Positions 1 to 64,000 of a DNA stretch of 64,000 nt are shown piece by piece. Location of the stretch: assembly GCA_017499595.2 (NCBI GenBank), contig CM039005.1, positions 992,001 through 1,056,000 on the forward strand. The letters are read 5' to 3'. The notes beneath the pieces are model-generated. The model was not told the origin of the DNA, did no database searches, and was given only the letters and a program-made list of their open reading frames with translations. The position numbers and the translations under genes are program-made. Source of the stretch: Psilocybe cubensis. Its lineage: Eukaryota. Numbering within the stretch: position 1 is the first letter of the stretch; every line of letters starts with the position of its first letter.

Positions 1-16
1 TCCAGCCTACCAAACA

Positions 17-711
17 ATGATGAACATCTTCTCTCTCGCCGTCGCCTTCCTGCTCAGCCATGCCTTTGTAGCGTGCACGCCCATTAAATCCGGAACTCTC
101 GAGGTATGCCCATTGACATTATCGAAATTGCTTTAGGCATCACTAATTACCCTTACCTATAGTCCCGCAGCGCACAGACCTGTGCAGACCCCAGCCTCGC
201 CACGCTCTTCGTCTCCTCCTTCAGCCATACCCGCACCGCGCACCTCATCGAGGTTCTGACCATCACCGTAGACTACCAATCCACCATCGGCACCGCGGAC
301 GTCTACGACATCCAAAACCCGTCCTTCCTCGCCTGGGCCACCCCGCAGCCGTTCACCGTCCCCATACACCAAATCAAGCGCGGTGACGGGGAGGACTTTA
401 TATTCCTCCCGGAGGTCAACGGCACCGTGCCGAGCGTGAGCGGATGGAGCACGGAGGGTGTCACGGCGTATGCGTATGCGACGCAGGTCTGCGGGAGCGT
501 CCCACTGCTGAGTGTGTTTAACTCGGCCACGAGCGATCATTGGTGGACGACGAATGCGGCGGACCATGCGAGGCTGGTTGCGACGGGCCGTTGGGTCGAT
601 GCGGGTGTGCCGTTCTATGTGCTGCCCTTGCGTGCGTCCATTAGACCATCTATATCTTTCACTCGTTTTACTGATTTGAATTGTCGGTTAGCTTATGATA
701 ATGAACCTTGA
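17..711 (+). CDS. Small secreted protein, DUF5648-like (3 exons)
   Basis: Signal-peptide-like MMNIFSLAVAFLLSHAFVA; introns ~104-162 and ~632-691; exon 2 has ...CGSVPLLSVFNSATSDHWWTTNAADHARLV...FYVLP, resembling DUF5648 repeat proteins. Confidence 0.65.
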
Positions 712-1441
712 GCAATACGCCGATGCTAGCGGTTCATGTCTGGTCATTTGGTATGTTATCCCATTTTTTGTAGTTTGGTCATGGTATATTGGTTACCTCG
801 CACATTGTAGGGAGCTCAAGGAGTCATACGATCTCCAACGTTACTGTCTCTATTTGGCTCTAGTAGTAATTGCCTATTGGTGTCTTTGAAGCCTCGTACA
901 TACTAATACAATGATACCAACTTCCAAGTTCATGAGTATGATGAGCAGAGAACCCACACAACGAGGCACATATGTTCATATGTAAGCCGAATGTCACAAA
1001 TGCGATTCGTGTCGATGAGCTTATACTATTTGCGATGACATCTTTAGCTATCCACTTGAGTTGAAGGCCGTCACTTCGTACGGCGGTGCGAGTCCTTGAT
1101 TTTCTAACTGTGATTGCACATTTACAGAATGGAATTCAATTGTGCGACTGTAAGGTGCCACCTTACCACAGTAATAATCGGACAGACAGCAGGGTCACCA
1201 CAACGACGCTATAATGCCTACATTTGAATTGTCCAAATTTGGTTGGTTCTTGTGAATTTTTTTACAGACATGCGTTACAGTGTGTACATTATGGATGTGG
1301 GTTGTAAATGCTGATTCAACTGTTTGGTGTTACAACTAACTTGTTTTTGTTTCAACTCTTACTTTCTGCATTTCCATTGATGAGAAGGCGTGTCTTCTTC
1401 AAATAATTGTGTCCCCACTATTTCAATCTATTTCAATGAAT

Positions 1442-1503
1442 TTAAAGTCTGAGGTCGGCTAAACGATAGCGGCTCAGGACATGGTGGAGTCCCCTTCATC
1501 GTG

Positions 1504-1536
<33 letters not shown>

Positions 1537-2663
1537 AGAACATGATCAATATTCTGCGACTCGGAAATGAGAATTCCTTGTACGTACATGGACCCGTTGA
1601 CAAATTCTTTGAACGGTTCGTAGGCCGGTGTGTTTGCGAGTACTTTGAGTATCCTCTCGTGAGCGTCCAAAGTGTCTTTGACTGTGTCTTTCAAAGCGTC
1701 CAGAGGACATTTGTGGGTGACAGTTGCTCGAAGATGTATATAATTGGCTGTCTCTCCTGCAAGTTCTTCTTTATAAAACCTAATAGTACATCATATGCAC
1801 ATAAAAAGATGAGGACCGGGGGGCAGGGATGAGAGAGATAGGGCCACTGTAGCTACTCACGAGAGAATATCGTTGGTTAAACAAATGAAGAGGGCTATGT
1901 CGTCCACGGCCTGAATATACGTTGCAACTTCGACTCCGAGCTCTTTGGGGAATATCATATATGCATACGCGTGCCCCGCCCCCGTTTTGAGGCGAAGAAA
2001 GTCTGGCCAACGGCCTGCGTCTGGGGAAATGGGCATGCCACAGAGCAATTTCTCGATCAAGCACCCATTCACAGATTCTAGCCCTGAAACTGTAATTCCG
2101 TTTGCGGGTATATCGTCCCATAAACGATAGGCGTCTGCTAAGCAACGACGCAGGTCGTTCAGAACCTTGTCCTCGGCAATCATATAGCTAAAGACTCCCT
2201 GCTGAAATGTAGCCAGGCGATCCGTATGTCTTTGACAATAGTCGTCAATGTACAGAAAATACCTGGATGATTATGCGAGGTTCGAGTCATTCAGATTGGA
2301 TGGGATTGATGTAAAGTGCCATTTACCATGAATATCGAGCAATAAATACTCTAACCTCTGCTGATGTGCCACTGTAGCAAAGCTTGTACAGAGATGGATC
2401 GGTCAGATAGTCACTGGTGGCTTGCAAGATGGAAAGCTTCACACCTCTGCTATTGTGGATGCTTCAAGGCATATTTTGCGAAACAACTTTTCTTCCATGT
2501 TGAACGATGCAAATTCGGATAAAATTGTGTTGTATGTTACGTTATCTTCTCCAATCGAAGACAGTGGCGAGTATCCGATTTTCGTGATAAAGTCTGCACA
2601 GACCATTTTGATATCTGCCAAAATTTTGTCTTGGTGAAATTCCAAGCGCGGGATCGTAGTCAT
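1442..2663 (-). CDS. Sesquiterpene synthase, trichodiene-synthase-like (Cop6-type clade)
   Basis: Spliced product has YIDDYCQRH acidic motif, WPDFLRLKTG, NSE motif NDILSFYKEE and C-terminal HHVLSRYRLADLRL* (RY pair); checked splice junctions keep frame. Confidence 0.85.
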
Positions 2664-4221
2664 GTTTAATGAACTTTTGAATAGGTTGTAGTACTGGCTG
2701 ATTCGATACCGACAAAAGAGTTCGTCAAGCCAGACACCTTTTATATCATACTACCCACAAAGTTTACTATAATTAGGACGTAATTCCAGAAACGCTTTCC
2801 TGAATCTTACTAGATTGTCCTGTTTTTGTTTACCAAAACTCCACCAAGTTCAGTTTAACTTTTTTCTCCCTCTTCAACTGTCAATCATTGTCGTCGACAC
2901 ACCGTATTCAGGGTTAAAGTGATGCTATTATTTCAGAATTTTAAAGTTGCATGGGAACTTAGGTGTCGTGAAAATGCCTTGGCATCATTCCACTCCTCCC
3001 AATGTGTGATCTTTACTTCTTAAAATAAAAATAAAAAACGTCTCGATGTGGTGCATCCTAGGCATCAAATCGGGACACTTTTGTTATCTTCAATATTTGC
3101 TTTAGTATATGGCTCTAACCTAATGTCCTATGCGATATGTACTTCACACGTATGGTACTTCCTCAACGTTCGGCGCAGGTCGCGAGATTTTGGGGAAGAG
3201 TTAAACTCCTTGAATACCCATTTTTACAACTATCCAAAACGGTCAAACTCCGCCACATTTCCTCGAGTTCAACCCTTGACCTCAACATTGCTTTTGATCT
3301 CCAATTGTGCAAATTCTATATAATTACAAGCTATAATGAAAGGTTTGGTGTGGTGCTCATGTTTGTATTTTTCGACCTATTCCTCTTATACAGGCGGTGG
3401 CTAAGGACTTGTTGACCATGGGCGTGCGGCGCCGGGACACTTTTACCCGTACATACGGGGCCGTGTTGGTGAGTGTTGGTGGTATTAGGCAAGGTATGTA
3501 AAATACTAATAGGGCTGTGCAGTGGGGGCTTTGATCGTGCTGAGGGCATTCAATTTGGTGTCGGTCTGTGTGCGTGTAGTATGACGATGATGAGGTGGTG
3601 GAGGATATTGTGCAGATTTTGAACAAGTAAAACACGGGGAACCGGAATCCTGTGACCGTGTCCGAAGTGAGAATGGGAGAGGTAACGATAGAAGTGAAAG
3701 TAGCTGAGGATGATGAAGTAAGGAGGTGGCAGTGCTGGTACTGCTCTACCACTTCCCACCTCCTCTTCCGCCAGTCTGGCGCCGCCCACGCGTCGCCGCC
3801 ATACTATTTAAGCTACAGACGCGCTGGTTACGCCCTACGTCTTCACCACGCACTGAAGAACAACTAAATCGGTCCTGCCATTGTTGTGTCTGTCATCCCC
3901 CGCTTATTCGTTTAGCGCAGAAACCACCCAGTTCTCCGTTTGCTGGATGAGAATAGTACGGAATCCTCTTTTTTATCATTATCTTACGCGGACGGGAAGT
4001 AACCAAGGAATGGGATGCATTTTGCGTTTTGCGCTCCATTAAAAAGCAGGACTACTAACTTATGACATACAGGCCAACCTCAGTTCCCCCCATCCATTCG
4101 CATTGTCACAGTATCTCTGCTTCCATGTTTGACAACGAGGAGTGTTACTCGACAATCCGTCTGACCCCCGGCTGACTTATGTTACTGCCCCCTCCCTTAT
4201 GCATTGCAGCCTGCACCTCGT

Positions 4222-5694
4222 TTATGCCGGATTTGTGGGTTTGATAAACATGAACCATCCAGGAGCGGGTCTCAATGTGTCGCGTTCCGGTCCCTGCAGA
4301 CGTCCTGCCACATGCCCCGATACCATCATACAGTCAAAAAACTCGCCATTATCGATTAGCTCTACGTCGACATCGCAAAATCCAACTGGAATTTGGTCTT
4401 CGCCTATGCTCCCATATCTCACGCCATCCAGGACAAGTTGAGAGTCCCTCCCGTGTGTTGTGTTGTCGTGACCCTGTGAGGGGCTCAAAACCTTGTCGAT
4501 GTTTGTGCCCTGCCATTTTCCAGTGCTGCCCCAGACACAGAAGGCCGTTATCCACCCTGAAAGAGAGGAAGTTCCCCTCCCGCGTATTGTGTTGTCGTGA
4601 CGCTGTGAGGCGCTCAAAACCTTGTCGATGTTTGGGCCCTGCCATTTTCCAGTGCTGCCCCAGACACAGAAGGCCGTTATCCACCCTGAAAGAATGGGAG
4701 TTCCCGACCCATAATTTTTAACGTGGCAGATTCTAGCCCAGAAGTCAATATCTGGTTTGCCATCAAACGCGGACACAAATCGGCGCAAGATTGGTCTCAA
4801 AAGCGCGCCCCACGCTTCTGGTTCGCGCCCAAAAGATGCCAACTTGTCCAGACGATTCAATAGCTTTTTCCAATCTTTTTTTGTCCCTTCGAGAGTGACT
4901 GAAGGTATACCACAAGTTAGTTCCATGACGTACGAAAAGTATCTTCAAACATCTTCAATTCTCTGATCAAGGACCCATAAAATGTTGCAAACTCACTGTT
5001 TCAAAGTAGACATCATAAGGACTGCACACACCACCACATCGTTAAATGATGTTGTGGAAAAATCTGGAAGTATCCATTCTTTTAAAGTTTTGTCGACGAC
5101 CTGCAATTGATAATCATGAATATTTCGTTCATTTATGAAGTGTGTCTCATCACAAACGTTTTCATGGATTTTTTCAGTCATCTGATTTGCAAGACTGCCA
5201 AAATTGACAGTATATCGAGTGCCTCCCGCTCTAACGGTGAGTTTCTTCTTTCCTTTGTGCGCGACGAAGTGTGAGCGCAATTGCTCTGCATTAGCGTTGA
5301 CGCTAGCCAAGGTGTCAGCACCGCAACGTGTGCTCAAATTTTACACTCACTAGAAGTTAAACTGTCCTAGAATTGCAATCCACACATCATCCGGCCTACC
5401 AGCACCAATTGGATCAGTGTCAAAGTTAAATAGCATCGCTATGGCGTACCTAAGCACAAGGTGGTGATGCTGATTGTAGGCGTGTATAATGGTGTCTACA
5501 AATCCGTTTCCTTGCGGTCCGAGGTTACCAAAATCAGAAGAGAAAGAGCTTTGCAATAGCTCTTCGAAGCGGTTTTCATCAGATTGTTCCCCCCAGGACG
5601 AAGTCAGGACGTCACTTGCGTCCTTACAGTAGCCGTATGTCGCAGTCTTGATAGGCCTTGCGTCATGATTTGCAACCTTGAAAGTTACTGGCAT
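4222..5694 (-). CDS. DUF4419 domain protein (multi-exon)
   Basis: MPVTFKVA start, AYNQHHHLVLRPDDVWIAIL, WILPDFSTT, CGIPSVTLEG, SGWITAF motifs typical of DUF4419. Confidence 0.8.
4446..4693. repeat. In-frame 129-bp tandem duplication in the DUF4419 gene
   Basis: 4446-4564 and 4575-4693 nearly identical; LSGWITAFCVWGSTGKWQG.NIDKVLS.SQ.HDNT encoded twice. Confidence 0.95.
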
Positions 5695-7364
5695 GGTCAA
5701 AGGTGTGTGGTTGGAGTGTCCTATGTGACTTCCCAAGCACTCATTAAATAGTTGTCCAAAGAAGAGGCAGTGCTTTTTGTGAAAAAGTTGATGAACAATC
5801 AAAAACAACCTTGTGACCTTGGACATGGAACTTTAGTCGTTAATTTTATTTCAAGACCGTGATGAGCGGTAGTCTTGTAAGATTAGACTGTCATACGCAG
5901 ATATTCATCTGTTTGTAGTAAATTTTCTTCCGTTTTTCATTACTTTGTTGCACCACCCCACTGACTCCCATTTTCGTAAAGCATGGTTGATTGAAACTAC
6001 TACCCGTACAGATCCGTACACACCCTCTCGAAAGCCTTCCAAATTTGTTCACGGATATGAAAATTTCTGATTTTTATCTCGTTGACAGATTCCTTAACTA
6101 CGAGAGAGTTTGCATCTAATATTGAACATCAGGCGCCCATGCAGTTCTCATATAATAACTTCGTGGATGTTGATCAAGAACCAGTGGTGCTGCGATATGA
6201 TTAAGATGGAACGAAAAAAGAATTGGGATTCTCCAGATCCGAAAGCCACCGAGTTGAACCTTCTTGCCCTGATTACTAGTATTGAACTTTGGCTCAACGC
6301 ACACGTCCACATTCACGCCACAATTCAAATAAATCATGACAAAATATCATCGGAGCTGTTCTTCGCGACGGGAAAGCTTCTGAATGCGGTTGGAAACTCG
6401 TAGTGGACTGTGCTCGCAGCGACTTCTACGGAGAACACAGTGCCGTCCATCAGCGCTTGACCAGTGTGTCGATCACTGAATGGCTGCCGTGTCTGCGCCG
6501 AACAGACTCGCTGTTTCGCCTCAACTCGTAAGAAACGCTACGCAAATTTGGTAATCCGATAATGATACAAGGGCTCTACCGGTGTTCTACCATCAGCTGT
6601 AAGCGGGCTTGGGTTTGGAGGGGTAAATTTTGATGTTCCCATTTCGGGCGCCAATTAGATTTACGTTACGCTTTATCGACATTACGTGCGAAACGAGAGC
6701 ACAAGGTATCTGTCGACTTCGTACAATAAGAACCGACTGCATTCTGGGGGTACTAGAGCATGGGTACATGAAGAACGTTTCGATAAATATGACGCCGCCG
6801 ATTGACGATAGATTGTCCACAAGCATCCAATCCATTGGCCGCTAGTTTGATGTATATATATTGACATGAACAGGCAACAATGAATTGAAGATTGAATGAA
6901 AAAACATCAACACAAAAAAACATCTCTGTTCTATACAACTACCAATAATGATAGGCATGACGCAACGTTGACAAGAATGTAAATAACCCCTGATAGTAAT
7001 TCCTGTACCTAATTTGTCAAATGTACAATGCAGCATCAATGCGACGATGAAAATGAAATATCACAAATGAAAACCAAAGCAAGCAGGAAGCAAGAAAAGA
7101 AAGCATAGAAAGCATACATCATAACGATAGAATCGGCCAAGATAACCAAAGAGAAGAAAAACAGAATGAAAAAACACAAGGTAGTACAACTTTCCTCTAT
7201 CCGAGTATAATAGTTGTTCGAGCTCCATCTAGAGTTCGAGATGTATGCCTCAAGTATCACATACATATGGACTGTCCGGACTGTGAACAGCGCCTTGGCA
7301 TATGTGTAGCGACCCCGATTGGTGTGTCCCTGTCAATCATGTTGTCCGACAGCTTTGGGGACAA

Positions 7365-9685
7365 TTATCCTTGCCGCGCCCGTTTAACCATACCACCCTC
7401 TTCGATCTCCAAGGACCCGAGTACAGATCGTCCAGAGCCAGTGGTCGCGGATTTAATGCTAGGATTATTGGTCGATGAAGTAGTCGGAACTTGATGGAGA
7501 CCCATTCCAGGTCTTGCCCCGCGGTAATTAGACGATCTGAACGAGTTTAAAGGTCAGCACAAAGGTCGCAAAAGCATTGGAAAATCATATAACATACGAT
7601 GTAGCTTCAATAGGCCTCTTCACTCCAATTCCGCTTGCAAAATTTGCTGTGGACGTGATTGGGTTGACGCCGCCCGGGAAATTGAATCCCCCAATTGCAG
7701 GTGTCGGTGCGCGAGGAGGCGGCTGTTGACCAGTGGCCGCACTCCCATTTTGTTGCTGTTGCTGCTGCCTTTGGTTCATATATCGTTGATGGTTTTGTTG
7801 AGAAATAGACGTGGCCTTGGATTGTAACTGTGCAGGTACCCCAGGTGGGGGCATCTGCGCAGCAGAGGACGATGAATTATTGCCAGAACTGGAAGCCGAG
7901 CCTGTGCTGTTTCCATAAGTAGAACTCGAACGCATTTGTTGTTGCTGTGGATTAAGTTTCGACGATAACATTCCAGCCGCCAACCCCTGGCCAGGCGCTG
8001 TCGACGTCGCTGTGGTTGTTGTGTTCGAAGTGGAGGCCGCTGGGACCATTGCCGGTTGATCTCCCGCAGAGGTTTTCCCCTCACGTAGCGCAGCTTCAAT
8101 GAGTTCTTGTCGAGACTTATTCGAGTTCGAACCTGAAGTTGACGCGTGTTTTGAGCTAATCAATCTGGCGCCCGAGATAGTCTGATCTGGAACACCCGCT
8201 GCCCTGGCAGCTGGGTGAACCGTAAACACAGCGCTATCGTCCGCCTCCTGGATACCCTGCAAGAGGCCTTCCTCGTGGTCTATTGGACGACCCATTTCTA
8301 CGTCATGCTGGATAGGTCTACCCATGTCGGCGTCATTTGCACCAATTGCAGGACCAAGATCGGCCATTGCGAAGAGCGCATCGTCTTCAGAGCCAAAACC
8401 GAAAGAATCATCATCATCTATGTCTGGTTCTTGCTTAACAGCTGATTGAGCGCCTGGGGGTTTAACTATTTGTGCGGGAGCAGGACCGCCATCCACTTTG
8501 TTTGTTTCAGAAAAAGAAACTCTTCGTTCACTGTGTTGTATTTGTTGTTGCTGCGCGTTATAGCACTGGTCGGGTGTATTGATGGCAGCGGTAATGGCAT
8601 TTAATCGTTCTTGGGCACTGGCGCGTGCCTTCCCTTTGTGGTCATTAGCCTGGTTCATGGATGTATTTGAAGTGGTTGCGGAGCCTGAGGCGATTGAAGC
8701 ATTGCTAATCCCTGGGCGCATATGAACGGGAATAGATGTGAGAGGTTTCGTTGCGTTTTGTTGGTATGGTGGTCTTGTGGGCGTAACGACAGCCTGATTT
8801 TGGAATGACATGTTCCCAGTGGTGTTCGAGGGACCAGCAGATGTGGAAGGGCCAGTAGATGAAATAGATACGTTGGGCTTCACTTCATCGCACTCTGGCC
8901 GTCTGTGTAGCACATCCTTGTTGAACTTGACCTGTATTCCAAAGAAGAATCAGATATGCTTAAAATTCCTTAACGAGATGACATACTGGTTCAACTTTCA
9001 TCTTGATTACTTCCGCAGTGTATGACTTGTCGTACAGGCAATTGCCCATTACATTGCCAAAGTTTCTCAATGCACGTTTGAGTCCATCCGTAACAGCTTC
9101 TTTCTTGCACTGAGAAATGACCATTTAAACTGTGTAGCATTCCTGCGAGTAGCAATGAAATACCTTATCTAAAGCAGCACCCTTGCTTTTCGAATTTTCC
9201 AACATCCCGTACCCAGTATCTTCGTGGAATACACCGTCCCTCAATGTGACTCGTACGATCGCAGTTACCCCCACTGAATACCTCCTACTTTCCTCGCTAT
9301 AGTCGGTAAAGTCGGTAGTCAAGCTGACAACACTTGAGCTCCACCCGTTGAAACCAAAGACTTCATTTGCCAGGTTGATGATTTTCCAACCCTCTACATA
9401 TGTCAACCTCGGCCCTCCTCCAGGCCCGGGACGCTGAGAAATATATTCTGGCCCAAGCTTGCGATCCAATTTGGCCTGCAGAATAGCGATTTTCTTAGCG
9501 GTTTCCTCCGAGATCGAGTCATTGGCAAAAGATTGCGAATTGAAGAGCGAAAACGATTGTTGTGCGTATGGAGTGCCATGCATCATGGGGTTGAAGGACA
9601 TCGGCCCATGGCTGACTATGGATGAGTTAAATGGGCTATCGGGATAGTGGGAGTTTATGAGATGGTTGCTCAGAGAGCCAGACAT
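7365..9685 (-). CDS. RAD52: DNA repair/recombination protein Rad52
   Basis: LDRKLGPEYISQRPGPGGG..LTYVEGWKIINLANEVFGFNGWSS, FHEDTGYG, KKEAVTDGLKRALRNFGN; long low-complexity C-terminus. Confidence 0.95.
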
Positions 9686-10976
9686 GGAAGGTATTCCTTC
9701 GGAGGAGCTGGGTTGTGTATGTCGCCGCTGTGCAGAGCTAATTGATAGTAAACAAAACAGAGTCATTAGAGTCGGTATCGGATATCATAAAGAGGTGCTG
9801 ATATTTGCTATACCTTTAGAATGATTGAGTCTATGCAGATAGATTACAAAGAGATAGTGGTAGTAGTAAGAGGAAGGAACCAGATGCAGTTATGACGGCA
9901 CGCGCTTGGTCTGATCTGACACGTGACCGCATTGTTAATGTTGGAGTTCCAATTCTGTTCTCGATCACTATTGGCAGGATAGATCGTCGCGACCAAATCA
10001 ACTCCTTCACCTATGTTGCACTTATTCTAGCAGGAACTTGAAAACCAAATTCTCGATTTTAAACCTGACACAGGGCTGTTCTCAATCAGACTCACTCGCA
10101 TGGGTACTTGGAGCAAACAGTCAACGTTTGCCATCTTTTAGGACCCTTGGCCATTTTCATCTGAACGGCGACCAGTCCAACGAGCCTCCAGCACAGCAGG
10201 TAATTGTCGTTCCTTTCCCGGCGCTTTCCCATGCCATGTTAAATAGCGTCGAACTTACTCTCAAGGATGTCCCCGAATATCGGGGCGACCTGATATACAA
10301 TAATGATCGTCCCACCTAGGATTTACCCATTCACCTCCTCGAACTTAATTTCACGTATCCTTCCAGATTGATGTATTGATATTCACGAATGACACATTGC
10401 TCCCCTCATCTCCCTTTGTCAATATCGGTCTACCACTATCAACAATCTTCCCGTGGACCGTACACTATTGCTACAGGATATTATCTTCAGGCTTCTGAGC
10501 TAAGGAATTTAAGTTCATGTCTCCATTCATCCATGAAACCAATAGTGACGACAGCATATGGACACGCGACAACCTTTTCGATACAGCTGATGACCAATAG
10601 CAAATGTTACATATGCTGTTTTGCCCGTGGTATATCAATTCGACTACTTCTCAGGTCATGGGCAAGTTGGTCCACTGGCAGTGACACGCACTACTAATTG
10701 CCCGATTACGCCTTCACCATGACACGATCCTCCGGTTTGGATAAAGGATAATATAGTTGATTAATATGTAGCAAAACAGTCAAACACGCCGTGGCAGAGG
10801 TAGAAATAACCTTTAAATATTTTATTTGCGTTTACTGTTTTTTACACCCTTTTTAGAACTCGACCTGAAAAGCCCCTATAATGACGCGCTGTTGTCACTT
10901 GTTTGTTTAATTGTCACGCCAAGGGCAAGCAAGTATTCGACGCGTCCGCGCAAGCTTGACCCTCACTACTACTATC

Positions 10977-11499
10977 ATGTTCTCCGGAGACCAAGAAGGC
11001 CCCAAAGAGCTCTCGACACGTGTAAACTCTGCACGTCTCCCACAATTTACCGGACAATCAGTCCGTTTAGCCTGCAAAGTCCTCACAGTGAGTGGATTGA
11101 CGCGCCTATCATCGTAAATTTTTATCCCATTGACAATCATCGACGAATATTCCAGCTTGATGCCGACCGCATGATAGTCGAAGCTAGTGACGGAGGGCAG
11201 GTTAATGTGGTGCAGATTCCACCCGTGCGTAGTACTCCGCCTTTTGTGTGACAGGCCTCGGATTGACGATGATTCTAGAACACAAACATCTCAGATCCAT
11301 ATGTCGAGGTTATTGGAAAGGCCTCCAATGCTACAACGATACAGATGTACGCGTGTGTAAATCTAGGGCAGGATTTGGGTACGTTGCATATCATTTCTTC
11401 TTGTTGCATGTTCTGAGTATGAGAACAGATATGAAACTTGTCAATGATACGATTGAACTGATACACGATCATCGCTTCTATCAAAAAATGTTCTGTTAA
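10977..11499 (+). CDS. RFA3: Replication protein A subunit 3 (RPA14), 4 exons
   Basis: RVNSARLPQFTGQSVRLACKV / IVEASDGGQV / YVEVIGK / DMKLVNDTIELIH; small OB-fold size. Confidence 0.85.
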
Positions 11500-11759
11500 T
11501 TCGCTTTCTTTCTCTCTGTCACTCATTCTTTGTATCATGTTTTGGTGTCGCTCAATTTCTGTTCCCAATCTAATGTATCATACCCTTTTGATCTTTCAAT
11601 CGAGTCATCGGAGCGGGTGCCTGTGACATCCAAAGCAAGGTCCACGACACATCCTTCTGTAAGTGCGCATATACAGTGCTAATGACAAGCTTTATGCGAT
11701 GCAGCATGGACTCGAAGTTCGCTTAACAGTTTTTTAATCCTAGAGTACAGTCAAAAGAT

Positions 11760-14273
11760 TCAAGTTGATGGCCCAGCACCTGCACGAGCCATTTTCTTGT
11801 CATGGCCTCGTTTTCTGTTATGGTTGGCACGGCTGGCTTTGTTTTTATCCTTCCAGGCACGTTCCTTCGCACTGCTTTCTCCTCCAGCGCCCGACCTACC
11901 TCCTCTTCCACCACCTCCTCGACCACGACCACGACCGCGAGGTCCTCCACGACCTCTTCCACCGTCGGATCCTCCGGGTCGAACATCAAGACCCTTTTCA
12001 TTTCCTCTGAAAGCATATTTCTCTGCCAATTTATCTTTGCGACCAGGCTGATAGATGGGAAAGTCACCGATGAGTGAGAATAATACGGCATCCAGAAAGA
12101 AAACCCTACATTTCGGTCGAGCATAACCTTCCACCCTTCGATCTGTTCGTCTGCCCAGCCTAATTTGAACGGATCAGATATGATGTGAATTCCTATTCAG
12201 AAAACTATTGCTTACCTGTTTGAGTTTTCAAATCCATCCTGGCCTTGCTCCTCCTCGTTGCAGCATCTCGCTCAAAGACTTTAGGATCCCGCAAATATGC
12301 CTGTTCGATGATAGATTCAGGTGTTTGTTCCTCTTCTTGCTCATCATCTTCAGCTTCACTGTTATCGCTATCTTCACCATCGCCTGCGACACGAAGACCA
12401 ATGACATCTTCCTCGTCTTCATCTGGTCCAAGGTCAATGGCCCCAGAGCTGTCGATCGCTTTGCCCTTGCCCTTACTGTTTGCAGCTACTGGTAAAGGCT
12501 TGCCGAAAGAATCCAAACCTTCCTCCTCTTCATCATCGGATATGGCTTCTGCCCTTCGAAGAATATCGGCTTTCATGTCTTCAATGAAAGTGCGGTCACG
12601 AAGAATCTCATCCCTACCGCGATTATCAGTACGTCAAAATGTTTGCAAAAAGAAAAGTTTGTTTACCCTGCAGATTTCTTGCCAAATCTCAGCTGTGTTA
12701 GATCTAACACATCATCGTCAAATACATTCCGCCTCTGTTCGACCTTGTATGTATCATCCCGAACGGGTTCTGAATGTCCATTCCCAGCACCATAATCTAG
12801 GTCTGCAGCAGCCTGGAGATCTTCTTCCAGTTGCTCGCGTGACATCGCTGTCCCTTCTAATAATGCTTCTATGACTTTTTCAGGATTGCGGCCATATCTA
12901 TCATGGGCGAGAAGAAGCTTGACGTAGTCAACTGGCGTATCAGGAAGAATGTCCAGAACTTGAGTGGCCTTAATATCGAGATCGGGGTCTGATAGAGGAG
13001 CCGCTGCACGCGACTTGCCTTTCGCCTTGCTTGTACCATGGTCCAACACGATCGGATGACGGATTGGCTCTGTGACTTGTTGGCGTGTGGTAGCATTCCT
13101 AGTTCCTAGGTTGTCTATCCCTGGTTGGATACCAGACGAGCGGAGGAGAATCTTGAGAGCGCCTGCATTCTTACGTCCTTTCTGTCCATTTACGCCGGAA
13201 GCAGATTCGTGATCATACGACCGCAGGGTGCTTTCGAGAAGGTCCAGTCTTGCATCTTTTTCTTGGGCGTGTTTGAGCGCTGCTGCAAGTGTGTTGGACA
13301 GAGAGTAGGCTTGCTGGTAATCTGCGAGCAAAGATTGGTCGAGGAAAGGAGTGGGAGTATCGGATGCCGTCGATGATGATGACGAAGGAGCATCAAGTAG
13401 GGCAAAAATTAGGTCGAATGTGCGCTCTGCTTCAAATGCTAGTCGAGGTCCGGGAGCGCAGGATGCCAAGTCGTCCAAAAGAGTAGTGAGAATGACGTGG
13501 AAAGAGTCCAGAAGTGCCACTTTGGTTTCCACCCATATTCTCTCCCAATCATCTGCGTCTCTGCCCTGAGCTGCAATTCCGGCTGTAAGTGCAGAAATCC
13601 CTCCATATGATGCGGCAATCGTGGTCATACCGATGTCATAAGTCGTAGCTAGCGCAAGGAGGAGTGGTTTGCTATGTGCGAACGGACGAATTAACTCTGG
13701 GGTTCCTTTTGCTCCACGCAGGAATCCAAACATGCATTCTGCGATTTTCCGCTGCGCATATAGACCTTGTGAGGTAGACGTTTGTTGTGATAGCAGGGAT
13801 GCAAACCCTGGAACGAGATCGTCGGTGATAATCTGAGCAAGGGATGGTTCTGATTCGAAAGCAGATTTGAACACGAGTCGAAGGCGAGAGGGTTGAGAGC
13901 GACAGTAGATAACTGACAGATCTAGAAGACATCTGACGTCTAGTCCTGGTGTTGTTGATGCTAGCTTCTCCGCAAGAACAAGCACTTTCTTCTGGATAAA
14001 TTTCTCAGTAGCGCTCCCTTGAATTTGATGGCTCGTATCCGTGGAGTCTTGGATCCATATTAAGTTCTGCAAATTTTGGAAGGCAGTATCGCTGGCGTAT
14101 GTTGCTAAGAAATTCCTGGAAGATGGGGTATCCCTTTTGTTGGCAGGTAACTCAAGAACACTGTTGAGCGTTGACGCGATGGTTTGGTACAAAGTTGCCA
14201 ACTGAGATGGGGAAAGCCCTTTTCGTGATTGCGTAGACGGGTAATTTGGTAGTCGCAGAACATCGTTGGTCAT
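11760..14273 (-). CDS. CUE3: CUE-domain protein ASCC2/Cue3 (RQT complex subunit)
   Basis: CUE domain (QVLDILPD..YVKLLL..NPEKVIEALLEG), RRNVFD, acidic tract, RGG box and C-terminal KNKASRANHNRKRGHDKKM. Confidence 0.8.
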
Positions 14274-17200
14274 GATTGATAGCGTTCAGGAGGTTGGATC
14301 TTGTGCGGTCCACTGGACTTGAAGAAAGATAAGATCAACAGACCTTGAACAGACCCTGCTGTAAACTTTTCGGTCACTTTTTTCAATATTGTGTAAACCA
14401 AATACCTACGGATATAAAGGATCGGTTTTCGCACATGGCAACTCAGCATTGGATCGTGCCATTCAATTTTGAAGAAACTTACAGCAGAACTCCAGATACG
14501 ATATGGTTGCCCACAGAAACTTGGTCTGGCACCAGGAGCTTCCTCATGTCACCGGTGTCACGTCTCTGTCAGCAAATAACGCCACGTGGTGAAATAAAGT
14601 CACACTAGTGGCGTTCAAACATCTCTGAAAACAACCTTCGCAACGCCTAATTTGTAGGTTTTGAGTGAGTATGAACGCGTTCAAACATATATCCGTCAGC
14701 ATGATGTATTATAGCAAAAATAAACACAAATATACTGCCCCATTTGACTGATCGACAGTATCAGCGCTTCAGATCTTGCTTGCAAATAACTTGAACTCCA
14801 GCTCTGAGTATGTACAAGTCCTCACACACACACTGAATGACAGTAAATTTGGGGCATTCGGTCAGTTTTTTGAAACATATGAAACATATCCGAAGGCCTC
14901 TGTAGTAAAGTAGCATCGGAAACAAAAAAGAGCGAAGCTTGAAAACGGAGTGATCGCAGGTGTTAGCGCTATTTTTAGACATCTTGGCGTTCTGACTTGT
15001 TATCTGAAATTGATCTGAAAGACGAATGCCCAAAGCCATCGATCACCCAACGGTAAGCCATAGCCGTTACTTTTTGAGCGGCTAACATTGACACCCTGAC
15101 GTAAATCCAGGACCAAAATTGTAGCTAAGCGCTCGAATATCAAACCATTACACCGGAGATACTAAATGCTCATGATGATCTCCACAGGGGTGACTCGGCC
15201 TTTCAGAGGGGATTTCGCTGTCGCCTTTGGATCTCGAGTAATCGGATGACACCGAGTGGACGAGTAGGGTCTATCGTGATAGCTACTCTCCTCATCACCT
15301 TCTATTCTGACTCCAGATGATGATTCTCCCCGAGAGTCATTACCCTCTCATGCATGGCCCATCGAACCCCAACTCTCTATCAAATGTGGCGGAATCGTGC
15401 CTTCCTGAGCTCGAGTATTTCCCGGTTTGGAGGCAACGTGGTTTGGACATGGTGTTGTCGTTAACTATACCTGGTGGATCCTATTTATAGTACGTAAGGT
15501 TACCTTGTGCTTCACCGTCCCGAGGTTTGAACATCTCAGGGCCCTAGTAGCTGTGTTCCGGACAGAAAATGCAGTCTACACACAACCTCATGAGTCACTC
15601 GTTAAAATGCACTAGTTTTTTAGATATAAGAGGGCTTCCAAATCGATGCACCATATCATACTGGACCCTCATTCCGCTCTTCATGTCTTCGCTCTCTTTT
15701 CGACAAGGACAAACTTACATATCTCAGTGTGTCCTTAGACGGCTGGCAGTCGGCATTCTTTCATTGGCCTCATTGTGTCTACGCTCGTGCGACTCAAATG
15801 GTATTCTCTTGGTTGTGCTTCCGTTGTGCATCACTTGTCCGACCCAGTGTCTCTGTTTAAAAAGGTGAATTGATCCCTTCTTTCCAATTCGCTTCTCATA
15901 CTGACTAAATCCTACAGTCTTAACACTCTCGATATTTTCTCTTTAAGTCTCTCGGTGGCTGCTTGAAGTATAATTCCATACTCCTTTGGCTTTCTTGGAA
16001 TGTGAGTAGAATTGCATACGCTCGATCTCATTATGCCTTACTGACAACTTATATCAACATAGAGTTTTCTCTGTTTCTCGGCGTTATGCGTCTGTCTGTC
16101 TTGGGTTTTTTCTTGGTCTGTTACTCCCTGTGTGTCTGCTTTCGACTTTCGATGTGTTGTCTCTGGTTGTCCGGTTGTCTGGTTCATAAAGTGGTTACGT
16201 CTTTGCATTTTCTCGTTACGAGAAGACGAGGGGTAGGCACTATACGCAAATCGAAGCGGTTAGGTGTTATAATTCTGTGGAAGTATAAAATCGACTTTGA
16301 CAGACTTTGGACTTCGATTTTAGATTTGGATTTGGCTTTAGACTTCGTCGACTCGATCTTGCGCCGGGGGACTCACGCTGACAGGCTCCTAAAAATATCT
16401 CATCCGCGTTTACTCTGACTTCCCTACCAGCAATCACCTAGCGTCCCCAGTGGTGTGTTCTAAAGTTCAGGCACTGATATCCTACCCAATTAGTGACTGC
16501 ATATTCTCTAGCACACGTCCCTTTAGGTGTCAATATACACCCTCGCCGCATTGGAGGCAAGGTCAGTTTCCTTTTCCCGGATAAGGGGTGCTTAGAGCCA
16601 TGTGGCTCTTTCGCACCCTTGGTGTGTACCTTGTCGTTGGTATCCGGGCTTACACAGGTGTACAGAACTATCGCATTTAGAGCGACGGTCTGTGCCCTGT
16701 AACCAAACACACATTAAATTTTACTTTTGTCTTTTCCTAATGATTTCTAACACTTCAAAACCCACACAATATAGCTGACTCTGTAAACAGACCATCCCTC
16801 GTATTTTTCCTTCCTCATCTCATGAGTCTTACAAAGGAATGGCTGGGTATTGATTTCCACACAACGGCCTCAAGCAAGAGCCTTTAGATCGACGGACAAC
16901 TCTTCCAAGATATTGAATACTGTCCAAATAACTATGCTCAAACCTTCAACACAGGCATTTGAAAGGATTTTTCCGTACTTTTTTTTTTAATCTTTGTATA
17001 ACTTCCAAACTCCAAGAATTAACGCAGTTTCAATTTCAGGGTTGCTAGCACTGTTCCTTGACGTGTTGTCGGGGGGTGGACCTTGAATCACAGACGCCTC
17101 TCGACCACGCTTCATACATTCATTGCCGAGCTAACTGTATCAATATAACAACTTCGCGATGACCGGTAGAAAATAGACCTTTAAAAAGGTCGCTGCGTAT

Positions 17201-17561
17201 CAAGATTCCTCGAAATATATACACAAACTGTCAAATGCTATTTAAGAAGGGTCAATGCATACAGTGAACAGAATCGTTGCCACATATCGAAATCATGGCC
17301 GATAACGCTGTTGGTTTTGAGTAAAGGATGCAATTAAGTGCAACACACGTTGTTATCGGGATCGTCTAGCGCAAGTAAAAGAAGGGGTATTAAGTCCCAA
17401 AATATCCGGGCATGAAGCCTCTCCACAAGATCAAGGTCTTTACAAGGAACCGGAATTGACCTTGAGATGACAAGCCTAAAGATAAGACGTTGGGGGTAGG
17501 TCCATTCATTAACATTCGAACGACGAACCGTAATTTTATGGTATATTCTGCGTCTCTCAAC

Positions 17562-18345
17562 TTATGTCCTCTCTACCCATCGTTCGAATTTGTCCTCTCT
17601 GAGGCTGGCGAGGTATCCATCTTCGACAGCTTCACACACTTTATCGAGTTCTTCGAGGGCAGAGATCAAGGCGTCTATCGATGAGGCATTATCTGTCCCG
17701 AGGTCGTATAGGTAAGGTCTATAAGGAAAAGGATACCGGAACGACGTACCATACATCTGGATACGGACATTGATGACATTTTCGGATGGATGGGGTACAC
17801 TAGGCAGAGAAAACAACGAATTAGTATGCAGTATAGTGGAACCGTGTTGAAAAAAGGGCCGAGGCTTGCGTCGAACACAGGGGAGCGGGATATTGGGTTA
17901 TTGACGACAGAAAGGCATGAATGCCGCCGAGCAAAGCAAGAAAGACGAGATAGGAGCTCGACAACTTGACAGACAGTCCAACCCTCTAGCAACGACTTTG
18001 AATCTCCAACGAGGGAAACACCTTGGTGGCCACAACATCGACATTGAAAGATCGGAGGTATATTCACCTGTAGCCACAGAATTCCACTTTTGGACTAAAC
18101 CAGACGAGGAGTTGAAAATTCGTAAAACAATAATAAGTATGGATCGTAGTACGCACTTTTTCATCAACATCCATCGTAATGAATTTCCGATTGTATGTGA
18201 CTCGTCGTGGATTTGATATGTCGCCGCTGAGAGGTCAGCAGAGCTCTTTAACTATGGCTTCACAAGTAAGAATATTGTCAATGAGATTGGTGAACAAAAT
18301 GTAAATAGTTCTCACCAGCTTAATCTTCTCGACAGCCTCGGCCAT
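17562..18345 (-). CDS. RPC19: RNA polymerase I/III shared subunit AC19
   Basis: [39 protein letters not shown] across 5 exons. Confidence 0.9.
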
Positions 18346-19103
18346 TGTGATTAATCTTTGTTATACCAAAGGGGTGGAGGAGGTGAATGGCAGGACAGTC
18401 AAATTTACGAAATTTCTTGGTGAGACGCGTTTCACGTGACCTTGAGGACCACACGCCAAGCATTTAGTATATCGGCTTGGCAGAAATCCCCACAGAAGAG
18501 CCCTCCTCGTAGGCTACAATAGCGCAGATATCTTGAGTATAAACACCCACATGGAGCCACAATTATTAGTCGGGAGCTTTGCAGCAGCTGAGAGGAAGAT
18601 TGGGACAATGGGAGGAAATTCAAACTCCGGTGGCCAAATATGTCGATAGGAAGCCAAACACGAACACATTCTGCCGTCATCTTTTGTCCACCACAATGAC
18701 AGTACAATGGGAAACTTGGTTTGACCACTCGTCCATGGATTTCAATGCTGCAGAATTTTTCAGATCTCAGGGGTACTGGAATGCATGAGCCTGAGCCACT
18801 GTCTTCTCGGCTAATGATATCTATAAAATCTACCGCTATGCTCCCTCTTTGTCCGGTTCTCCATCCTGTTCCCCATCCGCAAATCTCTCGTTTTCTAGGC
18901 TCGGTTCTTTACTGGTCCTTGCATATACCCATTGGACTTACATTTCATCTTTCATAACTCCACATATTTCTATTTCTACTCTACACTTAAGGCTGGCCTT
19001 CGATTACCTGGGTGATCTTTAATCTTCTTCATTGAACGACATTTATACTTCTGCAACATCTCTACTTCACTCCCCTTCCAACGACCAACTATAATCTATC
19101 GAC

Positions 19104-19787
19104 ATGCCACCTACACGTTCCAAGACCGAATATGAAAGGCGCCCTACCCTGCCTTCAATCCACACGTTGAACCTACCAATGCTTTCCGGTTCAGGCTCTG
19201 CTAGACCATTAACGCCACCTAATGTACAACATGAAAATTATGATCAATCGGTACGCTCGTTTTATTCTTCTAAGTGCAAAATAGCTCATTCCTTTGTCCC
19301 TCAGAACAATTCTCATAAATTTGTGCCCCGTCACTCCAGGAATTTTTCGACGTCCTCATCAACTACGAACGATTCACGCGAGGCCTCACCTGTTCTTCAA
19401 CACGCCAGGAATTTCTCTACATCTTCAACAGCCACGAACGAATCACGCAATTTTTCACCTGTTCCTTTCGACCCATCGGCTAACCCCAGGAACCCCTTTG
19501 CCTCAGGAAAACCAGTGCGCGTTCGCGCGTGCAGCATCGACGAGGCCGATGCTATCTTTCTTGTCAAATCTCACTCCAGCCTGGTTCCTGCCCGCTCTGG
19601 TCCACCGTTCTCCGAGCCACATATTCTGCTTTTCGGGAACACCATTCAACAATTCCGAAACGGCTCGATCACCATAGCCAAGGGTACTAGGGTACACCCC
19701 TACCGCGTTGTACGCCGCCCATCGCCTTCCAATGGCCGCGTTCCATCTGTTGTAATTCATCCTATCGCCCCGCCCCGTCGGCTCTAA
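19104..19787 (+). CDS. Hypothetical Ser/Pro-rich protein (probable intron ~19251-19304)
   Basis: 227-aa ORF with LPSIHTL and RVHPYR motifs; 69-bp internal repeat (RNFSTSS..TN.SR twice). Confidence 0.6.
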   Translation: MPPTRSKTEYERRPTLPSIHTLNLPMLSGSGSARPLTPPNVQHENYDQSVRSFYSSKCKIAHSFVPQNNSHKFVPRHSRNFSTSSSTTNDSREASPVLQHARNFSTSSTATNESRNFSPVPFDPSANPRNPFASGKPVRVRACSIDEADAIFLVKSHSSLVPARSGPPFSEPHILLFGNTIQQFRNGSITIAKGTRVHPYRVVRRPSPSNGRVPSVVIHPIAPPRRL

Positions 19788-20352
19788 AATGTACCAAATC
19801 TAATGTATCACCACCTCGTACTTGTTTATCATTTTTCCTTGTCGGTATCACGGTCTTTTCTTCTTCGCGTCTCTTGTGCCGTATACCCCAATTAGATAGA
19901 TACCCCGCATCGTATCCATCATAACCCGAACTTTCTATCATCTTGTACATTTTGCACTTGTATCTATAGCTTATACGACATTTACGCACAGAACGAGGTT
20001 AATTCGAAACGTCATGTATAGTACAATAGCTTAAAAAACTACCCTTCCAAAAATTTGAAACCATTGAACCAACTCAAAATTGTAGGCCTTGTGGAGTAGT
20101 TTCAACTTCAGGTAGCAGACACTGTCCGCATCCGCATTGTTCGAACAAACTGATTGTTTAAAAATTATCCCATGGAGGTGTTTTGACAGCCCCAATAGCA
20201 ATTTCGCAGGATCCTCGTGCCGATGCTCCCCTCTTTGTTCATGCTCAATAGCCACTCAATGAATGCATGCCAAACAATGCTTACAGTTACATTAATACGA
20301 TTTCTCCGACCCACAATGGAATAGCCACATGACGAGCGAAGCGGAACCTCAA

Positions 20353-21531
20353 TCAAATGTTCTTCACAAACTTCAGTATCTCCTGAACCACCTCATCCGG
20401 TTTCTCCTGCGGCGCCCAATGACCGGCGCCTTCGATAAGAACAAAGTCCTCCTCTTTCATATTCTTGCATGTCTTCGCTCGCATAGTCTCCGCTGCCCCT
20501 GGTATCTGATAGACACCCCAATCCTGCGCACCGCCGATGAACTTGGCTGGTATCTCAACCTGCTTGCCCACAAGGATCTTGAGGTCATCAGTCCACCGAG
20601 GCGACTCCGCCATGCAGCGGTAGAGGTTCAATCCGCCTTGAAATCCACCTTCCCTATAGTGTGCCAGAAAAACCTCCAGCTCCTGGTCTGTTAACCATTT
20701 GCACTGAGAGATTTCTTCTGTTGTAGGCGCTTTGGAGGCGAGAGCTTCCGGCATCGTCTGCTCACGAGGCATAACGTAGTAGTGTGGCAAGTTCTCGAAC
20801 AATTTAGGCGCGAGAACGGTGCCTAGCGGCCTGGGGGAATTGTTGGACTTGTGGTCAGCACTCTTCAGGTGATGATACGTCCTCCAGAAAGCAGCGAACC
20901 CCTGAGGAGGGTTGGATAGGTCCGCATTGGCCTGCGGTGTCGAAAAATAGACCATGTAATGCTTGCGCGGGGGGTCGAGCGTGCTGAGCGCTGCGTCCAA
21001 CTGCTGCAACTGCGTCTTTGCGTTCGGATCTCCTGTACCCGCAGGAGGCGGTCCAGTAAACGGTGCACTCATAAAGACCACTGACCTGAACAGATCTGGC
21101 CTCACCAGCGCACAATATCCAGCGACCGGAGACCCAAAATCTGTCCCAACCACAGCTTCGACGGATGTATATCCTAGGCTATAGACAAGGGTGACGATGT
21201 CTGCTGCAATATTCAGAATACGGTACGGCGACAGATCTTCCTCGTACGCGATCTTTGCGGAAGGCACTGCACGACTGCGTTGCTTGGTTTGACCGAACCC
21301 ACGGAGATCAGGCGCGACGACGGCATATCCTTGAGCGGAAAGTGGAGTCATAACCTTTCTCCACGAATAGGCAAGTTCCGGGAAGCCATGCAGAAGAAGA
21401 ATGAGAGGTGGTTTGGAGGAGGGATCGTGTGAAGGGGGTAATGCTTCCAATATATGCATGTCAAGATCGCCAACACCCAGGAATCGGGAATGAATGCCTG
21501 ATGGCATACCGGGCCATTTACTAGATGCCAT
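20353..21531 (-). CDS. Alpha/beta-fold epoxide hydrolase-like protein, intronless
   Basis: HGFPE..YSWR, APDLRGFG, nucleophile elbow GTDFG, GAGHW. Confidence 0.9.
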   Translation of the reverse strand: MASSKWPGMPSGIHSRFLGVGDLDMHILEALPPSHDPSSKPPLILLLHGFPELAYSWRKVMTPLSAQGYAVVAPDLRGFGQTKQRSRAVPSAKIAYEEDLSPYRILNIAADIVTLVYSLGYTSVEAVVGTDFGSPVAGYCALVRPDLFRSVVFMSAPFTGPPPAGTGDPNAKTQLQQLDAALSTLDPPRKHYMVYFSTPQANADLSNPPQGFAAFWRTYHHLKSADHKSNNSPRPLGTVLAPKLFENLPHYYVMPREQTMPEALASKAPTTEEISQCKWLTDQELEVFLAHYREGGFQGGLNLYRCMAESPRWTDDLKILVGKQVEIPAKFIGGAQDWGVYQIPGAAETMRAKTCKNMKEEDFVLIEGAGHWAPQEKPDEVVQEILKFVKNI

Positions 21532-21941
21532 AGTTGTAGAAGAAAGAGTTCTGCTATACGCCAAAGGTCGGTTATAAAGAATGCGAAAAATGATTTGTAA
21601 AACCCAAGAAATGCATTATAAAGGGCAGACGCATATCAAGAATGCCGAACCGGCCGTACGAAACCACCAAAAAGAGATGAAGATATAAAATCACAAGATA
21701 TTGTGAAACTCAAACTGTTTATAGAATCAGCGATATGTTGAACACCAAAAATGTAGACCAAGAATGAAATCCATAACACCCAAAAAAAAAAAAAAGTTCC
21801 CTTTCTGCAAAGAAAAAGAGACAAAAGTCCGAGAGAAATTCGCCTTTAAAACACAAGTTGAGGATGCCAATTGGTAGGTAATGGATGTTCGATAGATAAT
21901 AAAAGGAAATGTTCGAATTTTGAAAAGTGGTTAAAAGCTGC

Positions 21942-23865
21942 CTATAGGACCTCGTCGACCTTGGATCGATTGATGCAGAAACCCTTGGAGAAACTAATTA
22001 ATAGACAAGCAAAATCCAGAGACCTTTTTAACGCACCGGTGTAACCCATTCCTTGCACCCACAACAAACTCCTGCCCAATCATAATTCCCCAGTTTTGCT
22101 CCGCATTTCTTGTTTGGACAAGTAATCTTCCCAGCAAGTTGTCCGCCCTCCAAAAAATGTTCCATCCAGCCCATCTGAAGGCAAAATGAGCGCAAAACAT
22201 AATGACGTTACGAAGTATAAACTAACTGGTTCAACAAAATAGCCAGAACATTGTGGATTTACCAATATCGGAGCGCTGACAGGTGTCGATCCCTTCACGG
22301 AATTGTTTGATAAGGTACTTTGACTTGGCAAAGTTGGAGATCGTAGGCCAGCAAGTTTGGGGTTTGAAAACAACTGAGCAGAGAGGTCAGATGGACTTAT
22401 CAGACGACTTGGCTGCTCGATGGTCGTATCAGGCAGTTCCATTGGGGATTCTACGACCGCCGCATCACTAGGTACTTTGTGATGGCTGTTTCTCCTACTC
22501 AAATGTGCATTTCTGTCGTCGATAGTCGAAATAACCGCATCGGATAGTTGGCGTCCCAAAATTTCAGATTTGTGGATCGAAATGTCGGCAGCAGCTGTGC
22601 CATCCGCGTTGACTTTCAGAGAAAGTGGGGATCCAACGGCTGTCGGTTCGTCTGCGTCTTCTTCCGTCTCGAGAGCAAATGTTGACGCCGAAGTAGAATT
22701 TGACTCCTGCTGTGATGAGCTTAAATCCAATTTTTGTTCAGTGGAAGGATGCTCTTGAATGGATGACATTGCCAATGAGTCTGTGAGTCCTGAACTGATA
22801 GAAGGCCGAATGAGAGGTCTGAGCGATCCTTGTCCAGAGCTTCCTGATGGACGGCGCGAAACGGCAGGGGAGACAGAAGCAGGTGTTCCAATAGCAGGAG
22901 TCGCTGGACCAAGTTGCCCATGATCTAGCATGTGTTCTCGGGTGGCTAGCTCTTGCCTGTTGCAATGGTGAGCATATTTTGCCGTCGAAGCACTCCGCGA
23001 AGACTTGCCTGCATTTTTTGCATCGTATGCGCCTTCGAGGTATCGGAAAGGCCGGAGCAGATGTTTCTGATGGAGTGGCTGGAACGGAATCAGAAGGATA
23101 CCTAGCGAACATCCCGGTTTCTGGCAGGGATCCATCGCCATCTGCAAATATAGAGACAAGGTTAGAGCCAACAGAGCCAATCACAACAAATCCGATCACG
23201 TACTCATCACTTCTCCAACCGTTCTTTCCATGTAAAACCTCCGAACGCTTTTCTCTCGTCTGGAAATTTTGTAGCGAGCAGTATGGAACAGCTCAAGTTG
23301 ATAAAGAAAACCTTGATTCGGTCTTTTGGAAATAAGTCAAAACGCGTTGGAGATGAGTCAAAGCTTAAACATACTCAACGTTTGGTCTTTTTTGCTTGAT
23401 GAGTGCCAGAGCAGCGTTTGGATCGATTTTTTGGCTGTACATCAAGTAGGCCGCAACTATGGTTGAACTACGACCTGTTGTTGCAAGGATAAGATGTAAA
23501 TATAAAAAATAAAATTAATACGCAACATACTGATTCCTGCTTGACAATGCACCAAGACACCCCTTCCCTTATCCAGTTCCTCCTGAATGAAATTGATGGA
23601 GGGTAGAAAGTGCGTTAATATGTCTTCGTCCTCAGTATCGTCCAGTTTAATTTGGTGTCTTATGAAGGTCTATGGTGTTCCATGGAGATTAGAACTATTA
23701 GGTTTGAGAAGGCTGTTCACGATGGCGACGCACTTCGTGGATTGTGACTCGTCCTCGCATTGCCGACAGGATGCTGAAAATGGAGTGTGATTTCAGCTCC
23801 TCGACATCGAGGGCACTTGCCAGGTCTCCAATCCATAACCCGGGAATAATTTCGTCCATTGTCAT
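21942..23865 (-). CDS. YVH1: Dual-specificity phosphatase Yvh1/DUSP12
   Basis: VHCQAGISRS catalytic motif; C-terminal Zn domain RCKKCR...CSGYFVEP...CPNKKCGAKLGNYDWAGVCCGCKEW. Confidence 0.92.
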
Positions 23866-24201
23866 CGTCGAAAAGAAAGAGGTGGATGTGTGTTGTCGGG
23901 GTTCTGGGCAAGCGTTGTAGCAGGTGGTTTATCGTTGCTGCCTTCGAGATGATCGGCGTGGAGCAGAAGATAGGGTGAGACTCTACTTGTATGAATCGGT
24001 TGGTGACCAAACTCTTGCTACTCCATTTCACTCCATCGGAGGCACTGTTCTGCGTTGATTTATGACAGCATATGTGAAGTCGACGTATACTCAAATCATG
24101 AGGACGACGTGAGCAATAACCATCAGATAGACTAGTATTCATTAATAAATTACTAGGAAGTTACAGATATGTATAGAATGTCGTTGCGTGGTGATGATAT
24201 T

Positions 24202-25829
24202 CTAGGTCTGTGCTCCTGGAACTTTTACTGAAACTGTAACCTCGATAGCGTTCGAAGATGCAACACTAGTCAATTGTTGTATGATTGTTCCGTCCATGGG
24301 GCTGTCTGAAGTCGGAGGTAGCCTTTGATAGCATGTTGGGCAAAGGGTGAATGTGCCCTTGCTTTCTCTTCCATTAGTTTCATCTAAGGTATGAGGAGAA
24401 TATGGAGTGGGGATGGAGTGGCTGCGGAATGATGATGAATCTTTGTGTTCCTGATTTTTACTTGGAGAAGCACCCAAACGTTCCGTAGATGATATCCAAA
24501 TCTTTCGCAAGCACGATTCGACCGAGTCATCGTCGCTCAAGTCCTCTGGTCCCAAAACGACGAATTTCGCCTTGCGCTGGTCAAGATTGACTCTAGCAAC
24601 AAGTTGATTCACTTCTCGCTCCAGGAAGTCCGCCATCATCTCCAGATTTGTTTCTGGGGTTCCATATAAAAGCGCACCTTGCTGCGCTAAAACTCTGGCC
24701 TGCTCGATGCCATTACCTTTCCTACTGTATGCAAGCACAACAGTCTCTCCAAGGTTTGACCGAATTTCCAGCCTTTTCGAGATGCATCGAATGACATCTC
24801 CATTTTTTACAGGCTTGCCTTGATTTGTTTTCCAATTATTCAACTTCCACTCGTGAACAGATGTTTTAAAGCCTACCATGCGAATTGACTTATCAGAGGG
24901 TGGGCAGTGAGATTGAATAAAAACTGACATTTTATTGCATTTACTGAATCTGTATGGATTGCCAGAGGTCTTCCTGAATTGGATGTTAGCTCCAGTATGC
25001 GCAATATGGACTATACAGCAGCTAGATCAAAAAAACAACCTCAGGACGGCGAAAACCTCATTATGCGTACCATCAATTGAGCACGGGTCGTCCGCTGTGT
25101 CCCTGGACATCTTTCAGACAAGTTTCTGTATATCAAATTAGGTGGGTAGGCGTAAAATAAAAGATTGTGGCATCCGTACCTTTTGTCGTTTGTGCCCCAC
25201 CAGATCCCAACTCCTGCCATTGAGCCATACTGTTCAACATCATTGCAGTCTCCATGCACGTAGACGATGTCCCACAATGGATTTGTAAACTCTGTCTGAC
25301 ACTTCTTGGTGAAACTAGCGGGCAATGGCGTAGGTTGCACCAAGGTTGATGTGGATGAAGATCCGAGATCGCATGTAAATACCTCGGGTATTTGAGCTCG
25401 CTTTTGAGATTCGGGATCCGGGAATATGGTCGCTGGCCCTCCATCGACAGGCGTAGTTTGATTTGGAATATGTGGCAGGAAAGAAATCGTTGAATTTGTT
25501 GTTTGCGAGGTGAACGAAGTGGATTCCACAGATTGAATGGGCCCACTAGTCTGTAGAGATCCCGCAGCATCATCATCCTCTCTTACGAAGTTCCACGCTT
25601 CATCTTCGACAAAAAACTTTTTGAATCTTGCCTTCGGAAATTTACGAATTTGCTTTTCGCAAGCCTCCCTGTGAACAGAAAAATAGAAAATAAGCATCTC
25701 TTATGAATGTTTTCGAGTTGCATAGAGCAAGGGCTTCAGTAACATAAATACTGACCATGTCAAGTAAACACCAGGCTCTCTACCTTTCCTAACAGCGTAA
25801 AAACCCGGTTTTGTTCGTGACGCAGGCAT
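24202..25829 (-). CDS. RNase H1-like protein with degenerate active site
   Basis: Hybrid-binding domain FYAVRKGREPGVYLTWEAC..ARFKKF; RNase H fold AGVGIWWG..RNLSERCPG..TDS..W...NWKT...VKN. Confidence 0.85.
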
Positions 25830-26379
25830 AGGGGTAAAAGGACGTCGAGCTAAGTCAGGCTAGGTCTGTAGTTTGCTCGGCGTTCCCAGACTCTTGAAAT
25901 GTAATGGATAGGAAAGCACAGACCAGGGAGACCCCTGCGCACTGCACGACCGTCGACATTTAAACAAAGTTAAGTACCAACCAATCGGCTGATTGCGCGG
26001 CGCGTAGTTGCATAGATCACCTGATCGCGACTCAATGTACGGCGAATAAAGCAAAATTGAACCCTGACGCTCGACGCGTCGTGCGACTTGAAATTGTGGC
26101 TTTATACAGAATCCTCTGACTCCTGAGATAGGAATTAGACCTGGCTTGGTATATACAGTTCATCTCAAAACAATGTACTTCATTGCGTTTACCATTGGCG
26201 ATGAATCTTTTATAACAGAAAGATGGATTGTCCGATCAACGATTGGCATGCCATCAATGGTAATGAGGAAGCCTCTTTCAAGTGAAAAGTACTTGTCATA
26301 GTTTGTTCGACTGGAGGATTTCTCTCTACTAAAAGCTCAAACCTATACTTAGGTGCATACCGAAAAATAGGACACCCAT

Positions 26380-28554
26380 TTATTGGCCATCAACAATCAA
26401 CTTCTTGATTGCTGGAGATCGAACTTGGAATGAACACTTAAATTTGGCCTTTTGGCTGAGAAGCATTAGACGAGGTGGTTAGCCATTAGACAGAACTATA
26501 TCCATGAGAGATACGTCAACACGCACTTGAGTAAACCCAAATCTTCAATTTCGTGATTGATTTCAATTTCATTCCCATTGTCGTCTTTGGCTTTAACAAC
26601 GTTGAAACAAGCAAGGACAGATGCCATCATAAGCCATAGCTGTGGTGATAATACATCAATAGTTGCCTTCTGAAGATTATTGAAACCGGTATTAGAGATT
26701 TCTTACAGTAGAGCTTGCGATATATTTGCCTACGCAAACCCTGGAAAGACACGATAGTTAAGCTTATTAATGTATATATTGTATAGCATATAGCGCATTT
26801 CTCACCGACGGCCAAACCCAAATGCCAAAACGCGGTCATCGTCGTTCAGTTTCCCATTTTTATCAAAAAATCTCTCCGGCTTGAAAGTGTATGGGTCAGG
26901 ATAATCTTCTTCCTCATAACACATTGCCCTGTGGAAGGTGTAAATCCTCTGTGCGATTGAACGTTGTCGAAAACTCACCAAATATTGGTGAAAATTGTTG
27001 CTCCTACATATATGATCATGGGTATAGAGAGGAGATATCAAAAGTGTGGCATGTACCTTTAGGAATCAAATATCCTTTGTAGTAATCATCTTCTACCACG
27101 CGATGAGGAACACCAAGAGGCAATGGAGGCCTCATTCTCATAACTTCACGATATATAGCCTCAACAAAAGGCAGCGACTGGCGATCCTCCAGTGTGGGAA
27201 GGCGTTTGGAGCCTGTCAGGCGGTCAATCTCTTCCTGCGCCTTCTTTTGAACATCGGGGTTTACTGCCATGAAGTAGAGAAATGAACCAGTGGAAGAGAC
27301 CGTCTATAAAAGGGCCCAAAAACCCACAAATTGAATAACGTAACAGTTAAAATGATGGAAAACTCACAGTATCTGACGCGGCTACAAGCAACAAGCAACT
27401 TTAAGTATAGAAAATTTGCGAGGTAAGAAATATTGTCATTACCGCCATATACAGTGTATGCAATATTCCGCACCATTTCCTCCTCTTCCTCTGAAGCGCC
27501 GAGCGTTTGCTTTTTTTCGATAAAATTTGTGTAAAACGATGCAGAGGCCTTTCCTTCTTCCTATCGAAAAAATTGTTCTGAGTTACATGTTCCTATTTCT
27601 TGTCGTCACTTACAAATGCTGCTTTTACTTGATCCACTGGAATCTTCATCACTATCTCTGTCATACGGCGAACACGTTCCGCTCTTTTCAACGAGGTGGC
27701 GCCCGGAAACCAAGCTGGAACGTGTCTAAGAATAGGGAGAATGTTAACCAAGCTACCGCTGGGAACGAGTAAATCCGTCCCAAGTTTGATAGCCTCGTCC
27801 GCTATGGTTATACAAGGCTCATCGATTGATTTGATCTTGATCCCATACATCATTTCCATAGTAATAGATACTGAAAGCCTATTGATAATAAACATAATTA
27901 AATTGAAGCAGACATAGCACTGACTTACATTCTACTGTGAGCATCAAAATCTTCTGGTGTGTCGCACAGAGATCGAAGAAATTGCTCAACCCCATTCATC
28001 TGAATACTATGATATTGTTGGGATGCAACGAAGTTGAAACTTTGTTGACAGAGTTTTCGGTGCCTCCTCCATTCATCCCCGTATCCTAAGAAAGCGATGT
28101 TGTGATTCCATGCCATTCTTGATATTATGAGCAATCAATTATTAATCGTTGAAGAGACATGGCATCTCACAGGTTAACCATAGGGATGTGGGGTCTATCG
28201 GAGTAGATTTTTGCTCTCCTCTCACACAACTCAATGGCGTCTTCTCGCTTGTTGATGACAATAAGGCGGCTTCCCAGAGCTTCTGCATAGACCACGGGAC
28301 CTGAGGGCGTAGAAATCATCAATATCGAGACTTAGAACAGATAAAATAAACGGACTGTCATATTTTTTGCTCCACTCGATGTAGCGCTCGGCAGGCACTT
28401 TTACAGGTAAGTCAAATATGTTTCCCACCAGTGGCTTCGGTGGTGGACCAGGAGGATATGGAGCACGATGCACGATGCGATTGACATAATCGAGGAGTAT
28501 TTTGACGCCGAAGACCCCTACAAAGGCATATACCAGAGTCGTTGATTGTGGCAT
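26380..28554 (-). CDS. Cytochrome P450 (CYP64 clan, CYP5144-like) copy A
   Basis: PPGP, AASDT I-helix, EVMR, PERF, FGFGRRVCVG; multi-exon. Confidence 0.9.
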
Positions 28555-29652
28555 TCTGGTTCGGCGTAGTGGTACTGTCCAGGGGTAAAGGAGAGAAGGT
28601 TGTTTTTGAGAATAATGCGAATACCGAAAGATTCGTTCACTGCTGAAGATTTATATACGGATTCCCACTCTTGAGTACGTGAAAATAGATCTATAGAGAG
28701 ACTTAGTAACCTGTCTCACATTGGCATGCCTTCGAAATCAATCCCCCGGGATCATGTCAACGACACATTTACGTTCGGGTTTTGGAAGCATTGATAGCAC
28801 GCATGGGTATGCATTGTTCAGAATATAGGCCCTAAATTTTAGTCGTTGTCAAATGGAATCGGTTCGGGTGGTGTATGTGTAACAACAATGCAGAAAAAAG
28901 GTCGGAATGCCGCATATTGGGACAGCAGATAATTTTTGCCTGTAGATTCATACAGTACCTTGCTGTTATCAGAAGAATAGGAGAAAATCAACCCTCGGAA
29001 GCCAGACTTCACGATACCTCCTGCTGATAGATACTATACAAAAAGGTAGCCACTGGCACCCGCCAAACCAACGTCGTGTCAACCTCGGAAGGACATGTAG
29101 GATGTTGCACTTCCAGCAATCGTAGTGTTGGTTTAGGACCAAGATCCGATAACCGAGTAAGTGGCCTTCTATAATGAGACGAGAGACTACATTTTCATAG
29201 CGGCGATTGTGGGTTTCCTTCCCTTGATACGGTCGTTGAAGTACGTTGTTGAAATCCTAGGCGTCAGGAGTCTGAGGATGACCACATGTTCGTGGTGATC
29301 AGAATCACGGAACCGGCGTACTTACATAGCCGATTGATTTTACCTACAAGTTGTGTAAAGTGAGTTGTCGTGGACTAAGTAGCTGCAAATCTCATCGCTG
29401 GTTTGCTTCTCAATAGCGTACTTGAATGCTCCATCATCACTGCTTCACCTTCCATTAATTCCAAGTCTTTGACGATCAGCTGTATTCCTGACCCAGTACA
29501 CACCATAATTTGGAAATATAGTGAGCTTAGGAAGATGGACTACAGGGTACCTGGTACCACTTGGGATGCCTCAAATGTTAAACCTGTTCTTATGAGTCCT
29601 CATCACAGTTTCCTTAGAGTCACTCATGTATGTATCATTAAGGAGAAAAAAA

Positions 29653-31813
29653 TTAGTTGGCATCAACAAACAGTTTAAGCCTCTCGAGAGATCGGACTCT
29701 GAAGTTGCATTCAAACTTAGTCATTTGACTATATGATGAGGATTTCAATAAATGGGTCTGCGACGACATCGAATAACTCACTTTACCACACCACAGTCCT
29801 CAAAACCGTCATCGATCTCTATATCATTCCCGTGTTCATCTTTAGCTTTGGAGATATCGAAGCATGTGATCACCGAAGCAATCATCAACCAAAGCTGATA
29901 ATCATCCAATATCAGGTCATTGAATATACGCAGTAGAGATACTCGTGCTTACAGTTGAACTGGCAATATATTTTCCGACACAAATCCTGTTCATAATAAT
30001 TCGGTGAGGCAAAGTTTTGCACCTGCTCAGGCTGCCAACAAAATTACCTGCGCCCAAACCCGTAGGCGAGTACTCGATCATCGGCGTTCAACTTTCCGTC
30101 TTCGTCAAAGAACCTCTCAGGCTTAAAGGCAGATGGGTCAGAATAAACATTTGTGTCATGTGTCATTGCCCTACTGGACGTTTTCAAATATATCAAAGCA
30201 GCGACAGTGACAATACTTGCCAGATATTGCCGAATACAATTGTCCCTGTCAAATAACACAGTGAGTAATGAACCTATTCTAATTCGATGACAGGCTGATA
30301 CCCACCTTTGGGGATGAAATACCCCTTGTAGTGATCATCTTGAATGGTTGTGTGAGGCCCGCCAAGGGGCAAAGGTGGAAGTGATCGCAATACTTCACGA
30401 TATATGGCTTCAATGTAGGGGAGCGAGTCACGATCTTCGAATGTTGGGAGACGATTAAGACCAATGACAGTATCAATTTCGGACTGTGCCTTCTTCATGA
30501 CATTGGGGTTTACTGCCATTGCCCAAAGAAATGTTCCAGTAGCGGAAATAGTCTTTGATCAAGTTTCATCAGACAAGTACCTCATTTTCAAAACTGTGTC
30601 AAAGTACGCACCGTATCGGATGCTCCTAACATTCATACATAGCTTGCATAAATCAAATCATTAAATATGATAACAAAAAGGTGACCAACCGCCATAAACT
30701 GAAAATGCAATATTTTTAACCATTTCCTCCTCTTCCAATGTGGCACCGTGGGTTTGTTTCTTTACATAGAAATCAGTTACAAATGACGGGACGGCCGTCC
30801 CTTCTTCCTAAAGGTAAAAATCAGTCCAGAGTGAGGTATTCAGTAATAGCCAGATGATTTACGAGACTTTTCTTCACGAATTTGGTTGGAATTGACATCA
30901 TTTCATCTGAGAGCTCTCGCACAATCTTCGCCAATTTCTGAGAAGAGGCACCGGGAAACCAGGCAGGTATGTGTTGAAGCATGGGGAAAATATTTATGAG
31001 CGTTCCACCCGGTATTACCAGTTGACCACCAAGCCTGATTGCTTCGTCGGCCACAGTAACGACAGGGTCTGAGATGGACTGAACTTCATATCCATACATC
31101 ATCAACATCGTAAGAGATATCGACAATCTTATAACAATCCAATGAGCATTTTTTTTTTTGAAAAATAATGAACTAATTGTGGGATCGTACCGTTTGCTAT
31201 GAGCATCGAACTCCTTAGGGGAGCTATGTAGAGCTTGAAGGAATCGAAGAACTTCTTTTCTTTGGAGTGGTTGATAGGCTTGAGAGGCTTTCTGATTGAA
31301 GTTCTGTTGACATATCTTTCTACACCGCCTCCATTCGTCCCCATACCGCAAAATTGCAATGTTATAGCTCCAGCCCATTCTGCGTATTCAGAGGTTTTAG
31401 AATTCAAACTTGTCCGGAGTAGACCATCTCACAGCTTCATGACAGGTATTTCGGGTCGATCTGAATAGAGCTTGGCCCTTCTATCCAACAGTTCTTCAGC
31501 ATCTTCGCGATTATTAAGAACGACAATATGTTGTCCAAATGCTTCTATGTGGAGGATTTGGCCTATTTTGAGGGAGTTCAGGTTCTCCGTATTATACAAA
31601 TCAGGGGGGCTCACTTTTATAAATATTTCCCCACTCTGCGTATTTCAAAGCAGGAAACGATATTGGGAAGTCAAGAGCATTTCCAATCAACGGTTTGGGA
31701 ACAGGTCCAGGGGGGTATGGTGCCCTCGATAAAGTACGATCTCGAAATTGGGTATATTTCCTTAGTACCCATAGAAGCACTAAAACACAGATAATGAAGG
31801 CGGATGTCGACAT
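29653..31813 (-). CDS. Cytochrome P450 copy B
   Basis: PPGP, ASDT, EVLR, PERF, YGFGRRICVG. Confidence 0.9.
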
Positions 31814-33352
31814 TTGATGGTAAAGAGTGCGTGTTCGGAAAAGGCCAAGAATCTACGATACAATGCATATTTAAACTGTAGAAAGAGATTGCAAGCATGT
31901 GATGTCAAAGGATCCATATATAATCCTTGCTCTCAGTCAAGGGATAATATTAAAGCCAGTTCACACCAATTAAAATTCTGTCATCTGATTTAGAACAGGT
32001 AGTTCGCCAGTCTGCTGATCCTTGTGATTGTTTGGGCCAAGTATCCAGGTACTGACTTGGGCTGCAGACTGAGTGGTCCAAGCAAGATGGAGAAGCCAGA
32101 AGTTGGTCAAGAAAAGCTGCTGCATTGAGCTGCATGAATGAGAGACTTGTACCGGTGTAGTACGCACCTCGAGTATCGCGTCGACTCGGAACCACATCAT
32201 CCTTACATAATCTACGCCGGCAAATGGCGACGATTAGATTGTGGGTGAGTTAGGGGCAAAGTCCAAAGTTCAAATTTGTCCGACATGGGTAACAATCTAT
32301 GCTAACTACCTTTGAGCGATATGGGTATGTGATCAAAATGGCATAAAAGTGGGAGTAGCGTTACAATTTTCGAATTTATCTTTTGGGTCGAACTAATCTA
32401 AAGTCAATTATCAATCATGATGCCATCATAAAAAGTACGCGTAGATTACAAAGCATTGCAAACCCAATAAAATATTTTTTTCTTCGAAATTCTTGCACTG
32501 CGTTACAACGCTCTTGAAATGTTGTAAGAAACCGGAAATATTGCAGCATGAATAAATTAATTTGAGGTTTACAATATTTCTGGGTATTGCAATCGTAATG
32601 CCTTTTGGAGCACACAAAAATCATAATGAAAAATAGATTATTTATTCATAAAAATAGTACAACTATATAAGACACATTGAACCCGCATGCTAGCGCGCAC
32701 GGCTCCGGACCCTCAACACCAAAACAGAACCTGAAGTTGACAATTCCCACACTCAATGACACAAAGTAGGCATGAATGGTGAAGACACACGGGAAAAGGC
32801 AGCTTCAAGCATTCGGAACAGCTGAAGTGGTACGGGAAATGGTGGACCAAAATATATGCATCAAAAAATGAATCAAAAACCAATAAAAAGCGCATATACT
32901 TACATGTACATGCTTTCAAGTCTGTATCCAAGTGTCTGGTTGTTTGGGACCTTTCACAAGTAATGTTAGTAGTGTAAAGCACACTAAATAGAGACTAAAA
33001 TACTGACCCTTCATCCAAGTGTTCAAGATAGTTGGTCCTAGTATGTGGTGAGTACTGATGAGCACCGAGTGAGAATTATCTATTACTCACCAAAAAAGTA
33101 TAATCTACTAACTTGTTTTGGTTAAAGGAAGATGTGTATGATGTTAGTTCGAGGAGGAGACATCAATTTACAAAGATGAATACACGTACCTTGCCCCCAT
33201 GTATATCCGTGGGCAGAGGATTGTGGTGGTTAGAAAAAAGCAAACAAAGTGGACGTGATTTGCTTGCAGCGGGACTTCAAGTGAGTTCAGGCTCCGCTTG
33301 ATTTGATTTTGGAGCTCCGATATCTGCTGATTTTGTTTGACAAACATCTCTA

Positions 33353-36300
33353 AGATTGGGCTCATCAGGAACCAGCACGTTTACGTAATCAAAAGGCTTG
33401 GCGCCAAGAGCGGCCAAAATCGACTTCAGAAAAAATCAAAAGTTATGTCGACGGAAATTTAGTACAAACACAAGAATAAATGGTAGAAAGTATCATGTAG
33501 AATAACATTTGTGCACTAGATAAGTGTATCTATGGTTTTCAAATGATAGAAACAGACTCTTATGCAGACATATACTCTGCACGTACTTTGGCAATCATAT
33601 CTGGAGGAAGTGTACGGTGACTATGATATCTCTTGTTTATCCAGTGAACTTGTGGACCAGTTAGACCATGCTCATAGCCTGAAATAAACCTTGCTGATCG
33701 GTTTGCATATCTATTGAACATAATTAGTGAAAAGTTAAACTTTTATTTGTGAAAAGTATAAAAGAATACCTTCTAATCTGAAGTAAAGGAATATCATCAA
33801 GGCATTGAATTACATTGGCTTCCATTTCATCAATGTTGCTTGTTTTGGGTGTATTACGATAGCGAAGCTTTGCTGCTCCCCAGTATTGTTCAATGAAATT
33901 GAGTTCACAATGATATTTCGGATAAAAATCACAGATGTGACCGCGGGAAGTGATCAATTCCTCAAGGCGTGATTTTTGAGCCACAAAGTCAGGTTGCATG
34001 AATAGAATACGTCGACAGCAGCAATCAGTCTTGCCTGGTTCGCATTTAAATCCTTCACATTGGGCAAGAAGTCCAGATTCTTTCCAAAGACCTCTTTCCC
34101 GGATAATTAATTCCATTCCTTTAAACCATCCGGGCATGGTGGGATGGTTATCATCAAAATAGAAGGACTGTATTTGGCCATTTGGAAGGGTAGTAGTTCG
34201 CATTTTGGCACCTCCTTTACGATGAGTCCAATATTGTGATGGATTTTTAGGCATTCTTCTTGCAGATAATGCATCATCAGCACGTTTTTGATGACTTGGG
34301 GCATTGTCAAACAAAAAAAGGCCAGTAGCAAATCCATTGGTCCGTCCTTCAAAAATGTCAATTGCATGATCCACCTGATTAATCAAATCATCCGAGGTGA
34401 AATATCCATCACGATTTTTTCCTGCTTTGAATAAAATTCGTGCTGATCTAAAATTGATATTTATTAATTCAAACACATATGGATAAAATTTAAATAACAT
34501 ACTCTGAACCATCTTGACTTTGCAATCGGCCCCATTCCACAGTAAGAAATTCTGATGGCATGATTGATGTACCTTCTCCTTTTTTTATTGGAACCGGGTT
34601 GGTAGATTTGTGTGACCATACATTTTTACGGCGATCTGTTTCATAGAATGTTGATTCATCATGGGTAATAAGGATAAGGCGAAAGCGCTGGCCAGCAGGA
34701 ACAGAAAAGCCTGAAAGCTGAGAGTTACAATTTCCATCATTATCATAGGAATACATCCGTTTTTCATAGTCCTTCCAGCGCTTGATAAATTCAATCCGGT
34801 ACTGCACAACATCTTCCCGCTCATGACCATCTATATACATACCATTTCGTATTTTTCCATATCGCCAACCCATTTTGTGTAGCCATCGTTTGGCAGTAGA
34901 AAGATGAATTGATTTTTTTTCAACTCCAAGTTCCTCTAGTTTTTCTTGCATTTCAGGTGTTTGGATAAAGTCCACGATATCTTGAGCACAAATATAGCCA
35001 GTTTTTGCAATGCTAGAAAGATGGAGCTGTATTGCCTCTGAAAAATCTTCATCATCAAGAAGAGAAGGCTGAATACGTGTAACACGGCGGAGTGGAAGCT
35101 TTCCAGATTTCAAAAACGTGTGGATCCAGCTGCGTATATTCCGAGCATGATTAACCCCACAGCCTTGGGATTTAGCAACTATCAAAGAAGATTCACGCCA
35201 ACCATAGGAAAGTTGTGGATCAAGATATAAGTTCAACACGCCAACCATTGCAGTAAGTCTTGCTCGAAGAATAATGTCAAGTGTCTTTTCCTTGCTTCGT
35301 ACAGTCAAGGCTGCACAGACCCGACGAAGTTTTGGAAAGTCTTTGTAGCTGAGTTGATCAAGTATGGCATCAGATTCCGTAGGCAAGCTAAAATCCTCAA
35401 CCTTTCCACCTGCTTGTAAATGTTGCAAGAAATTATTGACAGTTTCTTGTGCATCCGAAATTGTAGAGTTGGCAGGCAAGTTAGATTGGGGTGGGTCATT
35501 ATTTGCAATAGGTTGTGCATGATCCAGCTGGGAATTAATATCTCCATCACTTTGTGTATCAGAAGAGCTGTCGGAATCAGATATGGTAATAATATCCACG
35601 TTATTTGTATTGACAGTAGTGGCTGAAGAGGTTGCTGTGGAAGGATTTTTTGGTGTCTTTGAAAACCACTCGGAAATGGGGTGTATTCCTTTATCCCTAA
35701 GATCCTTTCTTGCTCTCTTCTGTCGACGCTTGGTCCTAGCAGAGTTTTTAAGGTACATTTTTGGCCTATTAGTCCTTTCATTCTCAAGCTCCACTGCAAT
35801 CCGTTGGGCCTCCAGTAAAATGTTTGAGAATGTTTGTAAATCTGAAGGAGTATTGATCTCTGAGTTCTCTGGCTGCTGTTCCATTTCGCCATCTGATTCA
35901 GAATCAGAATCTTCATCTGAAAGAGTAGAAGAAGATGGTTCTTCAAAGTAATCAAGAAATCCTTGCAAGGTGAAGGAGCCATCTTCATTATATGTTATAA
36001 TCCCTTCATCACTGATATACTCTGCAAGGCTCTTCACATTTGGGCCAGATTGGGGACTAGGGGTTGAGGATTGGATGTCCTCCTCCGGAATATCTTCAAT
36101 AGAAACTGAATGATGTTTCTTTTGTGCATATTTGCCCAGGTTTTTGGCTCTAGAAAGTGAGGCTTTGGATTTTCGGGCCATAGATATGATGTATGATGAT
36201 AGTCGAGTGGTTCCAAGTGGTCTACTTTATTTTATATCGCTCAAATCACTGCCAACGAGGCTGAGAAACATGCATCGAGGCGTTATCATGATCTTCCGGG

Positions 36301-36612
36301 AGGTCACGTGATCTATTATATAAGCGGCCAAAAGTGACTTCGTCGAATTTTCAGAAATTGCCCAAACTCGTTAAAACATCATTTCCAATGCTTTACAATA
36401 AAAAAGGGGGGGAAAATTTTGTAAGCCTTATATCTTTCTCAAAAAAAATTTTTTTTTCAAAAAAAAACCGCAGATCTATTCAGAAATACACCTTCTACAT
36501 ATCTGTGGTTTAAAAATGCAGGATAATGTGGTTGTGCGAGTGGTGAAAACGTTCGGAGGTAAGCCAACTTTTGCTTACCTAAGGGGGTGCTGGTTCCTGA
36601 TGAGCCCAATCT
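33353..36612 (-). mobile_element. Complete IS630/Tc1/mariner-type DNA transposon (3260 bp)
   Basis: Perfect 26-bp TIRs AGATTGGGCTCATCAGGAACCAGCAC (33353-33378; inverted at 36587-36612), TA duplication at 33351-33352 and 36613-36614. Confidence 0.95.
33560..36181 (-). CDS. DDE transposase, 835 aa, 3 exons (36181-34503, 34447-33770, 33710-33560)
   Basis: HDES, FDNAPSH, PKYHCELNFIEQYW motifs; exon lengths sum to an intact frame. Confidence 0.9.
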
Positions 36613-36629
36613 TAAGTCCAAGTCAAAAC

Positions 36630-37680
36630 CGGAGACGGCACGACAACCGCCACTGTTCTTGCGCGTGCCATCTACTCAGAAGGTGTCAAGAACATCGCAG
36701 CTGGATGCAACCCCATGGACCTGCGCCGTGGGTCTCAGGCCGCCGTCGACCGTGTCGTCTCTTTCCTCTCTGCACACGCCAAAACTATCACGACAACCGC
36801 CGAAATCGCACAGGTAGCTACTATTTCCGCAAACGGTGACGCCTACGTTGGAGGATTAATTGTTCAGGCAATGGAGAAGGTCGGAAAGGAGGGTGTGATC
36901 ACTGTGAAGGAGGGAAAGACGATTCAGGACAAAATTGAGATCACCGAGGGTATGCGCTTCGACCGTGGTTACATCTCACCCTACTTCATCACCAACACCA
37001 AGTCCCAACGCGTCGAGTTCGAGAAGCCCTTCATCCTGCTTTCTGAGAAGAAGATTTCCGCCCTACAGGATATCCTCCCTGCCCTCGAGGCCACGGCGCA
37101 GGCCAGACGCCCACTGACTTCATCATTGTGGAAGACGTCGACGGCGAGGCTCTTGCTGCCTGCATCCTCAACAAGCTCCGTGGTCAGCTGCAGGTGTGCG
37201 CTGTCAAGGCTCCTGGGTTTGGAGACAATCGCAAGAGCATCCTCGGTGACCTTGCTATTCTCACCGGAGGAACAGTGTTCACAGACGAGCTCGACGTCAA
37301 GCTCGAGCGTGCGTCAGCGGAGATGCTCGGTTCGACTGGAAGCATCACTGTCACCAAGGACGACATGATCATTCTCAACGGTGAAGGTGCAAAGGATCAG
37401 ATTGCTGCATGGTGCGAGCAGATCCGTGCCTTGATTGCGGACCCCACGACGGGCAACTTTGACCGCAGCAAGCTTCAAGAACGTCTCGCGAAGCTGAGCG
37501 GAGGTGTAGTTGTCATCAAGGTGGGCGGAGCATCCAAGGTCGAGGTTGGCGAGAAGAAGGACAGGTACAACGACGCGCTCAACGCGACACGCGCCGCTGT
37601 CGAGGAGGGTATCCTCCCCGGAGGCGGTGTTGCGCTCCTCAAGGTGTCGTTGCAGCTCGCGACGGCGAGTGCCCTTGCTG
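36630..37680 (+). pseudogene. HSP60: Truncated, frameshifted HSP60 (chaperonin 60) fragment
   Basis: Runs from [10 protein letters not shown] to [15 protein letters not shown]; no N- or C-terminus; frameshift at ~37117; GC-rich relative to flanks. Confidence 0.9.
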
Positions 37681-38240
37681 CCCGGAGAGGCGGCAAACAG
37701 GGTCAAGTGCTAATGCTACTGCTGCTGCCAATGCCAATGCCGCTGCCGCTGCTGCCTCGAGTAAGCTTTGCTGTGAGATGTGAGCTGCGTTGGCTGAAAA
37801 GCACAGGCAGAGGCAGATGTGATGAAGCCTGTGGATGAGAGTGTGTTGCTCGGAGAGGATGCGCTGGTCACAGAGGAGGTGCACAAGCAGCATTCTCATG
37901 CACAGCAGGGGTATCAGCACCCCATCCTCGGCGCGCCGCACTGGTCTGCGGGCAGGAAGGAGAACGTGCACGCACACTAGTCCGATATTGCATGCGCTTT
38001 CAATGTACACACATAACATGTCCCTTCACTATACTCAAATGAATAAAAATTTAAATTGAATAATTATGACCACTTTCTAACCTAATAAAACTATTGCTTG
38101 ACATTGTAAACCGGGCCCCAAAAATTGGGTGGATTTGTAAGACTAAAAAATTATTGTATTGGTTTACATTGTATTGTAATCTACTGCCTATTTAGTTGAT
38201 GGCATGGTCCCACATAGCGAATGCGTGATAAAACAGCCTT

Positions 38241-40417
38241 TTAAGATTCTACAAAAAGCCTATGAATATCTTTCAACCTAGGACGAAAATCGCACTCAAA
38301 GGTGGCCTTATGACTTCAAGGTACAAATCAGGGTAGAAACCAGAGACATGACATAAGGACGAACAACTCACTTTATCAAACCATCATCCTCAATACCGCC
38401 ATTAACCCCTATGGTGTGTCCGTCCTTGTCTTTACGGGGAGTGATTTCAAAGCAGGCGAGTACACAAGCCATCATGAGCCAAACCTAGACAAGATATTTA
38501 GCAACATAGAAACATGTTGTGTTCCAATTACTCGATCAAAGGGCATCAGACTGACGGTAGCACTGGCCAAGTATTTTCCCGCACAAAGCCTTCCTCACAT
38601 ATAAGCAAAAAGAAAATTACTCGCACAAGTTAATCTTACCTGCGACCGAAGCCGTAACCAAGAAGTTTTTCTTCTATCAAGCTGCCTTTTGCGTCGAAAT
38701 ATCTTTCTGGTTTGAAGGCCTCAGATTCCGGATACATCGCTTCATCTCGTGACATCGCCCTTTTAAGTTAATGTGAATGAGTTTACCTCTAGGAAATGCT
38801 CAAGAATTTACTCGCCATATGTTGGGAAAAACAATTGTCCCTGAATATCAAAACCAAGTCATAAGCCGCAAGAACAGCTTTCCGTTATAGTTATAGAAGG
38901 TTACTGTTGCTTGCCTTTAGAAATGAAGTAGCCTTTGTAATAATCATTTTGGCTAAGGCGGTGAGGTACCCCGAGTGGAAAGGGAGGCCTCAATCGTAGA
39001 ACTTCTCTATACACCGCTTCTAAGTAGGGGAGTGAATCACGATCAGCCAATGTTGGGAGACGTTTGGATCCCAGAATACGATCAATCTCAGCATGTGCCC
39101 GTCTCTGTGCCTGTGGGTTCACAGCCATAAAGTAGAAAAAAGATCCAGTAAAAGATATTGTCTAAAATGAAGTTGTTGAGACCACGAACACATATACAAT
39201 GTCCAATGCAACTTACCGTATCCGAAGCCGCTTGATAGACAAATAGAATTAGATGAACAGCTACCGACCCTTTGCACCAGCAATGGTTTACGTACCTCCG
39301 TACACCGTATATGCCACATTTTTTATCATTTCTTCTTCGACCTCGGATGCTCCAACAGTATACATCTTCTCGTAGAAATCAGCAACTAGAGACGGCACTA
39401 CGGTACCTGTCTCCTAGAGATATTGTTAGCAGCTTTGTGACACGAAAGACAAGATAGTGAACTTTACAAAGCTTTTTTTAACATATTCCAGAGGAAATCT
39501 AACAATTTCGTCAGTCATACGACGTATTACACCAGCCTTCTTCCGCGCAGAGGCACCCGGAAACCATTCAGGTACATGTCGGAGGACCGGAAAGGCGTTC
39601 ATCAAGCTGGCACCAGGTAGAAGTAATCGAGCTCCCAGCGAAAGTGCCTCATCTGCCATTGTGACACAGGGCTCATCGAGTGATTTGATCTCGTATCCGT
39701 ACATCAATGCAATTGTCAGCGAAGCAGAAAACCTACAATACAATAAGTCAGCTTTTAGTTATCCAGACCGATTGAATACATACATTTTGCTATGCGCTTC
39801 AAATTTTTCAGGTGTGTTTAAAAGTCCTTGCAATAGTTGGCGAATCTTCTTGGTTTGAATGGGCTCAAACTTTTGTACCGCTTTGGGGTTGTTGAAGTTG
39901 TTTTGAATGACCCTCCTATGTTGTCTCCAGGCGTCGCCATATGGCATAATCGCCACATTCTTCTCCCAACCCATACTGATCCATTACGTATTAAACGGAT
40001 TAAAGTGTTTCTGTCAAACTGTTGGAACTTACACTTTAACAATAGGTATCAAAGGCCTGTCGGCGTAGATTTTTGCACGGGACGAGCTCTCTAGCAACTG
40101 AGCTGCATCTGCAGCATCATTGAGAACGAGGAAACGAATTCCCAAGGCTTCGGCGTAAAGAATTGGGCCTGTATAAAAATTCAGCAATCAGGCGCGAGTA
40201 ATAGAATTTATAACTTGCTCTTGTATTTCTTGGTCCATTCCGTATAGACCAAAGCGGCGTTTCTTATCGGTAAATCAAGTAGATTTCCGATCAGAGGCAA
40301 TGGTTTGGGTCCAGGTGGTCGAGGGCCAGGTTTTTTCGAAGTGATAGTCTTGAACAGTCTCTTGATCCCCCATGCGAGCAGAATGATGGCACTGATAGTA
40401 GTGAAAGAAAGCGCCAT
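38241..40417 (-). CDS. Cytochrome P450 copy C
   Basis: PPGP, AASDT, EVLR, PERY, YGFGRRLCAG. Confidence 0.9.
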
Positions 40418-40773
40418 GAGCGATGTCGTAACGTCAACCGAACAAGATACGATAGAGAAGATATATGGTTGCATAAGTATGAAAATTAACTTATAGGAGC
40501 ATTATTCTGTCTTTCTCACCCCCAGCCGAATAACAGCTCACAAGGGCATAGTGTGTAACATAAATAACTATTAGCGTAAGAAGATTACGCACATTGTTCG
40601 ATTGATAGCTATTATAGAAGAAAAGCTACCGCATTCATTTCCTATATCTGCAAAAAATCACACAAACCAGGCATTATCAAACGACAGTACCGAATATTAG
40701 ATGTAACTTTGAGCGAATAAGGGTTAGCGTATACTAATGAGAAGGTGATGCTTGCCTTTGAAGACGTATTCCC

Positions 40774-42939
40774 TCATTCAAGTACGGCTTCTTCAATGAT
40801 TTTCCGGCTCAAAGGTGACCTTGGATGAAAGGCACAATCAAATTTCTTCTTATGACTTGTGCAATGTAAGAAGACAAACGCAGGAAAGCAAATGAAAAAG
40901 TAAGAACGCACTTCATAAGACCGTGATCTTCGATATCGCCATTGATTTCTATGTCGTTCCCATTTTCATCTTTTCTAGGGGTGATAGTGAAGGTTGCCAA
41001 AACCGAGGCAATCATCAGCCAAACCTAGTATAGGGATATCTCGATCAACATATTTCGCAGTCTACCTCATGGATTTACTGAAAACTTACAGACAAACTAG
41101 CCACATGTTTGCCGGCACATATCCTGTCGACAGATTATATCTTATCAATATTGAATGACATTAAGTGAAACTAAGCTGAACTTGCCTTCGCCCAAATCCG
41201 TATGCAAGTATTCTTTCTTTGTCGAGCTTGCCTTCTACAAAATATCTTTCTGGGAAAAAAGCTTGCGGTTCTGGATAGACTTGTTCGTCGTACGACATAG
41301 CCCTTAGCGCATTTGGTCAAAACAATGGTCTCAAGCTATCTGGCATAATATACTGACCATGTATTGGTGAGGACAATTGTTCCTGAATCAAAGCGAACGT
41401 GTTCAGATTTAAAGTTGAATGAATTGAAATGATAGTCACCTTTAGGCATAAAGTAACCCCTGTAGTGATCATCTTCCATGAGACAGTGAGGTATGCCAAG
41501 AGGAAAAGGAGGCCTCAAGCGCAGAACTTCTCTGTAAATCGCTTCAACATAAGGAAGCGACGCCCTGTCCGCAAGGACCGGAAGACGTTTGGCACCAATT
41601 ACTCGGTCAATCTCGAGTTGAGCCTTCTTTTGAGTGTCTGGATTTACGGCCATTAGGTAAAAGAAAGATCCTGTAAAAGATATTGTCTGCAAAAGCATAC
41701 AGTTGAACTTAATGGTGCTATGTGAATGTTGAACTAACTTACAGTGTCTGACGCAGCTACACGGGAAAATAAACAAACATGAACAGGACGCCATTTACAA
41801 CACGGAGCGAAAAGCACAGACCTCCGTACACGGTATATGCAACACTTGTTATGATGTCTTCCTCTTCCTGAGAACTAGCTGTCGTCTGTTGCTTTTCATA
41901 AAATTCGCGAACCAAAGATGGTACAGCCGTGCCGTCTTTCTATAGCAATCATCTATTCATTACATATCAAACATCCAGATTAGTTGAATAGGTACCCACG
42001 AAACTCTTTTTCACATAATCCAGTGGCAATCGTACAACCTCATCTGTCATACGACGAATTATTGCAGCCTTTTTTTGAGATGATGCGCCCGGGAACCATG
42101 CGGGGACATGTCGCAGGGGTGGAAATATGTCTATGAGATTGGCACCTGGTACTACCAATCGAGTTCCAAGGGAAAGCGCCTCGTCAGCTAGAGTCACGCA
42201 TGGATCGTTGAGATCTGCGATATCGTATCCATACATCATCTTGATTGTCAAGGCGGCAGAGAACCTGAAGATTATAAGATTCATTTGAAGCACGAGGCTG
42301 CGCAGACTCACATCTTGCTATGGGCATCGAATTGTTCCGGGGAATCGAGGAGGCCTTGGAGGAGTTTCCTGACTTGCGCAATTTGGAGTGGTTCGTAGCT
42401 CTTGGACGCATCGAGGTTAAAGTGCTTTTGGCATACTTTCCTCCGTTTCCTCCATTCTTCTCCGTACGGCATCACGGCTACGTTAATATTCCAACCCATC
42501 CTTTGAAAGATGAATACGCATCATGTATAACTTAGTAAAGTCGGCGTACAAGTCTGTGACAGGCTTTGCTGGCCTATCTGCGTAGATCCTCGCTCTTTCA
42601 GGGTGTTCGAGTAGTTCTTCTGCGACATTAATGTTGTTGATGACGACGACATGATTACCCAGGACTTCGGCATGAACAATTGGACCTAGGAGCAGTTATT
42701 GGAATGAAATACTTCAATAGCTAATGAGTATACAACTGACTGTTGTACTTCTTTCCCCATTCCGCGTATACTAGTGCAGCGTTGGTAGTTGGGAAATCGA
42801 GTAAGTTTCCAATAAACGGCTTTGGGGTCGGCCCAGGAGGGTAGTTCCGTTGTTTTCCAACGACGAAGAACTTTAGCAATCTTTTGATTACCCACAAGAG
42901 AAGTGCGGATATGCATATACTGAAAATCATAGCAGTCAT
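40774..42939 (-). CDS. Cytochrome P450 copy D
   Basis: PPGP, AASDT, EVLR, PERY, YGFGRRICAG. Confidence 0.9.
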
Positions 42940-43945
42940 TGGTGAAAAAGACGGAAAAGGGCCTCACAACAGCTGAATTGCAGTGGCCATTGCTCGGGAC
43001 CATGCTCACCGAAATAGGTATAGCGTGAACCAGTTGAGGTAGGCAGTTTAGATGTTATTCGGCCCTTTTGAAGCTGAGGCTTCGTAAATGATCAAGGCTC
43101 CAGAGAACTGCAGTCATCTCAAAGATGAACAGGCCCATTACGACCATGACGGTATTTTTCAGGAGCAGGTACCGGATAGTCTTTCTTGGCCGGAAATTAC
43201 CGAGCTGCACGTTTGTCCTGGCCTGGTCCAGTCATGAAGGTCCCCTTTGTGATTTACCATCGTGTTCTTTTTTATCGTTTCCCTTTCTCCAATCTCCACT
43301 GACGACGTATTCACAACCAGAATACCTACGGACATCAAGTTCCCAAGGTTCTATGGGCCATGTAGAGGCTGTACTACTCGGAGTATCTTGTTCGTATCTT
43401 TGTCAAAAAATCTTCGTTCAAACGCTGCTGGAGACATCCGATATACACTGGGGTGTCAGGTTATGTATACGTAGCTCGGATGGCTATGGGAAATGCCTAT
43501 CTTGCTGAGTCGCGCATACAGGGAAACGCGAGAATCGGATGTGCTGCTGGCAAGTTTTCTAGATTCTGTTTCTGGGTAAATTAGTATCCCACTCTCCACC
43601 TTTCTACCTGTCCTCTATTCCTGGTCGTACCTCTAACCGGATGCATTTCTCTGCATGGTCCTCAATAAGTCTGCAAAGAATTGGCCACTCCGATTCTCAG
43701 TTGCCGGCTACCTTTCTCAAGTCTGTTGGCTCATTGACCCTCCGGTGATACTCTTGTCCATCGTATAAATGCGGGCCACCAGACGTCGACTGAATGCCCA
43801 GTATCATCCGTTTCGTTTGCTGTGCAAACAGTTCTCATCCAACTCTTCACTGTCTTTAATTTTCAATCTTTTGGACCCCTTTAAGCCGACTTCAATCAAC
43901 CAAAAAAGCTCGGGCAACACTCGCAACATAGGCTTTTCACCCCAT

Positions 43946-44741
43946 ATGGAGACACCACGCAACCTTCTTGATGACATCCAGAGGCCACCTTCAGCACGCC
44001 ATATTTGGCGCCCTGAGAATGTTTATATTGACCCTACGACATTCCATGAAGCCTACCCAGAACTCAGCCACATCCCCATGACTTATTTGAGGCACTCAAT
44101 GCGCAAAGTATCACGCCAGTAAGTTGACATTGCAACTTAAGAAATAATCCACCACTAATCGTCATCATATGCATAGCTTTCTAGAATTCCCCATATCCCC
44201 AATCCAGCTACCCGCCTCCGCAGAACAGCTCAAACTCCCAATGGATACCTGGCCAGCTGTCCCCTCCCATATCTTCAAGATTCCCGTCTTGGTCGGTGGC
44301 CAACTAACGTTCCACTTTTTTCCAATCCATGCGCACGTCTTTATGGTTATGTGTGCCAAGCTCAAGAAACTTCCATTGTCTTTGTCCTCCGATCCCGAGA
44401 CCCAGTCTTCCATCCAGGTCCCAGTTGTCGAATACTATGTGCCCGCTCCTTTAAGTTTCCCGTTGTTCCAAGAGCACATATACACGATGGACCATGACCT
44501 TCTCAAGGAACGTTTCATAGGCGTACGACTCCCAGATCTAGAGAGGGAAAGAGATGCTGTTCTCTCTCAAATACCCCTAGAGACGCTCTTCGTCCAGGCC
44601 AATTTAATCCATGGCTTCTACAACAACGCGTGCGATTTTGGATTTTATGATGAGCAGACTTTTGATGTCATCGAGACTTGTTGGAATTATTTGTATCGTG
44701 CTCGCCACTTTCAAACTGGAGCAACCACACGTTCTACTTGA
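43946..44741 (+). CDS. Divergent clampless-1 (Clp1)-like protein, 2 exons
   Basis: ELSHIPMTYLR, FPIHAHVF..CAKL, VPVV..VPAP.SFPL..HIYT, IHGFYNNACDFGFYD...W resemble basidiomycete Clp1 family motifs. Confidence 0.55.
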
Positions 44742-45100
44742 TGTAGATCATTAACGTTAACCGTTGCTTGTACTTATTAGCCTCCTGAAGTTTGGACTTC
44801 ACGTTCCTTACACTTTCCTTTATTCCCCTGTAAACAAAACCTATAAAACAAAATGTGTATATCAACCAAAGTCATCAGACAAAACGATTGTATGAAACCA
44901 AAGCGGACAAAACGATTACATATCGAGAATTATGCTAATACATCACAGTCCATAATCGAAGGGACCGAGTTGAACACGACAAGAGCGCGATGAGAAGAGT
45001 GGGGTATTGTATCAAAAAACTAAGGTTAAGAATTGCGGAGACAAGCATAAGAGGTGAGGATGTACAATATACTGCGAGATAAAAAGGAACTGAAAACGAC

Positions 45101-46601
45101 TTAGGCTGCAGCAGCAGCAGGTGCATTGGCAGCAGTGTAATCCTAGAGGATTTCTTTAGATTTGCAGGCGACGTGCATATATTCATATCAGCTTACCTCC
45201 ATCTCAGCGTCAAGATCGGCGGCCGTCTTGGGAGGCCTGTCGTTCTTGCGGGCGCCGCCTCGACCTCTGACGTGTCGGCGACCACGAGTTGCGGCGGGTC
45301 TATAGAGCGAATAAGAGATTGTTTAGATGATATAGGGTGTGTCGACAAACCTAGGTCCTGCAGTCCTACCATTGGCGGCGGGGGCAGGTGCAACACGGGA
45401 AGTCAGGGGAGGAGGGCGAGATGGGTCGAGGACGAGTTCGATCTTCATCGGGCGTTCTAGATAATTGCGAGTCGAGAGCGGGAGATGTTAGTCGGCTATT
45501 CAATTTGAGCAGCACCATGCAAAAGGGAGAAGTTAAGAGCAGACGAGTGAGTCATCCTGAAACCACCTCCGCAAACCAAACCGTAAGATGCGTCTCTGTC
45601 TTGACAATGTTCCAAATCCCGCTAGCCCAAAATTTTTGCGTGCTGCGTCGGTGCATCGAAAAGAACCATGGCATGAAATGAATGGCTCGGAAGTCGCTAG
45701 GCTCCGTCAAACCAAACATTCCAGTATTGCCTACGCTCGCTTTCCTGAGCACAACATCGTTCCACTTGATGTTCATGAAAGGTACAGTTCTCGCCCGGCA
45801 TCAGGATACACCAGACGTGCATCGAACCTGCCCGATCCATCAGGGTGATCAGACCTGAGATCTGGGCTACCTGTATGCTTCAAAACAAGCACCACAGGGG
45901 TTCTAATGGCACAAGATGATGACTTTCCCCGGGAGGGTCTATGTACATGCATCTGAGACGATTGACCCCAAAATATCCAAAAATGGCTAAGCAGAGACAG
46001 CATGCCAACGGTCGGGCTACAAGAGGAAGGTTACGGAGAACCGCATTCCACGTAGAAGAAAGGACGATATGCAAGAGGGGAGAGGAGAGTCGATACTAAC
46101 TGCCATCGATGAGTCGGTTATTGTATTGCTGGAAAGCCTTGGCCCCGTCACCTTTCTTCTGGAAGGTGACGGTGGCAATTCCCTTTGAGCGTCCAGAGGC
46201 GTCGTAATGAAGGGTGATATCACGCAACGCTCCAACAGTTTGGTTGAACAGATCCTGCCATTAGACAAAATGAGACTATTGTTCTTGGTTCAAACAGAAA
46301 ATGATTGCTAACCTTAATCTGAGCTTCATTCACGTCGCTCGGCAAGTTCGAAACGATGATTTTCTCCGATGCTTGGGTGACAACAGCCTTGCTATCAGCG
46401 GCGGGGTTGGCAGCAGCACGGGCACGTTGCACAGGGGTTGTGACAGGCTTTCCGAGGACTTGCTCACGAGCTGAAGAGCGACGGCTGGATCCACGGCGCC
46501 CTGCCTTGGGCTTGGAGGCAATAATCTGGTGAAATTTTCTTTAAAACCATGGACCGACGTGGCAGCCAGGGAAGACGAACCTCGTCGAGGGACTTGTCCA
46601 T
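45101..46601 (-). CDS. YRA1: mRNA export adaptor Yra1/ALYREF
   Basis: N-box MDKSLDEII, RRM (KIIVSNLP..GRSKGIATV..YNNRLIDGKRPMKIE), C-box DLDAEMEDY; 644-nt intron 45457-46100. Confidence 0.92.
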
Positions 46602-46858
46602 TATGTATACGGTGATATAGAGGTTGTTTGGGAAGGGGGAAAATGCGAGGAGGGTCAGTGGCGGGGAAAGTTGATGGTGGGGGAAAGAAAGGCGAGGCTA
46701 CTGGCTGTGCACAAAGATGAATGCCTTTTGAAGAAGTCGGAATCTGAAATGAGTCACACTCCGCTTCTGGACCTTTGTTGATTAACTCACCAGCCAATAG
46801 GATCATTTTCTCCAGTCGACCACCTTTCCTCATTCTCTGAATCTCTCCTGTGTCCCCA

Positions 46859-47789
46859 ATGTCTCGCGGTGGTGGAAGAGGCGGTCGCGGTGGCGGGAGA
46901 GGCGGCTTTGGTGGAGCCAGCAATCTCCCGCCAATGGGCCTCACGTTTGCCGATCTCCAAAATCTGTCTAGAGAGGCCACAGCCTTGTATCCAGTGCGCT
47001 ATTTCTTTTTCCCTCCGCCTCACGATGAAAAACTGAACTCAGTAATGAGAAATAGGTTCGAGACGTTCCGATTTTTACTGAATCTACAAAAGACGAGAAG
47101 GAAATCGCTAGACTTCAACTGGGGTTTGCATCCCGTCTTCGAAAATCACAATATTATGTGGTGGAAAGGACAAAAACTTCTGGTAAATGACCTCATCACT
47201 GGTGTTGTAACACCTCTGATGTTCCTTCTCTCCAGAATTGGAACGGTACTCTGATAAATACAGACCCTCGGCTGTGTCACAACCCACATTAAAACGAAAA
47301 GATTTACACGCCCCATTCTTTCCATCGGAAGTCTTGGAAGATTACTTCAATCCAAAGAGAAAGAAGAGAGGTGCGTCGTCGTCCGATCCATCTCACGGAG
47401 AAACTCATTCTTCGCAGCCACAACGCAGTCAGACTCTTTAAAGCCGAAGTTAAATCTCGACGAGTTGAACGAGGATGGAGATGAAGAAGTAACTATCAAC
47501 TTCTTGCCTGGCTAGTGAACGTACTAACATTATCTTACAGGAAAAATCTGGCGAAGAGCGCTCTGATGCTGGATCTCAGGCAGCAGAATCGGATTACGAT
47601 GTAGACGAAGAATATGATAACGACTATGCTGAGAATTACTTTGACAACGGTGAAGGGGATGACATAGATGATCTAGGAGGAGGAGGTGGGGGTGACGAGG
47701 GAGGCGGTGGTGGTAAGTACAGATTTTTGTTCCATGAGGGTCTTTTGTTGATATTCTATTCCTACTTTCCAGGCGGAGACTATGATTGA
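46859..47789 (+). CDS. RPC31: RNA polymerase III subunit C31
   Basis: RGG N-terminus, ERYSDKY, FFPSE, acidic tail DNDYAENYFDNGE. Confidence 0.88.
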
Positions 47790-48740
47790 TATTGGTCACG
47801 GATAATTTATCTCTCATCGCATTGTACCATCATCATTGCATTATCATTGTAACATGCCATATAGCTAATAGTGGTCTGCTCGCTTCGAAACCTCATCGAT
47901 TTTTCGCACCAACATTACGTATTTCGTCTCACCTCAAAATGAATACTGCGACTCCAAACCTTAGTCAAGAAATAGGATTCTGAAAGTCAATGAATTCGCG
48001 CCCGACCTACACCATGACATATATAAGTTGTTCCCTTCAGTGACGTGTGGATCCGTTTATCAACTATTCAAAGGTGGGTTTATTTAGTTAGTTGCGTCCC
48101 ATATCTGGCGACACAACGACATTTGAACACACCTCATTCTTTCCCTCTCTTTGTCCCAGATCTGGAACCGCTGCATCATGAGCTTGTATCAATATTGGTC
48201 GATCCCTTCAATTCACCTGACTAATTTCTGCCTACTGCGGAAATTCGTTGGGAACATCGACATCAGCTTTATTTTAACATGATGGCACGTAACAATGAAG
48301 CCTTCACAACCGTTGAAGATCTGACGTCGAGATGTCCTCTAAATTATACCGATTATCGAGGCCAAATCAGTTTGCACATTTGTCTTACTTTTTTGTTTTC
48401 GACAAATGTAGTTTTCGAGCAGTATTGAAAGGACTGAACTCCATGAACTACGCAGTTTGACTATGCTGTATCAATCGTTTGAATCGAGGACCATATGTAT
48501 GTGGCGTTGTTTAACACGAGTCTCAGGACCAAATAATGAACCGGCTTATTGAGGCCCTTTCGAACCAGGACTCAGTCTTGATGAGTGCTTCAAAGAAGTG
48601 CTTGCTAACCCTTCACTCTAGTCATTCTCATCTATGCAAAACTGACAAATTCTGCTGATCTCTCGGGGCCTCTTTTGGGTTGCATTTAGTTCTGTATCCA
48701 TCCGGTTTTAAAAGTTTTTGCTTCAATCTTCATCACTTTA

Positions 48741-50082
48741 ATGGCCGACCGTATTTCGATTTCGTCACTCTCCGAGCGTACATCAGGAGAAAAGAAATGG
48801 GTCATGTTGCAGCCACTTCTACTTGCTCATGGGTATAGACTCCGCCCCAGATATCAGCCAGACTGGAAGCCATCCTGGAAAAAAAAATGGAATTTTAGAA
48901 GCATAATGCAGTGCCCGGATAGTATTTCTCTGCCTGTATGAGGCCGCCTGCTCTCATCCCTAATCATACTGACTCTGAATGATCTAGTACTATAAGCTCA
49001 TGGATGCCGTACGAATAAAAGACGGTGTCGAAGTGGTGATCAAGAGAGTAACGCTGGAAGAAGACAATGTGCCACTTCTACAATACTTGAATTCTCCGGA
49101 AATGCTCAAGGATCCACGAAATAACGCTGTGCGCCTACTAGAAGTAATTACAGTTCCTCATACAAGCGATATCTTTCCACGACCTTCGGTGCTCCTTGTG
49201 ATGCCAAAGCTTTTCCCTTTAAGTACTTCGCATCTTCCATTTCGACACGTCAGGGAAGTTCTCGATGCTCTGGAACAAATTATGGAGGTACTTTCTTCCG
49301 AATTTCTAAGCAATATAATTGACTCACCAGTGGAATTAATTTACAGGGTATTATCTTTCTGCATGAGCATAGGATTGCCCATCGGTATGTGCTTTATGAT
49401 GGCAACTCAATGTTTTCTTCAGCTCACACACGCTACAAATGGATTATTCAGCGACGCTTGCACTCACAACTTCATGATGGACCCGACAGATGTCATTCCC
49501 AGCGGGTTTCACTTCTCATACCACTGGCACCAACCTGACGGCATAACTCGTATTCACTTTAGGGACCGATGTTTAGTTCCACGGGTCAAGTACTACTTGA
49601 TTGACTTTGAAACAGCTGAAATTTTCCCCCCAAACTCCCTTACCATCGGTAGATATGGGCAGGTGAAAGACGTCCCAGAGATGTCCGAAACAGTGCCGTA
49701 CGATCCCTTCAAATTGGATGTATACCAGGTTGGATCGCTAGTCAAGACGCTCATCGAGGTAATTCTAGTTACTGTTTTGAGGGACGAATCTCATTTGCAA
49801 CAGTTATATGAAGGACTCGACTTTCTGGAACCCCTCAGAGACATCATGAGATGCCCTAACCCTGAACTCCGACCAACCGCTGCCCAATCTTTGGAAAAAT
49901 TGCGTGACATTGTGTCTCAATTAGATCAAACATATCTCGCTCATGAGATTTGGTATAAAGAAAGTACACCTAGCTATCGGAAATATCAAACGGTATCCCC
50001 TGATGAAAAGTTCAATAAGTGGAAGAAAATCCAGTTCATTTGTGGGGGCAAGGGGTCAACAACACCTGATACTATTCACTGA
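48741..50082 (+). CDS. Agaricomycete AgaK1-like protein kinase, copy 1
   Basis: GYRLRPRYQPDWKPSW, DAVR..VVIK, IAHR/DACTHN, YYLIDFE, YDPFKLDVY, RPTA; 4 introns. Confidence 0.85.
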
Positions 50083-50239
50083 GATTGGAGGCATCTTTTG
50101 TATTCCATTTAAATCTGGGTTTTACTCAATGAATCGCGGTACAATTTCTCGTATCCAACTTTGAAGTTTGCATGATACAACCACTATATATAGCCGCTTA
50201 AGCTCCCTATATATTTATACCATTATAGGTGTAGTCTTC

Positions 50240-50790
50240 ATTTATCTGCAACATTTGTCGTGTTTGCGTTTGATTATCATCGGTGTTGGATCATTCAGAT
50301 GGATATCCAAAGATGTTTGGCAAAGAGACCGAGATGTTCACACTGTGTCGTGGACCTGTGCTGCTGTTCAATCTTCCGAGTCCTCGAGACAATAGTTTTT
50401 GGATGATGCAGACAAATTATATTTGTTATTCCCACTCCATTCACTTGATTATAGATATGTATTAAACTCCATGAATTTCCCCGTGCTCAGCTCTGCGCTT
50501 GTAGGTATGCTTTGCATATCTAAAAGTATTAGTAGAAGCAGTCAATTGATTTTGGGCATGGACGTGATAGACAACCTGTGTATCAAAACGCGGTGCCGCA
50601 GTCAAGCCACATTACTATCCATGATGACTGTGGAGGACTGTGGTAGTCAATATTTGATTCTTAAATAATCCATTGCTTGTGGTCACCTTTGGTACTGTAC
50701 TGCTGAATATGTAGAACGGGTAGCCATAGTTAATTCGCTTCATAATTCCGAAGTATGAGTGTTGAGTTAGTACCGAACGTCTGGTCAATA
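50240..50790 (-). pseudogene. Decayed 3' remnant of kinase-partner gene (paralogue of 53487-54731)
   Basis: HVHAQNQLTASTNTFRY and HSVNISVSLPNIFGYPS align with partner 2; in-frame stops (e.g. 50462-50464); 5' part absent beyond the MITE. Confidence 0.75.
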
Positions 50791-50799
50791 ATAGTACTA

Positions 50800-51692
50800 C
50801 ACCTCGGGATATTCAGAAAATAGAGTTCGCACGAAGTAGGTAATCAAACGTTGCAACATACTGGAAATATATTGAGGCCATCCATGTTCACATTTATTTG
50901 GAATATAATGCTGCCAAATATATTAAGTTTCTTACCACATACAAAGGTGCTTTATATTTTAAATTGAAAGGTGAAAGAAACTGAACACACGATAAGTCTC
51001 AGTCGAAGGAAAAAGGACTCTATTGTTAACCTGAACACACGATAAGTCTATAAACTACGTTAGCTGTTTTCTATGAACAACACAAAAGCAAATGTACCTC
51101 AGTCGAAGGAAAAAGGACTCTATTGTTAACCTGAACACACGATAAGTCTATAAACTACGTTAGCTGTTTTCTATGAACAACACAAAAGCAAATGTACCTC
51201 AGTCGAAGGAAAAAGGACTGAGGTACGAAGAATGAAACTGCTCTGTATAAGTGAACTGCTGGTAGCTATGGAAGTTGATGAGGAATACGCGAAGGTGATG
51301 CATTGAACACCACAGGAAGAGTGACTGCTGAATTTGTGAATGAACAGGGGCTCTCGGAGCCCGTGTTCCGAACGACGAATGAGGAAGGTGCAAGTATAAA
51401 ATGGGAAATGTTGGGAAATGTAAAAAGAAAGAAAATGTGAATGAACAATCAAGCAGATACATATTCCAACAAAAGGAACTTCATATCAGTAAATACTTGC
51501 CATTTTACTGATATGAGGTTCCTTTCAATTTAAAACATAAAGCACCTTTGTATGTGGTAAGAAACTTGATATATTTGACAGCATTATATTTCAAATGAAT
51601 GTGAAAGACGGATGGCCCAATATATTTCAAGTATGTTGTAACATTTGATTACCTATTTTGTGGGAATTCTATATTCTGAATATCCTGCCGTG
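50800..51692. mobile_element. MITE / foldback element with ~170-bp TIRs
   Basis: 50800-50970 is an imperfect inverted copy of 51521-51692; CAC...GTG ends flanked by TA; no credible coding capacity. Confidence 0.85.
50998..51219. repeat. Perfect 100-bp tandem repeat (~2.2 copies) inside the MITE
   Basis: AGTCGAAGGAAAAAGGACT at 51001, 51101, 51201. Confidence 0.95.
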
Positions 51693-51965
51693 TAATGCTA
51701 CCCTGGCCTATCGGCCGGGATTAAGATTTGATTAAGACTTGAGTTGCGTTTATTTACACTTATTTATCACGAGTCCCAAGGACAAATAAACTCGCCTTTT
51801 GATCGGCCGGGTCAGACTGTCAGAACTACGTTCAGTGACTCGCTCTCGAACCTGGACCTGTGCTTGCTAACGACTCATTGCAATCATTTTCTCATCTACT
51901 CGTATCCGACGCTAATGTCTTAGAGTATCTGTTGGGCTACAGGCACTGTATATTTCCTGAATACT

Positions 51966-53330
51966 ATGACCGACCATCAGCACCAAGTTTCAATGACATC
52001 GCTGTCGTCCGAGCTCTCATCTGCAGAAAAAGAATGGGTTATGTTGCAGCCACTTCTGCTATCTCATGGATATCAACTTCCCCCCAGATATCAGCCAAAC
52101 TGGAAACCATCTTGGGAAAAGCGTTGGAACTTTAAATACAAAACTGAATGCCCGGATTTTTTTCCTTTGCTTGTATGGGACTGTATGCTATATTCCTGAC
52201 TGATACTGACCGAAATGAACTAGCATCATGATATCATGGACGCAGTGCGAGTGAAAGACGGTGTTGAGGTGGCCATCAAACATGTGGTGTTGGAAGAGGA
52301 CAATGTGCCACTTCTACAATATTTGAATTCGCCAGAAATGCTCAAGGATTCACGGAATAACGCTGTGCGCCTTCTTGATGTAATTTCTGTCCCTAATACG
52401 AGCGATATCTTCCCCAAACCATCAGTGCTCCTTGTGATGCCAAAACTTTTCCCTTTATTTTCATTTCATCTTCCGTTTCGGCATGTCAGAGAGGTACTCG
52501 ACGCCTTGCAGCAAATTATGGAGGTATTTTCCTTGGAATACTTAAGGAATATGGATAGTATGTTCACCAATAGACTTTTTCTGCAGGGTATTGTCTTTCT
52601 GCATGAACACCGAATTGCCCATCGGTATGTGCTTTTAAACGACAGTTTAGCGTTCTGCGCAACTTACACGCGCTATAATATGGCTTGTTCAGCGATGCGT
52701 GCACTCACAACTTCATGATGGACCCAACAGATGTCATACCCAGCGGCTTTCACCTCTCAAACAATCGTTGCCAACCTGATGGCGTAACTCGTATTCACTT
52801 TAGGGACCGCTGTTCATTTCCACAACTCAGGTACTACTTGATTGACTTCGAAACAGCGGAATTTTTCCCCCCAAATTCCCTTACTATCGGTAGATATGGG
52901 CAGGTGAAAGACGTCCCAGAGATGTCCGAAACAGTGCCGTACGATCCCTTCAAATTGGATGTATACCAGGTTGGATCGCTCGTCAAGACACTCATTGAGG
53001 TAATTCTAGTGACCGTTTTGAGGACTGAAACTCATTTTTTATCAGTTATATGAAGGACTCGACTTTCTGGTGCCCCTTAGAGATATCATGAGATGTCCTA
53101 ACCCTGAACTCCGACCAACCGCTTCCGAATCTTTGAGTCAATTGCATGGTATTGTATCTCAATTAGAGCAAACTTATCTCTCTCATGAGATCTGGCTCAA
53201 AGACAGTACACCCATTTTTCCGAAATATCAAACTGTATCTCCTGATGAGAAGGCAAAATGGTGGAAATTTGGGAAGTTGGCTCAGTTAATTTGTGGGGCG
53301 AACAAGTCGACAAGGCTCAATGTTCTTTAA
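51966..53330 (+). CDS. AgaK1-like protein kinase, copy 2
   Basis: Same motifs and intron positions as copy 1. Confidence 0.85.
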
Positions 53331-53486
53331 TACACGTGCTATCTCGAATTATATTTCAAGTTTGGTATAGTCTTGTATTACACAGTATGATGTATACCAC
53401 TTTCAAGTATACAATTTAAAGATTTGAAAGTACCATCAAACTAATCTCAGTTCAAGGTTGTTGTTCATTCGTGTTTTCGCTGACTT

Positions 53487-54731
53487 TCATATTTGGGGTG
53501 TTTGTTCTTGCTCGGTGTCGAAGTTGGATGGATATCCAAAAGTGTTTGAAGACGACACCGATACATTCACACTATGCCCTGCCCTATGACGACCTTCTGA
53601 GTGATCTTGCTGTCCCTGTTGGTTTGTCCAGTGTGTCGGCGTTTGACCTTCCTCGGTTCCATAGCCGCTGGACGAGGTGGACAAAATGGACGAATTATCG
53701 TTATGCTCCCCCTGCTGACTTGATGACATATACTGAAGTCCATGAATAAGTGCTTGCTTGTCACCGTGGTGATGGCTATGCTTGGGATATCCAAAGGTAT
53801 TAGTAGACGAAATTGATAGATTCTGGGTATGGATATGCCTGTGAGGACTGGCGTATCCCGTTTCGGGTTCATCAGTAGAAGCCGATTCTACTGCGATATA
53901 TTGACTATAATACGGACGTATAACTCAGCGGTCAGCACCTAATCCTAATATAATACATCGCTTTTGCTCACCTTTGATGCTCTGGTGCCGAATACAAAGA
54001 AGACTCAGATATTCCTATGATTCCGCTTGAAAAATTTTCAGTTGAGTGTGGATTCTGTAATTGCGCATTATGTTTGCTACCCACCTTCCAACTAAAGAAG
54101 CCTGTGCACCTCCAGAAAGGTGCATTGGTTTTTGAGTGATGTGGGTTGTCTCAACATGGCCATGTAGTCTGGGAGGAGGGGGCAAGCTGGTTGGCACTTG
54201 CGACTGTACTTGCGGTTGTTGTACTTGAGGCTGTGTCAGTGACACCGCCCTTTCGATTGCCTCTCTAGCTTCGTGTGAAATTATGGGTATGGTAAACTTT
54301 GTAGCAGCGGAAGCGTCCTAGAATAAGAACACACTGGTAAAACTTTCCAATTTAAAGTCTCCAAGAAAGTTAACTCACAGAAAAGCTTTTTTCAAGATCA
54401 TTCAACATTACTTCTATAGCAGGAATTTGGATCTTCCTCACAGAATTCCAATTCCATATCGCATTTATGAAGCCATTTAATTTCTTCTCCAGAGATGCGA
54501 CCAATTGTCGGGCCCTATATAGGACACACATCAGTATAGTATATTTGATTAGAGAAAGACTTACGTGTCAAGTTGTTGAAGGTAAGAATCTCTATCCTTT
54601 TTCGTTAGACCTTTCTCGTTGAGAATTGCTTTTCGGAACTCGTCAATGCGCGTGATATAACGGCGGACTGCAGCCCGTTTCTCCTCCTGAGTGGCAAGCC
54701 ACTGATGGATGATTTGGTCCTCGCTAGACAT
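53487..54731 (-). CDS. Kinase-partner protein 2: predicted helical N-terminus plus disordered Ser/His/Gln-rich tail (5 exons)
   Basis: Continuous spliced frame from MSSEDQIIHQW to ...SNTFGYPSNFDTEQEQTPQI*; canonical GT-AG introns. Confidence 0.7.
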
Positions 54732-56481
54732 GATAATACAGTAAAGGGAGGAATAATTCCAACGATGAAATCAACGTGAACGGTGATACCTTTTATAAAG
54801 TTTACACAAACCTGCCACTCATTTCAAATGGAGTAATGTCATGTCAAGGTGCTACAAAAGAATGGAGTCGTTGTATGGTTCTCCCAAGTTATTGATTACA
54901 GATTTGGCTCCGGTGAAAAGCTGTCGTAGAGATTCTCTCAAAATACCACTCAGAGGAACGGTTGGCACACGGAAAGACGGGACGGCCAAATACCAGCAAT
55001 TCATTGGTGTGTGTGTGTGTGGCGGCAGAAGATCCAAATATGATTCGCAATAATGCTTCTTCTAGGAAGAACAAGAAGGTTGAGAGAGGCCTCCAAAGTA
55101 TGACTGGAGAACAATGAGGTGGAATGCATGAGGGTGAGTTCTGAAAAGTGAAAAAATATCTCACTGAGCAAATTCTGATCCGATTTGGCAATAATCTATA
55201 TGGGCATAAACGATGGACGCAGAAGAAAGATTTCCGAAGAGGCGGCGATTAACCTTTGTTGCATCGCTGTCTGAGTGATTACAACACCGAGAGAAGATAA
55301 CTGCAACATAAGCACGGTCGACACAAATGTTCATGTTAGAGTTTACGCGCCCATTGAAAACTCGCATTCGTACAAATAAATCGACTTTTTCTCGTAGGGC
55401 ATCAGGCAGGAAGGCTGCATATATGAGGAGGAAACTTTGTCTAGAGGAGTGATTTTCCTCTAGTGAGCCTGAATAAGCATGAGCAGTGCAAATTTCCAGA
55501 TTTGAAATATTGGTTCCCAGAAGACTGCGCAGTCAGAAGGAGCATGCATCATTCAGGACTCTCCAATTGCCATTATCCATGCTGAAGGTTGGATCGATAA
55601 AAACAACTTTTTCCGCGGAAAGCCCTTCAAAGAAGAGGGGTTACTTGGAGATGACTCGACCCGAAAGAGTGTAAATGATGATTTGAGCTCGATTGAAGAA
55701 GATTTCACAGGATGATGGAATCGATTATACTGATTAATCCAGCCAGTTTCCAGCTGCGATAAGACTTCCAATGTTTGACAGTTGAATTGAAAATACTTCC
55801 AGCGTCCGCCAGTATATCACAGGCAGTATATATTTGGACCAGCGGTGATGCACCAATCGATACACACACACCCATAGCTCCATCCGCATCTCCGGAAAGA
55901 AGGTCAAGCACGGTTCATGATGGTCTCGTGGATGCAAGTATATGGTCAGATAACAGTCTCAACAAGGACCGTGGAACTGAAATGCGTTCAGTAATGAGTC
56001 AGTTCGTCGGACGATCGCGGTTCTTTTAAGAATTCGACGATTTGTACGGCCACTGAGTCAGAGTAAAGAATAACTTCGTTCAGGTGGGACTGCGGGAACT
56101 TAAAGCGGCACGGTGGATAAAGGAGAATAGCAACAGAAAGTTCATGGGTCCAGTTCAGCGATCTGTTGGATTTAGGGAGTAAGATAGTAGTAGTGAGACA
56201 ACGACTGCAACTTGTAGCCACTGTTTGTTATGAGTTTCCATGCCTTTGAGAACAAACAAATAAGTTCTTAATGCCATCAACTTGGCACGCGGTTGACTAT
56301 CATGGCTGAACATCTGAACAGTGAAAAGCCTGAGCTACTCACGAGTCGCACATCATAAACAGCGGTTCTCTGTTGTGAGCTCCTCTTATGATCGTTTATA
56401 ATCACTGCTTGCCCCCATAGCTGCATTCAGTGCACAGGGCCATATCATACTCCTACAACTGCCATTGATTCGACGTCAGCA

Positions 56482-57818
56482 ATGCCGTTACTCAGCAGAA
56501 TCGTGGAAAACGAAGAGGCCGAGTACGACGGACTACTTACTCAAGACGAAGCAGACTGGGTCGAGCTGCAACCTTTTTTACTCGAACATGGATATCAACT
56601 CCGCCCTAGGTATCATCCAAACTGGAAACCGTCATGGAGACGGCCTTGGAATTTTTTCTACAAAGATATGTGGGATTGTCCTGACCAAATTGGATTGAAT
56701 GTTTGTATTTCTGTTAAATTATTACGTTTTAGCTAATATCTTTTTAGCGGTGGAATTTGATTGATGCCGTTCGACTTCAGGACGGAAAGAACGTCGTCAT
56801 AAAACGTGTGGTTCTCGAGCACGACAATATTGCAATCCTTCAGCTTTTAAATAAACCTGAAATGCTCAGCGACCCCCGAAATAATACAGTCCCACTTTTG
56901 GATGTGATATATCTCCAGAACCTTTCTGGGGAACAAGGCAAAGACAATGCATTGATTGTAATGCCAATGCTATACCCTTTTTTTCGTTCTATTTGCCGTT
57001 TCATCATGCAAAAGAGGTTGTGGACGCTCTCGAGCAATTGATTCAGGTAATATCATGTTATTCTTAAATCGTAGGTCCCACTAGTACTGAATCGTCAGCT
57101 TCACAGGGTGTACAATTTTTACACGAGCACCAAATTGCGCATAGGTGAATTTTGTCCATTTAGTCTTCATCTTTTCTGACCAATGACAATACATTAGAGA
57201 CGCTTGTATCTTGAATTTCATGATGGATCCGACGAATGTCCTTCCTAAAGGCTTTCATCATGCGAACGCATCCTGCCAGCCTGATGGGAAGACCCCAATC
57301 GAGTTCAACGATAGATGTTTAGTCGGTACAGTGAGATATTATCTTATTGATTACGAAACCGCGGATATTTTCCCTCCAGGAACTCTGTGTATTGGACGTT
57401 ATGGGCAGGAGAAAGACGTCCCTGAGATGTCAGATACCGTGCCATATGATCCTTTTAAACTAGACGTATATCAGGTGGGATGTGTGATTAGAACACTTAT
57501 AGAGGTACGTTGCAGTTTGATCGCGTTTGGAACAGAATAGCCAGACTGAATGTTCAGGAGTACGAAGGGCTGGACTTTCTGGCCCCAGTTCGTGATTCTT
57601 TGACCTGCCAATCTCCAGAAACAAGACCGACAGCTACAGAAAGCCTCTCAATTCTTCGAGCTACCGTATCCAATGTCGAACCGATAACGCTGTCAAAGAA
57701 AATTCGTATGAAATTTGATGATTCCGGAGACTCAGAAGAACATATTGCTCCGGTCACCACTGCCATTCTTCCACATGCAGCTCTATTTAATTTTGTAAAA
57801 TCGTGTTTTGGGTGGTAG
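56482..57818 (+). CDS. AgaK1-like protein kinase, copy 3 (apparent 1-nt frameshift in a T-run)
   Basis: GYQLRPRYHPNWKPSW, AHR/DACILN, YYLIDYE, YDPFKLDVY; frame breaks at 56978-56984. Confidence 0.8.
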
Positions 57819-58209
57819 GATTCCTGAGAGACATGGTTAGTGGAGATTACATTGCTCACCGTACAATTAGCTAAACAGATTCTTGTTTTGATTATTGATT
57901 GGTTAGATTCAACTTGGATTCGATGAATCGTCAGCTTCTACTTGTTTTTTGTGTTATACTATGAATATTAAGCAATATGCAAACGATAACTGGTGTACTC
58001 TTTATTCTCTGTCGCAATGGTACCGAGAAAAAAATGGAAGACGTGGTACGCTCTTTCAAACGCCCCATCTATCTCACAATCCATACTCTTGGTTCTTTGA
58101 GGAGGTTTATGACGAGCGCATACTATGGTGCAGGGTCTTTCTTATCACTTGCACCGTCTGCTACTGGCGGAAGTTGAGGGTAGGTTCCTCGGAATGTATG
58201 GTCATCGAT

Positions 58210-59283
58210 CTATTGGAGTCCTCCGGGTCCAAGTCCAGTTTGAAATTGATCAAACATGTCGTACGCGACTACTCGACGTGTGTAAGATACAATAGGTCCT
58301 TTCGAGCCTCTGTGATATGAGAGAAGTTGACAAGGGTAAATGACAACAAGTACAAGAAACATTACCGTCCATGATGCGCTTGCGAAGCAGAGCCTCTAAG
58401 CCTCGATGAAGGGCCTCCTTCATCTGTATTATCCGCCTGAGTAACTCCTTGAAGCAGCTGTGAGTCCAGTGGACGTTGGTCGGAGGGTAATGGTAGTTCA
58501 CTGATAACTGAGTCATTGATTAGAACTTAGAGATACAGTGTGCTTACAACGTACGGATGACCCATGAACTTTGATTTCCCTCTGAATATATCCTTAAGAT
58601 TCTTCAGAGAGCGAGGCGAACGCAGCCTTGGTTGTTCTTGAATTATCTCCGTTGCATTTTGAGCGTCATAAGCTTGAGAAATTAAGGGGTGTTCGTTGCC
58701 CAAATCCGCCGTTCTTGAACTGATCTTTCAAGGCATCAGCATGACATGCGTCTGGTACCAGACCTATAAAGCAAAGACATACAACCCCAGGTAGCTGTGG
58801 TCTCGTTTAGCAGAGTCTTGCGCTTGAAGAACGCCCTGCTTGTTCAGGCGATGCTGGTTCTCAGATGCTTTCTAAACAGAACGGTACGTTAGGAGAGCTT
58901 CTAGTCAAAGAGAGAAAGCAAGTCGAAACCTTGTAGTCAAATTGCAGTGTCATCAGGATACCTTTGAGCTTATCGACGCTTGCCATCGTGGGTGGGGCAG
59001 TGAAATATCCAATTAACGTATTCTCCGTCTTTCTTTTCAGACCTTTAATATGTGATTCGTGTCTAGAAAAGTTTATGAGATCATGCGTTGAGTAGAACAT
59101 GAATAAATTGTACTTCTGTAACTCCTGTAGGTATTTTTTGCGGATCCGCACGTCGGGCTCCTTTTGGAACCTGGATCGAATTGCTAAGATATCATTGAGA
59201 TATGAATCAAGCTTCCTAATTATTTCTTGTCGCTCTCTCTCAATCTTCTCTCGTTCTTGATTTGGGGAAGGATTAGTGGACAT
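58210..59283 (-). CDS. Kinase-partner protein 3: predicted helical N-terminus plus disordered tail
   Basis: N-terminal exons align with partner 2 with the same intron phases (2 then 0); 3' exon structure less certain. Confidence 0.6.
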
Positions 59284-59973
59284 GGCAGCCTAAGGATATG
59301 TGTCTGGAATGAGTCTTCTTTGTTAACCCACTTTTTATAAACAGGGAACATCAGTTGATCAACCCCCGCTGGCATTCAAACATTAGAATCTTGTCCAATA
59401 AATGACAGCTTAAGTTTGTGTGAGTAGATCAGATCATCGTCCTGATAACTTGGCGGTCGGCGGACTCACCTTGACTCGCCTCCCCATGGGAAAATTAAAG
59501 AGGTCGGACAAATATCCGAAAAGCTAACCTAGTTAGTGAATCATTGACAGCCAGGGGTCGATACACATCTTGAACATGGACATGCCCCGAGCTCAGAAAA
59601 AGAAAGGTGAAATACAGAAAAATGGGGTATTGCTGGATCCATTCCATAATCAAGGCCGTTGATGTACTGGTAAAAGTACCGTGTGGCAGTCAGATACACC
59701 ATGACTTGACTCCGTATGACTCATAGTAAGCACTATAGAGAACTCGACGCTTAAGGAATGAAAAGAATTCCAGCAATATGAATATAACGTGGGAAAGGAA
59801 TTGTTAAATTCCATCTTAACCTATGTGAAATTATGAATCGTAGGTGAACGGACGGCGAACAGCGCATCTCGAAAATGTTTTAAGCGCCCGCTGAAATTTA
59901 TGCAGTTTTGTAACTCCGCTTTGTTCCAATCATCCAATCATCCAATATTTAAACCCAGATCATTGTGTAAATA

Positions 59974-59993
59974 GTGTGTGTGTGTGTGTGTGT
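59974..59993. repeat. (GT)10 microsatellite
   Basis: Seen directly. Confidence 0.95.
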
Positions 59994-60212
59994 AGAAAGG
60001 ACGTAAACTCTTAGAATAATCGAATTTGACTTTCGTGATGCATGATATCGTGTAAACGATTCTTCAGAACTTTCTGTGACTTGACTGTAGAGAAATCACA
60101 AAATCCATAATTGATATGTCATTATACACAATTTCCAATTAAGCCCCGTATTTATACAATGATTAAATCTATCATTACAAAGTGTCATTACTTGTGCAAA
60201 GAGAAAGCACCA

Positions 60213-62414
60213 CTAGTTTGGATCCAGAACGAGTTTACGAGCAGCGGGAGAGCGGACGGTGAACGAGCAGGCAAATGGCTCTTTACGGCTGTAGCGCACA
60301 TAATACACGTGTTAGATGTCATGGACGCCTCATAGATAAAGGGAGTATGGACTTACATCAGCAGGCCTGACTCTTCGTAATTGGTGTCGACCTCGATTTC
60401 TTTGCCGTTGGCGTCTTTGGCTTTGGACATGGTGAAACAGGCAAGGGTTGTTGCCATTTGAAGCCACAGCTAATAGTGAACGATCAGTGAGTCTTAGATT
60501 CCCTATATGATCATTAACGACACTTACAGAGGTGCTAGCGACGGACTTGCCCACACAGATTCTGTAAAGAATCGAAATGACATTCGTGAATAAACAGACA
60601 ATATGTGTGATCTTTCGTGAAGCGTACCTGCGACCGAAGCCATAGGCCAAGATCCTGTCATCATCGTTCAACTTGCCGTTCTCATCGAAGAACCTGTCCG
60701 GGTTGAACGCGAAAGGTTCAGTGTAAACTTCCTCGTCGTGCGACATAGCCCTGATCCGTAAGTTAGAGAGAGTTTGCTATAACACACTCTGAATACAATC
60801 TCACCAGATATTAGGGTAGACAACGGTTCCTGAAGAGATGGTAAATTATCAATCCCGGTACATGCGGACAAGTAGTAGGCTTACCCTTGGGGATCAGGTA
60901 TCCCTTGTAGTGATCGTCTTCAGTGACGGCATGTGCGACGCTGATGGGAATGGGGGGCTTGAATCGCAGAACCTCCCTATAAATAGCTTCGAGGTAGGGC
61001 AGAGATTTGCGGTCTTCGAATGTGGGCAGGCGCTTAGATCCTACTACGCGGTCGATTTCTTCCTGGGCTTTGCGCTGGACATCGGGGTTGAGAACCATCT
61101 GGCAAATGAAGGTGTTGGAGGCTGAGATTGTCTGTAAGGTTGTGTCAGTCAGCTAATCGAGAAACCATATTTGAGCTAAACGTACTGTGTCCGATGCAGC
61201 TGTAGAGAAAAGAGAAGCCTTTGAGTCCAGGAAAGAAGGTTGAACGAGTGAAAGACAATTTACCTCCATATACAGTGTATGCGACGTTCTTGATCAACTC
61301 TTCCTCTTCCTCTGAAGCGCCAACGGCGTACTTCCTCTCGTAGAAATCAGTAACCAAAGAAGGTACAGCGGTGCCTTCAGCCTATAGCACAAACCCGATC
61401 GCCATCAATGACATCACCCAGTTAATTTTAACAAAAGTGCAACCCACCAAGCTCTTCTTGACGAAATCCGTTGGAATTCGCATCATCTCTTCTGTGAGCT
61501 TCTTGCACTCTACAGCTGCCTTGTGAGAGGAGGCACCGGGGAACCATGCGGGGATGTGTTTGAGGAAGGGGAAGATGTTGATGAGACTTCCTCCAGGCAC
61601 GACGAGGCGGCCTCCGATAACGTTGCCCTCTTCCGCGACTTCGATAACCCGGTCGTCGACTGACTTGATATCATAGCCGTACATCATGCAGGTAGTGAGA
61701 GAAACAGAAAAGCTGTACAAGGAGAAAAGTGATTAGAGAAGTGGCTAGAAATGAAAAAGAAGACATATTGGCATACATTTTGTTGTGCGTTTCAAAGTCC
61801 TGGGGTGTCTCAAGCAGAGATCGAAGGAAGCGCTGTACTTTCTCTGTCTGGAGAGACTCGTACTTGCGGACTGCCTGTGGGTTGAAATTCTGCTGGCAGA
61901 TTCTCCTATGCTGTCTCCACATGTCGCCGTATGGCATCAATGCAACATTGAAGTCCCATCCCATTCTATCGTCAAGTGAACATGATTTAGAGCTGGATGT
62001 TAATAGATAGACGGAAGGATACTCACAGAGGGAAGATCGGTAAAGTAGGTCTGTCAGAATATAACTTTGCGCGGACTTCAAGGAGCTCGATCGCATCCTC
62101 GAGTTTATTCAGGACGACAACGTGATTTCCCAGTGACTCGGCGTGTACAATAGGACCTTGCAGCACAAATTAATTGGTTAGCCAGTTAAATGTTATGGTA
62201 TAGCACTGAACTCACTATCGTATTTCTTTGCCCAGTCGGCATAGTTCTGGGCGAATTTCTCCGATGGGAAGTCGAGTGCGTTTCCAATCAGAGGCAATGG
62301 CTTCGGGCCAGGGGGATAAGGCGCCCGCTTCCCCTTCGAAGACAGGACATCCGCCAGCTTCTTGAGTGCGAACGCAGCTAGAATGAAGTACACAAAAGAG
62401 GATGAGAGAGCCAT
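60213..62414 (-). CDS. Cytochrome P450 copy E
   Basis: PPGP, AASDT, EVLR, PDRF, YGFGRRICVG; same exon layout as copies A-D. Confidence 0.9.
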
Positions 62415-64000
62415 GAGTGTCGATGGATTTGTTGGGTTATCAGGACAGCGCTGCTATGCGTTCTTATATCCCTGTCCAAGCTCGTTTATTGAATCAGTGG
62501 TTCTCACCGAGCGGCTACTATACATAGGAGTAAGGCTCGGACTTATAAATCGACATGTCCAAGTTATGAAGCGAACTGACCGTATTGTGCACCAGCAATT
62601 TGGTGTCACTGTCTGGTTGAATGTGGCGTCCCTGTGTCCCAAAAAGGCAACTTTTCTGGCAAATATAGTTAGTCCCAGAACGAAAATCGGTCCGGTTAAC
62701 AACACTGATTCCAGATATAGAAGGTGGTCTGTAGCGGCCGCTCTGCAGACGGGGCGTTGAACGGGCGTATAGGGTGGAGAAATTAAACGTTAAACCCGCT
62801 CGCGCGGAAAAAAAACATCTATTTTTGCGATTCTGCTGTACAGAGCAGACATATTTGCCAGCAAAGCTGAAATTTTTTGTGCTTCTCGAAGCAAATTTGG
62901 CTGACGATGTGGTTGCGAGCATGCGTTATTGGCCAGAAAACAGGAGGTTATTACTCACTATCAGTGCTAGATTGTTATCTAGCTGGTTCAATGACGATTG
63001 TCCCCTCCTAAAAACAGACGCAGGAGGAGTAATGATTCGCTCCTTTCTGAGCTTAACAGACACACGAACACGATGAGACCTGTCAAAACATACGAGAGAA
63101 CGTCGGGAGCAGCTAAGTCTCATAGAACCAAACCGCAGTGCAAGGCATTTCAAGTTTGCACACAAAACTTGGCTCTAAATGGGACCGAATTATTAACACA
63201 ACGCTGTCACTTATCAAGCGGGCTCCTCACATGTGCACAAAAAAAGAAGCATTGGGCGAGCATGCGCATAAGGATCGCCAGAGTTTCTCACAGGAGCCAT
63301 GGTACGACCGCCTAAACGTGCGATTGTCGTAGAGCAGAGCCCGAGGATGATCAGTTTCTCACATAGCCGAGAGCCCGAGAGCAAAAGCAGCATCTGATCG
63401 TTCTGTTGATTGACGACAAAGAAACACAGAGCGCGGGCGTGTGCTTCTGTGCAGAAGGACACAAGAGGAAACAAGAGAGAAGAGAAGGGCGCAGACGAAA
63501 ATTGCCTTTTGGTTTGTCATGCGCAGCGAGTGCCCCCTCCCACATTTCGACTGGCATCAGGATCTGTCAGGCGGCTTCGGTCGAGTGGAGTGAGTGCTAT
63601 TCAGTGTTGAGGCGTCCAGCTGCATGATCGTGATCCTGACGGTGAGCGAAGGGCAGCGTCAGATCGTTCACGACGGGTTGCCGGTAAATCCGTTTTGATG
63701 TGCCGGAGAAAATTGGAGAAATCCGTTACGGCACTTTCCGCTTCGGTCATCAGGTGTGCCTGGGCAAGTACGCCACTGCGCTTGCGCTTGCATCATCATC
63801 ATCATCCTCACCGCATATATTCAGTTTTACTGCATCAAGCCTAGCAAGAGGACCCAGGTTCGCCATTGCCCTTGATCAGGGGGCAATAAAACCGTAACTA
63901 ACTGAGCTGGGGGCGCCCTGTGGCGACAATGAATTCAATTATTCCATTATACGGCACGGCGATCCTTCCTCGAGTAGACGCCCAAAGAACATCCACACGG

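Follow-up and report, generated by a model that had tools for sequence, protein, structure and literature searches.

Three related protein-kinase genes (K1, K2 and K3) lie on the plus strand within the 64,000-nucleotide stretch of Psilocybe cubensis DNA analyzed here (the window), and each is followed by a minus-strand partner gene in a tail-to-tail arrangement. Does this recurrence reflect a functional two-gene system, or the way in which the kinase array has grown? The preliminary description leaned toward the former and proposed a cognate kinase-substrate module, an MLKL/HeLo-like effector, or a toxin-antidote pair. We find no support for such a module: the partners match no Pfam family, their predicted folds are generic, the members of the pairs decay independently, and related kinases elsewhere have other neighbors. 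We favor, with moderate confidence, segmental co-duplication in P. cubensis of divergent kinases together with a lineage-specific orphan gene. On this reading, block duplication has produced the recurrent side-by-side placement of kinase and partner as a by-product, and the placement itself is not evidence for an obligate two-gene system.

Gene arrangement at the three sites

Gene mapping at K1/psiP1, K2/P2, and K3/P3 bears out the earlier observation that each of three plus-strand kinases has a convergent minus-strand follower (Table 1). The stop-to-stop distance is 156 nt for K2/P2, 391 nt for K3/P3, and about 169 nt for K1/psiP1. Two boundaries given previously need amendment. The pseudogene placed at 50240-50790 exists as the remnant psiP1, with similarity confined to the interval in Table 1, and the K2 start placed at 51966 is an in-frame ATG upstream of the mapped start. 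The MITE-like element between psiP1 and K2 has an inverted repeat (50792-50971 versus 51700-51521, 88%); in run X4, position 50797 is joined to 51693 with 895 nt absent, and depth is elevated across the element.

Table 1. Features of the kinase-partner region, in window coordinates
Feature	Coordinates	Strand	Exons	Basis or remark
K1, divergent eukaryotic protein kinase, JR316_0008844 (P0031)	48741..50082	+	48741-48935, 48988-49287, 49347-49384, 49452-49758, 49804-50082	intact 5-exon ORF with GT-AG introns
psiP1, pseudogene remnant of P2/8854 type	50252..50602	-		tblastn; 4-5 in-frame stops
MITE-like insertion, polymorphic	50798..51692			TIRs ~180 nt, TA flanks; between psiP1 and K2
K2, protein kinase JR316_0008845 (P0006), 369 aa	51993..53330	+	51993-52172, 52224-52523, 52587-52624, 52693-52999, 53046-53330	exact mapping
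P2, partner JR316_0008846 (P0001), 335 aa	53487..54731	-	54731-54565, 54514-54379, 54317-54085, 54025-53972, 53904-53487	exact mapping
P2 tail repeat r2, aa ~301-325	53520..53594	-		r1 motif again; sequence reading and comparison with P0002/psiP1
P2 tail repeat r1, aa ~216-240	53775..53849	-		H..N.S[IV]SS[ST]NTFGYP; conserved in P0002 and psiP1
Spacer P2-K3, head-to-head, 1750 nt	54732..56481			no recognizable gene
K3, protein kinase JR316_0008847 (P0009)	56482..57818	+		exact mapping; frameshifted
P3, partner JR316_0008848 (P0003), 263 aa	58210..59283	-	59283-59114, 59062-58930, 58871-58783, 58719-58555, 58500-58366, 58309-58210	exact mapping

A divergent kinase family

The kinases belong to the protein-kinase superfamily: at E <= 0.001, their family profile matches 815 different sequences of kinases in PDB, with MAPK13 as the best match (E 5.8e-9), and Atlas structure matches of the family are kinases, at TM 0.53-0.84. 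Pfam Pkinase scores 27.9 bits on K2 (E 1.9e-6), below the cut-off of 31.7. The nearest Atlas clusters are 100% Eukaryota and mostly Basidiomycota, with scores of 0.99. Among 18 aligned family members, K79, H172, and D174 are present in at least 90%, while N179 and D224 are invariant; we assign the alignment columns to the beta-3 Lys, HRD Asp, catalytic-loop Asn, and DFG Asp. The DFG motif itself reads DFE or DYE, and no canonical glycine-rich loop was seen in the sequences. The kinases look divergent yet catalytically intact.

We saw 13 locus tags of kinase paralogues on the same contig, and a protein search with one kinase exon as query gave no Coprinopsis protein among the 27 matches listed. 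Divergence, restriction to Basidiomycota, and many paralogous copies per contig are also features of the FunK1/AgaK1 expansions ('Other' group) of Agaricomycetes, and the AgaK1 label used in the preliminary description is a candidate assignment. A mushroom-development preprint describes the FunK1 expansion and lists AgaK1 as a family; in the portion of the AgaK1 literature available to us, we found no mention of a recurrent neighbor gene.

K1 is 100% identical to the annotated P0031 across 317 aa, and its protein is 89.9% identical to that of 8855. It appears to be transcribed: runs X1 and X2, which hold spliced contigs, contain K1 exon-1 contigs with no differences. In contigs of the same two runs, K2 introns 1-3 are removed by splicing, and no other letter differs. 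K3 is frameshifted at a run of seven T (56978-56984), masked in the annotation by a 149-nt 'intron' (56958-57106). Run X4 carries one extra T in K3 (depth 84.5 of 84.5), giving an in-frame reading, and run X3 agrees with the window sequence. Several annotated gene models need correction: those of K1 and 8855 run through an intron, and that of K3 conceals the frameshift.

Partners with predicted helical bundles and disordered tails

The orphan proteins are real. Each is predicted to begin with an antiparallel bundle of three charged helices, spanning about 110 aa, and to continue as a disordered tail. The AF2 model of P2 has helices at residues 3-38, 44-81, and 86-107 (pLDDT 70-90), with residues 151-335 at pLDDT <50, and this N-domain is modeled confidently from only two sequences. 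The P3 helices span residues 7-41, 45-72, and 80-127, the remainder being of low confidence. The tails are rich in S, T, Q, N, and H (S+T 22-25%), and those of the P2/8854 type carry two copies of a ~20-aa NTFGYP motif. Repeat r1 is the only P2 stretch that can be aligned as DNA to psiP1 (57 nt, 79%). The sole between-strain indel seen within a partner CDS is a 3-nt, in-frame insertion in the P2 tail of one strain.

Database searches place the partners in no known family. A comparison with MLKL, HeLo, and CC domains had been proposed. When P0001, P0002, and P0003 were scanned against Pfam at E <= 0.1, no HeLo, Helo_like_N, SesA/B, HET-s, or MLKL model matched, and the fold lists offer generic three-helix bundles. 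The two hits of that scan, to Laminin_II (E 0.012) and to a coiled coil of CEP63 (E 0.035), are far under their cut-offs and at chance level. An exon-level family scan gave no match, and neither did Foldseek of the partner models against PDB at E <= 0.001. In the VIA wide lists for the P2 and P3 models, the entries are generic helical bundles at Z 8-11, and a family is not excluded by its absence from these lists. The best-scoring structure aligns over 106 residues for P2 (Z 11.4, rmsd 2.6) and over 98 for P3 (Z 11.2, rmsd 3.6); CNOT3 entries occur in both lists. The closest structural likeness is to three-helix bundles such as the BAG domain, the CNOT3/Not5 N-terminus, the spectrin repeat, syntaxin Habc, and the vinculin tail, although identity is 3-17% and Z lies below the ~13 level quoted for helical bundles. 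At the level of predicted models, this likeness is a common arrangement and no proof of family membership.

P2 and P3 had been said to share a ~100-aa N-terminus, a claim that finds no statistical support in sequence comparison. First, tblastn and BLASTP detect no match between the two, and phmmer with P2 fails to retrieve P3. Second, hhalign of the P2/8854 profile against P3 returns a probability of 0.4% and E 0.15, though the alignment is in register. Third, the best local alignment has 22 identities in 71 positions; compared with shuffled sequences, the local score stands at z 3.5 (reached by 17 of 2000 shuffles) and the global score at z 4.9 (reached by 0 of 2000), under a null that is lenient for helical sequences. 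Gene structure and predicted fold do match. As described earlier, intron positions and phases coincide (intron 1 in phase 2 at codon 56 of P2 and 57 of P3; intron 2 of either gene in phase 0 at CDS position 303), both proteins are predicted to be three-helix bundles, and the tails have no similarity to each other. Intron positions, helix boundaries, and gene position make the homology of P2 and P3 plausible. P3 has diverged strongly from P2, yet position, intron layout, and fold are kept, which could mean long-term retention of the pairing and counts against our preferred reading.

Probable joint duplication and independent decay

Run exhaustively against 1.84 billion representatives, phmmer with P2 as query returned two matches, P2 itself and JR316_0008854 (P0002). 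The latter belongs to the same contig, where locus-tag order puts it between two kinase paralogues, 8853 and 8855. P2 and 8854 are 43.9% identical, keep their open frames, and share the conserved blocks MSS.DQIIH.WLAT, AAVRRY, SLPPPPR, and NTFGYP, the last twice. In psiP1, the N-terminal ~196 aa are gone, and what is left is the tail, which retains the two NTF[GR]Y motifs. By tblastn, it is 42% identical to 8854 over 124 aa (P0002 residues 197-308, E 8e-14) and 34% identical to P2 over 123 aa (P0001 residues 220-335, E 4e-9).

Among the kinases, DNA identity is 81% over 1246 nt for K1/K2 and about 68% for K3. In the K1/K2 comparison, identity is 73-90% in exons and 64-80% in introns, and 49%, the random level, in the 3' flank. 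The kinase tree pairs K1 with 8855 (99/96), K2 with 8856 (88/68), and K3 with 8853 (99/99). The suggestion that kinase and partner duplicate as a unit has support here: psiP1 is closer to 8854 than it is to P2, K1 pairs in the tree with 8855, and 8854 and 8855 are neighbors by locus tag. Kinase and neighbor were therefore probably copied together. With 8853/8854/8855 included, the pairing recurs at least four times, and locus tags alone show a kinase-x-kinase pattern also at 8877/8879 and 8912/8914; this recurrence counts against our preferred reading. The rates do not fit simple co-duplication, with K1 and 8855 proteins 89.9% identical versus 42% for psiP1/8854 and 43.9% for P2/8854; to account for this, the kinases must have undergone gene conversion or the partners must have evolved very fast.

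Decay of the pairs is independent. K1 is intact beside a dead psiP1, P3 is intact beside a K3 that is frameshifted in this strain, and 8855 and 8856 are consecutive locus tags with no gene annotated between them. Joint retention or loss, as in an obligate toxin-antidote-like module, is not what these three cases show.

In our preferred explanation of co-duplication, the kinase array would duplicate in lineage-specific blocks and carry along a small, fast-evolving orphan gene, copied with the kinase because it sits about 160-400 nt from the kinase 3' end; single members would then decay independently. The partners may act alone, as adaptor-like or short-linear-motif-bearing cytosolic proteins, and a link to the kinases, for example through tail phosphorylation, would be possible but optional.

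Neighbors of related kinases

A survey of neighbors in metagenome contigs gives the pairing no backing: among 40 loci (249 kb) that hold relatives of the kinases, 0 have sequence resembling the partners (P0001, P0002, P0003; best E 0.21), although these kinases are distant (27-43% identity) and their neighbors say little about close relatives. Downstream neighbors were counted at the 21 of 40 loci with at least 1.2 kb downstream. A co-oriented DUF6535 gene follows the kinase at 13 of the 21, Ypi1 genes with a mirrored kinase at one, a tandem kinase at one, and nothing identifiable at six.

Distant relatives of the window kinases thus co-occur with DUF6535 genes (PF20153). As in the window, a same-family kinase is co-duplicated with a fixed downstream neighbor at those 13 loci, whose DNA is 75-89% alike. 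Unlike the partners, the DUF6535 neighbor is co-oriented and large (its two long ORFs have about 450-540 codons and 370-390 codons), and there is no DUF6535 sequence within the window. This suggests that the kinase family is prone to duplication in fixed two-gene blocks.

Alternative explanations

The strongest alternative, which we nevertheless consider unlikely, is a functional cognate module, in which the kinase phosphorylates or docks on the S/T-rich tail or the bundle of its neighbor and the pair is kept because both are needed. The tail-to-tail geometry at three window sites and a fourth partner among kinases 8853-8855, the congruence of (K1, 8855) with (psiP1, 8854), the catalytic residues kept across the family, and the short conserved motifs and S+T content of the tails all argue for it. 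Each of the three cases of independent decay argues against it, an apparently transcribed K1 beside a dead partner included, and so do the 40 metagenome loci. A weaker point is that P. cyanescens models fuse 2-3 kinase units head-to-tail, suggesting no convergent gene between them, although these models may be wrong.

Less probable still, the partners could be non-functional: open frames in the spacers of the kinase array that are decaying or were annotated in error. The family was seen in one species only, psiP1 is clearly dead, and the P2/8854 identity is near a rough neutral-drift estimate at about 30% nucleotide divergence, taken from the K1/K2 intron level. Against this stand frames of 263-335 codons open across 4-5 spliced introns in three copies, patchy P2/8854 conservation with long invariant blocks, confident predicted helical bundles in both P2 and the unrelated-looking P3, and the in-frame nature of the sole partner-CDS indel. 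A doubtful extension of the cognate module, to which we give slightly less credence than to non-functional partners, is a young, fast-diversifying signaling or non-self-recognition module of Psilocybe and relatives, in which a three-helix-bundle protein would be switched by its cognate kinase and the twin NTFGYP motifs of P2/8854 could serve as an amyloid-like or phospho-regulated switch.

It is very improbable that the partners are effectors of cell death or allorecognition of the MLKL/HeLo or HET-S kind, or a member of a toxin-antidote pair, with the C-terminal double repeat as a kinase-controlled amyloid or prion-like switch. P2 and 8854 do share with HET-S/HeLo, HELLP, and MLKL effectors the order of parts (helical N-domain, long disordered linker, two ~20-aa repeats with N, G, and alternating hydrophobics) and the fast divergence typical of recognition genes, and a wheat resistosome coiled-coil domain appears in the VIA lists at Z 9.2, within the tie zone of generic bundles. 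The partners differ in having no profile match and three predicted, charged helices without a hydrophobic first helix, whereas MLKL/HeLo is a four-helix bundle; NTFGYP is missing from the kinases and P3; the P2 repeats are 70-85 aa apart and modeled at pLDDT of about 30-43; and single-member decay speaks against an addictive pair. Nor do the genes fit a HET-s/NWD2-type amyloid pair, in which effector and neighbor carry a common motif. The neighbor in HET-S-type systems is an NLR with the motif, while here it is a kinase whose sequence lacks NTFGY, and the P2 tail, searched against the whole window, matches only itself and psiP1 (all others E >= 1.6).

Significance

If the recognition-module reading were true, the partner divergence (44% versus 69-90% for the kinases) would reflect diversifying selection, and the kinase-x-kinase tags noted above would be further pairs. 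Should the partners prove to be kinase-controlled, they would provide a first handle on the function of the Agaricomycete-specific kinase expansions, for which we found no experimental explanation in the part of the literature available to us, and would represent a new family of small helical proteins with repeats in the tail. If the ordinary reading of co-duplication holds, the locus is a clean case of block duplication carrying, and then eroding, an orphan gene in a mushroom kinase array.

Layout and gene models

The three forward-strand protein kinase genes, K1 (JR316_0008844, P0031), K2 (JR316_0008845, P0006) and K3 (JR316_0008847, P0009), are each followed by a convergent partner on the minus strand: a pseudogene (psiP1), P2 (JR316_0008846, P0001) and P3 (JR316_0008848, P0003), respectively. 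As queries, exon 1 of P2 and exon 1 of P3 each returned one annotated Psilocybe cubensis protein (JR316_0008846, 335 aa, and JR316_0008848, 263 aa), and a kinase exon returned the K2 and K3 proteins. The stop codons of K2 and P2 are 156 nt apart and those of K3 and P3 391 nt apart, whereas P2 and K3 stand head-to-head with 1750 nt between them. Given the mapped exons and the convergent stops, the tail-to-tail layout put forward in the preliminary description is real.

Features of the window
Feature	Position	Strand	Remarks
TRI5-like terpene synthase fragment	1860-2270		surrounding gene
DUF4419 gene	4225-5832		surrounding gene
Rad52 gene	9128-9784		surrounding gene
Alpha/beta hydrolase gene	20356-21615		surrounding gene
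CCT/TCP-1 chaperonin subunit gene	36616-37835		surrounding gene
P450 gene	41339-41794		one side of kinase block
K1	48741-50082	+	intact five-exon ORF, GT-AG introns, modelled on K2
psiP1	50252-50602	-	tail alone survives; 4-5 in-frame stops
MITE-like element	50798-51692		895 nt, upstream of psiP1; ~180-nt terminal inverted repeats (88% alike), TA flanks
K2 exons	51993-52172, 52224-52523, 52587-52624, 52693-52999, 53046-53330	+	exact protein-to-DNA mapping
P2 exons	54731-54565, 54514-54379, 54317-54085, 54025-53972, 53904-53487	-	exact protein-to-DNA mapping
K3 exons	56482-56700, 56748-56957, 57107-57144, 57198-57504, 57558-57818	+	exact protein-to-DNA mapping
P3 exons	59283-59114, 59062-58930, 58871-58783, 58719-58555, 58500-58366, 58309-58210	-	exact protein-to-DNA mapping
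P450 gene	60333-61152	-	other side of kinase block

The kinases

Single kinase exons gave no Pfam match, and a kinase exon alone matched no PDB sequence, a family profile being needed. The full-length proteins match Pfam Pkinase below the cut-off (K2, 27.9 bits, E 1.9e-6), and a profile built from 18 family members matches 815 solved kinases, with MAPK13 at the top (E 5.8e-9). The columns of the lysine, the HRD aspartate, the catalytic asparagine and the DFG aspartate are invariant or nearly so in the 18-member alignment, and in the Atlas K2 falls among Basidiomycota kinase clusters. Judged from sequence, the family of K1-K3 comprises divergent eukaryotic protein kinases that are probably active.

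In two sequencing runs that we guess to be RNA, X1 and X2, contigs over K2 are missing introns 1-3 and show 0 further differences from the window; on that reading K2 is transcribed and its gene model holds. A piece of K1 exon 1 is also present in both runs with 0 differences, and a loose contig end at 49758 runs on into the first 14 letters of K1 exon 5, showing intron 4 to be spliced out. The annotated proteins of K1 and its paralogue 8855 (P0008; four-digit tags stand for JR316_000xxxx) read through this 45-nt intron (49759-49803) in frame, and their starts are placed downstream of exon 1. X1 and X2 have no cover on P2, P3 and most of K3, and are uninformative about the expression of these genes.

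K3 carries a frameshift in a run of seven T (56978-56984), which the annotation masks by a 149-nt intron (56958-57106). Run X3 agrees with the window, and run X4, from another strain, has one extra T (8 T, depth 84.5/84.5) that restores the frame; the 7-T form is a null allele or else an assembly error in the homopolymer.

The partner proteins

The preliminary description gave P2 and P3 a shared N-terminus with common intron positions and phases. The intron layout stood: intron 1 is in phase 2 at codon 56 in P2 and codon 57 in P3, and in each gene CDS position 303 is the site of intron 2, in phase 0, a double coincidence whose chance probability we infer to be roughly 1e-3 to 1e-2 at ~5 introns per 800 nt. 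The N-terminal sequence similarity, on the other hand, is weak. The sequence tests of homology fail or are weak: BLAST gave no match between P2 and P3, hhalign gave E 0.15 with an alignment in register, the best local alignment has 22 of 71 positions identical, and shuffling gave z values of 3.5 (local) and 4.9 (global). Intron layout, helix boundaries and gene position together make it quite likely that P2 and P3 are homologous.

The AlphaFold2 model of P2 has three helices (3-38, 44-81 and 86-107; pLDDT mostly 70-90) and a tail in which no structure is predicted with confidence after about residue 130 and pLDDT stays contiguously below 50 from 151. P3, folded alone, has helices at 7-41, 45-72 and 80-127, followed by a tail of low confidence. 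Foldseek of the partner model against the PDB gave no match at E <= 0.001, its best row being a designed antiparallel three-helix bundle (E 0.18). VIA wide returned generic helical bundles for both models, led by the vinculin tail for P2 (Z 11.4) and by the BAG and Not5/CNOT3 N-termini for P3 (Z 10.5-11.2), all under the level of ~13 quoted for helical models.

Pfam, PDB-sequence and Atlas searches found no family for the partners. Against PDB sequences, a profile of P2 and its relative 8854 (P0002) matched only two CIN85 coiled-coil chains (E 0.03-0.06) and P3 matched nothing; in the Atlas, P3 had no usable feature match, and its structural neighbours reached at most TM 0.42 by query. When exon 1 of P2 or of P3 was used in a word-index search, only the gene itself was found, and exhaustive phmmer of P2 against 1.84 billion representatives returned two proteins, P2 and 8854. 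The latter (308 aa, 43.9% identical to P2) has invariant blocks in common with P2, and a ~20-aa repeat, H..N.S[IV][SA]S[ST]NTFGY[PA], occurs twice in each of the two proteins; P3 lacks the NTFGYP repeats. The N-domains of the partners are 30-35% charged, and the tails of P2 and 8854 contain 22-25% S+T and 19-24% Q+N+H.

Duplication history

K1 and K2 are 81% identical in DNA over 1246 nt (exons 73-90%, introns 64-80%), and the similarity stops at the gene borders. The contig holds 13 kinase paralogue tags (8844, 8845, 8847, 8853, 8855, 8856, 8877, 8879, 8897, 8912, 8914, 8944 and 8945), and the kinase tree groups K1 with 8855, K2 with 8856 and K3 with 8853. In tag order, a single gene separates two kinases at 8845/8847, 8853/8855, 8877/8879 and 8912/8914, and in the first two cases it is a partner.

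The surviving tail of psiP1 is closer to 8854 (residues 197-308, 42% identity, E 8e-14) than to P2 (residues 220-335, 34%, E 4e-9), and the first ~196 partner residues have no match at the locus. Once the MITE-like element is discounted, only ~300 nt lie between psiP1 and the start of K2, so the N-terminal half was deleted or never copied. The element has an internal tandem repeat (50998-51219); X4 lacks it, with 50797 joined to 51693, and the depth over it is raised several-fold, so the insertion is multi-copy and polymorphic.

The place of 8854 between 8853 and 8855, the likeness of psiP1 to 8854 and that of K1 to 8855 suggest joint copying of kinase and partner. This congruence supports the earlier proposal that the pair is the unit of duplication. 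The same co-copying is expected, however, whenever a segment of tightly spaced genes is duplicated. The kinases are far more alike (K1/8855 89.9%, K2/8856 86.5%) than the partners (P2/8854 43.9%, psiP1/8854 42%), a gap that would call for either gene conversion homogenising the kinases or very fast partner evolution.

Kinase relatives in metagenome contigs

Kinase relatives turned up at 40 loci in the metagenome contigs scanned; these relatives are distant (27-43% identity), so their neighbours bear on the wider kinase family only. Partner-like sequence was found at none of the 40 (best E 0.21). At least 1.2 kb of downstream sequence is available at 21 loci, and 13 of these (L001, L003, L006, L010, L012, L015, L016, L025, L026, L027, L031, L033 and L036) have a large DUF6535 (PF20153) gene on the same strand, 0.5-1 kb downstream of the kinase relative (E 1e-22 to 1e-29), with a conserved first exon (...FNREADEYDRDFHKKYHDDLNTTLIFV). 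These 13 loci are 75-89% alike in DNA and thus represent a multi-copy two-gene block; the window contains no DUF6535 sequence. At one further locus there are Ypi1 genes together with a mirrored kinase, at another a tandem kinase, and at six nothing identifiable, the downstream minus-strand ORFs of these six including none that is partner-like by (subjective) reading. The mirrored locus (L014:26-4230) reads kinase (+), Ypi1-type phosphatase inhibitor (+), Ypi1 (-), kinase (-).

Functional interpretation

The preliminary description was largely right in what it observed; its functional interpretation, a kinase-partner module, is unsupported. Such a module is doubtful: its members decay singly, with K1 intact beside the dead psiP1 and P3 intact beside the frameshifted K3, and partner-like matches are missing at the metagenome loci. 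The kinase tags 8855 and 8856 are consecutive, which also argues against an obligate pair, as do, more weakly, the Psilocybe cyanescens gene models P0004, P0005 and P0021, which fuse two or three kinase units each. P0005 also includes an orthologue of the window P450 at 60333-61152. In the window this P450 and the kinases are on opposite strands, a difference that points either to faulty gene models or to a rearrangement between the two species. Complex prediction of K2 with P2 residues 1-130, made without alignments, gave no usable model (score 0.01 against a mark of 0.34). In the parts of the literature on AgaK1/FunK1, DUF6535 and P. cubensis kinases that we consulted, the pairing is not described. 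That the partners are MLKL/HeLo-like death effectors or part of a toxin-antidote system is very unlikely. No MLKL, HeLo or HET-s fold is among the 50 rows listed by Foldseek or among the 50 VIA wide rows listed for each of P2 and P3.

The most likely account, which we favour with some reserve, is that the locus represents a segmentally duplicated kinase array that would carry a lineage-specific orphan gene.
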